From: a virus
Taxonomy: Duplodnaviria > Caudoviricetes
DNA: 64,000 nucleotides
Virus record (IMG/VR): IMGVR_UViG_3300017499_000044
Location: 1 to 64,000 of that record
Direction: 5' to 3' (one strand)
Part shown: positions 1 through 64,000 of the stretch, piece after piece
How the letters are laid out: the number at the start of each line of letters is the position of its first letter
Numbering within the stretch: position 1 is the first letter of the stretch
The notes under the pieces: model-generated
Told to the model about the DNA's origin: nothing
What the model saw: only the letters and a program-made list of their open reading frames with translations
The model's database searches: none
Made by a program: the position numbers and the translations under genes

Positions 1-107
1 TTCACGGCGGGGCTTGCGTCCCTGTCAACGACTCTGTCACAAGGAGTCGTTCACGGCGGGGCTTGCGTCCCTGTCAACGACTCTGTCACAAGGAGTCGTT
101 CACGGCG
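1..107. repeat. 49-bp tandem direct repeat (2 full copies plus a partial; may continue beyond the window edge)
   Basis: Unit TTCACGGCGGGGCTTGCGTCCCTGTCAACGACTCTGTCACAAGGAGTCG starts at 1, 50 and 99; it contains the inverted repeat AACGACTC/GAGTCGTT. Confidence 0.95.
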
Positions 108-156
108 AAAAAAGAGGGGCTGTAAAAAAGGGACTTTTTTACAGCCCCTCTTTTTT
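108..156. terminator. Long perfect hairpin, probable bidirectional intrinsic terminator
   Basis: AAAAAAGAGGGGCTGTAAAAAAG-GGA-CTTTTTTACAGCCCCTCTTTTTT, 23-bp stem, just downstream of the 171..1340 minus-strand gene. Confidence 0.85.
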
Positions 157-170
157 ACAGCCCCTTATTA

Positions 171-1340
171 TTATTCCTTTTCGTTCTTTTCCTTTTCGTT
201 CTTTTCCTTTTCGTTCTTTTCCTTTTCGTTCTTTTCCTTTTCGTTCTTTTCCTTTTCGTTCTTTTCCTTTTCGTTCTTTTCCTTTTCGATTTTTAAAATT
301 GTGGACGGGGATACATTAAATTTCAATCCGATAAAACGGAGTGAATGCCCCTCTTCACGCATACAATGTATAACCTTTTTATTTTCATCTGATAACTTTT
401 TCTTTACTTCGCATTTATCTAGTAAGTAAGAGGGTAATTGTAATTTTTCAACCGCTTTTTTCTGTACTAGTTTTAGCCTGTCTCTTACACTCTTTTCACT
501 TATACCTATGTAAGTACTGATTGATTTATATCCATAGCCGCGCAAACGGAGGCTAACTATTTGTTTTTGTTTGTCTGTTAGTTCTAATTTTTCAATCATT
601 GATTGAATTGTATCATTTGACTTGTTATCAGCTGTCAATGCAACGAATTTGCCGTTGAAGTCTCTTACTTCACTAATTATATCACTGTACTTCAACAAAC
701 GAGTGTATACTGTATACTCGTTGCCCTCGCTGTCGTTAACTTTTTCGCTAATATAAGCATATGTAAACGACTGTATTCTTGGGTGTGAATTGCTTGCTAT
801 TTCACGCCTTATAATCCTGTATATTTCTTGAATTATAGAGGTTGCAACCTCTTTAAAAAGGCTATTGTTGTCACTCCGTTGTATACGGATTTTTTCATTT
901 AATACTTTTTTGGTGTATTGTACCTCTAAAAAGCCGGGTTTTGAGGTGTCGACTCCGTGGTTGCTTGCTACTTCAATTTCGGATATTAGTCCGGCAACGG
1001 CGGTATGCACTAAATCAATGCTATTACTGTACGAGTCTTTAAATAGCTTGTCACTTTTGCTAATTAGTAAGTCGTGTTTTAGCTGATTTCTTAATTCATG
1101 CACTGTTTTGTTGCATGTGGTATTATCAAGTTTTCTAAGAACGGAGTATGTAATAGCCGCTGCAGCCTCTTGTAATAAATCGGCATACTCGATAGACTGA
1201 TTAATGTAAGACTTTTCAAATTTACGGAGTAAATCAGAAAAGGCGGTTTTACCGGATTTTTGTGTTTCTTTGTCCAACGGCTTGACAGAACCGTTGTTTT
1301 GTGATAAACTATTGTTATCACTGTTATTGAGGTTGTTCAT
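171..1340 (-). CDS. Putative transcriptional regulator with sigma70-region4/LuxR-like HTH and a second C-terminal HTH
   Basis: LTDKQKQIVSLRLRGYGYKSISTYIGISEKSVRDRL and LSDENKKVIHCMREEGHSLRFIGLKFNVSPSTILKI; RBS AGAGG; consensus promoter upstream. Confidence 0.7.
   Translation of the reverse strand: MNNLNNSDNNSLSQNNGSVKPLDKETQKSGKTAFSDLLRKFEKSYINQSIEYADLLQEAAAAITYSVLRKLDNTTCNKTVHELRNQLKHDLLISKSDKLFKDSYSNSIDLVHTAVAGLISEIEVASNHGVDTSKPGFLEVQYTKKVLNEKIRIQRSDNNSLFKEVATSIIQEIYRIIRREIASNSHPRIQSFTYAYISEKVNDSEGNEYTVYTRLLKYSDIISEVRDFNGKFVALTADNKSNDTIQSMIEKLELTDKQKQIVSLRLRGYGYKSISTYIGISEKSVRDRLKLVQKKAVEKLQLPSYLLDKCEVKKKLSDENKKVIHCMREEGHSLRFIGLKFNVSPSTILKIEKEKNEKEKNEKEKNEKEKNEKEKNEKEKNEKEKNEKE
174..288. 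repeat. 15-bp coding tandem repeat (about 7.5 copies) encoding KEKNE
   Basis: TTCCTTTTCGTTCTT units; forms the C-terminal tail of the minus-strand ORF. Confidence 0.95.
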
Positions 1341-1473
1341 TGTATCCTCTTTTCTATCAGTGATGTTATCAGCGTGTATGTGTTGTGCACGCTGATTTTT
1401 TTTTCACTGAATTTATTTTATTTATCCAAAAAATCGAAATTCACAACGGGATTAAGATTTTGGGTATGTGATA

Positions 1474-1502
1474 ATTATATCATATAATCCCGATTTTGTC
1501 AA
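1474..1502 (-). promoter_or_regulatory. Consensus sigma-A promoter for the HTH regulator
   Basis: Minus strand TTGACA-17 bp-TATAAT with extended TG. Confidence 0.85.
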
Positions 1503-1859
1503 GCACTTTTTTAAAATAATTTTAAATTTTTTCAATGCTGCCGTTTCCTATGTCCGAAAATCCTACAATAGGTCATAGCCCGGCGGTTATGGTATTTTCG
1601 CCGTTGCTATCCGCAGGGAATCCGGTAGTCACCTCTCCTCTCACCCACGAATTTTTCTCTCATCTCACCGCATCCTCTCCCCGCTTCCATTTTATCGCTT
1701 CCTTATAAATAGGAGCTTTCGGTTCAACCAAAGTCCGCAGCAGCCGTGGCTTGAAGTTCAATCGTCCGTTGTTGATGCCAAGAAAATATGTAACAAATAA
1801 CGAGAGCTGCTGTACAAAAAAATTGTGCAATATTCTTGAATAATAATTGCGAAAATCGC

Positions 1860-1888
1860 TTGACTTACGATTCCGGTTTTGATATAAT
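1860..1888 (+). promoter_or_regulatory. Sigma-A promoter for the recombinase-helicase-RNAP operon
   Basis: TTGACT-17 bp-TATAAT with extended TG. Confidence 0.75.
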
Positions 1889-2053
1889 ATATATGGTGAG
1901 GTTAATTTAATAATCTGCTTTGCCGCTTTTATTTTTGGATAGTAGAGTTAATTTTATAATTTACTTTTACATAGAAATATCCAAATATTAATTATTAATT
2001 ATTAATAACAGAATAATATATACTATACCTATTTTTCTTTTAGAGGGCATTTG

Positions 2054-2079
2054 GAAAACCATTGTCGCACTAAGGTTTA
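2054..2079. promoter_or_regulatory. Imperfect palindrome (arm-6 bp-arm), candidate tyrosine-recombinase binding site A
   Basis: GAAAACCATTG-TCGCAC-TAAGGTTTA; close relative at 9095-9121. Confidence 0.45.
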
Positions 2080-2183
2080 AAGGGCTCAAAAATGATTTTA
2101 CCACTTCGATGTTGTAAAAAAAGTTGTAAAGCGGCAAATATAAATTAAATATAAACAAATTATTAACAGGAAGGAAGATTATC

Positions 2184-3014
2184 ATGAAAAAAGACATGGC
2201 AAAAAAACCGGAATCTAAATTTAATACGAAGGGAGTGATCGACATCTTGATGCTTAAGCGAGACAATAATCGTAGGCTTAAAGCGGGGCTGATAGCTTCC
2301 GCAACGGAGTCCAGTTCCTGTCCGCTCGCACCCGAGCACGCAGCGGATCCAATCAAGAGCGTTCGTGACATCAACCGCATCTCGGCGTACCTTAAAGCCA
2401 AGGGTCGGTACAGAGACAATATGCTCTTCATTGTAGGTATCAACTTTGGATTACGTGTCAGCGACCTGAGGGTGCTTCGGTTCTCCAACCTTATAAATGA
2501 GAATCTTGTGTTCAGAACCAGCTTCCCTGTGTTCGAGAAGAAAACTCGTAACACAAGGAAGAGAAAGAGAAACAGGTACATTACAATCAACAACGCTGTA
2601 ATCGAAGCTGTTACTCTGTACTTGGAGAACACTCCCGATGTCAGACTCAGCGACTATATGTTCAGAAGCGAATCCAACAGAGGCTGCAACAAGAATGAAC
2701 CTTTGACCATCAAGTCTATCGACAGAATCCTTAAGGGCATTGGACAAGACCTGCATCTGAGTGCAAAGATTTCAACCCATACTCTTAGGAAGACGTTCGG
2801 GTATCATCAGATGATGATGTCCAATAACGATAATAGAAAGCTGCTGCTTCTTCAAAAGATATTCAACCATGCCTCTCCCGCTCAGACTTTGGATTATATT
2901 GGAATAACAGAAGAAGAGATTGAGGACGCTTACAAGAAACTGAACCTCGGCAGGACGGAAGACAATTATCTTATGGACAGCGACATCGTGGAGTACGACG
3001 CGGTGGTTGCCTAA
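2184..3014 (+). CDS. Tyrosine recombinase (catalytic domain only)
   Basis: GLRVSDL, HTLRKTFGY and HASPAQTLDYIG supply the R, H-x-x-R, H and Y catalytic residues; 276 aa, no arm-binding domain. Confidence 0.9.
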   Translation: MKKDMAKKPESKFNTKGVIDILMLKRDNNRRLKAGLIASATESSSCPLAPEHAADPIKSVRDINRISAYLKAKGRYRDNMLFIVGINFGLRVSDLRVLRFSNLINENLVFRTSFPVFEKKTRNTRKRKRNRYITINNAVIEAVTLYLENTPDVRLSDYMFRSESNRGCNKNEPLTIKSIDRILKGIGQDLHLSAKISTHTLRKTFGYHQMMMSNNDNRKLLLLQKIFNHASPAQTLDYIGITEEEIEDAYKKLNLGRTEDNYLMDSDIVEYDAVVA

Positions 3015-3038
3015 TGACGAGGACTGTAACAAGGAGGA

Positions 3039-4346
3039 ATGCGTATGATTAATGTAAAGATATGTGACGCGATCATGGGTACGGGCAAGTCGCAGAGCGC
3101 AATAACATATATGAATGAGCATCCAAACGAGAGGTTCATTTATATCACCCCATACCTCGATGAAGCAAAAAGAATTAAGTTGGCGTGTCCGAGGCTCGGG
3201 TTTGTGGAACCAAGCAGTAAGCTGCCCAAGTATCACTTCCATAAATTTGAACACTCGGCGGCACTAATTGCCGAGGGACGAAACATTGCCACTACCCACC
3301 AAGCTTTCAAGAACTACACACCTGATGTGCTTGAGAATATCAGAGAGCTTGGATATACCTTGATAATAGACGAGGACGTTGATGTTCTGGAGAATTTCCA
3401 ATTTCGTTCGGACGACTTGCAAATAGCCGTTGACGCCGGTTACATTAAATTAGAGGGCGATGATTATGTTGCCGTATGCGATAAGTACAAGACCGGAGCG
3501 TTGTCTGATTTGTTCAGACTGTTTAAATCAAGAAGGTTGATACGGATGCCGGGGGAGCAATCGAAGAAGGAGAGGTTCTTGTATTGGCTGCTGTCTCCCG
3601 AACTTATAACGTCGTTTAAAAGAGTATTTGTTCTGACGTATCTGTTTGAGGCGCAGAGCCTACACCATTTGATGGAGATGTATCATATCTCTTATGAGTA
3701 TATAGGAGTGGCGAGAGATCCGGAGACCGAGACCGGTTATAGATTTACGTCGTACCCGGGGTATGTTCCGGAGTATGTGTCGAATCTAAAGAACATGATC
3801 CATATTCTGGATTCGTCAAAGCTGAATAGTGTCGGAGATGAGCGTTTCGCCTTGTCCATGACCAGAGTCAAGAACGATGATAACGAAACGGAGCGGGTAA
3901 GAAAGAATATATATAACTGTTTCAATAACATCTGGAGAGGAATTCCAAAGTCGGAGCGAATGTGCGGAACGTACAAGAGCGGATTCGGAAGGCTCAAGGG
4001 TAAGGGCTATACTAATTCAATGCTCCCATTCAATCTGAAAGCAACAAACGATTACAGAGATAAGACACATCTGGTGTATGCCGCCAACATCTTCATGAAC
4101 GTGACCGACAAATCCTTCTATCAACAGAACGGCATTAACGTTGACGAGGATATGTATGCGCTGTCTATTATGGTACAATGGATATGGCGGAGTGCGATTC
4201 GGGACGGCAAGGAGATTTATCTATATATACCAAGCAAACGAATGAGGAATATATTGGTTAATTGGATTAACTCATTTTCTACGGACTCTATAAACGAAGG
4301 AGGCGATGCGATTGAGAGATTGGAACAACAGCAGAAGGTATCGTGA
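3039..4346 (+). CDS. Helicase-like P-loop NTPase
   Basis: Walker A DAIMGTGKS, YITPYLDE, Walker B LIIDED, C-terminal QWIWRSAIR. Confidence 0.7.
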   Translation: MRMINVKICDAIMGTGKSQSAITYMNEHPNERFIYITPYLDEAKRIKLACPRLGFVEPSSKLPKYHFHKFEHSAALIAEGRNIATTHQAFKNYTPDVLENIRELGYTLIIDEDVDVLENFQFRSDDLQIAVDAGYIKLEGDDYVAVCDKYKTGALSDLFRLFKSRRLIRMPGEQSKKERFLYWLLSPELITSFKRVFVLTYLFEAQSLHHLMEMYHISYEYIGVARDPETETGYRFTSYPGYVPEYVSNLKNMIHILDSSKLNSVGDERFALSMTRVKNDDNETERVRKNIYNCFNNIWRGIPKSERMCGTYKSGFGRLKGKGYTNSMLPFNLKATNDYRDKTHLVYAANIFMNVTDKSFYQQNGINVDEDMYALSIMVQWIWRSAIRDGKEIYLYIPSKRMRNILVNWINSFSTDSINEGGDAIERLEQQQKVS

Positions 4347-4482
4347 GAAATCAGACGGATGCACGCATGATGAGCTCATGGATGATTTAGACGAGGAAGA
4401 ACAGATTGATATACTTATTGAGCAGGGGCGCGAGAGATTCAGAGAAGAGTGGTTTCAGTATTTGGAAGAATGGGCTGAATAG
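4312..4482 (+). CDS. Small acidic protein (56 aa, not in the ORF track)
   Basis: RBS AAGGAGG then TTG; MRDWNNSRRYREKSDGCTHDELMDDLDEEEQIDILIEQGRERFREEWFQYLEEWAE. Confidence 0.55.
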   Translation: MRDWNNSRRYREKSDGCTHDELMDDLDEEEQIDILIEQGRERFREEWFQYLEEWAE

Positions 4483-4522
4483 CTTTGCGCTGTCAAGATG
4501 ATTACGTAATTTATAAGACGAG

Positions 4523-7500
4523 GTGACATATATAGGAAGACATCTAACATATCAGAAATACATATATAAGCTGCACAGCAGCAGACTGCGGGAAGAGCGT
4601 TGGCGGCTTACTCTGCCGATTGATGAGGCTCGCAGAAATGACGAGGTGATTGCGCTTGCCGACAGTCAGATACTTCGCTGGATAGACGAGCTGAACGGTA
4701 TAGTCGGCGGCGAGGATAGAGTTCGCGAGATAAGAAGAGAGATTGAGGAACTAAAGAAAGAAGCGAATAATATCCAAAACAGAAGAAAGATTAAAGCTTT
4801 ATATAAAGAACTTGACGATATTCAATTCAAACCTGATTATATGTGTTTGATTATTGACAAGAAACAAGACTATTATAAAGCTTGCAAAGGTTTTACAATC
4901 AATGGTATCAAGTACAAGAGACTCTTGGGGACAAGCGGCGGCATTAAGCGAAGCACAATAGTGTTCGTGAACGAAGTGCTTGCCGATGAGCTGAAGAGGC
5001 GGATTGATAACGATAGGGATATGAGCAAGGAGCTTGTACCCGCAAAGCTTGAGGCATACAAAGCTTTGACGTGCAGTGCCTCAACGCCGGTATCAATGCC
5101 TAACGGAATTCTTGTCGTAGACGATTGCGAGACAAGCTTCTTATCAGATGTGGTTTACCTAACCGACGAGTGCGAGGGCGATCCGATTATGGAAGAGCGT
5201 GAAAATCAAGAGATAGTGCTTGATGCGTCAGACGGCTGTGGCATGATGCTTCCTTCGTTGGCTGAACGGTGGAGCAAGGAATTGAAGCTTGACTACGTTA
5301 TCGGTGGAGCAAACACACGCGCTCCGTTTGAGAAGGGTGTTGTGTTTGCGTTTGACTTTTTGGAGTTCGCCGAGAAGGTTGCCGGAGAATATATCGTGAA
5401 GGACGCATGGGGCAACGACGTGGATATTAGAAATGTTGAGCTTGTGCTTACAACGTCCATGCTTAAGCTGTGGGATTCGTATGAGAGCTGTGATGATTAT
5501 CTATCCAAGTCCCTCGCCAACGGTTATACCTTCGCCGTAACGAAGGTTTGCCCGAAGCGGCTTGAGAGCGAGCGTGCGACGAATTATCAATACATACAAG
5601 CTTTGGATTTGAGCGATGAGGATATAGAAGAATTGATTGAGCCAACGATGACCGAGATTAAAGAAGTACTTGGTGGCGATTGGCGCAAGACGGTATTGTT
5701 TCTTAAAGGTGTGGGGCTGACAGAGAAGAGCGTTGCTTCTCTGGATGATGATTATATCAAAGCGATGATGATAGACAGCCGGATGGCTGACGACCCGTAT
5801 GTCAGGAGCAGCGTCTACCAGTTGATTAAGAATAGAATAAACGAGGCGAAGGTGGGCGCACTTAAAGTTCACGGCAACTATTCTATTGTGTCGGGAGACC
5901 CGTATGCTTTATGCCAGCACATATTTGGGCTTGAGGTTACGGGGCTGCTTAAGGCGGGCGAAATATACAACGGGTATTGGGCGGATAAGGAGGCAGACAA
6001 GTTGGCTTGCTTCCGTTCTCCTATGTCGTGTCATGCCAATATCCGATTGGTAAGCCCGGCGCGTTCCGAAAGCGTCCGGCATTGGTATCGGTACATGAAT
6101 ACGTGTACTGTGTTTAATGCGTGGGACACGGCGATGATGGCATTAAATGGATTGGATTAACTTTGGATAGTCCCATATATCGGTAACGATGTATAGCAAA
6201 TTCGGTGAACCCGTAAATGCGGGGTGTGGCGGAAGCGCTGCTATCGGTGGAACTCTTGTGAATAAGTAAGCGATAATAGTAAACAGAAGGTGGTGATAAT
6301 AATATGTGGAAGGAAATTCCCGGATATGAGGGGTATTATGAAGTAAATGAGAATGGTCTGGTGCGAGGTGTTACGCGTCGCATCACTCGCCGCGACGGAC
6401 GCACATATATCCGCAAGGCACGGGCGTTGGCACCAAAGGTAATGCACGACGGATATTTGTCGGTAAACTTATGTAAAGATGGTGAACAGCGTAGGTTTTA
6501 TATACATAGATTGGTTGCATTTTTATTTGTTGATGGGTATAATGACGGTTTAGAAGTAAATCATAAAGACTGTAACCGTCAAAATAACAAATTTGATAAT
6601 TTAGAATGGGTGAGCCACCAAGATAATATTAAGTACACTAAATCTCTAAAGAGACACGTCAGTGATAGAGATTTGACTGGTGCTAATAACCCAAACTATC
6701 ATAACCATACGCTACATGATAGATTTCAAAATGAGCCAGAATTACGTATGGTTCAGAGTAGATCCGGAGCAAAGAATGGCAGAGCGAGAGCTATTCGCGC
6801 ATATCTTCCGAACGGCGAAGCGTTAGACTTTTCATATATAGGAGAATGCGCAAAATATCTAATTGCAGGCAACTACACTAAATCAAAGAATATAAATTCT
6901 GTATCGACTTATATACGCAGAGCTGCGGAGAGCGGTGGTTTGTATAGAAACTTGCGATTTGAAATGATATAAAATAAATAATAATATACAAGACAACACC
7001 GAGCCAAGCCGGTACGGAAACGTGCCGGTGGGTGTAACGACTACTGAATACGGGCTAAGTCCGCAAAACAGATATGCCTATGAATCAGGTACATATATGG
7101 TGAAACTCCATATGTGGAAGTGCCGAACGTCGGTCACAACCGACGAAGAGATAGTCTACTCCTTGTGGTAACACAAGGTATCAAGGTTCGACGGGGATTT
7201 GGTTATGCTTACAGACAATCCCGTCATAGTCAGAAATGTCATAAGCCAGCCCGCTCTGATGTGCGCTCAGAGGAAGGCTAAGAAGATTGTACCTACCGAA
7301 GATGATTTTATACAAGCCAACATAGACAGCTTCGGCAACGAGATAGGCGCAATCACAAACAGAACAACATCAATGTATGAGATTCGCTCTCACTATTCTG
7401 AGGACAGCGAAGAGTATAAGATACTTACATATCGCGTGCAGTGCGGACAGCTGTACCAGCAAAATCAAATCGACCGCAGCAAAGGTATAATATGTAAGTC

Positions 7501-8290
7501 TATGCCCGCTGAATGGTATGACAGGCACGCTATCAATAAGCTTGGGGATGAAGACAAGAAGAAACTTTATCGTTCCGTAGTCGCAGATAAGAAGCCTTAC
7601 TTCATGAGATACATCTATCCCGCTCTGATGAAGCAATACAACACACATATAAAGAATACGAACAAGAAAGCACTCAGAGAGTTTGGTATGACGGTTGATG
7701 ATTTGCTGGATATTCCGAAGGAAAAGCGAAGCAAGGAGCAGTCGGAATTTTTAAAGCAATATAATCGCAAGATGCCCGTCGGCATTGGCGACTGTGTTAT
7801 GAATAAGATATGTCGAAGATTTGAAGAAGAGTTCGATGGGTATATCGGACGATACGGCGGCGAGGCAGATTTTGATTATTGTTTCATGCGCGGTGAAGCG
7901 GAGTACAGTCAGGCGCAATACGATGCCATTAACAGACTGTATAAAGATTACAACCAACGGCTGCGCGGATTTATGGTATCGTCTAACTATGAACGTATAG
8001 ACAGCGAAGATTCTCTTTCAGGCTTGGCTGTCATAAATGACGAGTTTGCGGAGCGGTGCGCTGCGGTCTGTCCGAATGAGGATTCTTTGTGTAATATAAT
8101 ATTGGACATATGCTACACCAAAAGTTCTACCAAGCGATTTGCTTGGAGTATGTGCGGAAGCTCTATTATACATAATTTACTATCTGCGAATGATAACACT
8201 ATCCTGTATCCGATAGCCGATGTGAACGGGGATGTAGAATATTGCCACAGCAGGTTTACAGTTAGGTCAAGAAAGGTTGGGGATGATTAA
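4523..8290 (+). CDS. YonO-like single-subunit (double-psi-barrel, RdRP-related) DNA-dependent RNA polymerase; join(4523..6157,7187..8290), about 912 aa
   Basis: Motifs DASDGCG, RAPFEKG and FRSP; splicing restores ALNGLD|FDGDLVMLTDN (DxDGD metal-binding motif); position next to HU and the packaging genes matches SPbeta. Confidence 0.88.
6158..7186 (+). ncRNA. Group I self-splicing intron in the RNA polymerase gene
   Basis: 5' exon ends in U; P1 GGAU|UA pairs with UAGUCC (U6157.G6170 wobble); P3 UUCGGU/GCCGAA; P4 UCGGUG/CACCGA; P7 GACUA(7039)/UAGUC(7152); P9 CCUUGUG-GUAA-CACAAGG; terminal G7186; reading frame restored. Confidence 0.92.
6304..6972 (+). CDS. Intron-encoded NUMOD4-HNH homing endonuclease (intact)
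   Basis: WKEIPGYEGYYEVNENGLVR (NUMOD4); HRLVA...VNHKDCNRQNNKFDNLEW (HNH). Confidence 0.92.
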   Translation: MWKEIPGYEGYYEVNENGLVRGVTRRITRRDGRTYIRKARALAPKVMHDGYLSVNLCKDGEQRRFYIHRLVAFLFVDGYNDGLEVNHKDCNRQNNKFDNLEWVSHQDNIKYTKSLKRHVSDRDLTGANNPNYHNHTLHDRFQNEPELRMVQSRSGAKNGRARAIRAYLPNGEALDFSYIGECAKYLIAGNYTKSKNINSVSTYIRRAAESGGLYRNLRFEMI

Positions 8291-9063
8291 TGGGAATAGT
8301 TTTAAATGAGCGAGAGGCTGCCTGCGAGGCGATCAGAAGAAAAGAGCTCGGCAGGCAGCCCTCAGAGACATTGCGCCGAGTGGCTGGATACATCAGAGAA
8401 GGAAATAAAAGATTAACAAAAAGAGATGTAAGAAAACAGCTAGAGATGTTTCTATTGCGATGTGATTCCAATGTGTCGCTGCCAAATTGGTCTAAGTCAT
8501 TATCCTACGCGGTTAGCTATGCGTTTAAGCATGAGCTTATTCAAATAGAGTCACTGCTTATCAGTAAACCGGAGATGGATAGGATCGATTCCCTTGAGAG
8601 CAGGCAGGCGAAGCGACTCGCATTCGTTCTGCTCTGTCTTGCAAAGTATTGGGATACAGCCGGTGAGCGCAACGATCATTGGGTAAACTGTGAAGATAAA
8701 GAGATTATGAAAATGGCTAATATTAATACATCCATACGTAGGCAATGCGCATTATATGCGCTGTTGAAAGAAGAAGGTTTTATAGAATTTGCTAAGAGCG
8801 TTGACAATATCAACGTGCGCGTATGTTTCGTTGAGAGCGGAGAAACGGCGATGGCTATTACTGACTTGCGAAACTTGGGGTATCAATATCTTAAGTTTCA
8901 CGGAGAGCCGTACTTCGAATGTCGGAACTGTGGAATTATAACAAGGTATAGACATCCCGGCAAAACGGGTGGACAAAAGTACTGCGATTGCTGCGCCGCA
9001 ACCATCCATGCAAAGCAAAAGGCTGATTCAAATGAGCGACAGCGAACGGCGGATAACGATTAA
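8290..9063 (+). CDS. Hypothetical protein with C-terminal Zn ribbon, translationally coupled to the RNAP gene
   Basis: TAATG overlap; CRNC...YCDCC. Confidence 0.75.
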   Translation: MGIVLNEREAACEAIRRKELGRQPSETLRRVAGYIREGNKRLTKRDVRKQLEMFLLRCDSNVSLPNWSKSLSYAVSYAFKHELIQIESLLISKPEMDRIDSLESRQAKRLAFVLLCLAKYWDTAGERNDHWVNCEDKEIMKMANINTSIRRQCALYALLKEEGFIEFAKSVDNINVRVCFVESGETAMAITDLRNLGYQYLKFHGEPYFECRNCGIITRYRHPGKTGGQKYCDCCAATIHAKQKADSNERQRTADND

Positions 9064-9094
9064 AACTTAAGAGAACGGACAAAGTAGAGGCACC

Positions 9095-9121
9095 GAAAAC
9101 CGTTGCGGCAGTAAGGGTTTC
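9095..9121. promoter_or_regulatory. Imperfect palindrome, candidate tyrosine-recombinase binding site B
   Basis: GAAAACCGTTG-CGGCAG-TAAGGGTTTC. Confidence 0.45.
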
Positions 9122-9229
9122 AGGCGCTGTGATGAGGTGTTATTAATGAGAGAATATATACCGTTTTGCCGAGAGGTGCGGCGGAGTGGTATGTAAATAA
9201 AATCCAGAATGAAAGGAATGAAGCAATAG

Positions 9230-9409
9230 GTGATTGCGATTAGTAAGGAAGAGGCGAAGGCTATACGCGGGGCTTTGCCGGATGTACATATTATGAGAAC
9301 AATGAAACAAAAATCCAAAAGAGGTCACTACTTTTGCGAAGAGAGTGCGCGAGTGGTGAGATTTATTGAAGATATGCGCTCTAAGGCTATATCTGAGATT
9401 AACAAGTAA
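9230..9409 (+). CDS. Small basic protein (59 aa, not in the ORF track)
   Basis: GTG start after AAAGGAA; MIAISKEEAKAIRGALPDVHIMRTMKQKSKRGHYFCEESARVVRFIEDMRSKAISEINK. Confidence 0.6.
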   Translation: MIAISKEEAKAIRGALPDVHIMRTMKQKSKRGHYFCEESARVVRFIEDMRSKAISEINK

Positions 9410-9503
9410 AACAGATGCCGCTGTCGCTTTGCAATATAAGAGGGACTGCGCAGAGATGGCAGAGAACTTAACCTTAGAATTTAATAACAAACTTGTTTGA
9501 GTA

Positions 9504-9533
9504 GTCGGAGTGGAGACTTAAAACCCATTTCCA
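9504..9533 (+). promoter_or_regulatory. Conserved 30-bp intergenic motif, copy 1
   Basis: GTCGGAGTGGAGACTTAAAACCCATTTCCA; 27/30 identical to 23702-23731. Confidence 0.7.
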
Positions 9534-9563
9534 GCACAGAGTAAAATATTAACGAGTTAGTGC

Positions 9564-9597
9564 GGGAGCGATCTTAGGTCGCTCCTGAATTTTTTAT
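9564..9597 (+). terminator. Terminator-like hairpin upstream of the HU gene
   Basis: GGGAGCGATC-TTA-GGTCGCTCCT followed by GAATTTTTTATT. Confidence 0.5.
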
Positions 9598-9699
9598 TAG
9601 AATAAATTATTAAGCGACAGCGGAGTATAATGCAATCTATATTGTATTAAGAAAAATTAATGTAAAGAAGGGTGAATAAGGAAGGAATGGAGTATTTAA

Positions 9700-10170
9700 A
9701 TGAATAGGAAACAATTGGTTAGTAAGACCGCAGAGATTCTGCGGCAAAGAAACGTAAGGAAGCCGGTGACAACACCGAAACATAAATTTCATATCTCAGA
9801 TGACGAAGGAAATCAGAAAGATTTTATTGTAAGGCAGACAGAGAAGTCGGTGCTGTACAATGTAAACGACGTGGCTGCTATTTTGGACGCGTGTCTTGAG
9901 GCTGTGGAAGATTCGATTAAGCATGGTGAAGAAATCCAGATATATGGATTCGGAGCCTTGGGTGTGCATTTCAGAGCCGCACGTTCTACTATTCATCCGG
10001 CGACGGGAGAGCGGGTTCAGGTTCAGGGAAGATACATTCCGAAATTTACATTCGGCTCTTCTCTAAGAATGGCGGCGAAGCTATATGAGCTGTCGCTTAG
10101 GGACGACCAGCCGCAGCAACCCTTGAGCTTTGGCGAAGAGCTTGACGAATATGAGGAGGCGGATGAGTAA
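9700..10170 (+). CDS. HU/IHF-family DNA-binding protein
   Basis: MNRKQLV...GEEIQIYGFG...RAARSTIHPATGE...PKFTFGSSLR. Confidence 0.9.
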   Translation: MNRKQLVSKTAEILRQRNVRKPVTTPKHKFHISDDEGNQKDFIVRQTEKSVLYNVNDVAAILDACLEAVEDSIKHGEEIQIYGFGALGVHFRAARSTIHPATGERVQVQGRYIPKFTFGSSLRMAAKLYELSLRDDQPQQPLSFGEELDEYEEADE

Positions 10171-11213
10171 TGGCTATTCAAGTCGGCTCGTCCGGAGCGA
10201 CGTGCTATAAATGCGGTAAGACGTACAGTGGATTTAAAACTCATTTCCCGGCGACTTACTCTTCTATGTACAAGGGTGTGGGGTATGCGCATATATGCAA
10301 GAGCTGTATTGAAGATTTGTACAACGGCTATTTGGTGCAGTGTAAAAATACACCCGACGCGGTAAGACAGGTGTGCAGAAGGCTGGATTTATACTGGAGC
10401 AAAAATGTATTTGACGCTGCGGAGCGCGTGAGTTCCGCTCGTTCTATAATGACAAAGTATATAGCCAAGACGAACTCTGTCACGTATGCGGGCAGGAGCT
10501 ATGAGGATACGCTGATTGAGGAAGGTACGCTGTGGGATTTTGAGAAGAACACAACATCTCAGGATCTCTCGAATAAGGCGCAGTCGTCTGCCGCTACGGG
10601 CATCGGCGGTGATGCTGAGAAAGAAGAAACCGTGCCGGATAGTGTTATAGCGTTCTGGGGATACGGACTCGACACGCAGCAGTACATACAGTTGGAACAG
10701 AGAAGGAAATATTGGATGTCCAGACTGCCAAGCGATATGGAGTTCGATATAGGAACCGAGGCTATTATTAAACAGCTATGCTCGCTGGAGCTGGATATAA
10801 ACAGAGACCGAGCTGCGGGACGAGCTGTTGATAAAAGCGTTAATGCGCTTATCTCTTTGCTGGGAAGCGCAAAGCTTAAGCCTGCGCAGAAGAAAGATGA
10901 TATTAGCAGCGAGATAACCAAGACGCCGATGGGCGTGTGGGCGAAGAGGTGGGAAGACAAACGTCCGATACCCGAAGACGAAGACGAGGAAACGAAGAAT
11001 GGAAAGGATTTAGTCCGCTATGTAACCACATGGTTCCTTGGTCATCTTTGCAAAATGCTTAATATCAGAAATACATACTGTAAGCTTTACGAGGATGAGA
11101 TTGAGAAGCTGCGGGTGGAGAATCCGGAGTACAAGGACGAGGATGACGAAACTTTGTTTAATGACATCTTCGCCGCAGATGTTGCGGATGACTCTAATAA
11201 GGGGGGCGATTAA
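10170..11213 (+). CDS. Zn-finger protein, putative terminase small subunit
   Basis: CYKC/CKSC at the N-terminus; directly upstream of TerL. Confidence 0.5.
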   Translation: MAIQVGSSGATCYKCGKTYSGFKTHFPATYSSMYKGVGYAHICKSCIEDLYNGYLVQCKNTPDAVRQVCRRLDLYWSKNVFDAAERVSSARSIMTKYIAKTNSVTYAGRSYEDTLIEEGTLWDFEKNTTSQDLSNKAQSSAATGIGGDAEKEETVPDSVIAFWGYGLDTQQYIQLEQRRKYWMSRLPSDMEFDIGTEAIIKQLCSLELDINRDRAAGRAVDKSVNALISLLGSAKLKPAQKKDDISSEITKTPMGVWAKRWEDKRPIPEDEDEETKNGKDLVRYVTTWFLGHLCKMLNIRNTYCKLYEDEIEKLRVENPEYKDEDDETLFNDIFAADVADDSNKGGD

Positions 11214-13091
11214 ATGGCTGCCGCAAGAGCCTCGACGGCTAAGTCGAGGAGAACTTCAAACTCCAAGAGGTCAAAGCGATCAAAGCAATCAAAACGCACT
11301 TACACCTCATCTTATTATGAGATAATGGAGAGTGCCGTAAGGTCTGTGTCTTATTATAGAAAGCACTCCGATAGGTTTGTCATGGATTATCTCCATTGGG
11401 ATTTGCACTTGTTTCAGCGGATGCTCATTCTAATAATGAACATATGTACCGTATTCGTATTTATCGGCTGCCGAGGAATAGGCAAGACGTTCATAAGCGC
11501 AATATACAGCGTGGAGAGAGCTGTTCTATATCCGGGTTCGAAGATATGTATTGCTTGTAAGGTACGAAGTCAGGGCATGAATGTCTTGGAGAAAATCATG
11601 CTTGAGCTGAAGCCGAGATCGCCGGAGCTTGCTTTGGAAATAGATGAGAAGCAAACGAAGATAAACGGAGCTATGGCTCAGATTGTGTTTAAGAACGGAA
11701 GCTACATAAAGGTTGTTACGGCAAGCGACTCTGCAAGAGGTAATCGTGCGAATATTCTTCTGCTTGATGAGTTCAGAATGATTCCCAAGGATGTCATAGA
11801 TATGGTACTGAGAAAGTTCTTGACGCTTCCGCGTCAGCCGAAGTATTCGGAGCTGACAAAAGAAGAGCGCAAGAAGGAGTACGCAAAGGAGAAGAACAAG
11901 ACGCTGTACTTATCATCCGCTTATTTCGTAGACCACTGGAGCTATCTAAAATGCTTAGACACTTGTCGAGCTATGCTTGGCGAGAAGAAGCAATTCATCT
12001 GCGGACTTCCGTATCAGCTTTCTATAAAGGAAGGATTGCTTGACGCGGAAACGGTTGCGGATGAAATGGCAGAGAGCGATTTCAGCCAGCTAAAGTTTGA
12101 TATGGAATATAGCGCACTATGGTACGGAGATAACGACGGAGCGTTTTTTGATTACAAATCTATATCCAAGAATAGGAATATCAAATATCCTATGCTGCCC
12201 GGCAGTCTGTCGGTCAAACTGAATCACCCGGAGCGATTAAGAATACTGCCCAAAGAGCCGGGCGAGATTAGAATCCTATCGGTCGATATTGCTCTTATGT
12301 CGAGCAAAAAGAACAAGAACGATGCTACGGCTGTGTTTATTAATTGTATGAAACCACCAAGAAAGCAGTCCAGATCAGGACGATATATGAGCAATATTGT
12401 ATATACCGATTCATATGAGGGACTGAGAACGGACGATCAGGCTTTAAGGATTCGGAGATTGTTTGATGAATACAGTTGTGACTACATGGTGCTTGACGCT
12501 CAGGGTGTCGGCATGGGCGTGTACGATGCTGTATCGAGAGATATGGTAGACCCTGAGAGCGGAGAGACATACGACGCTTTATCGTGCTGTAATGATGCGG
12601 AGATGGCTTCGCGCTGTACGGTTCCGGATGCTCCGAAGGTAGTGTGGTCTGTCAAAGCGTCGGCGAAGATGAACTCTGACTGCGCCTATTTGCTAAGAGA
12701 AGCATTCAGAAGCGGACGTATCAGACTGCTCATGACAGAGTATGACGGCGAGGATTTGCTCAGCGAAATCAGAGGATATAATACATTAACGCCGAGCGAG
12801 CGTTTGAGCCTTCAGATGCCTTATATACAAACAACTCTCTTGATTGACGAAATGACAAAGCTTAATCATGAAGAGAATAACGGCAAGGTTAAAGTTTACG
12901 AGCGTTCCGGAATGAGAAAGGATAGATACTCAAGTCTGGCATACAACTACTATGTGGCGGTGCAGCTTGAAAATAAAATGAGGAAGAAAAGAAATCTGGA
13001 TTATAATCCGGACGATTCGTTTATTATTCGTCCGCCCGGTGGACGAACGGTATTAAAAGGACGGACGAGGAGAATGGTGAAAGGATGGTGA
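11214..13091 (+). CDS. terL: Terminase large subunit
   Basis: Walker A CRGIGKT, Walker B ILLLDE, nuclease motifs LSVDIA and KDRYSSLAY. Confidence 0.9.
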   Translation: MAAARASTAKSRRTSNSKRSKRSKQSKRTYTSSYYEIMESAVRSVSYYRKHSDRFVMDYLHWDLHLFQRMLILIMNICTVFVFIGCRGIGKTFISAIYSVERAVLYPGSKICIACKVRSQGMNVLEKIMLELKPRSPELALEIDEKQTKINGAMAQIVFKNGSYIKVVTASDSARGNRANILLLDEFRMIPKDVIDMVLRKFLTLPRQPKYSELTKEERKKEYAKEKNKTLYLSSAYFVDHWSYLKCLDTCRAMLGEKKQFICGLPYQLSIKEGLLDAETVADEMAESDFSQLKFDMEYSALWYGDNDGAFFDYKSISKNRNIKYPMLPGSLSVKLNHPERLRILPKEPGEIRILSVDIALMSSKKNKNDATAVFINCMKPPRKQSRSGRYMSNIVYTDSYEGLRTDDQALRIRRLFDEYSCDYMVLDAQGVGMGVYDAVSRDMVDPESGETYDALSCCNDAEMASRCTVPDAPKVVWSVKASAKMNSDCAYLLREAFRSGRIRLLMTEYDGEDLLSEIRGYNTLTPSERLSLQMPYIQTTLLIDEMTKLNHEENNGKVKVYERSGMRKDRYSSLAYNYYVAVQLENKMRKKRNLDYNPDDSFIIRPPGGRTVLKGRTRRMVKGW

Positions 13092-13100
13092 GTGCGATAA

Positions 13101-14648
13101 ATGGCAACAAACAGAAAACAGAGCGGACATAAGAAGCGTGCTTCGTCAGGCGAGAATCAGACCGATGTGAAGTCGGAAGAATTGTTTCCGGGTATGATTG
13201 GCATATCAAGCAAGTTCGCCTTGCTTAATAAACTGATTACCCGTGACCTTAATAACAATTCTTACGCTCCGGCATTCTCTCTGTATTCCAAGGATGATAT
13301 AAATACATATCTTGCCAATCCTTACAAATATGAAAAGCAGCTTAGGAATGCTGTAATTTATATCAACGGAGCATCTTCGCATTTCAGGAGACTTATCCAA
13401 TACTTTACGGGACTGTCTGATTTGTCATATGTTGTTTCGCCATACAGGATTGATCCGAGGAAAGCCAATAAGAACACCGTCAACAGAAACTATCGCAGGG
13501 TGTTGAATCTAATGTCGGCGATGAGTGTTAAGACGCAGTTCCCAAGAATACTTACGGTATGCTTAAGAGAGGATTGTTTCTACGGCACGCTCTTGGTTAC
13601 GAACGACTGTATTACGGTGCAGCAGCTTCCGAGTGATTATTGTTCAATATCTTCGGTTGAGGGAAATGTGCTGAATGTTACGTTCAACTTCTCATACTTC
13701 GACTCACACTATTCTTTGCTGGAGTATTACCCGCAGGAGTTCAAGACTAAGTATGAGTACTATAAGAACAACAGAACTACAAGATGGATAGAGCTTGACT
13801 CTCCAACGTCATTTGCTATTAAGTGCAACAACGACATATTGGAGTACTCTATACCGCCGTTTGCAGGGCTGCTTCGAGAAATCTATGATATAGAAGATTA
13901 CAAGCAGCTAAAGGAAGGTCGCACGGCACTTGAGAATTATGCTATGCTTGCGATGAAGCTTCCGCTGAACGATGACGGCGAATGGGGCATTGACCTTAAG
14001 AGAGCCAGAGAGTTCTGGAGAAACCTTGATGCGGTGCTGCCGGAAGAAGTCGGTTCAGTATTAACGCCGATGGATATTGATAAGATAAGCTTTGAGAAGT
14101 CAAACATCGGAGATACCGACACGGTATCCGAGGCGGAGCAGAATCTGTTCACGGCGGCGGGTGTGTCGTCTCTGTTGTTTAATAACGAGAAGGCGTCTGC
14201 GAACTCGCTGCTCTTATCTATCAAAGCCGATCAGGCATTGACCTTCGGTATAGTTAAGAGCATTGAAGATATGGTGAATAGGTTTGTCCAGTCGCAAAGC
14301 TACGGTAAGAATTTCAAGGTGACGTTTCTTGATGTTAGTCCTTACAATCGTAAGGAAACCGGCGATGCTTATTTAAAGGCTGCGTCATACGGACTGCCCA
14401 CGATTAGTATGTACGCTGTCTCGCAGGGATTGGGACAGGCGGAGCTTGATTCGATGAGCTTCCTTGAGACTGAAGTTCTTGGGCTTCAGGAGATGTTCAA
14501 GCCATTGCAGAGTTCGACGCAGATGAGCAGCTCCGATTCGGTTGATAATAAGGGTGCAACCGACGAGGGTGGTGCCCCGCAGAAGGACACTTCCGAATTA
14601 ACGGACAGCGGAGAGCAGAGCCGAGAAGACAGCTCGGATTGGGGCTGA
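13101..14648 (+). CDS. Portal protein
   Basis: 515 aa, directly after TerL; synteny. Confidence 0.75.
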   Translation: MATNRKQSGHKKRASSGENQTDVKSEELFPGMIGISSKFALLNKLITRDLNNNSYAPAFSLYSKDDINTYLANPYKYEKQLRNAVIYINGASSHFRRLIQYFTGLSDLSYVVSPYRIDPRKANKNTVNRNYRRVLNLMSAMSVKTQFPRILTVCLREDCFYGTLLVTNDCITVQQLPSDYCSISSVEGNVLNVTFNFSYFDSHYSLLEYYPQEFKTKYEYYKNNRTTRWIELDSPTSFAIKCNNDILEYSIPPFAGLLREIYDIEDYKQLKEGRTALENYAMLAMKLPLNDDGEWGIDLKRAREFWRNLDAVLPEEVGSVLTPMDIDKISFEKSNIGDTDTVSEAEQNLFTAAGVSSLLFNNEKASANSLLLSIKADQALTFGIVKSIEDMVNRFVQSQSYGKNFKVTFLDVSPYNRKETGDAYLKAASYGLPTISMYAVSQGLGQAELDSMSFLETEVLGLQEMFKPLQSSTQMSSSDSVDNKGATDEGGAPQKDTSELTDSGEQSREDSSDWG

Positions 14649-14830
14649 TGGTGATGGGTAGATTTATTTATGTGTTCAGCTCAGAAGCAAGGGACAAGCT
14701 TATACAGCTTGGCTATGCGCTGCTGAAACACGACAAGCGAAACAATATATTTATATTCGAGAATAATCCGGAATTGAAATTTACATCCAAGAATATCGAG
14801 TTTGCGCTCTCGGATACTTTAACGTTCTGA
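14648..14830 (+). CDS. Small hypothetical protein
   Basis: Overlaps the portal stop and fills the operon gap. Confidence 0.6.
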   Translation: MVMGRFIYVFSSEARDKLIQLGYALLKHDKRNNIFIFENNPELKFTSKNIEFALSDTLTF

Positions 14831-14870
14831 GGGCTGCGGCTCGTTGGGAAATACAGATAGGAGGTTATTG

Positions 14871-16472
14871 ATGGAAGGTGAAGTGCTGAACTTAACATAC
14901 GCATCATCTTTAACCGGTCTGTGCGAGGTTAACCCGTCTTTTGATACAGGCATTCTGAGAATTGCATACACAGGCGAGAACAGAAATAGATCCTATATCT
15001 CCAAAGAAGTATTTGAGAGATGTGTGAAGACAATCTACAACTGTCCTGTTGTGTGCAACTACGACCGCGAGACAGACACGCTCGGCGGTCATGATATGGA
15101 TATTATCAAATACGATGACGGGCATACAGCCCTGATAAACAAAACGGTGCCGGTGGGCTGCGTCCCCGAAAGCTCAAAGATATTTTGGGAGAATGTAGAA
15201 GAAGACGACGGCACTGTGCGTGAGTATCTCTGCGCAGAGGTTTTGCTATGGAAGAGACAGGAAGCTTACAGCAAGATTAAGCGAGACGGAATTACCGCCC
15301 ACAGCATGGAGATAACTGTAAGAGATGGCAGACGAATAGATGGCATCTATCACGTAGAGGATTTTGTGTTCACAGCTTTTACTTTAATAGGTGAGCAGCC
15401 GTGCTTCCCATCGGCTTCACTCGACATGGGCAACAACGCAAAGTTCTCCAATGACACCGATGACGCTATAAGAAATAGCGTCAGAGAAGAATTTAAGGCG
15501 CAGATGTCACAGATGATGCAGGAGATAAAGGAAAGTTTTAGTTTGATCAACAGCCCCGACGGGGATGATGATACACAAAATAATGTAACGAAGGGAGGAA
15601 AACAGGTAATGAATAAGGATGAATTAATTACAAAGTATGGAATTGACGTAAATACTTTGGGTTTTTCAATTGATGATTATTCCGCAGAAGATCTTGAGAA
15701 AAGGTTTAAAGCTATTAAAGGGGTTGGCGGCAATGCTCCAAAAGTTAAACCTTTAACCGGTGTCAAATTTGCCTTACTCGGAGATCTTCTCGCCGAGTTT
15801 GAAAAGGTGCTTGGCGTAGAAAAGGTTCAAACCGAATGGGGAGAGTGCTGTCGGTATCATTACGCAGACTGCGATGTGGATCTAAAAGAGGTATATTGTT
15901 GGGATATGAACGACCAGCTACTTTATGGATTCGCATATACGCTAGACGGGGATAAAGTTGTTATCGATTTTTCAAGCAAGAAGCGCATGAAATACACTAT
16001 CGCAGAATTTGATGAAGGCTCGCAGATGGAACAGCCCTCGCCTATAGCTCAGGTATTTGCTGTCATGAAGCAGAAGATTAAAGACAACACCGGATGGGAA
16101 GCCAGATATAACGAGGTTTCCGAAAAATATGCGGCGCTAGAGAAGGAAACCGAGAATCTGCGTAAGTTCAAAGCTGAAACAGATGCCGCCGCTAAAAGTG
16201 AAGCTCTTACGAAGATATTCTCTCAGTTTGAGGATCTTGAAGGAGTGGAGCAATTTGAAGAACTTAAAAATAACTGTCAGAACTATGACCTTGAAATTCT
16301 TGAGGAAAAGTGCTTTGCTTTGAGAGGCAGGAGAGTCGCGGGAATGAATCTGAATTTCGGACTTGAGCCGAAAGCTCCAAAGATTAAGGTGGGCAATGAT
16401 AATAAGGATGACGAAAATGGCGAGCCTTACGGCGGACTATTTAAGAAATATGGCTTTACAGCCGGTAAATAA
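14871..16472 (+). CDS. Prohead protease/scaffold protein
   Basis: RBS AGGAGG; GENRNRS, GGHD, EVLLWKR and HSMEI motifs; coiled-coil C-terminus; strong internal in-frame start at 15609. Confidence 0.7.
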   Translation: MEGEVLNLTYASSLTGLCEVNPSFDTGILRIAYTGENRNRSYISKEVFERCVKTIYNCPVVCNYDRETDTLGGHDMDIIKYDDGHTALINKTVPVGCVPESSKIFWENVEEDDGTVREYLCAEVLLWKRQEAYSKIKRDGITAHSMEITVRDGRRIDGIYHVEDFVFTAFTLIGEQPCFPSASLDMGNNAKFSNDTDDAIRNSVREEFKAQMSQMMQEIKESFSLINSPDGDDDTQNNVTKGGKQVMNKDELITKYGIDVNTLGFSIDDYSAEDLEKRFKAIKGVGGNAPKVKPLTGVKFALLGDLLAEFEKVLGVEKVQTEWGECCRYHYADCDVDLKEVYCWDMNDQLLYGFAYTLDGDKVVIDFSSKKRMKYTIAEFDEGSQMEQPSPIAQVFAVMKQKIKDNTGWEARYNEVSEKYAALEKETENLRKFKAETDAAAKSEALTKIFSQFEDLEGVEQFEELKNNCQNYDLEILEEKCFALRGRRVAGMNLNFGLEPKAPKIKVGNDNKDDENGEPYGGLFKKYGFTAGK

Positions 16473-16496
16473 TTTTTATAAAGGAGGAATTGAATT

Positions 16497-17003
16497 ATGG
16501 CATACGGTGTTGTGAGAACAGACAATATGTACGGTACGGATGTCAGAGCCGCGCTTGTTTCTATCAAGTATATGGGCGATGACGGAGCTACGCCTACAGA
16601 GATTGAGAATGGCTGCGTGCTTAAGGTCGGCGCCCTCATGGACGGTGAAAGAGAAATCTATATTGGCAGCGCAGTTGAAGCAGGAGACAGCCTTAACGAT
16701 ATTGTATTAATTGACTCGCCTGAGGTTATGTACGATGAGAGAAAAAGAAATCTTGATGAGTATATTAACGAAGCGGACAAGGCGTGCAGAGGCTATCGGT
16801 TCCATTCGGGACAGATATTCTCTGTTACGAAGGATGCGCTCGTAGGTGCTGAAACGCCGAAAGAAGGAGACATCGTTGAGCTTGCGGCAGGTACAAAGAT
16901 GAGCGTAGCGGAGTCTGCTACATCAGGCTCGACTACCGTTGGTGTTATTATAGCTGTTGATATTGTCGGCAGATATACATATTACGCCATCAGAGTTAAC
17001 TAA
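16497..17003 (+). CDS. Capsid decoration/minor head protein
   Basis: 168 aa between protease and MCP; IENG motif; strong RBS. Confidence 0.55.
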   Translation: MAYGVVRTDNMYGTDVRAALVSIKYMGDDGATPTEIENGCVLKVGALMDGEREIYIGSAVEAGDSLNDIVLIDSPEVMYDERKRNLDEYINEADKACRGYRFHSGQIFSVTKDALVGAETPKEGDIVELAAGTKMSVAESATSGSTTVGVIIAVDIVGRYTYYAIRVN

Positions 17004-17026
17004 TTCTAAAGAAGGGAGGATTTACA

Positions 17027-19101
17027 ATGAATGAAATGAATGAAATTGCAAAGATCGCCATTGATGGTTACAAGGGCAGTGTGGAAAAATATTCTGTAGC
17101 TCAGTCACAGAAGCTGCTTCGCGATGCGCTTGTCGAAGCGAACGGCGGAAGTACAAAGCTGGATTATAAAAAGATTCGTGACGGCAAGTGTCCGGGACTC
17201 TTTACTCTTCTTGAGGAAGTATTATCCCGCACGGTTGTCGAGGGTCTACAGGGTTAGAACACTCTACGTGAAATAGCTCGCTTGCACAGGAATGTGCTTG
17301 ACAAACGATCTGCTTAATTGCTGGAAACCCCTAAAGCTGTTTGTGCCACAACATAAGAATGAAACAAGTCTATATGTGACGGCGGCGAAAGCGGAAAGAA
17401 ACAAACAGATGGTGCAAGGTTAAATCCTAAACATCTTAATAATGGGCAATCAGCAGCCAAGCCTTGAATAAAGGAAGGTTCAACGATCATCCCTGAGTGG
17501 GAGTAGGGACAAGCGTCTCGAAATGGCAGACATCCAAAAAGGATGAAGATATGATCTGTGCTTCGCAGAAATGCGAAGAGTGCGTCGCACTGATTAGATT
17601 TAGCGAACCTTTATTGATTAAGCAAAATAAAATACAGAGAAGATGAATTGAATACCAAAATTTGAAGATTTATCGGGACAGACATTTGGTCGTCTTGTTG
17701 TTGTTCAGAGGAAGCAAGATTATATAAGTCCGTCTGGATATAGAAAAACTCAATGGCTATGCAGATGCTGCTGCGGAAATGATATTATAACAACAGCATC
17801 CTCTTTAAAGAAAGGAGACACTCGATCGTGTGGTTGTCTGAGCGTAGAAAATAAAAGGCAGAACGGACTAACTCATGGAATGTCTAAAACTCCATTGTAT
17901 ACCGTATGGAAGGGGATTAAAGCGAGATGCTACAATCCAAACCACAAAAATTATAAAACATATGGAGGATGAGGGATCGTGATGTGTAATGAGTGGAGAG
18001 ACTCGTTTGTCGCATTCGAGCGGTGGGCTATGAGTAATGGATATATTCCGGGGCTCACAGTTGATCGAATTGACAATGATGATATTTACACTCCGGCTAA
18101 TTGTAGACTTGCGAATCGAGCTGAACAATCAAACAATCGAAGAAATAACATTATGATTACATACCGTGGTCAAACTCATGGAATTAAATGGTGGGCTGAG
18201 AAAACTGGCGTGAAATATGAAACTATTTATTATCGAATAAAACATGGGTGGAGTGCCGAAGAGGCACTCGCTTTATAAATATAATTGCTTAATCAATTTA
18301 AATCAAACGAAACAGGACGAATACTTTAATACATTAGTTGAGTTCAGAAATGTTGCCGAGGGCGATCAGAATCAGTTCTTGGTAAAAGACAGCAATCTTT
18401 TTGTTGTTGCTGAATCAGCTGACGGAACACAGGGAATACGCAGACAGAGACTCGGCGGTACGAGCGAGGTGTCTATTCCGACAAGATTCTATACGGTAAG
18501 AATCTACGAAGAGCTTAACCGCATACTCTCAAATCGTGTAGACTTCAACGATATGATAAGGCTGGTGTCCGAATCATATAAGCAGAAGCTTCTTAATGAT
18601 ATATATGCTCTTTGGAGCAAGGCTACGGCTGAATCGTTCGGCGGAGCTACATACTACCCGGCTGCGGGTTCGTATAATGAGGATACTCTTCTTGAGCTTA
18701 TTTCTCATGTAGAAGCGGCTGCGGGCGGCAAGACGGCAACTATCATCGCAACTAAGAAGGGTGCGAGAAAGCTTAATCCGTCTATTGTCAGTGACGGTGC
18801 GAAGGATGACCTGTATAATCTTGGTTATTTCGGCAAGTTCTACGGAACACCGGTCATCATAACACCGCAGCGTCACAAGATTGGCACGACTGAATTTGTA
18901 ATGGACGATAACGTTCTTACAATAGTTGCCGGTGACGACAAGCCTATAAAAGTAGTTTATGAAGGCGACCCGTTGATTATAATGGGGAATCCGTTGACAA
19001 ACGCAGATCTTACACAGGAATACTTCTATGGCGAGAAATACGGAATGGGTATCGTACTCGCCGGAGGTAATGCGGGTATCGGTCGTTATGAGATGGTGTG
19101 A
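17027..19101 (+). CDS. Major capsid protein; join(17027..17254,18316..19101), 337 aa
   Basis: Splicing gives VVEGLQG|DEYFNTLVEFRN; strong RBS; position and size fit an HK97-fold MCP. Confidence 0.82.
17255..18315 (+). ncRNA. Group I self-splicing intron in the major capsid gene
   Basis: P1 GGGU|UA pairs with UAGCUC (U17254.G17276); core elements AAUUGCUGGAAAC, AAUCAGCAGCCAAG, UUCAACGAUCA, AAGAUAUGAUC; P9 CUUCGCA-GAAA-UGCGAAG; terminal G18315. Confidence 0.92.
17652..18278 (+). pseudogene. Intron-encoded HNH endonuclease with premature stop
   Basis: One frame reads DLSGQTFGRL...WLCRCCCG...SCGC...HGMSKTPLY..W...RC...YGG*GI.MC.EW...DRIDND..Y.P.NCR; TGA at 17970-17972 replaces the R of YGGRGI; no ATG start. 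Confidence 0.85.
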
Positions 19102-19166
19102 TTTAACATCTTAATAATAGTCGATATGAATAAATAATGAATGAGAGGAAATGAAAGGAGAAATCA

Positions 19167-19736
19167 ATGACTACTAAAACAACTACAAGAACGGCTGCTA
19201 AGGCGACTAAAAAAGCGCCTGCTGCAAATAACAACATAGCAGAGGCGGGCAGCCTTGAAAATACAGGCTCACAGGCTAAACCCGTTGTCGCAAAGGATAT
19301 TGATGTGCATCAGTATATCACTGTTCGCAACGGGTTTCAAGGCAAGCTTGTTTACATAAGCTCTAAAACCGGGGAAAGCTTCACATGGGATGAGTTCGGC
19401 TCGGAGCAGGAGATGGAGTTGCTGGAGCTTCGCAACGCCAAAAGCGGAGCAAAGAAATTCTTCATCAACAATTGGTTTATGTTTGACGATGAGTGGGTAA
19501 TCGACTACCTTGGTCTTAGGCAGTATTACAAGCACGCTGTTCAAATTGAAGATTTTGATAAGATATTCTCTAAGACTCCCGCAGAAATAAAAGAAATTAT
19601 CGCCGGGATGTCTGATGGGCAAAAGAAATCTGTAGCTTACAGAGCAAGTGTGCTTATAGCCGAAGGAAAAATTGATTCACACAAAGTTATTACAACTTTA
19701 GAAGAATCGCTTAACGTAGAGCTTATTGAAAGATAA
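19167..19736 (+). CDS. Hypothetical protein (head module)
   Basis: Strong RBS; operon continuity. Confidence 0.7.
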   Translation: MTTKTTTRTAAKATKKAPAANNNIAEAGSLENTGSQAKPVVAKDIDVHQYITVRNGFQGKLVYISSKTGESFTWDEFGSEQEMELLELRNAKSGAKKFFINNWFMFDDEWVIDYLGLRQYYKHAVQIEDFDKIFSKTPAEIKEIIAGMSDGQKKSVAYRASVLIAEGKIDSHKVITTLEESLNVELIER

Positions 19737-20196
19737 GGTGATGGTTGTGAGCATATCTTATGATATATTCGTCAGTGCATTCCTGTCCAAAATCTCAGAG
19801 TATCAATTCTTAAAGCTTGACTCTGAAGATAGGACAGTGGAAATAGATGGATATTTAAAGAGAGCAATTACAGCTTTCAAGCGCAATTGCGAGTATGACC
19901 TATTCACTACCGGAGACGATAATGAAAGAAGCTTCAAGATCGAGATAGCTCAGGATGACTTGGATGAGCTTGTGGATATTATATCGGAAGGGATGGTTGT
20001 CCAGTGGTTGAAGCCGTATGTGTACAAGCAGGAACTGTTGGAAAATGTTCTTAATACAAAAGATTTTACAGAATATTCTCCGGCGTCGCTGCTGCTGCGT
20101 GTTAGGGAGACGTATAACAGTGCGCAGGCGGATTATAAGAATATGATATATGATTATTCATACACCCACGGTGACCTCACGGATTTGCATCTATGA
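19726..20196 (+). CDS. Putative head-tail adaptor
   Basis: Helical 156-aa protein in neck position. Confidence 0.5.
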   Translation: MKDKVMVVSISYDIFVSAFLSKISEYQFLKLDSEDRTVEIDGYLKRAITAFKRNCEYDLFTTGDDNERSFKIEIAQDDLDELVDIISEGMVVQWLKPYVYKQELLENVLNTKDFTEYSPASLLLRVRETYNSAQADYKNMIYDYSYTHGDLTDLHL

Positions 20197-20534
20197 ATAC
20201 GGGTGTTAAAGACGCAGCTCTAAGTAATGAGCTGCTTGGCAACTACTTCGAGCGTCTCGTAAATAAATTTTTTAAAATTCTCCCTATGCGGGAAAATGCC
20301 GAAGAATCACTTTCCGTATATGTTCAAAGTCTTTTAGCGGAGCTTCTGGGAGCTGGAAACCTTATCCCGAATATGAAAAACGACGCTGATTATTTGACTA
20401 TTCTTGCCGTACTCCAATATCTCACTGATCATCCGAAATGCAAAGTCTCAGATGTTAAGCGCGAGGTGTTTGGGGCGATCTCTGTTTGCAATAAGCTTCG
20501 ATTGCGGTATGTGTCGGAGGTGGATCGAAGATGA
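20193..20534 (+). CDS. Hypothetical protein (neck region)
   Basis: ATGA overlap coupling. Confidence 0.65.
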   Translation: MNTGVKDAALSNELLGNYFERLVNKFFKILPMRENAEESLSVYVQSLLAELLGAGNLIPNMKNDADYLTILAVLQYLTDHPKCKVSDVKREVFGAISVCNKLRLRYVSEVDRR

Positions 20535-21301
20535 GCGTATGGGATATGTATGAAAAAAGAATGACTGCGCGGGGGCTGACTAAGCGGGAAACTGCATTGC
20601 AGCGAGAAAAACACGCGTTACTAACCATGACACCGGACGGTTTATTTTATCATCAAGCTATTGTTGACGGTATAGATCAGCCGGTCGAGGTGATCGACTC
20701 TGATAATTTAAACGAAAAGACCATATGCTCAGTATATGAAGATGTTATCAGAGCCGGCTCGCTTGTAGAATGGGCGGACAATCATTGGCTTGTAACGGAG
20801 TGTGATGCGAACAACGAGGTTTACACGAGAGCCAAGATGATACAATGTAACTATCTTTTGAAATGGGTTGATGATAATGATAAGATTATTTCAAAGTGGT
20901 GTATTGTAGAGGACGGTACAAAGTATCTGACCGGAGAATACGAGGACAGGAACTTCATCGTAGCTCGCGGAGATTCGCGTATTGCTATTACGATAGCAAA
21001 AGACGAAGATACCGTAAAGCTCGGACGAGAGAATAGATTCCTTGTTGACGATCCGGACTCAAAGGAGCAGCTGGCATACGTATTGTCAAAGCCTATGAAA
21101 GCGGGTCATGTGTATAATTCGGATGGCGTATACATCTTCGTACTACAGGAAGTAGTTACCACGGACTATGATAATCAGGAGCTTGGCATTGCGGATTATT
21201 ACCATCACTTCCCAAGAGAGGGTATTACACAGGAGCCTGCGAATCCCGTGATTGACCCCGAGAATAACGTGGATGAAAAAGGAAGGAAGGTGTGGTTGTA
21301 A
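20531..21301 (+). CDS. Putative head-closure protein
   Basis: Beta-rich; GSLVEW..HWLV; synteny. Confidence 0.45.
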   Translation: MSVWDMYEKRMTARGLTKRETALQREKHALLTMTPDGLFYHQAIVDGIDQPVEVIDSDNLNEKTICSVYEDVIRAGSLVEWADNHWLVTECDANNEVYTRAKMIQCNYLLKWVDDNDKIISKWCIVEDGTKYLTGEYEDRNFIVARGDSRIAITIAKDEDTVKLGRENRFLVDDPDSKEQLAYVLSKPMKAGHVYNSDGVYIFVLQEVVTTDYDNQELGIADYYHHFPREGITQEPANPVIDPENNVDEKGRKVWL

Positions 21302-21829
21302 ATGGCGGACGAAATAACAGACGGATGTTTTGAACAGTTAGACGAGTTCTATGATTACAAGAACCGATTTATGGAAGACTTGCTGACCAACAAAGAAATC
21401 GTTGCGCTGATAAACGAGGACGTCGATTTTGACAATGCCGCATCTCTTGCCTATACTCAGGTCTTTCCTTATGAGTACATCCCCGAAACGGTGGAAGCCG
21501 GAAAGACGCTTGTCTGCTGTGATGTGGATATACAGAAGACGTTAGACAAAACCTTTCTTAATGCTACGCTGTATGTGTGGGTGTTTACCCACAAAAGCAA
21601 ACTCAGACTTCCGGGCGGCGGAGTTCGCACCGATAAGCTGTGCTCGAAGATAGCCGAGGCTATTAACGGCAGCAGACTGTACGGTCTCGGAGAGTTAGAC
21701 TTGTATTCAATCAAACGTTTTGCTCCGATGACGGACTTCCAAGGAAAGGTAATGACGTTCTACGCTCGTGACTTCAACAGGCTTCATCCAAGCAGTAAGC
21801 CCATACCCGCCAATCGCAAGAAGGGCTGA
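21302..21829 (+). CDS. Putative tail terminator/completion protein
   Basis: VFPYEYIP motif; 175 aa; synteny. Confidence 0.45.
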   Translation: MADEITDGCFEQLDEFYDYKNRFMEDLLTNKEIVALINEDVDFDNAASLAYTQVFPYEYIPETVEAGKTLVCCDVDIQKTLDKTFLNATLYVWVFTHKSKLRLPGGGVRTDKLCSKIAEAINGSRLYGLGELDLYSIKRFAPMTDFQGKVMTFYARDFNRLHPSSKPIPANRKKG

Positions 21830-21844
21830 GAACGGCGGTGAGTC

Positions 21845-22561
21845 ATGGCGTTAAGAAATCTTTTATATAAGCAGAGTTATGCTATAAATGATTATATTAA
21901 AATAGTTATTCCGACTGTCGGCGAAGTTGTCGATGATGAGGATAACTACTACAGCCTTGTTTCCGTTCTGACGGCGATGCCTATAGATATGATGGTTCAG
22001 CTTGATGACGCGGGAATAGATTTCACATCCATAAATGAATACGAATTGTTTCTTCTTACATTTGAAGGAATTAAAGCGCAGGACACGCATCTTATATTCG
22101 GAGATCTGGATCTGAAGAATTTCAAGATTGCGGTAAGTGAACAGAACGGTCTGCCCCTGCTTGTAGACGAAAGCAGCGGTATTGTAATAGACCGTGCGAT
22201 TCACGGACGGATAGCGGATACGCTGCGCGTGATTCATCATATGAAGAAGAATACCCGCAAGCCCGCAAACACCGAGGCTCAGAAATATTTGATTGAGCGT
22301 GCAAGGAAGAAAATGCGGCGTAAAAAAAACAAAGCGGAGGGTTCGTATCTTGAATCTCTTATAATAGCGATGGTTAATGCCGAGCAGTATAAGTACAATT
22401 TTGAAGAAACGAGAGACCTCTCGATATATCAATTTAACGAAAGCGTTCGGCAAATCATAAAGAAAGTCGATTACGACAATAGAATGCACGGCATTTATGC
22501 CGGCACGATAAGTGTTAAAGATTGCAGCCAAGGTGATTTAAATTGGCTGACACATGACTAA
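21845..22561 (+). CDS. Hypothetical tail-associated protein (possible chaperone)
   Basis: C-terminal DLSIYQF motif; operon position. Confidence 0.55.
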   Translation: MALRNLLYKQSYAINDYIKIVIPTVGEVVDDEDNYYSLVSVLTAMPIDMMVQLDDAGIDFTSINEYELFLLTFEGIKAQDTHLIFGDLDLKNFKIAVSEQNGLPLLVDESSGIVIDRAIHGRIADTLRVIHHMKKNTRKPANTEAQKYLIERARKKMRRKKNKAEGSYLESLIIAMVNAEQYKYNFEETRDLSIYQFNESVRQIIKKVDYDNRMHGIYAGTISVKDCSQGDLNWLTHD

Positions 22562-22580
22562 TTTAAAAGGAGGAATACTT

Positions 22581-23381
22581 ATGAACACTAATGATCTTAC
22601 GATCACGAGTCTCGAGACGATAACAGCTTTCGACATCGTATCAGGCGATTATAAGTTCACACTGGACGAGCTTCAGAATGCGACTATCGCTCAGTCTCAG
22701 GAAAAGACAGACATTACCGGTAAGCAGGGACGTAAGCTTTCTTCGCTTAAGAAGAACAAGTCTATTACAATCAGCGGTACCAATGGTATGATTTCAGGCG
22801 GATTGATGGAGCTTCAGACGGGCGGAGAGTTTGTTGATAAGGACGCTGCTGAAGTTCTCTGGACGGACTATTTGACTGTTGAGGGCGATGCTGCGACAAC
22901 GACATACAAGGGAATCTCGGATACTGTCGGTGATGAGATAGAGGCTATATATGTAAAGAACAGCGACGGCACACTCGGCGACGTATATACTCAGGGAACC
23001 GCTGTTGGAGATAAGGTATTTACATATGACCCCGATACAAAGGCACTTGCATTTACGGCGGGAGCTATCAAGGACGGCACTGAGATTATCGCGTATTACA
23101 CAAGAAAGGTTAAGGCATCTGTTCTTGAGAATCCGAGCGATAAGTACTCGGGCAAGTGCACGATTTATATCGACGCTATAGCTGAGGATAAGTGCGCTAA
23201 TGTATACAGAGTTCAGTTCCTTATCCCGAAGGCTGACTTCAACGGCGACTTCTCCATCGAGATGGGAGACAATCAGGCTGTACACGCGTTCGAGGCTGAG
23301 TCACTCTCCGGTGCTTGCGGCAAGAGCGCATCGCTCTGGACATACACGGTATTCGGTGCTGAGACAGAGGATGCTGCGTAA
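22581..23381 (+). CDS. Major tail tube protein
   Basis: Very strong RBS AAGGAGG; 266 aa, Thr/Gly/Asp-rich; position. Confidence 0.7.
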   Translation: MNTNDLTITSLETITAFDIVSGDYKFTLDELQNATIAQSQEKTDITGKQGRKLSSLKKNKSITISGTNGMISGGLMELQTGGEFVDKDAAEVLWTDYLTVEGDAATTTYKGISDTVGDEIEAIYVKNSDGTLGDVYTQGTAVGDKVFTYDPDTKALAFTAGAIKDGTEIIAYYTRKVKASVLENPSDKYSGKCTIYIDAIAEDKCANVYRVQFLIPKADFNGDFSIEMGDNQAVHAFEAESLSGACGKSASLWTYTVFGAETEDAA

Positions 23382-23412
23382 TAAGCTAATCTAATTTACA
23401 CGGAGGCAAACT

Positions 23413-23646
23413 ATGGCTAAGGCTATAAAAAAATGCAGAGTGTGCGGTAAGGAATATGAGTACTGCCGCACATTCAGAAGCGGCAGCGGATTTCGCTATC
23501 AGGATGTTGCCTGTTCTCCGGAGTGCGGAAGCATTTATCTCAGTGCGATAATTGAGTCACGCAAGGCGGGTAGTGCTGACAACTCAAACGAGACGGCTGA
23601 CTCGAAGCCTGAGAGCGAAAACACGGAAAGCGAAGAGATTATATAA
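23413..23646 (+). CDS. Small Zn-ribbon protein
   Basis: CRVCGKEYEYC...CSPEC; RBS GGAGG. Confidence 0.75.
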   Translation: MAKAIKKCRVCGKEYEYCRTFRSGSGFRYQDVACSPECGSIYLSAIIESRKAGSADNSNETADSKPESENTESEEII

Positions 23647-23650
23647 TAAC

Positions 23651-23682
23651 AAAAGCTGCATCGAAAGGTGCGGCTTTTCTCT
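23651..23682 (+). terminator. Intrinsic terminator
   Basis: AAAAGCTGCATC-GAAA-GGTGCGGCTTTTCTCT. Confidence 0.75.
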
Positions 23683-23701
23683 CAGCACATTAAACGCTGC
23701 G

Positions 23702-23731
23702 GTCGGACTGGAGACCTAAAACCCATATCCA
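23702..23731 (+). promoter_or_regulatory. Conserved 30-bp intergenic motif, copy 2
   Basis: GTCGGACTGGAGACCTAAAACCCATATCCA, just after a terminator and before the next gene block. Confidence 0.7.
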
Positions 23732-23833
23732 ATATAATGCGGAGCGGCGAAGAACCTCTCCCCGCATATTAAGATATAATGACTGCATACAAACGGAGGT
23801 GATTTTACGTCAAACGATGAGGAGATTAAAATC

Positions 23834-24304
23834 GTGATAGATGATGATGTGCTTGCAAGATATGAGGAGTATTATTTTGAGATACATCCGAGGGCTCATA
23901 AAAAACCTATACCTCATCCGTATCACGAAAGCATTAACGCATGGATGATAATGAAGCGACCGATGATGAATGCGCTTAAACAAAAATGGAAGAGTTTTAT
24001 TAAATGGCTCATTGACGAGCAAGGTTACGCTAACCTGCATATCGACAGATGTGAAATAAGTCAGATCGTATACTATCCCAATGACCGCAGGCACGATACG
24101 GATAATAGTGTGCCGAAGTTTATTCTTGACGGGTTGGTTGAAAGCGGTATGATAGTAGATGATGATTCAAAGCATATCACAAAGCTGACGCTGGAATGCA
24201 AGAAGGATAAGGAGCATCCGCGCACAGAGCTTCGTATTAAGATTTTAAACGAGAGTGATATTTGCGGCGAGAAGGAAAAGGAAAGGAAGGATAATAATGG
24301 CTAA
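23834..24304 (+). CDS. rusA: RusA-like Holliday junction resolvase
   Basis: RRHDTDN..PKFILDGL..G.IVDDD...I. Confidence 0.8.
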   Translation: MIDDDVLARYEEYYFEIHPRAHKKPIPHPYHESINAWMIMKRPMMNALKQKWKSFIKWLIDEQGYANLHIDRCEISQIVYYPNDRRHDTDNSVPKFILDGLVESGMIVDDDSKHITKLTLECKKDKEHPRTELRIKILNESDICGEKEKERKDNNG

Positions 24305-24932
24305 GAATATTAAGAGAGAGAAATCAAAGAAGGTATCTGTTGCGGCATTTGAGAAGGTAATGAAGGAGATGAAGGCTCCCGTTCGCGTTATAGATTGGCA
24401 TGGAGTGGAGCTGCACATCAAGCGCACGCTGTCCTTGGAAGAGGTTATTGCCTTTGCGGACGCAGTTACCAAGAGCTGCTTTATGGAAGAGACGAATGCG
24501 TACGTGCCGGAGGTGAAGGTGTTTGCGATAAAGTGCTGTATACTTGAGTTGTATGCGGGATTTACTTTGCCCGCAAACGTGATGCGCAGATATGAATTGA
24601 TATACAACACGGACGCTGTTGATGTTGTATTGCAGCATATCGATACAAGACAGCTTGACGAAATAATTGACGCTATAAGTGAGAAGGTCGGTAATAAGGC
24701 GAACGAGAACGCCTCGGCTCTTAAGAAGCAGATGTATGATGTATATTCCGTATTGAATTCTTTGAGCGGACAGGTCAGCAAAATATTCAGCGACATAAGC
24801 CCGGATGATGTATCCAATCTCATCGGAGCTATATCGGATAACGGTATCGACGAGGACAAGATAGTTCAGGCGTATATCCGCAATGCCAAGAGCGGCGAGG
24901 AGGAAGTCGGCGAAGAGAGCGGTGAACAGTAA
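24297..24932 (+). CDS. Hypothetical protein, possible tail assembly chaperone
   Basis: RBS GGAAGG; acidic helical protein upstream of the TMP. Confidence 0.55.
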   Translation: MAKNIKREKSKKVSVAAFEKVMKEMKAPVRVIDWHGVELHIKRTLSLEEVIAFADAVTKSCFMEETNAYVPEVKVFAIKCCILELYAGFTLPANVMRRYELIYNTDAVDVVLQHIDTRQLDEIIDAISEKVGNKANENASALKKQMYDVYSVLNSLSGQVSKIFSDISPDDVSNLIGAISDNGIDEDKIVQAYIRNAKSGEEEVGEESGEQ

Positions 24933-25483
24933 TGGCTTCCGTAAATATGGCTTCTATTATGGCAAAGGCGAGGGCTTGTACGCAGAAAACCGCTTTCCAA
25001 AAGAAGGTCGAGGAGAAGGTTGACGCAGCTATGTTGTCGGGCGGAACCTTGGGCGGTAAAACGGTGCATAGTGTTACCGAGGCAGCCGAAGCATTCATTG
25101 ATGTTATGAAGAGTGAGGTTGCGGGTGCCAACGCATCGGGGTTGATTGGCGAATACGGTATGAGCGCGTTAAATGACCTTGAACATGACTCGCCCGGTAA
25201 GAGCGGGAAGAATACATATCAGATAGGCGTGTCGTTTACGACAGACCATCACCGAAGCTCCTTGGCACCCGACAGGTATGACGGTGTAGATAATATTATT
25301 GCATTACTGAATAGGGGCTACTCAGCGGGCGGAACTGTTTACGGGAAGTGGCACGGTAAGCAGATAGCGAGCAAGATGTCCAGACCGGGTGCGCATTTCG
25401 TAGAGAACGGCGTATCGAATTTTATGGGAAGCCGTGCGAGGGAGTGCGGAGTAAAATCAATTGAAATAAACGGAGGACTTTAA
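24932..25483 (+). CDS. Hypothetical virion protein
   Basis: TAATG coupling; C-terminal RPGAHFV reminiscent of HK97 gp10-like proteins. Confidence 0.55.
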   Translation: MASVNMASIMAKARACTQKTAFQKKVEEKVDAAMLSGGTLGGKTVHSVTEAAEAFIDVMKSEVAGANASGLIGEYGMSALNDLEHDSPGKSGKNTYQIGVSFTTDHHRSSLAPDRYDGVDNIIALLNRGYSAGGTVYGKWHGKQIASKMSRPGAHFVENGVSNFMGSRARECGVKSIEINGGL

Positions 25484-25547
25484 TTATATAGGTAGAATTT
25501 GGATTGGCACCGAGTCAATCCTTTTAGATAAAGGACGGTGAAAATAA

Positions 25548-28500
25548 ATGGCTGATTTTTTACTAACAGTGGGTATTGACACATCGGTGAGCCTCGGGCA
25601 AATACAAAGCGATATTAATAACATGATCTCGAAGGTTAATGCCAATCCGCCAAAGGTAAAGGTGGATCTGGAAACAGACTCCGCTTCAATGAATAAATTT
25701 AAACAACAGATAGCGAATATATCCAAGAATGCTAATGTTCAAAATATTATGCCTCGATCGACAGGCAGTGCGAACGCTGGGAGCGGTATAGCCGCTGACT
25801 TATCGAGAATTACATCGAACGCGCAAACCGCAACAAAAGCCTTCCAACAAATGAAGACTACGATGAGCAGCGTCAATGCTGATAAAATCCGGTCAGCTTT
25901 ATCGGGCATAGACGGGATAAGCAGCACCAACGCGGACAAACTTGTTTCATCGCTTGAACAGGTTGAGGGTACTATTACAAGCATAAAAGCTAAGTGGGCG
26001 AATACGAATAAAGGAGAGCCGCTGTTAAGCGTTGACGTAAAAGCAAAGAATGAGCTTGGACAAACAATCGACCAGCTAATTCAGTATAACGCGAAAACGG
26101 GAGAGATAAGCAAACAGATTACATCGGTCACTCAGAAGTTTCAAGAGGCGGAGACGGCGTCAAAGGCAGCCGCTCAAGGGATGAAGGAGGCTCAAGCCGC
26201 CGCCGCCAAGACGAGTGAGTCTGCAAAGTCGATGTCAGAAAGTCCTAAAGCTCTTACAAGCGGAACCAAGGAATATTCAAACGCATTAACTCAAATAGAC
26301 ACCAAAGTCAAAACTATCAGAGGTCAGCTTGAAAAGTGGACTGCTGCGAAAGGCGGAAAGAGTTCTGAATATTACACACAACTCAACAAGTCCGTTACGG
26401 ATCTCGAAACGCTGCGGAAAAGTGTCGAGAGTGGAACGTTAAACCAAGAGGATTTTACGAAACGATTTGCGGCTATAAAAGCCAGCGCGGCAGAGGCTGC
26501 CAAGGAAATACAGAAGGTCGACGAGGCGACAGCCTCAAGTTCTAAACTTATCACGAGCGATACTACGGCGTATCAAAAGGCGGAAACGCAAATAAATAAC
26601 CTGCTTGGTCGCATTACAGAGAACCGGCAGAAGTGGACTGCCGCAAAAGATGGGAAAAGTTCCGCTTCCTATACGCAGCTTGGTCAATCCGTTTTGGATC
26701 TCAAAGCGCTGAAAGGCGAACTTGCCGGAGGAACATTGAGCGAATCCGATTTTGCCGCGCGATTTAACGAAATAAAAGTCAGCGCAGATCAAGCCTCGGC
26801 GGCTATAAAGGCTGTCTGCGAGAATATGAAGGCTACAACTTCGGCGGCTCTTACGAGCGGGACTAAGGATTATAATAACGCACTGGCTAAAATAAACGAC
26901 CTATCAACGAGTATTGCGCGAAATCGCGAAAACTGGACTGCCGCACAAAACGGGCAAAGCTCTGCGTCTTATGCACAGCTTGAGCAGTATGCTACAGAAC
27001 TTGAGAATCTAAGGAACAGACTTGAAAGCGGAACATTAACCGGAGCTGAATTTAACGAAGGGTTTGGAAGAATATCTTCCGAGGCAAGATTAGCCTTTTC
27101 GGAAATACAACGCCTCGGCGAGGCGATGCCTGCGGCTTCTAACAATCTCGCAAAGGGAACTGCACAATATATGAATGCGCTGAGAGAAATAAACACTCTG
27201 CTCGCAAAAGTTAGAAGCAACCAAGAAAAGTGGACTGCCGCGAAAAATGGAAGAAGTGCTGCGTCTTATGAGCAGCTTACGCAGTCTATCGGGTGGCTTG
27301 AGACTCTTCGAGACGACGTGGCTAATGGCAACGTGACTAACGAGGCGTTTAGAAAACGTTTCGCCGAAATAAAAGCAGACGTAACGACAGCTACAACAGC
27401 TATAAAAGGAGCGGGCGAGGCGACTTCAACTTGGGGTGAAAGAATACGCTCCCTCAGCGGTCAATTCAGCACATGGTTCAGTATAACTCAGGCTATCATG
27501 CAGGGCATAAACGCAATTAAGCAAATGACCACGAACGTGATAGAGCTTGACTCGGCGATGACCGAACTCAGAAAAGTTACAGACGCATCCGAGGCAACAT
27601 ACGATAAATTCTTAACCAGTGCGTCAGATCGAGCTAAGAAGTATGGAGCGTCGCTTATAGATACCGTATCGGCAACATCTGATTTCGCAAGGCTTGGTTA
27701 CGGCATTGACGACGCGGCGAAGTTAGCAGACGCATCTATTGTATATAAAAACGTAGGAGACGACATAAAGAGTATCGGCGATGCGTCATCGAGCGTAATA
27801 TCTACCATGCAGGCATTCGGAATAGAAGCAGAAGATGTTATGACGATAGTCGATCGCTTTAATGAGATAGGCAATAAGTATGCTATATCGTCAGGAGGAG
27901 TCGGCGACGCGCTTATGCGTTCAGCGGCTGCGATGCAGGCGGCAGGCAATACACTTGATGAAACAATCGGACTTGTAACCGCAGCCAATACAGTCGTGCA
28001 AGATCCGGATAAAGTCGGCACGACACTGAAGACGGTGTCTATGTATTTACGCGCGGCTAAGACCGATGCGGAAGAAGCGGGAGAGTCTACCGATGGAATG
28101 GCTGAGAGCGTATCAAAGTTGAGAGACGAGTTCCTCACTTTGACAAACGGCAAGGTTGATATACAATTAGACGAAGATACATATAAGAGCACCTACCAAA
28201 TTCTTAAAGAGTTGTCTCAGGTCTGGGATGAGCTGACCAATATTACACAGGCTAATATACTTGAGAAAATCGGCGGTAAGAGAAACTCGAATATCGTTGC
28301 GGCGCTGCTTGAGAATTTTCAGATAGCAGAGGATGCGATGAATACTGCCGCAGATTCTGAAGGGTCAGCACTTGCGGAAAATGACAAGGTGCTGGACTCA
28401 ATACAAGGTAAGATAAATGTGCTGAAGGCTTCGTGGCAGGATTTATCGCAGGCGTTTATTTCGTCGGATTTTATAGGCAACGCGGTAACGGGATTGACGG

Positions 28501-31500
28501 GGCTTGCGAATACGTTTGAAAAATTGGCAAGTACTATGGGTCCGCTGCCGACGACAATAGGAGTTCTTACGACAGCTTTGAGGTTATTCGGGAAAAACTT
28601 CGGAATATTTTCTCAAGCAAACGGACAGCTTCAGATTTTCGGAAAGAGTCTTGAACAAGCCAAAAGTAATTTTCAGTCGTTCGGGAATGTGATTACTTCG
28701 ATTAAGAACGCAAGCAGCTTGAAAGAAGCAATTGCTCTGATAGGAAATGCAGGTCGGCGTGATGTGGATAAGATACTTGCTAATTTTGCACCAGCTGATC
28801 AGGCGGCAAACATTACCGCTCTATCCAACTTCCAAAGAGAGGTACGACGGGAAGTCACTCCAAATACTTCTGATACCGGGCTTATGACTATGACGAATAC
28901 CCCGTGGAGTACGTACATTCAAGACCTTCCGGAAGAGATGCAGCGAGTAGCTGCCGAGATACAAGCAGGTAATACAAGCGTGGAGGAATATGCGGCAAGT
29001 CTGGGCGCAATGGCAATAAAATCCAAAGCCGCAGCAATTGCTACTACCGTGTTAAGCACGGCTATGAATGTTGCTTTTAATATGCTTATCTCTTGGGGTA
29101 TATCTCTTGCAATACAAGGCATGGTCACAGGACTCGACAATCTGATACACGCAGAGGAAAAAGCAGCAGAAAAGGCTAAAGAAATAGCACAACAGTCAAG
29201 AGAGGCAGCAGATAGTCAAGCGGAGAAGGTCAGCAACTTATCCTCGTTGATAGAAAAGTATCAGCAGCTTGCGTCGAGTGAAACGCAGGACGCGTCAACG
29301 AGATCGGAAATAGCTGATATACAAAGTCAGATAGTATCTTTGATAGGAGCGCAAGCGGGAAACTTAGATTTAGTAAACGGCAAGCTTGATGAACAACTTG
29401 CAAAACTGCGAGAGATACAAGGGACTGAGGTCGAACAGGGCGTAACAGATGCGAGAAAGGCATACCTTGATTCCACTAAATCCGTAGATAATAGTTACTC
29501 AATGCGCATCGATGATGCTAATAAAGAATATAAAGAGATACGCATGATAGATCTTGACGAGCGGGTTATGCCGACGACGCAAAAGGGTCGAGAATATTAT
29601 AAACAATTGGAACTGATAAACGAGGCGTGGAGTTCTAACGGGTATGGAGATATGTATCTTAAACCCACTCTGGAATTGTTTGATAAAGCTCGAGTTGGTC
29701 TGCGATATAATGGAAATCTTTCTATATCAGAACAAATAAAAGCGTTGGATGAGGCTATTCAGATATTAGAGGATAATAGTTACACTGATTCAAATTTATG
29801 GAATAAACTCGTAGAAGACCGCAAAGAGTTCGCCGGTAAAGATAGCGAATATGCTCACCAGCTTAGTACAGCGACCGGCTTGCTGAACAGTCTTACTCAG
29901 CAAGAGATTGGTCAGGGTGAAGACGTACACACTTTTAATGAATATATCAACTATCGGGATAAATTAATCGACACAATTGCTAACGATAGAACAATACGCA
30001 GCGCAATTGAGGATGGGGTCTTAAACAATGATCAAATTACATCTACTATCGACAATTACCTCGGCTCCCTCGAAAAATACGAAACATATTACAAGCAATG
30101 GTCTGCAAGTATAAAAACAAATAACGATGAAAACATTACACAGCTTAAGCGGAGCTACGGCACATTGAGAGCCGTTCAAAAGGCAGAAATGGAGTCTGCT
30201 CAGTTAGCGATGGAAGAAGGAGTTAAGAATTTTAATCTTGACAACTTCTTGAATAAGACCAAATTCGGAAATATAGATTTAAATAACAGACAGGCTCTCG
30301 AATGGGATATTGGCAATCGGATTGATTACCAAGACGCTATAAAGTCATGGAATATGGGAATGCCGAATGTGGGTGATATTTCCACTGTGCTTGGCATGAG
30401 TGAAACTTTTGGAAATAAAGATAACCCGGTAGAGATTGCTTTCTCTCCTATGCTTCAAACAGACCAAGGCGCAGTCCTTCTGAGTTCGCAAGCGGTTCAT
30501 GCTTATATGGAAATTCTTTTCGCTGAACTCGAAAGAACCAAGGGAAACTGGACAACTGAGGATTTGCTCGAATTAGACAGCAGGGGTACGGTGGTCGCCG
30601 GACAGGAGATAAAGAACATCATAGCAGATGTGGGAGAGACCGCTCAGCAGACCGGCATAGCCATGCACTATTTAGGAACGGATGGGGCTATATCTCAGGA
30701 CGCTATTGATAGTGCAAAAGAGTTCGGTGAGTGGATAGACCAGCTGTCTGACAACGACAAAACAATTGCCTACAGCATGAGCTTCGAAACTGACAGCGCA
30801 ACGTGGACTTTGGAGCAGTGGCATGATGAACTTCAAAGATTAAAGGGCGATACAAGCGCGTTAGACGAACTTAAGACAAAAGTCAAGGCTATACAAGATG
30901 TTGCGGCGGGTACTATCAACTTTGACATCTCGGCTCAAACAACGGGCTTTGATACTGTTAATGAGGCTATATCATCATCGGTCTCCTCTACGGGGCTTAC
31001 TTCTGATATGATTTCAAAGATAACGGACAGGTACAGCAATCTGGAAGTTTTTGATGCGTCGGCATTATTTGAGAAAACTGTTAACGGAATACACCTCAAT
31101 GCTGATTCGCTGCGAGAGCTTGAGGCAGAATACAACAAACTGAACGGAGTGTATCTGCAAACAGCGTTAGATGAACAGGTAGAAAAATATAACGAACTTA
31201 CTAAATCAATAGCCGAGTGTAGCGATGAGACAAAACGCGCATCGTTAATGAGTGAGCAGCATACTCTGAAACAGCAAATAGAAGATACGGCTGATTTGGC
31301 GGCGCAGTATGACGGGCTGACATCCGCTTATAAAAAGTGGGTTGACGCGCAGTCTGCTCCCGAAGAAGGAGATATGTACGACAACTTACAGTCGAAGCTT
31401 GAGGATATTAAAGAACTGTATAAGGCGGGACTCGTCGGAACGAATGAGTTCAGGTCTGCGGTGCAGCTTATGACCAACTTTGATATATCGGATTGGGACA

Positions 31501-34500
31501 TAGAGGATATTGTAAAAGCGTATGACAATGGCTATCCCTTGATGACGAGATATTTCACGGAAGGACAGAAGGGATGCAATAACTTCCTCAAAGACGTATC
31601 GAAGCTTAATGATGAATGGGCGCACCTTAACGCGGACGGGAGTTGGGAGATTAACTTCGGAGAAGGCGACGATCAGGCGATTGCTGATAAGCTTGGGGTA
31701 AGCGTTGATGCTGTTCAAATGATAATGCGAAAGCTGTCAAACTATGGATTCAAGATAGATTTGACATCCATCTTTGACGATCTTGATTTAGCAGAAGATA
31801 AACTCACAAGCGCGAATGAGAAGCTTAAGGAACTCGGTGAAACAGAGGTTACTTTTAATTTCAACTCAAGCAGCGTTACTGAGCTTGACGAGCAAATAGA
31901 AGAAGCTCAGAATGTATTGGGACATTTTAAAAACGCGGACGGCTCAATTAATATTAGCACCGAGGGCGCACAAGAAGCGATAGATGTTTTAACCGGATTG
32001 ATACGCAGGAAGCAGGAACTGGAAGCACCAGCGGTAATGAAGGTGGACGTGACATCTCCGGAAACCGATGCAGAAAACGCAATTTCTTTATTGCAGCAAT
32101 TTCAAACAGCCATTAACCAACAAAATTTAAATGCGGCGATAGGGCTTGACACAACCGATGCTCAAAGCAAGATTGATTCGCTTGTAACAAAAATACAAGA
32201 ACTACAGAACAAGAATCCTGATATTGCAGCAGCTCTCAGCATAGACGCCACAAGCGCAGACACAATTAAGGCAAGCATAGAGGCACTTACTCCTGAGGTT
32301 ATGGTCAAAGCCGGTGTCGACGAAGCAAAAATAAGTGAATTTAAATCAACCGAAATTGAGGCATCAGGTACTGTTACATGGGATAATAATACATCTTTAG
32401 TTGACGCATATGCAAAGATTCCAAAGACCGCGCAGGGTGTGGTAGAGTGGAAGAACAATACAGACGAAGTTGAGACCGGCTTCTCGGCATCGTCACCGGC
32501 TTCCAATTCTACTCCTACCCCCTCGCCGTCTCCTTCTAGGGGTGGTCTCGGAGGGGCGTATAGCGGAGGCACCCGAGGCGCAAAGAAGTCCGGTATGTCT
32601 TTGGGCGGTGAACTCGGAGAAGAACTTGTTGTCAGGGATGGCAGATATTTTACGATAGGCTCAAACGGAGCGGAGTTCTTCAATTATAAAAAGGACGACA
32701 TCATCTTCAATGCCGAGCAAACGAGGCAGATATTCAAACAAGGCAAGATTACAAGCGGGAACAGAAGAGGCAGAGCTTTAGTCACAGGAAATGCCTTTTC
32801 GAGCGGAACCGGTAAATTTTTCAATACAGAAACTGCCATGACCTATTCTTCTAAAGACTCGAAGAAGAAATCATCCGAAACAAAAGAAGAATCAGAATTT
32901 GAAAAGCAATACAAGAAACATCAGCACCTGCTGAATATGGAACAAGAAAGCGCAGAGACTTACCTTAACTGGCTCAAAGGCGCATATAAAGACGCGTATA
33001 ACTCCGGGCAAATAGAACTGGATGAGTTCTACAAGTACGAGGAGGAAGTATACAGCAAATCTAAGGAACTGTTCAACGACACCCTCGGAGATATGGAACA
33101 CGAAATCGAAATGCTTGAGCATCAAAATGCAAGTCCCGATGCAATAGTTTCCAAGTATGTCGAAATGATGGATGCCGTGAGTAAGCAGGAAAAGCAATAT
33201 CGAGCTCAGGGGTTAGACGACAATTCAGACGCCATACAGGAGCTTCAGGACAAATGGTGGAATTACTACGACAAGATTAAAGAAAAGCGTATCGAACAAT
33301 ACGAAGATGCGGTATCCGCAAGCGAGAATATAGTAAAGCAAAACGAAACTCTGCTTGACAATGCTGTATCCGGCGGAGATATTACCAAAGCAAAAGAATA
33401 CAGCGACACAATTATCGCTGAATACAGACGTGCGCAGGAAACCATTCACGCCGAGGCGGAGTATTACAGGTCTCTCGGCTACGAAGAAACAAGCGATGAA
33501 ATATCCGATTTAAGCAGCAAATGGCAGGAGTATCAGGATAACATCACCGAAACTGCAAAGAAGGGCTATAAGGAAATAGTAAGCAAGGCGACGGATATAA
33601 CCGACAGCCAGGTTACGGAAACCGAGCGACTGCTCGACAGAAACCTAAAGAGTATTACCGAAAGAACGATGTCGGGTTCAAAGAATGCGTTTAGCACCGC
33701 TTTTCTCCTCCCGTCATTAGACGGCTCGGAATACAAGCCCGAAAGACAGCATAAGAACGCATCTGCAGGCGGCTCACAGGATGCGCAGGTAATCGAAAGC
33801 ATTAATTTGACAGACGCTACGAATTACAGCGAGCTTGCCGAGAATATAAAAAGCTCCCTTGCGCAGGAGATAAGTCGGGCAGTCTCGGAATTTACGCGGG
33901 ACGACTGGGCTCAAATGATATACAGCAATCCTCTGCGGGCGTTTGTTCTTGACGAGGAAAGCTGGAGCAAGCTGTCTGAGCAGATAAGCAGCTATATGAC
34001 CGAAATGAATCTTTCGGAGGAAGAGTTTGGAACAAGCGAAAACTTCCTTCAGAATGTCATAGACAATATGATTGTTGACACAATCAACAACGACGGCAGT
34101 TCGTGGGAGAACCTAAGCGAGCAGATACGCGGATATATATCATCTATCTGGAATTTGTCAAGCGAGGATTGGAATGCTCTATGTTCGGCTCAGCCTCTCA
34201 TAGCCGCAAGCTTAAAGATGAGCGGAAACGATTCATGGCAGGCGCGTGAGCAGCAGCTTGTCGGAAACAACGGCATCATTCCCGAAATGATGAACAGTGC
34301 GGACGCTGTTGTGACAAACAGCTCCCTTGGCGCACCGACATACAGCAAGACCGAGTATTCGAATCTTGGCATATCCATGGGCAACTCTATTATAGCCTCG
34401 CTCCAAACAACAGTGTCTGGTGCGAATATTAGCGCGAAGGTCTCGTACGGTGGCGACACAGGAATAACAGATACTCAATCGCCGACAGGCGGGACGACAT

Positions 34501-37500
34501 CGGCTTCGTCTATAGTGGCTGCGGCGCAAAACGAGGTAAACAGCAACGGCGGTCACCTCGGCGATGACAACAAGTACAGCAGAACAATGGGCGGAGGGAT
34601 AGAAGAGTGGTGCGGAGACTTCGTTGATTACTGCGCAAAGGCGGCGGGAATAAACGCACCCCGTCAAAGGTCTGTTATAAACGGCGCATCTTCAATGTCC
34701 TCTATGGGCTTGTACAGAAGAGCCGATGAATATGACCCCAAGCCCGGCGATTTCATTTATTTCAGCAATTCCAAAAAAGGCGGTAATGCTTCGATAGGCT
34801 CACTCACACATATTGGTATTGTCGAATCATTTGATAAGGCGAACGGCGTTGTACATACCATTGAAGGCAATACAAACCACGATTCGCTTATGCGAAGGAA
34901 TAGACCGCTGAGTGAAAACTACATCGCAGGATACGGAATCACATCCTCTCTCCCCCGCTACGAAAAGGGGACTTCCGGAACGGCGGGAGGCAGTGCGCTT
35001 GTCGGAGAAAAGGGCAGAGAGCTTGCAATACTGCCCAGCGGACAGGTTGTTATACTCGGCAAGCACGGAGCGGAAATAGTTGACCTGCCGGCAAGAACAC
35101 AGATACTCCCCAACGACGATACGGAAGAGGTACTGTCATACACGGGTTCTAATATAGACGGACACACAATACAGAAATATGCAAGGGGGACAACCGTTGA
35201 CCCCATGGACATAGCAAAATACATAAGAGAGCAATACCCCGAGGTGACGGATCAGGGCATAGCGGCAATACTTGGTAATATATACGCGGAGTCAGGGTTT
35301 AACACGCAAAGCAAAACCACCGAAGCGTACGGCAGCGGGAGCGGCAGACAAGTAAACAGATGGGGTTTATTCCAGCTTGATGATGAGCGTATCCCGGGAT
35401 GGAGCGGCATTGTCGCAGGCGGCGACTGGAGAAAACAAATAGATACTGTCTTAGCCGAAGGAAGATATAAAAACTCCGGCATGGGAAGCAATTCCAAATA
35501 TAACGTCTGGGATACGATATTAACCAATAGTTCTCTAAGCGCTTCGGATGCTGCAGCTTTATGGGATAAGCTTTACGAACGTTCCGATGGCTCGGCGAGA
35601 CAAAAACGCATGACCAAAGCGGAGGAGTACTATCAGCAAATTGCGAGCGGAAGTCTTGGTAGTTTGTCTGAGCTGGCTATCGCCGTTGACGCAAACACAT
35701 CTGCCACAGAAAGTGCGACTGTTGCCGTTAAGGCAAAGGAAAAAACCATAACCGATGAGATTGCGGAGATAGTCAAGAACCCTTCTACATATTCCCGCGA
35801 TGTAATTAACGACTACATGACGTATGTCTCGAACCGAGACAGCATGATTAACACTCAGGCTCAAGCGGAGAAGTACGGGGATATTGATGCCGCCGAAACA
35901 ATCGAAGGCTCCCGTAAGCTTCAGGACATGAGTGAGACACTCACAATGCAGCTTGACCTGTACAATAATGCCGCCGCAGAGTACACAAAGCAATATGAAG
36001 CACTTCAGAATTTGTATTGGGAAAAGGCTGCAGGCGGCGCGGGAAATGAAGTGCTGAGCGAAATAATCAGCGCAATGAGCGATGTTTCCGCAAAGATAGA
36101 TGATGTTTCCGACAAATGGCAGGATGCGATAGAAAGCATGGGTGACTCGTTCACCGCACTTCTCGATAACATGATGGCGCAATACCGCGAGGCGAACAGC
36201 CGAGCGCAGAGGTCTTTAACCAATCTCTCTCATATGGCGGAAATGACATCAGACCCTTACTCACTGCACAACATATACGCGTCTATGGGCATGGAATACG
36301 ACAGGCAGTCTAAGAACTATAAGGCTATTATGGATGCGGTGAGCCAAACGGCAAGCTACATACGAGGCGAAAGTGAAAGCTCATCCGCTCTCGGCAATGC
36401 GGCTTTAAAAGGCTATGCCGCAGAACAGGGGCAAAAGGTTCGTTCTTACTATCAATCGCTGATAGACAGCGGAAAACTTGGCGACTACGAGTCGTTGTTC
36501 TATTCGGACGGAACGGTTGACACGTCTGCGCTTGAGGAGACCATAAAATATTTCACAGATGAAGAAAAAGCTGAGGCGACATCCTTTATCAATTGGCTTT
36601 CTCAGTACAAGATTTTGTGGGAGAATGATATATCGAACCGTTTCACAGACATAACATCCAATTTCTCCTCGGAGTTTTTGAATACATTGTTTGACGGAGA
36701 CGGCGAGATAACTCAAGCCGCATATGATATGGTGGACGGATTCACCGAGCTTGACGTACCGGCGAGACAGGCGGGCGCGGCTCTCGGACAGCAGGTAAGA
36801 GAAGGATGGGCTGAACAATTACAGGACTTCGGCAACTATGAATATTGGTTTACCGACAACGTATTCGACGCGAATAAGTTTACCGAGTCAACATCGGATT
36901 GGTCACAGGAGAAGAAGGATGCGGCATGGCAATTCGCTCAGGAACTTGCCGAGGCTAAGAGTATGTACTCAAGTCAAACCTTGGACGAATATCAGCGAGA
37001 TTGGAATTTATTCCTAACATTCCTGTCATCGTCGAAAAAGGTTTACTATGAGAATCAGGAAAGCTATAACGAATCTCTTGAGAGGATGTACGAAAACTCA
37101 AGGCAGATGATGGAAGCCGCAAGCGATGCTTTGAGCCAAATAGACAGCGTGTACAGCACTCTGCATAATGCGGCGAATGAGTACGCAGACAGTGGATTTA
37201 TAAGCGTTGACACGTATCAGAGCATATTAGACCTTGGCGTAGAATATCTTGCCATGCTCAAAGATGAGAACGGTCAGCTTGTCATAAACGACACCAGCAT
37301 CAAGAAGGTTCTTAAAACAAGAATACAACAGGTCGGTGTTGAGACAGCCCTTAACTACATCGAGCAGCTCAGGATGGCAAGGGCTGAAGGCAATGTTGAC
37401 ACGCTTACTAATCTGCTTTATGTGACCGATGAGCTTAGCACCTCCACATGGGACTTGGTATATGCGGAGCTTGCATCGGTGGGACTCAGTGAGCAGGAAT

Positions 37501-38966
37501 TTAACGCGGCATACCAAAGAATAAACTCGATAAGGATATTGGGCGACACAGCGGCTCAGGGTGTCGGAAAGACAAGCGACAGCATTATTGACGGTTTGAA
37601 CGACACGGCAGACGCTCTTGACTCTATTCTGCAATACACAATAGATATGATAAAGCAGGAAACGCAGAACAAGATAGACGCGCTTGAAGAGCAAATCTCG
37701 GATTACAAGGAAATCATAAGTCTGCAAAAGGAATCTCTTGAGGTTACACGGGAACAGGACGACTACAACAAGAGCGTATCCGACAAGCTTAAAGAGATTT
37801 CGGAAACGCAGTCGCGCATAAATCAGCTTTCGCTTGACGACAGCCGCGAGGCGCAGGCGGAAAAGAAATCCTTGGAGGAGGAGCTTTCTGAGCTTCAGAC
37901 AGACCTTAGCGATTATCAGGCGGACTATGCCTATGAAAAGACGACCGAGTCCCTCGATAAGATGGCGGAGGCGTATGAGGAAGAAAAGAATGATGAGATA
38001 GAAACTCTGGAAAACAGCATATCATCTTATCAAAAGCTTTACGATTTGGCTATTGCCAGAATTAAATCCGAAGGCTCGGATTTGCTCGATCAGCTCTTAA
38101 GCTGGAACGAGGAATACGGAAGCGACCTTAACAGTACTATTGTTGAGGCATGGAAAAACGCATCCGACGCATTGGATGAATATAATTACAAATACGAAAA
38201 GGCTCTGAAGTCTGTGAATAATCAGATAGAGGATTCTTCAAACAATGAGAACTTGGTAGTCGGGAGATCCGGCTCAGGCTTGGGATCGAACACGTCAAGT
38301 TCATCTGGTTCATATGATACTCAGGCGGCAAATACTATTGTAGCACAGATGAAGGCTAACTCGAACGCATGGTACGGGGCGAGCGAGACCGAACGAGAAA
38401 ATCTTGCCAGCGAAAATCAATACTTAGGTAAACAACTAAAGAATCTAGGCGTGAAAGCAGTATACGACAGCGGTTCTGGAACATGGTATATAGGAAGCGT
38501 TGGCGGCACAAAGCTTTATGACGCATATCCGAAATATCACACCGGCGGTGTTGTGGGAGCTTCAACGTCTAAGAAGGATGAAGTCATGGCAGTTCTTCAG
38601 GATGGAGAGCTTGTTATTGACAAAAAGCGCGAAGAAGGATTGTATAAAATAATAGACTTCGCTCAAGTTCTCTCAGAGCGCCTCGGCAAGGTTATAGACA
38701 CAACAGGCTTCAAAAACATATTCAGGGCTTCGTCTGTCGTTCCCGACATAAGCAGCCCTGCACCGACAGTGCAGTCGGGTGTAGGAACGATAGACTTTAA
38801 CCCAAGCATAGAAATCAATATAACACACAACGGAGAAATGACGGATTCTGACGCAAGACGCTACGGCAACACCGCAGCGGAAGCAGCTCTTAGTGAATTG
38901 AAAGATGCGTTTACAAAAAGAGGCATTACAACACTGGGAGGCGCAGCGTTAAAGTCATCAAGATAA
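25548..38966 (+). CDS. Tail tape measure protein (4472 aa) with CHAP and phage-tail-lysozyme-like domains
   Basis: TP901-type core (ELDSAMTELRKV...FARLGY...VGTTLKT); CHAP WCGDFV/THIGIV/TIEGNT at about 34510-34940; AAILGNIYAESGFN...YERS at about 35210-35640. Confidence 0.92.
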   Translation: MADFLLTVGIDTSVSLGQIQSDINNMISKVNANPPKVKVDLETDSASMNKFKQQIANISKNANVQNIMPRSTGSANAGSGIAADLSRITSNAQTATKAFQQMKTTMSSVNADKIRSALSGIDGISSTNADKLVSSLEQVEGTITSIKAKWANTNKGEPLLSVDVKAKNELGQTIDQLIQYNAKTGEISKQITSVTQKFQEAETASKAAAQGMKEAQAAAAKTSESAKSMSESPKALTSGTKEYSNALTQIDTKVKTIRGQLEKWTAAKGGKSSEYYTQLNKSVTDLETLRKSVESGTLNQEDFTKRFAAIKASAAEAAKEIQKVDEATASSSKLITSDTTAYQKAETQINNLLGRITENRQKWTAAKDGKSSASYTQLGQSVLDLKALKGELAGGTLSESDFAARFNEIKVSADQASAAIKAVCENMKATTSAALTSGTKDYNNALAKINDLSTSIARNRENWTAAQNGQSSASYAQLEQYATELENLRNRLESGTLTGAEFNEGFGRISSEARLAFSEIQRLGEAMPAASNNLAKGTAQYMNALREINTLLAKVRSNQEKWTAAKNGRSAASYEQLTQSIGWLETLRDDVANGNVTNEAFRKRFAEIKADVTTATTAIKGAGEATSTWGERIRSLSGQFSTWFSITQAIMQGINAIKQMTTNVIELDSAMTELRKVTDASEATYDKFLTSASDRAKKYGASLIDTVSATSDFARLGYGIDDAAKLADASIVYKNVGDDIKSIGDASSSVISTMQAFGIEAEDVMTIVDRFNEIGNKYAISSGGVGDALMRSAAAMQAAGNTLDETIGLVTAANTVVQDPDKVGTTLKTVSMYLRAAKTDAEEAGESTDGMAESVSKLRDEFLTLTNGKVDIQLDEDTYKSTYQILKELSQVWDELTNITQANILEKIGGKRNSNIVAALLENFQIAEDAMNTAADSEGSALAENDKVLDSIQGKINVLKASWQDLSQAFISSDFIGNAVTGLTGLANTFEKLASTMGPLPTTIGVLTTALRLFGKNFGIFSQANGQLQIFGKSLEQAKSNFQSFGNVITSIKNASSLKEAIALIGNAGRRDVDKILANFAPADQAANITALSNFQREVRREVTPNTSDTGLMTMTNTPWSTYIQDLPEEMQRVAAEIQAGNTSVEEYAASLGAMAIKSKAAAIATTVLSTAMNVAFNMLISWGISLAIQGMVTGLDNLIHAEEKAAEKAKEIAQQSREAADSQAEKVSNLSSLIEKYQQLASSETQDASTRSEIADIQSQIVSLIGAQAGNLDLVNGKLDEQLAKLREIQGTEVEQGVTDARKAYLDSTKSVDNSYSMRIDDANKEYKEIRMIDLDERVMPTTQKGREYYKQLELINEAWSSNGYGDMYLKPTLELFDKARVGLRYNGNLSISEQIKALDEAIQILEDNSYTDSNLWNKLVEDRKEFAGKDSEYAHQLSTATGLLNSLTQQEIGQGEDVHTFNEYINYRDKLIDTIANDRTIRSAIEDGVLNNDQITSTIDNYLGSLEKYETYYKQWSASIKTNNDENITQLKRSYGTLRAVQKAEMESAQLAMEEGVKNFNLDNFLNKTKFGNIDLNNRQALEWDIGNRIDYQDAIKSWNMGMPNVGDISTVLGMSETFGNKDNPVEIAFSPMLQTDQGAVLLSSQAVHAYMEILFAELERTKGNWTTEDLLELDSRGTVVAGQEIKNIIADVGETAQQTGIAMHYLGTDGAISQDAIDSAKEFGEWIDQLSDNDKTIAYSMSFETDSATWTLEQWHDELQRLKGDTSALDELKTKVKAIQDVAAGTINFDISAQTTGFDTVNEAISSSVSSTGLTSDMISKITDRYSNLEVFDASALFEKTVNGIHLNADSLRELEAEYNKLNGVYLQTALDEQVEKYNELTKSIAECSDETKRASLMSEQHTLKQQIEDTADLAAQYDGLTSAYKKWVDAQSAPEEGDMYDNLQSKLEDIKELYKAGLVGTNEFRSAVQLMTNFDISDWDIEDIVKAYDNGYPLMTRYFTEGQKGCNNFLKDVSKLNDEWAHLNADGSWEINFGEGDDQAIADKLGVSVDAVQMIMRKLSNYGFKIDLTSIFDDLDLAEDKLTSANEKLKELGETEVTFNFNSSSVTELDEQIEEAQNVLGHFKNADGSINISTEGAQEAIDVLTGLIRRKQELEAPAVMKVDVTSPETDAENAISLLQQFQTAINQQNLNAAIGLDTTDAQSKIDSLVTKIQELQNKNPDIAAALSIDATSADTIKASIEALTPEVMVKAGVDEAKISEFKSTEIEASGTVTWDNNTSLVDAYAKIPKTAQGVVEWKNNTDEVETGFSASSPASNSTPTPSPSPSRGGLGGAYSGGTRGAKKSGMSLGGELGEELVVRDGRYFTIGSNGAEFFNYKKDDIIFNAEQTRQIFKQGKITSGNRRGRALVTGNAFSSGTGKFFNTETAMTYSSKDSKKKSSETKEESEFEKQYKKHQHLLNMEQESAETYLNWLKGAYKDAYNSGQIELDEFYKYEEEVYSKSKELFNDTLGDMEHEIEMLEHQNASPDAIVSKYVEMMDAVSKQEKQYRAQGLDDNSDAIQELQDKWWNYYDKIKEKRIEQYEDAVSASENIVKQNETLLDNAVSGGDITKAKEYSDTIIAEYRRAQETIHAEAEYYRSLGYEETSDEISDLSSKWQEYQDNITETAKKGYKEIVSKATDITDSQVTETERLLDRNLKSITERTMSGSKNAFSTAFLLPSLDGSEYKPERQHKNASAGGSQDAQVIESINLTDATNYSELAENIKSSLAQEISRAVSEFTRDDWAQMIYSNPLRAFVLDEESWSKLSEQISSYMTEMNLSEEEFGTSENFLQNVIDNMIVDTINNDGSSWENLSEQIRGYISSIWNLSSEDWNALCSAQPLIAASLKMSGNDSWQAREQQLVGNNGIIPEMMNSADAVVTNSSLGAPTYSKTEYSNLGISMGNSIIASLQTTVSGANISAKVSYGGDTGITDTQSPTGGTTSASSIVAAAQNEVNSNGGHLGDDNKYSRTMGGGIEEWCGDFVDYCAKAAGINAPRQRSVINGASSMSSMGLYRRADEYDPKPGDFIYFSNSKKGGNASIGSLTHIGIVESFDKANGVVHTIEGNTNHDSLMRRNRPLSENYIAGYGITSSLPRYEKGTSGTAGGSALVGEKGRELAILPSGQVVILGKHGAEIVDLPARTQILPNDDTEEVLSYTGSNIDGHTIQKYARGTTVDPMDIAKYIREQYPEVTDQGIAAILGNIYAESGFNTQSKTTEAYGSGSGRQVNRWGLFQLDDERIPGWSGIVAGGDWRKQIDTVLAEGRYKNSGMGSNSKYNVWDTILTNSSLSASDAAALWDKLYERSDGSARQKRMTKAEEYYQQIASGSLGSLSELAIAVDANTSATESATVAVKAKEKTITDEIAEIVKNPSTYSRDVINDYMTYVSNRDSMINTQAQAEKYGDIDAAETIEGSRKLQDMSETLTMQLDLYNNAAAEYTKQYEALQNLYWEKAAGGAGNEVLSEIISAMSDVSAKIDDVSDKWQDAIESMGDSFTALLDNMMAQYREANSRAQRSLTNLSHMAEMTSDPYSLHNIYASMGMEYDRQSKNYKAIMDAVSQTASYIRGESESSSALGNAALKGYAAEQGQKVRSYYQSLIDSGKLGDYESLFYSDGTVDTSALEETIKYFTDEEKAEATSFINWLSQYKILWENDISNRFTDITSNFSSEFLNTLFDGDGEITQAAYDMVDGFTELDVPARQAGAALGQQVREGWAEQLQDFGNYEYWFTDNVFDANKFTESTSDWSQEKKDAAWQFAQELAEAKSMYSSQTLDEYQRDWNLFLTFLSSSKKVYYENQESYNESLERMYENSRQMMEAASDALSQIDSVYSTLHNAANEYADSGFISVDTYQSILDLGVEYLAMLKDENGQLVINDTSIKKVLKTRIQQVGVETALNYIEQLRMARAEGNVDTLTNLLYVTDELSTSTWDLVYAELASVGLSEQEFNAAYQRINSIRILGDTAAQGVGKTSDSIIDGLNDTADALDSILQYTIDMIKQETQNKIDALEEQISDYKEIISLQKESLEVTREQDDYNKSVSDKLKEISETQSRINQLSLDDSREAQAEKKSLEEELSELQTDLSDYQADYAYEKTTESLDKMAEAYEEEKNDEIETLENSISSYQKLYDLAIARIKSEGSDLLDQLLSWNEEYGSDLNSTIVEAWKNASDALDEYNYKYEKALKSVNNQIEDSSNNENLVVGRSGSGLGSNTSSSSGSYDTQAANTIVAQMKANSNAWYGASETERENLASENQYLGKQLKNLGVKAVYDSGSGTWYIGSVGGTKLYDAYPKYHTGGVVGASTSKKDEVMAVLQDGELVIDKKREEGLYKIIDFAQVLSERLGKVIDTTGFKNIFRASSVVPDISSPAPTVQSGVGTIDFNPSIEINITHNGEMTDSDARRYGNTAAEAALSELKDAFTKRGITTLGGAALKSSR
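26249..27430 (+). repeat. Four diverged ~99-aa tandem repeats in the TMP N-terminus
   Basis: WTAA(K/Q)xGxSxxxYxQL recurs about every 297-300 nt. Confidence 0.9.
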
Positions 38967-39018
38967 AAATAAAGAAACGCAGGAACGGGCGGTGTAACAG
39001 CCGCCCGACATACTTAAC

Positions 39019-42000
39019 ATGGAGGTGATTGTGTTGGTTATTGACTTTTCATCCATCGGGGTTATTAAAGAACAGCCGACTTTAATACTCTGCAGCGTTG
39101 ATGATTCCGCTATAGGTTCACTGAGTGCCGCATATAATTTAACCGGAGACATATGCTACAACGAAACATCCACAATATCATTCGAGCTTCCCGCATACAT
39201 CGATGGGCAGAGAACACCTCATTATGATGATGTCATCGGTATGCGCACAATAAAGATACCCAAATACGGCAGATTTGTAATAGTGAATCCGTCGACCACG
39301 AACGATGGCGTGAAGGAGATAAAAACCTGCAAGGCATATTCCTTGGAATATGAGTTCACGTATAAACAGGTGTATTTTGAAGAAGGAACATATAATTTTT
39401 ACGATCCATTCAGTCCCAACGATACCGTGTTGGGAATGCTCATGGAAGATTTTCCGTCATGGAGTCTCGGAGATGTTGACTCCGCTCTTATAGGAAAATA
39501 CAGGACGTTTGAGGAAACGGACTCAAACGCGTACAACTTTATAAAATCAACCTTACAGGAATCGTATGAGTGCATCTTTGATTTTGACACATTGAATAGG
39601 AAGGTTAATGTGAGAAGCACATCCGCCGAATCCACTCCGACTCCGGTGTATCTGTCTCTTGATAACCTAATCAAGGAGCTTAAGATAGAGGAAGATACGG
39701 AAAACATTTACACCGTCCTTGATGTCAGCGGCGGCGAGGATGTCGATATACGAATGGTAAATCCATTGGGAACAAACAAGATATACAACCTTGATTATTT
39801 CATGAAGCCGTCACATTTCGAAAGTTCTATGATTGAGAAATGGAACAGCTGGAAGAAGTCGTATGAGAATGAGCAGACTCCGTTTTACAACATATCACTT
39901 GAACGCTCCCTTAAAACAGCCGCTATTTCAACCGAGGAGTCAAAGCTCAACGAACTTAAGAGCATAGACCTTGCGGAGCTGACATCAGAGCGGGCGGTGT
40001 ATATTGAATATCTTGCCAAGCTTGTGGATGACGACAGTGATGATTACAACGCTTATCAAAAGAAGCTTAAAAAGGTTAACAGCGAAATTGACGATAAGAA
40101 CGCTGAAATATCAGAGCAGGAGGATGTTATCGCCTCACTGAAGGCGGAAGAGACCGCATTGACCGAAAAGCTTACCGAAATCAAAGCCGGACTGGCATTT
40201 GATAATTTTTTCACCGCTGAGGAGCTGAAGCTGTTGGATAGGTACTTCAAGGAAGAGAGTATTGAGGAAACGACATTCGTTGTTTCGGAGGTGGATTCTT
40301 ATGAAACATCAGACATAAGCAACTCTATAAAAGGAATAAGTATAACATTTGCAAACTGCAATTTTACCGAAACCGAAACAGACAGCGAAACTAAAATGTA
40401 TTCCATTTCCGGCGGTTCGTTTAGCTTAACAAATACAACAACGACATTAGACGCGGAAACAGTGAATGCGACTTTTGAAGTTAAGAGCGACAAGACCATA
40501 ATACTATCGGCATATCTGAATAAAGGAAAGATAGGCGATTCGGAATTTCCGAATGCGACCATATCGCTGACGGGAGATTACTCAAGCGTCACGCTTTCAG
40601 GTGACGGCAAGACGGGACATACCTCATCTGTCAGCGTCGGCGGCATATCGGGACAGATGTATTTTACAAGAAACACAACCGACTACGAAAAACATTCGGT
40701 GTCGTGGGATTTGTATGAGTACGGCAAAAGCACCCTTGAGAAGCTGGCATATCCATCATACACGTTTGATGTATCGTCTGCGAACTTCTTATCAATGGAT
40801 GAATTTGAGGGATTTATTCAACACCTAAAGCTCGGTCAAAAGATTTATATTAATACCGACAACGAAATTTTAGAGCCTATACTTATAGGAGTGGAAATAG
40901 ATTTTGACGACCCGACATCATTGACACTGAAATTCAGTGACACGTACAGCGCATCCGATAATGCGTTCAAGCTTGTCGATTTGCTTGACCAAAGTATTTC
41001 GATGGGGCGAACGGTCGAATCGAGTAAACTCAACTATTCCTCGTTTGTTAACAGCGGCGCCTCAAACGCCGTTAAAGATTTTATGTCATCCGCTCTTGAT
41101 ATTGCAAAGAACTCAATCTTATCAAGTGATGGGCAGGGCGTGTCATGGGACAATGCAGGACTGCATCTGCGTAAATACATTGATAAGGACGATCCTGACA
41201 AGGGTTACGAGGATGAACAAATCTCAATGATAAACAACAGCATCGTCTTTACGGATGACGGATGGCAGACAGCCAAAATGGCAATAGGCAGAATCATAGA
41301 TGGCAATATCGGCTCATACGCGGAAACATCCGATACGGAGTACAACGAGAAGAAAACCTATTACTATATTGATGTTGACGAAAACTATCAGAAATGGAAT
41401 GGCTCGGAAGAGAAATGGGAAGCAGAGGACAGACCATTGCTCTACGAGAAAACAGGCACAGCCTATGGAATAGTAGCCCCATATATTGTGGGTACCATTC
41501 TTGCCGGCGAGAATTGTATGATAGACACCAGCAATGGAAGCTTTAAGGTTGATGAGAGCGGCGTTTATATAGATTCTCTCAAATTTTATATTACGCACGG
41601 AGGTACCACATACGACACAACTCTGCAAGATGAACTGGACAAGCTTGATCTGGAATCCACGCAAATAGCCGGAGATATTGGAGATGTCGTGCAGAATATT
41701 GACGGGCTGTCGAATATGACGGTGGCTGTTTATTACCAAGCCGATGAACCGGAAACAGACAACGTTGGAGATCTATGGTTTAACACAGACACAAATCGAT
41801 TGTATTGCTATTCCGGACTTATGTGGCGTGATACAAACAATGATGGATATGCTGAAAAAATCAAACGGGGACAGGACGAACAAGCGGGAAGCGATGGTGT
41901 GATAATGTACTACCAACAAGAAGCGGCTCCATCAGAAGCATCTGCGGGCGACCTATGGTTTAATTCCTCAAAAAGCAAAACGGGAAAAAGAAATATCGCA

Positions 42001-43359
42001 GTAGGCGATCGCCTTGAGGGAAAAACATTACACTTTGACACTGCTTCAAAAGTCGGAGATATTACCGAGGATCATGCCGTGATTACTTTTGGAGGAAAGA
42101 GCGGAAACCCGGGCGGAGGAATCGTCGTAGCGAAAAGCACCAGCTCATCAATTGATAATGATTACTATCTTTATGTATGGACACAGGGCGCGGATAATGC
42201 AGTATCCATACATAAGACATTTATATACAGAGTCTCTGGGAATAAATGGATTGAAGATGAGTGTGGCTTAGAGACAAATTATGCGTTGGTTGATTATGTT
42301 AATGAGAGCAGTCCGTTTTATTCTTTAATCAGTGCGGAGTATACAAGTATATACGAACCACAGAGCTTATACAGACGTGTTGGGTCTTCGTGGGTTCTCA
42401 TAGACAGGACAACCACTCAGGAGCTTAAAGACTCCATTTCAGATGTGAGCAAGTCATTGAGTAATGTAATTACAGACAACGGCTATCTCAACGCCGAGAA
42501 ACTTAAAGGTGTTATCAGCGGAAATATCGCAGAAATGCAAAGCGCCAAAGGAAATGTTTTATTTGATTCAGACGGTATTTGGCTTTTGAACGCAGCGACA
42601 AAGAGAGAGGCTACCAAGGCTATTTGGATGAACGAGCAGGGGATGCAATTCGGAACGGGCGATGCGTGCGAAGATCCCGCGAATGATGATAGCTGGACAT
42701 GGACAACCTCTGTTTCGCATGATGGTATTGAAGCGGAGGCTCTTGCGGGAAAATATCTAAGCGGATGTACAATATTCGGCGGCAGGTTAAAGATAGGGGA
42801 TAATTTTACGGTTAACACAGATGGAAAGATGATGGCAAAGAACGGAAGATTTGAAGGGACGGTGCAAGCCGATAAATTTGAGGATTCGGAAGGAAATTCT
42901 ATGATGAACGGCAGCAAATTCAAAGCAGATTATTTGTCATTATACGGCTTAACAATTCAAAACGACGACAGCGAGACGACATTTGAAATAGATACCGATG
43001 GAAATGTTACAGCTAAGGGCAATATTGAAGCCACAAAGGTTACGGCTAATGCCGAAATACAATCTCCCGTTATAAAAGGCGGACGGATCTGGAACACGAA
43101 GGGAACGACATCCTTGGTGCTTGGGACTAATGATAATAGTAATTATGGAGACCTGACCTTGTATCAACATAGCAAGAATTTCGACAGCGGCAGGGGTAGT
43201 CTTGTATTTCAAATACACCACGAAGCAACATCTTTTAGCTTGTGGGGACAGAACGGTCAATTTCTCTCAACAGGCGGCGGATATACTTACGCTACCAACA
43301 CATGGGATTTCACTAATGCTACCGTGAAGGGCTTATCGGCTGTCGCTACATTCGGGTAA
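39019..43359 (+). CDS. Baseplate hub/Tal-like tail protein (true start probably 39031 or 39034)
   Basis: Follows the TMP; AYSLEYE, DIRMVNPLG, SIVFTDDGWQTAKMAIG; two YYQ..P...GDLWFN repeats. Confidence 0.7.
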   Translation: MEVIVLVIDFSSIGVIKEQPTLILCSVDDSAIGSLSAAYNLTGDICYNETSTISFELPAYIDGQRTPHYDDVIGMRTIKIPKYGRFVIVNPSTTNDGVKEIKTCKAYSLEYEFTYKQVYFEEGTYNFYDPFSPNDTVLGMLMEDFPSWSLGDVDSALIGKYRTFEETDSNAYNFIKSTLQESYECIFDFDTLNRKVNVRSTSAESTPTPVYLSLDNLIKELKIEEDTENIYTVLDVSGGEDVDIRMVNPLGTNKIYNLDYFMKPSHFESSMIEKWNSWKKSYENEQTPFYNISLERSLKTAAISTEESKLNELKSIDLAELTSERAVYIEYLAKLVDDDSDDYNAYQKKLKKVNSEIDDKNAEISEQEDVIASLKAEETALTEKLTEIKAGLAFDNFFTAEELKLLDRYFKEESIEETTFVVSEVDSYETSDISNSIKGISITFANCNFTETETDSETKMYSISGGSFSLTNTTTTLDAETVNATFEVKSDKTIILSAYLNKGKIGDSEFPNATISLTGDYSSVTLSGDGKTGHTSSVSVGGISGQMYFTRNTTDYEKHSVSWDLYEYGKSTLEKLAYPSYTFDVSSANFLSMDEFEGFIQHLKLGQKIYINTDNEILEPILIGVEIDFDDPTSLTLKFSDTYSASDNAFKLVDLLDQSISMGRTVESSKLNYSSFVNSGASNAVKDFMSSALDIAKNSILSSDGQGVSWDNAGLHLRKYIDKDDPDKGYEDEQISMINNSIVFTDDGWQTAKMAIGRIIDGNIGSYAETSDTEYNEKKTYYYIDVDENYQKWNGSEEKWEAEDRPLLYEKTGTAYGIVAPYIVGTILAGENCMIDTSNGSFKVDESGVYIDSLKFYITHGGTTYDTTLQDELDKLDLESTQIAGDIGDVVQNIDGLSNMTVAVYYQADEPETDNVGDLWFNTDTNRLYCYSGLMWRDTNNDGYAEKIKRGQDEQAGSDGVIMYYQQEAAPSEASAGDLWFNSSKSKTGKRNIAVGDRLEGKTLHFDTASKVGDITEDHAVITFGGKSGNPGGGIVVAKSTSSSIDNDYYLYVWTQGADNAVSIHKTFIYRVSGNKWIEDECGLETNYALVDYVNESSPFYSLISAEYTSIYEPQSLYRRVGSSWVLIDRTTTQELKDSISDVSKSLSNVITDNGYLNAEKLKGVISGNIAEMQSAKGNVLFDSDGIWLLNAATKREATKAIWMNEQGMQFGTGDACEDPANDDSWTWTTSVSHDGIEAEALAGKYLSGCTIFGGRLKIGDNFTVNTDGKMMAKNGRFEGTVQADKFEDSEGNSMMNGSKFKADYLSLYGLTIQNDDSETTFEIDTDGNVTAKGNIEATKVTANAEIQSPVIKGGRIWNTKGTTSLVLGTNDNSNYGDLTLYQHSKNFDSGRGSLVFQIHHEATSFSLWGQNGQFLSTGGGYTYATNTWDFTNATVKGLSAVATFG

Positions 43360-43392
43360 GCATTAACGACGAACGAGAAGGGAGGTAATTAT

Positions 43393-45240
43393 ATGGCTAC
43401 AGAGGTTTCTTTAACCGTGTCTATGTACGACTATAACGGAAGTCTGTGCGCTTTCGGAGTAGTAAGCGGATTAGGGGGTGTAAATTCTGTAAGGATGTAT
43501 CTTTCCACGGGAACGGGAACAACATATCAATACTATTCCACGCAAATCTACAATAAGAGCGAGGCAAAAATAAACACGAAGCAGTATCCCACCCCCTCCT
43601 TTGTCTTTAATGTTCGCACCGATAGAGATACAGAGGATGCGAGTATATATCCAAAGCAATTGAAATACGGACAATATAAATTCAGCTTTCATTTCTACGA
43701 CAAGAACGGAACGCTTTTAAATACAACACCTCTTACTCTGACGGACGGAAGTGATTTTGTGTATTATCAAATGCACAACAGTCTTACCTCTCCCGCTATA
43801 ACGTGGGATGAATCAAATAAAATGATAAGACTGCTTAATCGGGGAAAGTACAGATATATGATAGAAATCCGCAGGAAAGATCGTAATCTTGTCAACACCG
43901 ACTTCAAGCCCGAAGTAAAAGACTACGCGTATGAGGTCGTGATGAAAAATCTGGAGCGGGGCAAGTATTGGGAAGCCATTCCGAATACTGCGCTATACGG
44001 AGAACCCGGCAGAGAGGATACGGGAGATCGCTGCAGATATAGGAATCGGTGGGTTACAAACGGAATACAGCAACGCGTTTTGATTATATATGACTCGGGA
44101 GCGAAGTTTACCGAATCCGACAAGACCGATTACGACACGATTGTTACGAACGCATTAGGGCAACTCACAGACATGACCGGCATTAACTTTACTATAGTCA
44201 GCCGAGAGAATACAGACGGAACTCCCGCTGTCGATTATGACCCCTACAATTGCGATGAAACCATGGAAGCCTATGTCGACGCATATGGCTACGACCGAGA
44301 GGAACAATCCGAAGCTCCTTATGACATCATAGTTCGAGTTGGCAACGACACGACTATGGATAGCAAGAAAGGCGATTGGGTAGGTGAGGGTATGTGGAGA
44401 GTGTGGAGATGGGACGGCGACGGACAGGATGGAATCGCAACATCCATCGCCTGTATCAACGTTGATAAAGCCATGGAGTTCGAAAGCATACGCCACGTAT
44501 TTTTCGAGGAAATTTATCAAAGCTTCGGAATGGGCGCGGATAACTATTCCAACCCCTTAAGCATACACTGGGATCCGGAATACACCAACCCCGACTCGTA
44601 TTATATTAAGGATTGGTATAATGGGAATATACAATGGGATAAAGAGGTCATGAGGTTTTGGCAGTCGCAAAACATGAACGGCTGGTCGAACATTGATTTA
44701 ATAAATAATATGGATACGCCGTGCTGTATGTTTAAGGAATGGTCGGGCAAGGCTTATTATGACTTTGATTTGTCGGGGCTTACAGCCGGTGATTATATTG
44801 TTTACGGCTGGGTTGCGGGGGAGAAAACTCGACCCGCTCAGTCAGGAACATCGGAACATACTGTGATTCACGGATGGGACGACAGCCCATATTCGAACAA
44901 GGCGTGTGTCGAGATAACCATTCCGAACACCGGTCGTCCGAATCATTTTTCATGGACATATCCGAAAGAGAAGGGCGAGCTTTTTAATCTGACCGCAGAC
45001 GAATGGAACGCCTTAACGAAAAACATAAACGAGGTAAGAGAATACAAGGGGCTTAGCGCATACTCATTTACAATGGCTGTAAAGGGTGAGGTGTTTAAGG
45101 CAAGTATGTACATGGAAGCGCGAGAAGCTATACGGGAAATACAAGGATACGGAACATACATACCGAGCGTTGCCGCCAGAGACACAATCACAGCCACAGC
45201 AATGAACAGCATAGTAAGCGAGCTTAATGCCGTGCCTTAA
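43393..45240 (+). CDS. Tail-associated protein with zincin-like (DUF2927-like) segment
   Basis: RHVFFEEIYQSFGMGADN...SI; C-terminal FSWT...LTADEWNAL module. Confidence 0.5.
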   Translation: MATEVSLTVSMYDYNGSLCAFGVVSGLGGVNSVRMYLSTGTGTTYQYYSTQIYNKSEAKINTKQYPTPSFVFNVRTDRDTEDASIYPKQLKYGQYKFSFHFYDKNGTLLNTTPLTLTDGSDFVYYQMHNSLTSPAITWDESNKMIRLLNRGKYRYMIEIRRKDRNLVNTDFKPEVKDYAYEVVMKNLERGKYWEAIPNTALYGEPGREDTGDRCRYRNRWVTNGIQQRVLIIYDSGAKFTESDKTDYDTIVTNALGQLTDMTGINFTIVSRENTDGTPAVDYDPYNCDETMEAYVDAYGYDREEQSEAPYDIIVRVGNDTTMDSKKGDWVGEGMWRVWRWDGDGQDGIATSIACINVDKAMEFESIRHVFFEEIYQSFGMGADNYSNPLSIHWDPEYTNPDSYYIKDWYNGNIQWDKEVMRFWQSQNMNGWSNIDLINNMDTPCCMFKEWSGKAYYDFDLSGLTAGDYIVYGWVAGEKTRPAQSGTSEHTVIHGWDDSPYSNKACVEITIPNTGRPNHFSWTYPKEKGELFNLTADEWNALTKNINEVREYKGLSAYSFTMAVKGEVFKASMYMEAREAIREIQGYGTYIPSVAARDTITATAMNSIVSELNAVP

Positions 45241-45286
45241 CAGGAACGGTGCGGCAACAGCGCAAAGAGCAGAGGGAGATTAACTT

Positions 45287-45505
45287 ATGAACATAAACGA
45301 AATCAAAAATAACGTGGCTATGGTTATCAATGCCCTAAACACAATTGATGTGCGCGGCAAGAATAATCTCACGGCTTTGGGCGGTTCTATAGGTGTGCTT
45401 GAATCGGTTTATGAGGAGCTTCAAAAGCCGCAGAGTATAAAGAGGTCTGCAGCGGGCAGTGTGATTAGCGGCGCACAGGTCACAGCCTCCGACAATGAGG
45501 AGTAA
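45287..45505 (+). CDS. Small hypothetical protein
   Basis: RBS GGGAG; ALNTIDVRGKNN. Confidence 0.65.
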   Translation: MNINEIKNNVAMVINALNTIDVRGKNNLTALGGSIGVLESVYEELQKPQSIKRSAAGSVISGAQVTASDNEE

Positions 45506-45519
45506 GGCGGTGAGACGAT

Positions 45520-46326
45520 ATGACATTTTGCAGTGACATTTTCGCCTTTGACGGAGTATCTTCGGAAGAATACGGATTAATGATGTATGAGATAAATTCA
45601 TCGTCCTCCGAGACGACCAAGACATTGTCGGTTACGGCAGAGATTGTGGAAGACAGAATATCGAGAAGGTATCGCCCTATTCATTACGGAACTACTGTCA
45701 ACACTCCGTTGGAGTTTGAAATGACATTTGGGGCAGATATAGATGCAGTCGACGAGGGGCGGCGGTATGACAGATATGAGCTAGAAGCTATCGCGAGTTG
45801 GCTTACATCGCACGATACGTATAAATGGCTTGAGATTATGCAGCCTGATATGGAACCTTTTCGATATAGATGTTTTATAACAGAATTAGAGCATATTGAT
45901 TTTGACGGCTCGCCGCTGGCATTTAAATGTACGGTGGTATGTGATTCTCCGTTTGCTTACCGGTATCCAAAAACATACAAGTATAACGTTGATGGAACAT
46001 TAGACGTTAGAATCTTCAACGAAAGCTCGTACCCGGGCTACTACAAACCCGACATCAGAATCACGCCGTCATCGGGCGGAACGTTTTCGATACAGAACCT
46101 AAGCGACAATGGCAGAATAACACAATTCACAGGGCTGCCCGCAAACACAAGCAGCGTGTATGTTGACGGAGTAAATGAAGTTATAAAATGCGACGAAATC
46201 ACAAACCCGTACAGCTATTTCAACTTCAACTTTCTACGAATGCCGAGGAAAGAGAACAGGCTTCGGCTCAGCGGCAAGGGGATAATTGAGATAATATGTG
46301 AGTTTCCTGTAAGCATAGGAGGATAA
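45520..46326 (+). CDS. Distal tail protein (Dit-like)
   Basis: FAFDGVSSEEYGL, IASWL, CDSPFAY, NFLRMPRKENRL. Confidence 0.75.
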   Translation: MTFCSDIFAFDGVSSEEYGLMMYEINSSSSETTKTLSVTAEIVEDRISRRYRPIHYGTTVNTPLEFEMTFGADIDAVDEGRRYDRYELEAIASWLTSHDTYKWLEIMQPDMEPFRYRCFITELEHIDFDGSPLAFKCTVVCDSPFAYRYPKTYKYNVDGTLDVRIFNESSYPGYYKPDIRITPSSGGTFSIQNLSDNGRITQFTGLPANTSSVYVDGVNEVIKCDEITNPYSYFNFNFLRMPRKENRLRLSGKGIIEIICEFPVSIGG

Positions 46327-46374
46327 TATTTATGAATAAAGATATAAGCCATATTTTTAGAAGGGAGGGCTGAT

Positions 46375-49300
46375 ATGATAGGAATTACGTGTACTGATAC
46401 ATATGGAGACACAGTGTCGTTTCTAACGCAGTGGGACGTTAATATATCTCTCACGATAACTTGTTACGACAAAATAACTACGCCCGTATTCCATTTTAGC
46501 AATCAGTCTAGAACTGAAGCTCTCGTCGTAGATGAGGTGACAACATCCGGGAATGCGTCTGCGGGCTATGAGCTTACCGCAAAAATACCGAATGTATTGC
46601 TTCAAGAGCCGTATCCGATAATGATGTATCTGTATGATTATCTTGGAAACACCGGAGAGTCAGGTGTTCCTGCAAAAGTGAGAGCGTCTGCAAGAATACC
46701 CATGCGCAGAAGAACAAAGCCGTCGCCTTATAAATATGCGGAAACGATAGACGGCGCATACTTTAGCGAGATCACCGCTCTGATTCAGAAAAAGCTTGAC
46801 GCGCTGGATGATGGTTCGATTGTATATCCGGATTTAACAGATCTTAAATCAGATTGTGAGGATATGCAAAATGCGATAACAAAGTGCCAAACATCATTAA
46901 GAAACGAAGCTGCCGTCGATTTAGATTTCGACGAAAGTACGGGAGAAATAACTCTCCGAAACTCTGTCGGAGCGCAGACCGGAGACGCAGTCAAGATACC
47001 TACAACATTAGGGATAAGCGGCATAAGCGCAGATACTGTGCAGACTGATTCCGATTATTATCTTGTATTGTATGACGAGGACGGCAATGAGCTTACGCGG
47101 ACATTACTGCCATCTTCTAATTCTGGCATAGACTCCACAACTATTGACGACTCTTTATCATCAACGTCAGAGCAGCCGGTACAGAATAAAGTAATAAATT
47201 CTGCAATAGAAGCAATAAATACGAATGTGGGGACAATGAGCGATCTCCAAGTCAGCGCAGATAATTTGGTGGCTGCGATAAATAAGATTGATGATAAAGC
47301 AAAAGCTGCGGCTGCAACAACCTATGCGTCAACTAGTGAAGCGGGAATTGTAAAGCTTTATTCCGTCGATGGCAAGAACACCAGCGGATTAAATGTGGAC
47401 GCAGCAGACGGCAGTGTATGGATAGGCACCAACAGCGATAAGGGTACGCAGAAAACCAGTTCGGGTGAGATAGCAACGGCTGCGGCAGACGTCACAGATA
47501 TAGATGCAGCAATAAACTCTTATAAGCCGATAGTCCCGTCAACACTCTCGTATGCCGTGCAGTCAATCGGCGGGACGCTGACAGAGCTTAAGACTCAATC
47601 TCAAGATTCATATATTTCGGCAATAAATGAAATCAAGACAGATATAGATGATATAGTCGCTTCCGGGATAGGAACTGTTTCTACTATGACAACAGCAATG
47701 TATGAGAATGTGGGAACATCGGAATCGATGCTGACTCTGCCACATAAGATTTCCGAGATTTTAGAATTTATATTAGCAAAGGTAAACGGGTTGCAAAGCC
47801 ATATTTATGAGTTTCCCACAACGAACTTAACATTAAATTATCCGGAGATAGTGACAGGCGATGTGTCTTCTGAGGCAAAAGCTCCGGGCGTAATCGCATC
47901 TATCCCAATGCCTTGCGGCGTATACCATATTAACATTCCCGCAAATTCAACTTATTTCTATATTCGCTCTTTTACAATACGGGATAAGGATGACTCATCG
48001 ACTTCGTATACAGTAAAATACACCGATAAAAGCGGCGAGGGCAGATTTCTTACAGGACATAACTATTGGGCATACTTCGGAGATCAAGGTTCAAAACTAT
48101 TATATTCTGATGTGTTTGGTCAGCAGCCGATACCATGCAACTATTCTATAACAGACGGGCAATTATCATCAAGCATTGCGGCGAAACCCGGGATATTCTT
48201 GTGTGATGAAGCAGACGGTCAATACACTATAACTTATCCGGTGTTATCTATGTATAACGATGAATCCGGGGAAACCACGCAGATAAAATTTGATCTGAAT
48301 GGAAATATCTACACACGATGTGACAGCACCGGAATAGGCGGAGAGTCATGGACAGAATGGGCAAAGGTTGTTCCTGATGTGGATTCTGCCTTAAGTTTCA
48401 CATCATCCAATCCTGTACAGAATAAAGTTATAAATACCGCAATAAACAATGCGGTTGCAAATTCGGACAACTGGGACAAGGGATATGAATGGTGCAATAC
48501 TTTCTCTAATAATTTTAGCAACAGTTCTTATTTAAGTGTTGATGAAATAGCGAGTGACATGGGCAATGTTGCTAGCCTTGAAACTACTGCGACAAATCTT
48601 GTTGGGGCAATCAATGAGATAAAGAACGCACAAACCACCGGCGGTGTCACGGTAGATGAAGCTCTTTCAAGTACCTCGACTAACCCGGTACAGAATAAAA
48701 CAGTATATACCGCCTTGAACTCCGGTTATTACGGTGTCGCAACAATGTCAGTCGGCACAGATACCGTGACCTATTCTGCCACCGTAACTCCTGCACCGCT
48801 TATTGCCGCAGGCTTGCGAGTGACAATAAATTTCTCCGGCTTTAAAGCGGGTCTTAACAATTATCTGAGCGTAAACAGCTCCACCGCATTTCCGATCTAT
48901 CAAAACGGAATAGATCTCTTTGTTGCAGAAGAAACCATCTCGTATGGAGAATGCCTTGACCTCGTTCTTGTGGCTGATGATACCTCGGTTGACAATTACC
49001 ACTGGGAAATAATAAACGCAGGTGAAATCCTCAACATGAACTTACAAATCTCGGTAGATACCGCATTGTCGAGTACATCTACTAATCCTGTGCAGAACAA
49101 AATTGTAAACACTGCGATAAACACAATAAACAACAAGCTTGGCACGACCACAATGGGAACGACTGCTACAACTATTACCGGAGCTATAGCGGAACTAAAG
49201 AACGCACAATCTTCGGGGACAGGTGCTGATTCAAGCTTTGATGGTAGTGCTGATTTTGATATTATTCCTGCCGACAGTGAAACATACGACCTCGGAAATG

Positions 49301-51171
49301 CGACAAACGCATGGAATTGTGTTTATGCTAATATTGTAGACGCTAGTCAAGTATCTGTAGAAGAAGTAGCAACCAATACCATAGAATTAGGCTCTGTCGT
49401 GTTAAACATTACAGACTTTAATCAGGGACGAATTACTTATGTTATATGCGACACAGAACAAGATAATACAGCGAAAATAGGAACGCCAACATCATATACA
49501 GACTTTAGTATGACAAATGAAATGCACTTTGCGGTACAATTCACAAATGGGTTGGCTGAAAATACAAGCGCAACATTAAATATTAATAATACTGCCGCTT
49601 ATCCAATAACCATAGACGGCACGAATTATTACACAGGCTCTGTTCCTGCCGGCGGAGTGCTTGAAGTTGTATATTACGATAATAGCTTTATTGTGGTTAA
49701 TCCCAATAACGACACTCTGGGAAACTCGGCTGAATCGGCAAAATTAAATGCAGCAAGCTCCGGAAAGAATGCGGTAAAAGTCTCTAGCCAGTCTGCACTA
49801 ACTTCGGCTATTAGTAATAGTTCAAATGACGGGTGCGTAATAGAGTTTTCGGGAACATCTTCGACAACGCAGTACATACTCTATCTTGATAAAATCAGCT
49901 CAAGTATTACGAATCTGACAATTCGAGGAGCAAGCAGTTCTCGGGCAAGCAACTATCTTAAAATAGCGCTATACAACTCGACCGCGCCGACATATAATGC
50001 TAAATTTAAGCTGACTATAGAGAGAACAAACGTGGAAATAGCACAGCCGAACATTTACAAAACCGCGATACCTACGCTTGTTTTTAATAACTGCAATGTT
50101 ACAGCTACTCTTAACAACTTATCAACGTTTACTGCGGGGAAACTCATTCAGGCAACAGAATTAGTATTAAACAATTGCACAACGACAAGTAAAATCACTG
50201 AAACGTCTGCAAAGATAGATACCATTTTTGATGTCTTCTGGGCTGAGAAAATCAAGGTAATAGGCGGATATTTAAACACTGCCGGACGTCCCTATGACAG
50301 TGATATATGCGTAAACCTGTTGGGTTCGAGTGGAAAAACTGCGGGAGAAAGCTGCATCTCGGACGGATGTCAAATCAGCCAATACGACCTTACTACATCC
50401 TCAACATATTCAAACGCGGGAAAACATTGCGTGATTAGTGCTTATGCGTTTGATGTTAGTGGATGTACCATTAAAAATAGCTGTACTACTACTTATGCCA
50501 CTAATTATTGCCTTTTCTGCACTGACATTGCGGGAACTGCCGTTACAGCAGGCACAGTCTTTGAGAATAATACCGTTTCGGGATATTCGTCAATGTTTAT
50601 TCATTGCGAGACGATTAAGGGCAATACCTTTACGACAAGCGGAACACTGATGTTAAGCTTGGATGATGGAAGCATTATCAGCGACAACACCTTTACAAAC
50701 ACGGCAGTCACTCTGCAAGGGGCAACTTCGGGCGAAAGGGTACAGTATTGGGACAATATTGCTAGCAGCATTACACTCGGAAGCAATATTTCAAGGACGC
50801 TGGTAAATAGAAAGGTTGAACGCATAGGCACATGGATAGACGGCACCCCAATTTGGAGGGTCATGTTTCGATATGCGCTTGAAGATACTGACCGGGAAGA
50901 TTTTACGAATAACTCAACTATGAGCTTAACTTCTTACTGCAAGACAGTTTCCAGCAGTAGCGATTATTGTATTTATCTAAGATGGGGCGCAACACTTATA
51001 TCGGGAGAAACTCCATGTTTAATAGACGATATGAATCTTGTACCAACTTCAAATATAGAGTGCGATGTGGATACTTCACAGGTTAGCGAAGCGTATATAA
51101 AGAGCGCAAGTCCGACTTATTTATACGGATGGATTGAATTTGCAACCCCGGAAAGCAAGTTGGCTAGTTAA
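46375..51171 (+). CDS. Tail fibre/receptor-binding protein (1598 aa)
   Basis: N-terminal LTQWD...IPNVLLQ anchor; four VDxALSxTSxNPVQNK-type motifs; Ser/Thr/Asn-rich, beta-helix-like C-terminal third; IGTWIDG module. Confidence 0.75.
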   Translation: MIGITCTDTYGDTVSFLTQWDVNISLTITCYDKITTPVFHFSNQSRTEALVVDEVTTSGNASAGYELTAKIPNVLLQEPYPIMMYLYDYLGNTGESGVPAKVRASARIPMRRRTKPSPYKYAETIDGAYFSEITALIQKKLDALDDGSIVYPDLTDLKSDCEDMQNAITKCQTSLRNEAAVDLDFDESTGEITLRNSVGAQTGDAVKIPTTLGISGISADTVQTDSDYYLVLYDEDGNELTRTLLPSSNSGIDSTTIDDSLSSTSEQPVQNKVINSAIEAINTNVGTMSDLQVSADNLVAAINKIDDKAKAAAATTYASTSEAGIVKLYSVDGKNTSGLNVDAADGSVWIGTNSDKGTQKTSSGEIATAAADVTDIDAAINSYKPIVPSTLSYAVQSIGGTLTELKTQSQDSYISAINEIKTDIDDIVASGIGTVSTMTTAMYENVGTSESMLTLPHKISEILEFILAKVNGLQSHIYEFPTTNLTLNYPEIVTGDVSSEAKAPGVIASIPMPCGVYHINIPANSTYFYIRSFTIRDKDDSSTSYTVKYTDKSGEGRFLTGHNYWAYFGDQGSKLLYSDVFGQQPIPCNYSITDGQLSSSIAAKPGIFLCDEADGQYTITYPVLSMYNDESGETTQIKFDLNGNIYTRCDSTGIGGESWTEWAKVVPDVDSALSFTSSNPVQNKVINTAINNAVANSDNWDKGYEWCNTFSNNFSNSSYLSVDEIASDMGNVASLETTATNLVGAINEIKNAQTTGGVTVDEALSSTSTNPVQNKTVYTALNSGYYGVATMSVGTDTVTYSATVTPAPLIAAGLRVTINFSGFKAGLNNYLSVNSSTAFPIYQNGIDLFVAEETISYGECLDLVLVADDTSVDNYHWEIINAGEILNMNLQISVDTALSSTSTNPVQNKIVNTAINTINNKLGTTTMGTTATTITGAIAELKNAQSSGTGADSSFDGSADFDIIPADSETYDLGNATNAWNCVYANIVDASQVSVEEVATNTIELGSVVLNITDFNQGRITYVICDTEQDNTAKIGTPTSYTDFSMTNEMHFAVQFTNGLAENTSATLNINNTAAYPITIDGTNYYTGSVPAGGVLEVVYYDNSFIVVNPNNDTLGNSAESAKLNAASSGKNAVKVSSQSALTSAISNSSNDGCVIEFSGTSSTTQYILYLDKISSSITNLTIRGASSSRASNYLKIALYNSTAPTYNAKFKLTIERTNVEIAQPNIYKTAIPTLVFNNCNVTATLNNLSTFTAGKLIQATELVLNNCTTTSKITETSAKIDTIFDVFWAEKIKVIGGYLNTAGRPYDSDICVNLLGSSGKTAGESCISDGCQISQYDLTTSSTYSNAGKHCVISAYAFDVSGCTIKNSCTTTYATNYCLFCTDIAGTAVTAGTVFENNTVSGYSSMFIHCETIKGNTFTTSGTLMLSLDDGSIISDNTFTNTAVTLQGATSGERVQYWDNIASSITLGSNISRTLVNRKVERIGTWIDGTPIWRVMFRYALEDTDREDFTNNSTMSLTSYCKTVSSSSDYCIYLRWGATLISGETPCLIDDMNLVPTSNIECDVDTSQVSEAYIKSASPTYLYGWIEFATPESKLAS

Positions 51172-51305
51172 ACGAAGCGAAAGAAAGAACTAATGATAAT
51201 TGTTAGTCATGGATGTCTTTGATTTATGAATATATAATAATACAAGGGCAGCTTGAAACATAGCTGCCTTTGATAATTTTACCAACAAGAAAGAGAGGTA
51301 TAAAG

Positions 51306-51590
51306 ATGGCAGCTATAAAGAAAAAATACAAAGGTGTTGCATTAGATTTAAATCAAGAATTTGTCTGTGATTGTCGTGCGGATGTTTCTAGCTTGCCCAC
51401 ACAATCAACAAAATTTGATACGTGTCCTACCGGCTCATTCGCTTTCGTTATAGAAGATTCCTCGGAGTGGATGCTTAGCAGCGACGGCGAATGGAAGCAA
51501 GTTTACACAGGAGGTAATTCGGAAATTGACTCTTTGGACATTGCGACTGACGCAGAAGTTTCTGAGATGCTGAAAGACACATTTGGTTGA
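51306..51590 (+). CDS. Small fibre-associated protein (94 aa)
   Basis: RBS GAGAGGT; C-terminal DIATDAEVSEMLKDTFG. Confidence 0.7.
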   Translation: MAAIKKKYKGVALDLNQEFVCDCRADVSSLPTQSTKFDTCPTGSFAFVIEDSSEWMLSSDGEWKQVYTGGNSEIDSLDIATDAEVSEMLKDTFG

Positions 51591-51786
51591 TTTATGAGGT
51601 TATTAATCGAGCGCTTAAGGTGCTTGATCAATATAACAGCGGATTCTTGTTTTTTGTTAGGATTTGATAGAGAATAAGAAACTCCGTTATTTTAAAATCC
51701 TGAGATTTAAACTCAGGGTTAAATAGAAGAGTCTTTGCCGACTAGACGGCAAGGCATGATTAGATAAGTTATAGGAGGTAAAAATT

Positions 51787-52977
51787 ATGGCTTATGATGT
51801 AACAAAACTCACAAAACTCGGACAGCTCAAGACCGCTATGGAAAAGGTCAAGACCGAGCTTGCCGAAGAGGCGGCGGATTTATCCGAGTTGCAGTCCGAT
51901 GTTTCGGCTATCGACACACGAGTTACAACAGCTGAAACCAAATTATCCGGCATTGCGGAGGGTGCAAACAAGACCGTTGTTGATACGGCTCTAAGTTCTT
52001 CATCAACAAATCCGGTGCAGAACAAAGTTGTAAACACCGCATTGGCGGCAAAAGTGCCGACTTCGCGCACGGTCAACGGAAAAGCATTATCCGCTAATAT
52101 TACGCTGTCGGCAGCTGACGTGTCGGCGATTCCCGCAACGCAGAAAGGCGCGGCTTCGGGCGTGGCGGAGCTGGATTCAAGCGGAAAAGTACCGTCAAGT
52201 CAACTCCCGTCATATGTTGATGATGTAATTGAGGGGTACTATTCAGGCGGCAAATTCTACGAGGAAAGCGCACATACCACCGAGATAACCGGGGAAACAG
52301 GGAAGATTTACACAGACCTTTCCACCAACAAGACATACAGATGGTCAGGTTCGGCGTTCGTTGAGATTTCGGCATCGCTGGCACTCGGCGAGACATCGTC
52401 CACCGCGTACCGGGGTGATTACGGCAAGATTGCATACACGCACTCTCAGTCGGCACACGCCCCTTCGGACGCGGAAAAGAATGTGATAATTACCGTTAAA
52501 AAGAATGGAACGGCGTTAGACGTGGATTCCTCAAGGGCGGTTGATATTACGTTTGATGACCATACGCACAGCAATAAGGATGTGCTTGACGCTATTACGG
52601 CAAGTTTTACCACAGAAGAAAAGACAAAATTGTCGGGAATTGCGACGGGAGCAAACAAGACTGTTGTTGATACAGCTCTATCGTCGACTTCAACCAATCC
52701 GGTGACAAGCAAAGCAATATACGCGGCGATTGACGCGGCAAAAGTTACAGTAGACACGGCGCTGTCTTCTACTTCAACTAACCCTGTACAGAACAAGGCA
52801 TTGTATACGGAAATTGCAGGTATCAATGGAGCTCTCGGCGTTATATCAAATCTTTCTACTACTAATCAGAATAGCCTTGTTGACGCGATAAACGAGGTCA
52901 AGGCAGACGTTGACGCAATAGAAATAGCGACAGACGAGGAAGTTACAGAAATGCTCACCGAGGTATTCGGCGCGTGA
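51787..52977 (+). CDS. Fibre-like structural protein (396 aa)
   Basis: RBS AGGAGGT; KLSGIA.GANKT, GVAELDSSGKVPSSQLPSYVDDV; three NPV repeats. Confidence 0.75.
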   Translation: MAYDVTKLTKLGQLKTAMEKVKTELAEEAADLSELQSDVSAIDTRVTTAETKLSGIAEGANKTVVDTALSSSSTNPVQNKVVNTALAAKVPTSRTVNGKALSANITLSAADVSAIPATQKGAASGVAELDSSGKVPSSQLPSYVDDVIEGYYSGGKFYEESAHTTEITGETGKIYTDLSTNKTYRWSGSAFVEISASLALGETSSTAYRGDYGKIAYTHSQSAHAPSDAEKNVIITVKKNGTALDVDSSRAVDITFDDHTHSNKDVLDAITASFTTEEKTKLSGIATGANKTVVDTALSSTSTNPVTSKAIYAAIDAAKVTVDTALSSTSTNPVQNKALYTEIAGINGALGVISNLSTTNQNSLVDAINEVKADVDAIEIATDEEVTEMLTEVFGA

Positions 52978-52985
52978 TGTATAGC

Positions 52986-53010
52986 GGCGGGGCAGACAAG
53001 CCCCGCCTTC
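52986..53010 (+). terminator. GC-rich hairpin (terminator/attenuator) after the 396-aa fibre gene
   Basis: GGCGGGGC-AGACAA-GCCCCGCC-TT; short U tract. Confidence 0.45.
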
Positions 53011-53032
53011 GTCATTAAGAGAGGTGACTAGA

Positions 53033-54154
53033 ATGGGAAAAGTGACACTTTTGGGGCAGATGAAAACCTTCGCAAGCACGTTGAAGGGGCTGTTGGATAA
53101 CAAGGTTGATAAAACGCAGTATGCGTCCACAACTCAGGCGGGGATAGTGAAATTGTACACATCAAGCGGCGGTTCGAACATAAGTGGGCTGAGCATTTCG
53201 GACACGAACGGCTCGATTCACGTTGCAACGAACAGTTCAAAAGGAACGCAAAGAACGGGTTCCGGCGAGGTGATTATCTCTGCCGCCACAACATCGGATA
53301 TAGACACGGGGACGAGTTCATACAAGCCGATTGTTCCATCAACGCTGAGCTATGCAGTGCAGTCCGTCGGCGGCAAACTTGAAGAGCTTAGTACAACAGC
53401 GCAGGATTCTTATGTTGCCGCGATAAATGAGGTGGCAGGAGATTCGCACACGCACAGCAATAAAGCGGTGCTTGATGAAATCACAGCGGAGAAGGTTGCA
53501 GAGTGGGACGCCGGGACGGGAACAGGCAATGTTACCGTGGATACGAAACTGACAGAAACTTCAACCAATCCGGTAACAAGCAAGGCTATTTGGGATTACA
53601 TCGGGGACATAGACCCTATAGCTCCAACCGGAACACTCGTGGATGGAATACGACTCATCTCGGACGACATCGGAGACTTGGAAACGTTGGACACTACAGT
53701 AAAAACCGACCTTGTTTCCGCTATAAATGAAGTCGCAGGTTCTTCCGGCGGCGGTGTTACCGTGGATGCGGAATTATCTACTACGTCCGAAAATCCCGTG
53801 CAGAATAAAGTTGTAACCGCCGCGATTAACGAGGCAATATCTTCGACTGCCGATTCGAATCTTGGTATTCCGGTGCTGATTGATATGAGCAATGCTTCTG
53901 TTAATGACGGTGTTACATTGAGAGGAGTTACATGGAATGTTTCACTTGAAACAGGCAAATATTACCGATTTTATACTTCTGCTGCTTTAAGCGCAGCAAG
54001 CAGCATAGATACGATAGTGGATGTGGATAACGTCATGATTTTAATAAACAACGATACATTTGATTTTTCCGCATTCAATACTTATTTATGCTTGGTTGCC
54101 GCGACACCGAGTACAAGCAGCAACGGAAATTATGAAATTACCATTATTTCATGA
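53033..54154 (+). CDS. Fibre-like protein sharing a ~100-aa module with the RBP
   Basis: YAST..AGIVKLY...YKPIVPSTLSYAVQS.GG.L.EL; two NPV repeats. Confidence 0.75.
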   Translation: MGKVTLLGQMKTFASTLKGLLDNKVDKTQYASTTQAGIVKLYTSSGGSNISGLSISDTNGSIHVATNSSKGTQRTGSGEVIISAATTSDIDTGTSSYKPIVPSTLSYAVQSVGGKLEELSTTAQDSYVAAINEVAGDSHTHSNKAVLDEITAEKVAEWDAGTGTGNVTVDTKLTETSTNPVTSKAIWDYIGDIDPIAPTGTLVDGIRLISDDIGDLETLDTTVKTDLVSAINEVAGSSGGGVTVDAELSTTSENPVQNKVVTAAINEAISSTADSNLGIPVLIDMSNASVNDGVTLRGVTWNVSLETGKYYRFYTSAALSAASSIDTIVDVDNVMILINNDTFDFSAFNTYLCLVAATPSTSSNGNYEITIIS

Positions 54155-54174
54155 AATTTTAGGGAGAAGGCAAC

Positions 54175-54441
54175 ATGGATGAGGTTAAAATAACAGAACG
54201 AATAGCAGTGACAGAACAGGATTTGCGGTCGGTGCATAGAAGAATTGACAATCTTGAAAAATTGACCGAGAGCGTTCATGTCATCGCAACCGAACTGAAA
54301 GCTATGCGCGAGGACGTGAGCGACATTATGACACGGGTAGATGAAATCGAACGCAAACCAACAAAACGGTATGAAACAATTATTACGTCAATTATTACTG
54401 CAGTTATTGGAATTATTATCGGATATTTTTCGAAAATGTGA
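54175..54441 (+). CDS. XhlA-like holin/haemolysin
   Basis: Coiled coil (HRRIDNLE) plus a single C-terminal TM helix. Confidence 0.65.
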   Translation: MDEVKITERIAVTEQDLRSVHRRIDNLEKLTESVHVIATELKAMREDVSDIMTRVDEIERKPTKRYETIITSIITAVIGIIIGYFSKM

Positions 54442-54452
54442 GGGCGTTAATA

Positions 54453-54770
54453 ATGAAGAAACGTGTGAAAAGATTTTTAAAAAAATATTTGAAAAAGTAT
54501 TTTGAATTTTCTAAATTATTGATTGCTCAAGAGAGCGTGCTTGTATGGATCAGCACATTTAAATTATTAGACCTTGCGACGGAGTCAGTCTCAAGCGGAT
54601 ATATGGGTACGCTCCCATACCTCGCCACCCTGTGCGGAGCGATCTGGGCAGCATATGGTGTTTCGCAGGGATTCTATTACAACAAGTCAAAGTCGGAAAA
54701 TGTGAATAAGCACAGTCGCATTCCACAGATACCCGAGGAAAGATTCGACGAGGACTGCGATGCAGAATAA
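54453..54770 (+). CDS. Two-TM membrane protein (lysis accessory)
   Basis: EFSKLL...two hydrophobic segments...FYYNKSKSEN. Confidence 0.6.
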   Translation: MKKRVKRFLKKYLKKYFEFSKLLIAQESVLVWISTFKLLDLATESVSSGYMGTLPYLATLCGAIWAAYGVSQGFYYNKSKSENVNKHSRIPQIPEERFDEDCDAE

Positions 54771-54793
54771 ATAGAATTTATGTAAAAATCTTA

Positions 54794-54822
54794 TTGACTT
54801 TTTGTTGAGTTTGTAGTATAAT
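54794..54822 (+). promoter_or_regulatory. Sigma-A promoter (moron 1)
   Basis: TTGACT-17 bp-TATAAT. Confidence 0.75.
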
Positions 54823-54910
54823 AAAATAAATTAGAAATTATTAGCGCACCGTTGTATTGCGATGATACATCGGTGTATCATAGATCCAGATATGAAGGAG
54901 TGTTGTTACT

Positions 54911-55033
54911 ATGCTTGATGCAATCGGGAGTTTCTTTAACGTAATATTTGTGATTGTAAAGGCAACAGTGTTATTCTTTTTGCCGGGCTTTATCATTTGT
55001 ATCTTGGAAGAAATTTTTAATAATAGGAAGTGA
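54911..55033 (+). CDS. 40-aa hydrophobic peptide (not in the ORF track)
   Basis: RBS AAGGAG; MLDAIGSFFNVIFVIVKATVLFFLPGFIICILEEIFNNRK. Confidence 0.65.
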   Translation: MLDAIGSFFNVIFVIVKATVLFFLPGFIICILEEIFNNRK

Positions 55034-55039
55034 TTGTAA

Positions 55040-55423
55040 ATGTACGTAATGTATGAAAAGCTTGTGTGTGCAATATTTTCACAGGCTGTAAAGGACTATG
55101 CTGATTTGCGGAATCGGGGACTATCCAAAAGCAAAAACAAGGTCTCACTCGGGGATGGCTATTCAATCAGGGAGATTGAGCGTTTCCTTGTGAGTCCGTG
55201 GGGTGCCTCTCTTTTGCAGGGTATCAACAGTCGTGTTCTTTTTGCCCGGCTTGATAATTTATTTTATTATCGACGTATTGCTCGGCGGAAAGTAATATCT
55301 CAATTAAGATTTACAACGCACGGGATGGGTTCGCCCATCCCCATTATAACTAAATATAACTTTAGCACTGTAGTAATTATCACAGTGCTTTTTGTTTGCT
55401 CAAAATTTAATGATGCAGAGTGA
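55040..55423 (+). CDS. Small phage protein (YEKL..AI..QAVKDY type); 3' part probably a spurious extension
   Basis: Recognisable phage-type motif in the first ~70 aa; the 3' end runs through two hairpins including a terminator at about 55364-55395. Confidence 0.45.
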   Translation: MYVMYEKLVCAIFSQAVKDYADLRNRGLSKSKNKVSLGDGYSIREIERFLVSPWGASLLQGINSRVLFARLDNLFYYRRIARRKVISQLRFTTHGMGSPIPIITKYNFSTVVIITVLFVCSKFNDAE

Positions 55424-55458
55424 TAGTATAATTAGTATAATTAGGAGGAGCGACAGTA

Positions 55459-55701
55459 ATGATTTGTGTAAGCAATGAAGCTATCATAAGAGCCGGGAAA
55501 CAAATGAGGTCAGAGAGGCGTAATTCAAAAAGAGTTTTCGAGCGGGATTTTGCAAATTCAAGGTTAAGCAAATTTACTTTGTCTAATTCAACTCTCGAGA
55601 TACCCGAAAACGGTATACATAATAAGACCGGTCTTTCAGCAGCAAGAGCGGTCGGTGTCAGGGGTGCTGCGGCGGTATATGCCAGACAGAACGATGCTTA
55701 A
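55459..55701 (+). CDS. Hypothetical basic protein
   Basis: RBS AGGAGG; 80 aa. Confidence 0.5.
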   Translation: MICVSNEAIIRAGKQMRSERRNSKRVFERDFANSRLSKFTLSNSTLEIPENGIHNKTGLSAARAVGVRGAAAVYARQNDA

Positions 55702-55772
55702 TTAATTAGATACAATCTTAGTGCCACAGCAATCGTTGCGGTGCTTTCGTTTAATAAGGAAGGGTGATATAA

Positions 55773-56804
55773 ATGAGTGTTATTAGCGATTTGTTAAACA
55801 ACGCAAAATCATGGACGGGCTATTTAGAAAAACGTTCTAATAGCCATCTTGATGATTTTACAGCCAATGCAGGAAGTGCGAATTATACGAGATTTGCAAG
55901 AGACTATTGCAGCTATTTCGGGGAGAGCATAAATGTTTATCAGGGACAACCGTGGTGTGCGATGTTTGTGTCGTGCTGTTTTGCATATGTGTTTGGTGCA
56001 GACAAAGCGGAAAAAATGCTTTACGGGCATTATGCGTATTGCCCTTATGGGGTGAATCATTTCAAAAGCAATAATGCGTGGCATACTTCACCTGAACCCG
56101 GAGATGTAATCTTCTTTGCAAAAAATGGAGTGTCTACTCATACGGGCATAGTAATAAAGGTTGCGAACGGCAGAGTGTATACTATCGAAGGAAACACCTC
56201 GTCTGCTTCAGGTGTTGTCGCAAACGGTGGGTGCGTGGCGCAGAAATCGTATAGCACAAGCTATAGTAAAATCTTAGGCTATGGCAGACCGAAGTGGAGT
56301 GCCGCAGAGACAATTGAAGTACAGCAAAAATCCACAAATGTATATGATACATATCTTGAAGCCTTTATACAAAAAGGCATTATATCCGATAAAGCTATTT
56401 GGGGAGATTATAATGCGTTGACAACAAAGGCTCAAGCGGTCGCACTGATTGATAAAGCGACAGGCGGAATGTGGACAAGCAGCGAAGATGATACCTCAAT
56501 ACATTGGGCGCAACCTCATGTAATAAGCCTTTGCGGCAAGGGAGTAATCACAGACAAAGAGCAGTGGATACCCACGCTTGACAGCTCAATTTCAAAAGCC
56601 TTTGTTCTCGCTTTAATCGATAAAATCACAAACGGAATGGCAGCGCAGTATCAAGGCAGAGCGACTGACCACTGGGGGCGCAATCATTTAGATAGTTTAT
56701 GTGATAAGGGCATTGTTACGACACCTGACGCATGGACGGATTTTGAGGGCGAGGTTCCGAGAGGGAATGTTTTGGCGATTTTGTATAAGGCATTGGGGTA
56801 TTAA
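55773..56804 (+). CDS. Endolysin: CHAP domain plus C-terminal cell-wall-binding repeats
   Basis: PWCAMFVS, THTGIV, TIEGNT, ILGYGRP; repeats HW...H..SLC.KG..T. Confidence 0.9.
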   Translation: MSVISDLLNNAKSWTGYLEKRSNSHLDDFTANAGSANYTRFARDYCSYFGESINVYQGQPWCAMFVSCCFAYVFGADKAEKMLYGHYAYCPYGVNHFKSNNAWHTSPEPGDVIFFAKNGVSTHTGIVIKVANGRVYTIEGNTSSASGVVANGGCVAQKSYSTSYSKILGYGRPKWSAAETIEVQQKSTNVYDTYLEAFIQKGIISDKAIWGDYNALTTKAQAVALIDKATGGMWTSSEDDTSIHWAQPHVISLCGKGVITDKEQWIPTLDSSISKAFVLALIDKITNGMAAQYQGRATDHWGRNHLDSLCDKGIVTTPDAWTDFEGEVPRGNVLAILYKALGY

Positions 56805-56935
56805 AAAAACAATGCTTTTGTAATAATAATATTATTACGATGTATTGACAACAGTTGTATTTTGATATATCTTGCGGGTAAGGATTTGATATTATAACCA
56901 TTACGAAATTTAAAGAAATATTAACAAAAATCCAC

Positions 56936-56964
56936 TTGATAAAGTCATAATTCCGTAGTATAAT
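56936..56964 (+). promoter_or_regulatory. Sigma-A promoter (TA moron)
   Basis: TTGATA-17 bp-TATAAT. Confidence 0.7.
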
Positions 56965-57060
56965 GAATACATAGTATAACAGAATTGTGGTTATTTAATC
57001 ACCACAGTCGTGTATCACGGAGAAAGCAACACCGTATAAGAACGAAAGGAGATGTGTCTG

Positions 57061-57615
57061 ATGGGAACCGCTAAATTTACAGCATTGGATATTGCGAATT
57101 TTTATATTTGTGCGGCAAACAGTACACCGGGCGATTCGATTGATAACCTAAAGTTGAATAAGCTTCTATATTTTGCTCAAGGAAGATTTCTTTCGGAGTT
57201 AGGCAGACCCTTGTTTAGCGATGAGATTCAAGCGTGGGATTATGGTCCCGTTGTGCCGTCTGTTTACCACACATTTAAAATTTGCGGACAGCACAGCATT
57301 GAGTCTCCGCAAGCCGATGTCAACGAAACAAGAATGACATCCGAGGAAATTGATTTGTTGCTCGACATATATGACAATTACGGAAAATACACCGGTGTTG
57401 CGCTCAAGAATATGACTCACAAAAAAGGTACACCATGGCAGTCGGTATATGTAAAGGGAGCAAATAACGTTATTGAACCTTCGGCAATGAAGGAATGGTT
57501 TGACAAAGACAGTGACTTTCATAGGTTCAAGCTTGATTTCAGCAAGGCAGACATTATAACAAAATGTCCGATTGCGTGGGATTCTAATGAGGATGCTGCT
57601 TATGACGTACAATAG
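57061..57615 (+). CDS. Panacea (DUF4065/SocA/GepA-like) antitoxin
   Basis: IANF...NLKLNKLLYFAQG...LF.DEIQAWDYGPVVPSVY...L..MTH..TPW. Confidence 0.9.
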   Translation: MGTAKFTALDIANFYICAANSTPGDSIDNLKLNKLLYFAQGRFLSELGRPLFSDEIQAWDYGPVVPSVYHTFKICGQHSIESPQADVNETRMTSEEIDLLLDIYDNYGKYTGVALKNMTHKKGTPWQSVYVKGANNVIEPSAMKEWFDKDSDFHRFKLDFSKADIITKCPIAWDSNEDAAYDVQ

Positions 57616-57937
57616 ATGGGAAATATGGGAGGCAAAAGTTCCTTTTGAGGATAGAGATGAATATAAGAAAAGACCTGTGTTAGTACTCTCTGAGGAGGAT
57701 ATGATTGTCCTCTCTCTTAAAATGACATCGCACTCTCCACGCTATCATAAACTTGACGGTGAGTATGAAATCATGAGATGGCAAGAAGCAGGGCTTAAGA
57801 AGCCGACTGTTATACAATGCAGCAAACTTTTGAGGTTAAACAAATCCTTGATGATGGGGCGAAAATATGGAAAGTTGCTTTCCACAGATGTTATAGCCCT
57901 TCGTTCTTTATTGCGATATATGGGGATTGCTGTTTAG
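57602..57937 (+). CDS. PemK/MazF-like toxin
   Basis: EIWEAKVPFED..EYKKRPVLVL...MTS...WQEAGLKKPT; overlaps the antitoxin stop. Confidence 0.85.
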   Translation: MTYNRWEIWEAKVPFEDRDEYKKRPVLVLSEEDMIVLSLKMTSHSPRYHKLDGEYEIMRWQEAGLKKPTVIQCSKLLRLNKSLMMGRKYGKLLSTDVIALRSLLRYMGIAV

Positions 57938-58030
57938 ATTGTTGCGTAAATGTATTTCCAAAAACTCGGAAACTACAAGGTCGGTTTGTTACGCAAGTAT
58001 CTTTAATTTATGAAACACAAAATATTACAT

Positions 58031-58058
58031 GGACGGTTTGAAACACAGCCGTCCTTTT
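58031..58058 (+). terminator. Hairpin plus T tract after the TA pair
   Basis: GGACGGTT-TGAAACAC-AGCCGTCC-TTTT. Confidence 0.6.
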
Positions 58059-58085
58059 GTTATGTCTAAATGAAGGGAGTTTATT

Positions 58086-58394
58086 ATGAATTGGATGAAT
58101 TTTACTATAGCTGTATTATCGGGATTGGCAGCGGCTATCCCGTTGGTTGTAAAATTAGTTGAATACGTGCAAAAAGCCGTAAAGGAAAAGAATTGGAATA
58201 AGCTGATTGAGCTAGTGCTGAGGCTAATGGAGGAAGCCGAGGAAAAATTTGATGATGGTGCGACACGCAAGGAATGGGTGCTTGCAATGGTGCAAGCTTC
58301 TGCTGATTCTATCAATTACGATATTGATATTGAGTCGCTGGATACCTTAATAGATAATCTTTGCGATATGTCAAAAGTAGTAAACGCTAAATAG
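58086..58394 (+). CDS. Holin (LL-H-like)
   Basis: N-terminal TM then AEEKF..GATRKEWV. Confidence 0.7.
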   Translation: MNWMNFTIAVLSGLAAAIPLVVKLVEYVQKAVKEKNWNKLIELVLRLMEEAEEKFDDGATRKEWVLAMVQASADSINYDIDIESLDTLIDNLCDMSKVVNAK

Positions 58395-58409
58395 GTTGGA
58401 GGTGATATA

Positions 58410-58712
58410 ATGATTGATGTCATTTGTGCTGTAATAGCAGCAATGTCTGCTATTATTGTATCTGCGATTGGAGCAAATATGAAAAAATCCGAAAGAAGAG
58501 CTGACGAGCAAGCAGAACTCCGAAGAAAAGAAAGCCTGCTTTCTTTAAGAATGATGGATGCGACGTTGCAGCTGTCTGTCGTAACATCAAATGCCTTGAC
58601 CGGCGGTCATAATAACGGTAATGTTGAAAAAGCAAGAGAGGCTGCGAGCAAGGCTGCTTCTGATTATGAAGAGTTTATGAGGCAGACTACTGTGCGTGAG
58701 ATAAGTAAATAA
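58410..58712 (+). CDS. Membrane-anchored lysis-cassette protein
   Basis: N-terminal TM; AL.GGHNNGNVEKA. Confidence 0.6.
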   Translation: MIDVICAVIAAMSAIIVSAIGANMKKSERRADEQAELRRKESLLSLRMMDATLQLSVVTSNALTGGHNNGNVEKAREAASKAASDYEEFMRQTTVREISK

Positions 58713-58824
58713 ATAATCAAGTTATTTGATGTATTATATATTATATATTCTGAATAGTATTAATAAATCAAATCGATATAATTTATGCAAAATAACGAAC
58801 TTTTTAAAACATTTCATAATATGA

Positions 58825-58853
58825 TTGCATATATCTAAAAAAAATGATATAAT
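58825..58853 (+). promoter_or_regulatory. Sigma-A promoter (two-gene moron)
   Basis: TTGCAT-17 bp-TATAAT with extended TG. Confidence 0.7.
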
Positions 58854-58918
58854 AATAAAGTCGTTAATCTTCTTAACGATATAGCATAACTCACCACGTG
58901 ATAGAGGAGGAATTTTTA

Positions 58919-59149
58919 ATGTATGAGCTAAAGGAGCGCACGAAAAAAATGATAGGGAAAATATCTGGTATATCCTATGACGAGCTTATTAATATGGATT
59001 ACGATGCGTACAAAACTACAATTGACAAAGATTGTAAATTTACATTAGAAAACGACGAAAGAATTATTGGCAGAGGGAATCCGTTGCTATCAAGAGGCGA
59101 ATTTCTTACGATGGATGAGGTAGATGAATATTTGGAGGCTCTGAGATGA
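58919..59149 (+). CDS. Small acidic protein (76 aa), partner of the downstream gene
   Basis: RBS GAGGAGG; ATGA overlap; GRGNPLLSRG motif. Confidence 0.75.
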   Translation: MYELKERTKKMIGKISGISYDELINMDYDAYKTTIDKDCKFTLENDERIIGRGNPLLSRGEFLTMDEVDEYLEALR

Positions 59150-59877
59150 CAACAGATTCTCCACATTACATAGATAAAAGGGTACAGGAGCAGTTGTGCG
59201 AAATCTATTTGCAGTATCACAATTCTATAAAGGGGTTTGTTGCGAATTTAGAAACTTTACAAAACCGCTTTCCTGTCGAAATTTTAAATGAAATTCGAGC
59301 GGTCTTTTCCCATATTGCTAAAATATATGCTTTTAATGATGAGGCGATTATATTTGAGAATTTAGAAAAAGCCAGAGGACATGTCAAACGAGCGCAACTC
59401 GATGCGTATAAGTATTTGTGCTACGCATTTTCCAAAGAGTACAACGACTTCAGAGATATGTATAAAGATGTTGATTTGTATAGTGTTAATAATGGAGAAT
59501 TTATAAATCAATTAAGAATATTTCTCGCCGATTCGAAACAAAAACTCTCAAACGCAAGAAGGCTTGAAAACGAAGAGTCTGATGCTTCCGTTTCCTACAA
59601 CGCTTACGAAGAAGCCTATTTATCATATGGGGCTTTGTATAATCTCATAAACGAAAACATGGAACACATTGATGTATTGCAACAAAGAGAACAAATTAAA
59701 CAAGAAAAGCAAAATAAGGTCAATCAAAAACTTCTTGATGAGTTCGCCGCTCTTAAAGCAGAAAATGAAAAACAAAAACAAGCAAATGAACGTGAAAAGA
59801 AAAAGAATTTTATCCTAACATGCGTTAGCATTGGCTTGGGTATCCTGTCTATAATATTAGGTATCGTAGCCCTTTGA
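59146..59877 (+). CDS. HEPN-like helical protein with coiled coil and C-terminal TM helix
   Basis: NEIRAVFSH (Rx4H), GHVKRAQLDAYK, terminal FILTCVSIGLGILSIILGIVAL. Confidence 0.55.
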   Translation: MTTDSPHYIDKRVQEQLCEIYLQYHNSIKGFVANLETLQNRFPVEILNEIRAVFSHIAKIYAFNDEAIIFENLEKARGHVKRAQLDAYKYLCYAFSKEYNDFRDMYKDVDLYSVNNGEFINQLRIFLADSKQKLSNARRLENEESDASVSYNAYEEAYLSYGALYNLINENMEHIDVLQQREQIKQEKQNKVNQKLLDEFAALKAENEKQKQANEREKKKNFILTCVSIGLGILSIILGIVAL

Positions 59878-59961
59878 GTCGGTGTAATATCTATTATAAA
59901 GATTTTAATAAACAGGCTACTACGCATTGGATAAATTCGTAAACTATTATTGATTGAATTT

Positions 59962-60021
59962 ATAAGCCCTCTTCCGAGGGCTTATTCATAGAAAAAGACC
60001 GCCACAATTAAGTGACGGTCT
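59962..60021. terminator. Back-to-back terminators at the convergence point
   Basis: ATAAGCCCTC-TTCC-GAGGGCTTAT, and on the minus strand AGACCGTCAC-TTAATT-GTGGCGGTCT-TTTTC. Confidence 0.75.
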
Positions 60022-60025
60022 GTGA

Positions 60026-60098
60026 CTCCTCGAGTCCGGCTCGAACGGACGACATCGTGATTAACAGTCACGCGCTCTGCCAACTGAGCTATCGAGGA
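60026..60098 (-). tRNA. trnN: tRNA-Asn (GTT), CCA not encoded
   Basis: TCCTCGA acceptor stem, GCTC/GAGC D stem, CGTGA-CTGTTAA-TCACG anticodon arm, GTCCG-TTCGAGC-CGGAC T arm, discriminator G. Confidence 0.95.
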
Positions 60099-60160
60099 AT
60101 ATAAAAAAGGTGTTAATCGTTTTGTTCTTCTTCTCTAACTTAATCAGCAAACTTGCTGAT

Positions 60161-61759
60161 TCATTTAGAGATGTTATTAAATTTAAAGTATATGGTGATA
60201 TTTTGTACGCACTCACCATTAATGCGTTGTCTGTCTCCGATAACTATTTTATCAATCAGGGTATTTAAAACAATTCTATCAAGAGAACGAATGTCTCCGA
60301 GCTCTTTTACCTTGTCGATGAATGCGGACTTAGACGCTTCGGCGGACTGCTTAGCTTGTTCCTTTCTTAACAAATCGTTCAGCTTTGACTCGAGTTCGGA
60401 CAACTTCTCTTCGTCCCCTTTTGTCAGCTGTCTGAAACGCTCCAGCGTAATTATACCATCAAGCCTATCCTGATACATCTGCTCATATCTCAGGTTGACC
60501 TTTTCTATCTGACTTCGCGTCTTCTCGATAGATTCTCTTATGTCGTCTTCCTGATTCTCCGCGAGGTATAACTCTTCCGCAATCTTAGCGTCAAGCTCGC
60601 TGTCTTTGACGGCTTTGATTACTTTCTGAATCTTATTCAGCGTCGCGTCGTAAATGTCTCTGTATAATACGTAATGCGGCGAACACATATCCTTACCCTT
60701 TTTCTTATACGTTTCGCACATATAATACGGCGCATGGTTTCTTTTGGCTGAAAACCCCAGCACCTTGCCGCATTTGTCGCATCGAATAAGTCCCGCGAAG
60801 ATATTATCGAATCCGCTGACCGTATCTCTTTTTCTCTCATTTATTCTTGAATGAGCGTCATCCCACAAAGACTGAGTAATTATCGGCGGGAACATATCTT
60901 CCACGATTATCCAATCCTGCTTTGCTTTCTTGATTACCTTCTTATTCTTAAAAGACAAGGTTGAGCGTTTCCCGCTCACAAGCATACCAAGATATGTCTC
61001 GTTGTTGACAATAGCCCTCACCGATCCCAGATTCCAATCGTATGGGTTTTTATTGCATTCTTTATGGATGCTTCTTGCGTGATATGCAGACGGGGTCAAT
61101 ATCTTTTCTGCGCTGAATAGTTTTGCAACCTTCGTAAATCCGTACCCGTGATAAGCTATCAGCTCGAATATCCTTCTGACAATTGGAGCGGCATCCTCAT
61201 CGACAACAAGGACGTGCTTGTCTCTGTCACTCTTCTTGTAACCGAACGGAGCCTGTGATCCTATAAATTCCCCTCTTGACGCTTTGGCTTTAAACGCCTG
61301 TCTGACTTTCTTTGAGGTGTCGGCGGGATAAAATTGATTGAACAGATTCCTCATTGGAACGATGAAATCTAAATCCTGCATTTTATACTTGCTGTCATAA
61401 TCGTCGCCGATAGCCACGAATCGTATATTCCTCTCCGGGAAATACTTCTCAAGATAGCTGTCGGTTTCTATATGCTCTCTTCCGAGCCTCGATAAGTCCT
61501 TTACGATTACCATATTGAACCGTTTGTTTTCGCAGTCTCTAAGCAGCTCCTGAAATCCCGGTCGATTATAATTCGTACCCGTGTAACCATCGTCAACGTA
61601 GGTTTTATAGACAGTGATTCCGTTAGATTTGCAGTAATCTTCAAGAATCTTTTTCTGTGTTTCGATGGATACGCTCGTCCCTACCTGTAAATCCTCCGAG
61701 CTTAAGCGAGCATACAAAGCCGCGATATAAGTTTTCCGTATTTGCCCTATGTGATTCAT
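60161..61759 (-). CDS. Large serine recombinase (resolvase, recombinase, Zn ribbon and coiled-coil domains)
   Basis: YARLSSED (catalytic Ser), DDGYTG...RPGF, VKDLSRLGR, APFGY, CDKCG; RBS AAGGAAGG before ATG 61759. Confidence 0.93.
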   Translation of the reverse strand: MNHIGQIRKTYIAALYARLSSEDLQVGTSVSIETQKKILEDYCKSNGITVYKTYVDDGYTGTNYNRPGFQELLRDCENKRFNMVIVKDLSRLGREHIETDSYLEKYFPERNIRFVAIGDDYDSKYKMQDLDFIVPMRNLFNQFYPADTSKKVRQAFKAKASRGEFIGSQAPFGYKKSDRDKHVLVVDEDAAPIVRRIFELIAYHGYGFTKVAKLFSAEKILTPSAYHARSIHKECNKNPYDWNLGSVRAIVNNETYLGMLVSGKRSTLSFKNKKVIKKAKQDWIIVEDMFPPIITQSLWDDAHSRINERKRDTVSGFDNIFAGLIRCDKCGKVLGFSAKRNHAPYYMCETYKKKGKDMCSPHYVLYRDIYDATLNKIQKVIKAVKDSELDAKIAEELYLAENQEDDIRESIEKTRSQIEKVNLRYEQMYQDRLDGIITLERFRQLTKGDEEKLSELESKLNDLLRKEQAKQSAEASKSAFIDKVKELGDIRSLDRIVLNTLIDKIVIGDRQRINGECVQNITIYFKFNNISK

Positions 61760-61775
61760 ACCTTCCTTTCCGAAC

Positions 61776-61850
61776 AAAACGGTTGACACCTTATAGCTAT
61801 ATTTTAACATAAGAGCGGCAGGAAGTCAACCGTTTTTTTTTTTTTTTTTT
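61776..61850 (-). promoter_or_regulatory. Recombinase promoter inside a 12-bp inverted repeat, next to an 18-nt homopolymer; candidate attP or operator
   Basis: AAAACGGTTGAC (61776-61787) / GTCAACCGTTTT (61825-61836); minus strand TTGACT-17 bp-TAAAAT; T18 at 61833-61850. Confidence 0.6.
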
Positions 61851-61887
61851 ACAAAGTATATATTTACAGGTGCCGCATTACCGCAGG

Positions 61888-62022
61888 CTATCTCTCAATT
61901 TCCCGCTTTCTCCCCTTCCCTATTTTAAATTTTGCTTTAATATACTCTGCATAGACTTCTGTAAAATTCATCTCTCCGAACCTTGTGTTACATATTACTC
62001 TGATCTTATTTTCATTCTTCAT
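61888..62022 (-). CDS. 44-aa basic protein upstream of the recombinase (not in the ORF track), candidate recombination directionality factor
   Basis: MKNENKIRVICNTRFGEMNFTEVYAEYIKAKFKIGKGRKREIER; starts 4 nt after the dUTPase stop. Confidence 0.5.
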   Translation of the reverse strand: MKNENKIRVICNTRFGEMNFTEVYAEYIKAKFKIGKGRKREIER

Positions 62023-62025
62023 ATG

Positions 62026-62529
62026 TCACACCCTGCCCGTGCTCCCGAATCCGCCTCTGTCGTTATCCTTCAGACGTTCAACTTCCTCAAAAGTTACCGG
62101 AGGCTGCTTCATCATTATTCTGAATTGACATATCCTGTCGTTCTTATGTATAACCGTATCCCTCAGCGCATACGCCGGGAAGAACCACTGGTCGTTATCG
62201 CCGCAGTATGATTCGTCAATGACACCCATATGATTTGTTTGGATAATACCGTAATTTTTATATGTGCTGCCCCGTGGCACGACATGAGCTTCATATCCCG
62301 GCGGCAGTATCATCCCTACGCCCAACGGGATAAGAACACTATCGCCTTTATTTAGGTGTATTGTTTCAGCAGCTCTAAGGTCTATCCAGTCTCCGTTATC
62401 AAGCTTTGCTATCTTATCAATCTCCTTGTCGAAGTATTTAATATGTATTCTCGGCTTTGGATATTCAATACTGTTCGGTGTTGTAGTAAGCGCGTAGTCG
62501 CCCAACGTATAACTCTCGTTTATTCCCAT
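62026..62529 (-). CDS. dut: Trimeric dUTPase
   Basis: [31 protein letters not shown]; own RBS AAAGGAAAGTG before ATG 62529. Confidence 0.92.
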
Positions 62530-62560
62530 CTTTATCACTTTCCTTTCTTTGTTACAAATG

Positions 62561-63933
62561 TCAAAGCAGCTCGCATCCTTGCTCGTGAAACATCGTTGCC
62601 TTGCTCCAATATTCCCGCCTCGATATGCCCCGGCGCACCTGCCGCATAGCGGCTTCCTGTCGTCTTTTACGCCCTCGAATCGCCCGAAGGTTTTTAAAAA
62701 CATCCCCACCTCTGCGCTTGTACATCTTTTGCCACATCCGCCGCAGGTATTATTGAAAAACTTTCGCGCCATCTCAATTGATAAACCGCGCTCTTTTGCA
62801 TATTCCTTTACATTCTCTTCTGTGTATTCCGATAATATTTCATTGTCTGCCGATGTTGGATTTTTCCAATAGAAATTTTTATATTCCTCTTTTGTTCTTC
62901 TCAGTCCCCATCCTTGTATATCATACGCCTTATCAAGAATTTTGCTAAACGACAGCCATTGAATAGGGTAGTATTCTCTGTTTAAAACGTCCTCATATGA
63001 ATTTGAATATGGACAGAACAGGCAGCCAACTCGCGAATGACCAAATTTGTAACGCTCATCTATATACCAATCTTTAAGCAATATCAACAGCCATATATCA
63101 ACCGTTTCCCAATCAATTATCGGACAGAGAGTTACCCATTTCGCAGGGATGGACGATTTTCCGCGATGGCTTATATTCCAGTCATGATTCATATAAAACT
63201 CGTACTCAGCGCGTTTTGTGCTTTCTTTATTTCGCATTCCCATCACCTGTATCAACGGAGCGGACGTGTCAAAATATTTCTTTGCCTGCCCTTCCTTGTA
63301 AGTGCCGCAGCAACTTCTCCGAAATACAGTCGGCAAACTGTAATTATTTCGCCGTATCCATTGCCGCCAACCCTCTTCTGGATTGAATATGCGTATTTCG
63401 GGATGTGATTTAATATACTTGTACACGGACGGCGCTTCGTTTGTCGTGTTGAGAAATACGTACTCATATTTCGGTTTTAAACCCGTCCTTGACAGCATAT
63501 CCTTCCACATTTGAAAAATCACCTCGCTGTCTTTGCCGCCCGACACCGATACGGTGTACGGCACATCTATATGATTTTTCACAAAATCTATCAGCCGTTC
63601 AAGGTCTTTTTCATATGCGTTTAATATTCGCTCCTGTTCTTTTGCAATAATCTCACGCATAGAAAGAAAGTTTATATTTTTAAATTTGTCTCGATTATCT
63701 TGAACTAATTCAAATTTCAATGTTGCGGGATTTACCCTGAACTTCAGAATGTAGTTCCTGTGGTATATGTCTCCCCATATGTATTTTGTGCTGCCGCCTG
63801 TTATCCAACAATCATCGGGAAGCGTTAATCTCAAATGCTGTTCGATAAATTCCTTCTCTTCCACAAAAATCGGCTTCGCCTTTCTGCACGATGGATTAAT
63901 AACAGGCTTACCATTCTTTGGCTTCCGTCCCAT
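62561..63933 (-). CDS. PAPS-reductase-family (PP-loop, Fe-S) protein with C-terminal Zn finger; frameshift near 62630 makes it read into dUTPase
   Basis: [31 protein letters not shown]; alternative frame ends [22 protein letters not shown] at 62561. Confidence 0.8.
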
Positions 63934-64000
63934 TTCATTCTTCCTTCCATTTTCTGTTTCTTGACACAAAAATATACTTGCTGTGCAGGTACCCGCAATA

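Follow-up and report, generated by a model that had tools for sequence, protein, structure and literature searches.

A probable group I intron between aspartate codons of the catalytic triad in a YonO-type phage RNA polymerase gene

The aspartate triad of the SPbeta RNA polymerase YonO is required for catalysis, and the enzyme transcribes the phage's late operon (Forrest et al., PMC5467207). In the YonO-family literature that we searched, no intron is described for yonO or for any homologue, and the SPbeta review lists the introns of bnrdEF only and does not mention one in yonO. An earlier note on the DNA considered here knew of no described case in the family; this holds for the literature, but not for the public records, where split genes of the family already stand for c-st, phi3T, Goe11 and Goe14, the first of them since 2005. 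In phi3T (phi3T_60/59), vB_BsuS-Goe11 and Goe14 (yonO_1/yonO_2), the interrupted gene belongs to the same family as the gene in our window, by which we mean the whole 64-kb stretch of DNA analysed, itself a section, from a gut-type phage, of a 94-kb IMG/VR virus record with an estimated completeness of 80%. The inserts in these three phages and in the window form one intron lineage (nhmmer E 1e-10, with a common GUGAAC-hairpin-GGGUGUG signature), but that of the three phages lies between TID and FAK, ~90 residues past the Asp triad (YonO residue 625, versus 535 for the motif). It holds a GIY-YIG-type ORF in Goe11/14 and no ORF in phi3T, whereas the window's insert holds a NUMOD4-HNH gene. In Clostridium phage c-st, the split gene CST179/CST178 (annotated as a YonO homologue, N-terminal part only) is 45% identical to exon 1 of the window's gene, and the insert that interrupts the same motif, ~311 nt long and ORF-less, bears a group I signature (Rfam E 3e-4). 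The c-st junction, however, is read as falling between DMD and GD, two codons downstream of the window's, and the ribozyme is more canonical and Rfam-like, with no endonuclease.

The nearest parallel in which an endonuclease activity has been assayed comes from a different class of polymerase. In PhiPA3, a putative group I intron with the HNH nicking endonuclease gp210 interrupts the gene for the beta subunit of the virion RNA polymerase, beside conserved aspartates, an arrangement like that in the window (Birkholz et al., Science 2024; PMC11620839). When PhiKZ co-infects, gp210 nicks its intron-less polymerase gene at the homologous position, which gives PhiPA3 a competitive advantage (PMC11620839). 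The two cases differ: the PhiPA3 case concerns a multisubunit jumbo-phage polymerase with the insertion outside the Mg-binding DxDGD loop, while the window's concerns a single-subunit enzyme with the insertion inside the Asp triad, and nicking was assayed for gp210, while the window's enzyme is known from sequence. The window's endonuclease is itself homologous to I-HmuI of the SPO1 DNA polymerase intron over residues 2-112 (PDB 1U3E, E 2.4e-18), the two differing in host gene and in the C-terminal DNA-binding region. I-HmuI is a nickase of the HNH type, encoded by an intron in a Bacillus phage, and mediates exclusion of a relative's markers. Set beside these systems, the insert in the window is, with high probability, a mobile group I intron that splits DFDGD directly after the codon for its first Asp, and it is well supported as a real, further example of a kind common in YonO-type genes.

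Two exons of a YonO-type polymerase gene

All features described here lie on the plus strand. The mechanical ORF list gives an ORF at 4523-6160 that ends in MMALNGLD followed by TAA at 6158-6160, its last sense codon, GAT, encoding the first Asp of the triad. A second listed ORF starts at TTG 7199, and 12 nt upstream of that start, in the same frame, position 7187 onward reads TTC GAC GGG GAT TTG, or FDGDL. The D-x-D-G-D motif is thus absent from both listed fragments, as the earlier note had pointed out. From the ORF list, Pfam and tblastn, exon 1 runs from 4523 to 6157 and encodes 545 aa ending in ALNGLD. Exon 2 runs from 7187 to 8290, encodes 367 aa plus a stop codon, begins FDGDLVMLTDN, and is placed by its colinearity with intron-less homologues and a match to phrog_35857. 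Joined in frame, the two exons encode 912 aa. PHROG holds separate families for each half of the polymerase.

The kinship with YonO that had been proposed from the sequence is borne out for exon 1, which carries the Pfam RdRP domain PF05183 above its cut-off (29.2 bits versus 23.8) and which SPbeta YonO and its Spbetavirus orthologues match at 29% identity over residues 122-500 (tblastn, E ~2e-21). Uninterrupted genes of Enterocloster phages match it far better, at 41% (tblastn); the homologue in one of these, PMBT24, is annotated "RNA-dependent RNA polymerase". Other uninterrupted homologues were found by tblastn in Bacillus phage BUCT082 (33%) and Thomasclavelia phage TR-TP1. Exon 2 alone showed no significant pairwise similarity to SPbeta YonO in BLASTP, and its placement in the family therefore relies on the closer homologues, with which it is colinear in a multiple alignment. 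Sequence searches of the exons against PDB and NCBIfam returned nothing, and blastn searches of cultured phages, with the polymerase gene and with the 3′ half of the ribozyme, returned almost nothing. The neighborhood is conserved as well: the order polymerase, small ORF, HU, terminase is common to the window, PMBT24, BUCT082 and SPbeta, and an HU-terminase-head block lies just 3′ of the polymerase gene. The homology and the aligned triad support a YonO-type single-subunit RNA polymerase, for which DNA-dependent RNA synthesis and a role in late-gene expression would be extrapolations from SPbeta. The gene is present in a single copy in the 94-kb record; with the record estimated at 80% completeness, there may also be another polymerase gene that is not interrupted.

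The junction was examined in 80 IMG/VR loci encoding exon 1 homologues (52-73% identity), by tblastn queries of 200 residues from either side, the C-terminal end of exon 1 and the N-terminal end of exon 2. The motif proved contiguous in 75 of these loci, with a gap of 0 nt exactly at the proposed junction, mostly as DFDGD (41 loci), followed by DYDGD (8), DKDGD and DFDAD (7 each), DWDGD (6), DMDGD (3), DSDGD (2) and DADGD (1). At this motif the joined protein is colinear with the intron-less PMBT24, TR-TP1, BUCT082 and SPbeta YonO proteins, so the outcome that the earlier note had named as fatal to its reading, a failure to align with intron-less homologues at DFDGD, did not occur. NGLD joined to FDGDL aligns gap-free with NGCDFDGDA of PMBT24, NGCDFDGDL of TR-TP1 and FDNDGDK of YonO, which places the catalytic D-x-D-G-D of the window on the DNDGD of YonO at residue 535.

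Splice sites and ribozyme fold

The intervening sequence, a group I intron with features resembling subgroup IA, occupies 6158-7186 (1029 nt), opens with the in-frame TAA and ends with the omega-G at 7186. The boundaries proposed earlier, with exon 1 ending NGLD at U6157 and FDGDL resuming at 7187, are those that restore the reading frame, and the guide pairings proposed with them were recovered. In P1 (6154-6173), exon residues GGAU (6154-6157) pair with the internal guide sequence (IGS) GUCC (6170-6173), with a U6157.G6170 wobble at the splice site; the helix is short in the window, with 4 bp and then a mismatch. The P1 loop carries the P10 guide UUGGA (6163-6167), which pairs with UUCGA at 7187-7191. 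Both guides follow their exons among the homologues, designated by L numbers. P1 is CGAU/GUCG in L027, and in L154, where the intron is 6 nt downstream, it is a 7-bp helix, CAAGGAU/GUCCUUG, matched to that locus's own exon. P10 tracks the first codon of exon 2, as UUGGA/UUCGA in the window, UUUU/AAAG in L048 and UAUA/UAUG in L103. Two other placements, a 5′ splice site after U6152 in an upstream GGAU repeat and a 3′ end at G7178 as suggested by Rfam, each break the frame. A stop codon opens the intron in the window, L048, L103 and L203, and the remaining members have one no more than 11 codons further on. As in the T4 td intron, this would keep ribosomes away from the ribozyme core.

The group I assignment rests mainly on comparison with related inserts. 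In four of the 80 loci these occupy the identical codon boundary: L027, L029 and L031, where the insert has 1018 nt and contains an ORF, and L048, where it has 299 nt and no ORF. A scan with the 14-mer core GGTGTAACGACTAC, filtered by the J8/7-P7 motif, added L103, L186, L203 and L108 at the window's site and L154 at the neighboring one; most 14-mer matches lacked the J8/7-P7 motif and were rejected as chance. RNAalifold applied to four ORF-less members returned P3, P4, P5, P6, P6a, P7.1, P7.1a, P7.2 and P8 with 29 compensatory pairs, and a hand-built P1-P10 model extends this fold by P1, P2, P7 (the pseudoknot), P9 and P10. In that model 92% of cells are paired, compared with 36-44% in controls whose partners were slid by 1-3 columns, both sides have changed in 31 of the 86 pairs (2-11 in the slid controls), and none of 500 shuffles equalled it. 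A profile of the ORF-less members matches the window twice, at 6150-6258 (E 5e-17) and 6985-7194 (E 4e-39; nhmmer), which indicates that the window's intron is the same ribozyme, expanded in the P5 terminal loop by ~726 nt that contain the endonuclease gene.

Every helix of the model is present in the window. P2 is an 8-bp hairpin with a GUAA loop (6175-6194). The 5′ strand of P3, UUCGGUG (6201-6207), pairs with UGCCGAA (7121-7127); this helix, number 4 of the model, is 100% paired and occurs among the homologues in six differing complementary versions, for example UUCGGUG/UGCCGAA in the window and UCCGGUG/CGCCGGA, CUGGGUG/CGCCCAG and CGGGGUG/UGCCCCG elsewhere. P4, P5, P7.2, P8 and P9 covary likewise. 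An early candidate for P3, AUUCG/UGAAU adjoining P7, was inconsistent among the homologues, and the long-range covarying pairing was adopted. Between P3 and P4 stand two small conserved hairpins, helices 5 and 6 of the model (6210-6239, comprising 6210-6223, a GUGU spacer and 6228-6239 with a GAAG loop), an arrangement that is unusual for group I introns and is not known to us from described subgroups. The 5′ strands of P4 (UCGGUG, 6244-6249) and P5 (CUUGU, 6255-6259), joined by J4/5, lead into L5, the terminal loop of P5, which the endonuclease gene enlarges to 6260-6987 (the nhmmer break falling at 6258/6985) and which measures 1-9 nt in the ORF-less homologues. In the block from 6988 to 7033 follow the 3′ strands of P5 (6988-6992) and P4 (CACCGA, 6997-7002), P6 (GCC/GGU, 7003-7005/7031-7033) and the P6a hairpin (7009-7028). 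The 5′ strand of the guanosine-binding helix P7, GACUA (7039-7043), is invariant across the homologues, agrees with the Rfam consensus, and pairs with UAGUC at 7152-7156. P7.1/P7.2 elements between P7 and the 3′ strand of P3 mark subgroup IA. The peripheral domain at 7044-7116 has this form, with predicted P7.1/P7.1a at 7044-7088 and P7.2 at 7092-7116, and compensatory changes are found in 11 of the 17 pairs in helices 12-14 (the P7.1/P7.2 region). After the 3′ strand of P3, the P8 hairpin (7128-7145) completes the block that, with J8/7 and the 3′ strand of P7 (7146-7159), spans 7121-7159; the P9 hairpin (7161-7178, with a GUAA loop) and the tail UAUCAAGG then reach the omega-G, the whole segment being 7161-7186. 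All the elements on which the initial claim of a group I intron had been based (P1, P10, P3, P4, P7, P9 and the terminal G7186) are therefore located.

The comparison with Rfam that had been recommended as a check gave a mixed answer. Infernal in E-value mode places RF00028 at 7070-7178, over P8, J8/7, P7′ and P9, with E 2e-5, so the match itself stands, but the score of 29.9 bits is below the gathering cut-off of 50 bits. The ORF-less insert of L048 aligns across the whole RF00028 model and scores similarly (30.5 bits, E 3.6e-6), again below the 50-bit cut-off. We attribute the sub-threshold score to the 726-nt insert in L5 and to the extra hairpins. At gathering thresholds, Rfam did not find the polymerase intron and reported in the window only a tRNA and a second intron, at 17264-17578 (72 bits). 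Standard covariance models thus miss the lineage, whose marks are the two P3-P4 hairpins, the P7.1/P7.2 domain and a score below the Rfam threshold.

Within L5, an ORF at 6304-6972 encodes 222 aa and is preceded, 7 nt 5′ of its ATG, by the Shine-Dalgarno-like AAGGUGGUGA (6287-6296). The NUMOD4 and HNH_3 domains score 33.6 and 38.3 bits, each above the Pfam cut-off, PHROG HNH families also match, and over its full length the product shares 44% identity with that of the ORF which the L027 intron carries at the same site and in the same loop (the exon-1 proteins of the two loci are 67% identical). The ORF, apparently intact in length and in both domains as had been claimed for it, encodes an I-HmuI-like NUMOD4-HNH protein, a putative homing endonuclease.

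Splicing, homing and competing explanations

From these elements a pathway can be proposed. The host polymerase would transcribe the YonO-type gene, ribosomes would halt at the intron-opening TAA and so free the ribozyme to fold, and the IGS would pair with GGAU in P1 for an external guanosine to attack after U6157. P10 (UUGGA with UUCGA) would position exon 2, the exons would be ligated and the intron released with omega-G7186 at its end. The predicted ligated junction reads ...GGATTGGAT joined to TTCGACGGG... (also given as ...AATGGATTGGAT joined to TTCGACGGGGAT...), and the spliced mRNA would yield a 912-aa polymerase of ~105 kDa with the whole Asp triad, while unspliced mRNA would yield an inactive 545-aa fragment. 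Because that fragment lacks the triad, the phage's own, probably late, transcription would depend on splicing. Translation of the HNH enzyme would start from a separate Shine-Dalgarno inside the P5 loop, and the enzyme would nick intron-less alleles near the DFDGD codons, driving homing with co-conversion of the flanking exon and possibly handicapping co-infecting relatives that lack the intron, for which PhiPA3 gp210 is the tested precedent among RNA polymerase genes. Guanosine-initiated self-splicing and HNH cleavage are both what we infer from sequence. Consistent with homing followed by decay, the intron is sporadic among close relatives and ORF-less derivatives occupy the identical site. 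Moreover, exon 2 begins AAAGAC (Lys) in five intron-bearing alleles, where Phe or Tyr stands in most alleles without the intron. A co-conversion tract may account for the difference, although seven intron-less alleles also read DKDGD.

A more elaborate role for the intron would be that of a regulatory gate or timer, with splicing setting the onset of polymerase synthesis and hence of late transcription. The position of the gene just upstream of the HU-terminase-head block lends itself to this idea, since a delayed polymerase would delay the late genes, and so does the recurrence of introns at several sites of the polymerase gene. Yet 75 of the 80 relatives have no intron at the window's site, so any such gate is dispensable, and the distribution with its ORF-less derivatives suits selfish homing and decay; we regard the regulatory role as improbable. 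Still less probable, in our judgment, is a relic: the intron would have decayed and lost its ability to splice, leaving a polymerase pseudogene in a phage that is itself defective or a fragment. The sub-threshold Rfam score and the incomplete virus record could be cited for a relic, but the window retains all core helices, J8/7, P7, omega-G and the two guide pairings without damage, each exon is open and has 60-73% identity to relatives with an intact gene, and the endonuclease ORF keeps its full length and its two domains. That a free-standing endonuclease gene separates two polypeptides that reassemble as proteins without splicing, as is reported for the mobE-split nrdA of phage Aeh1 (PMC3045599) and as the two-gene calls for c-st, phi3T and Goe11/14 and the separate PHROG family of each polymerase fragment might suggest, is the least credible of the three, for it would divide the Asp triad itself, with FDGD encoded ahead of every start codon available to the second ORF. 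The endonuclease ORF is flanked by ~300 nt of ribozyme sequence that is conserved and covaries, the ribozyme is retained at the identical site in ORF-less versions, and the intron boundaries restore the frame exactly. An intron that splices and homes is the reading we retain.

Intron sites across the YonO family

On that reading, homing introns have colonized the catalytic codons of one more essential phage enzyme, the two-barrel, single-subunit polymerase found in temperate phages of Firmicutes. General understanding of group I introns and of homing is unchanged by this, and the use of the result lies mainly in annotation and to some extent in intron biology. Gene callers yield two "hypothetical" ORFs with the active site in neither, and such split ORFs suggest that YonO-type polymerases are under-recognized in gut and Firmicutes phages. 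Introns are frequent in the metagenomic relatives too. Within the triad, the window's insertion site (D before xDGD) has a neighbor 6 nt downstream (DxD before GD), at which the window's lineage is found in L007 and L154 and, as its junction is read here, the more canonical intron of c-st also stands. Together with the sites elsewhere in the gene, the window's lineage appears to occupy at least 4 conserved sites, two of them these 6-nt neighbors, and the YonO-type polymerase gene family is, in the sequences compared, an intron hot spot.

A tentative interpretation, which we think possible but on balance doubtful, is that one structurally distinct group I lineage has been repeatedly re-targeted within YonO-type genes, its P1 and P10 guides rewritten at each site. 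If this proceeded by guide-directed site hopping (reverse splicing) and not by endonuclease retargeting, and if the nucleases serve as weapons among co-infecting gut phages as in PhiPA3, the family would represent a natural system in which to study changes of target by introns. Other sites in the gene have been entered as well. In L035 an Rfam-grade intron (93.5 bits) stands immediately before the first Asp codon, in the frame as read here, and the same locus has a window-type intron after CGQL; further introns lie near CGQ..QQ in L036 and L038 and after FRAPMT in L047.

Split polymerase genes and further copies of the intron lineage

The yonO introns of the model Spbetaviruses phi3T, Goe11 and Goe14 belong to the same lineage as the window's intron at 6158-7186, and in these phages the gene is split at TID|FAK (phi3T, positions 4986-5400 of locus L208; Goe11 and Goe14, 5486-6790 of loci L004 and L005). 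The phi3T intron is without an ORF, and that of Goe11 and Goe14 carries a 300-aa ORF of the GIY-YIG type. In Clostridium phage c-st, CST179 and CST178 are separated by an insert of about 311 nt (5678-5988 of locus L001) that has no ORF, bears a group I signature and, by our reading, splices at DMD|GD; in the c-st record the two polymerase pieces are each named as a YonO homologue, one "N-ter only" and the other "C-ter only". Two PHROG "families of unknown function" match the window's exons end to end: phrog_25339 matches exon 1 (4523-6157) over profile positions 3-555 of 558, and phrog_35857 matches exon 2 (7187-8290) over positions 3-324 of 354. Both appear to have been made from intron-split pieces of YonO-like genes, such as CST179 and CST178. 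Further copies of the lineage lie downstream in the polymerase gene or beside it, at 6759-7267 of L077, 2-836 of L186 and 2308-2532 of L154 (loci of other phages or IMG/VR contigs), and L077 holds two copies nearly in tandem.

Variation in the catalytic loop

YonO-like polymerases do not all keep the glycine of D-x-D-G-D: some otherwise intact genes carry DFDYD (phage BUCT082, L003) or DFDAD (seven IMG/VR loci among L077-L083 and L087). In the intron-bearing alleles, the usual start of exon 2 is AAAGAC, giving DKDGD (L027, L048, L186, L203 and L108). The DKDGD motif is also present in seven intron-less alleles (L038 and six others), a pattern that could reflect either a co-conversion tract or the footprint of intron loss.

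The downstream ORF and other elements of the window

A 257-aa ORF (8290-9063), sharing 1 nt with the polymerase stop, bears CxxC...CxxC motifs close to its C-terminus; comparison of this ORF with YonO found no similarity. PMBT24, BUCT082 and TR-TP1 likewise have an ORF of about this size after their polymerase genes. The window has a second group I intron at 17264-17578, which scores 72.1 bits, above the gathering score of Rfam RF00028, and is of the canonical type, outside the lineage of the 6158-7186 intron. The tail region includes a single ORF of 4472 aa (25548-38966). A tRNA gene on the minus strand (60026-60098; 63 bits) may mark the phage edge or an attachment region. Leftward ORFs at 60161-63999 adjoin this tRNA gene.
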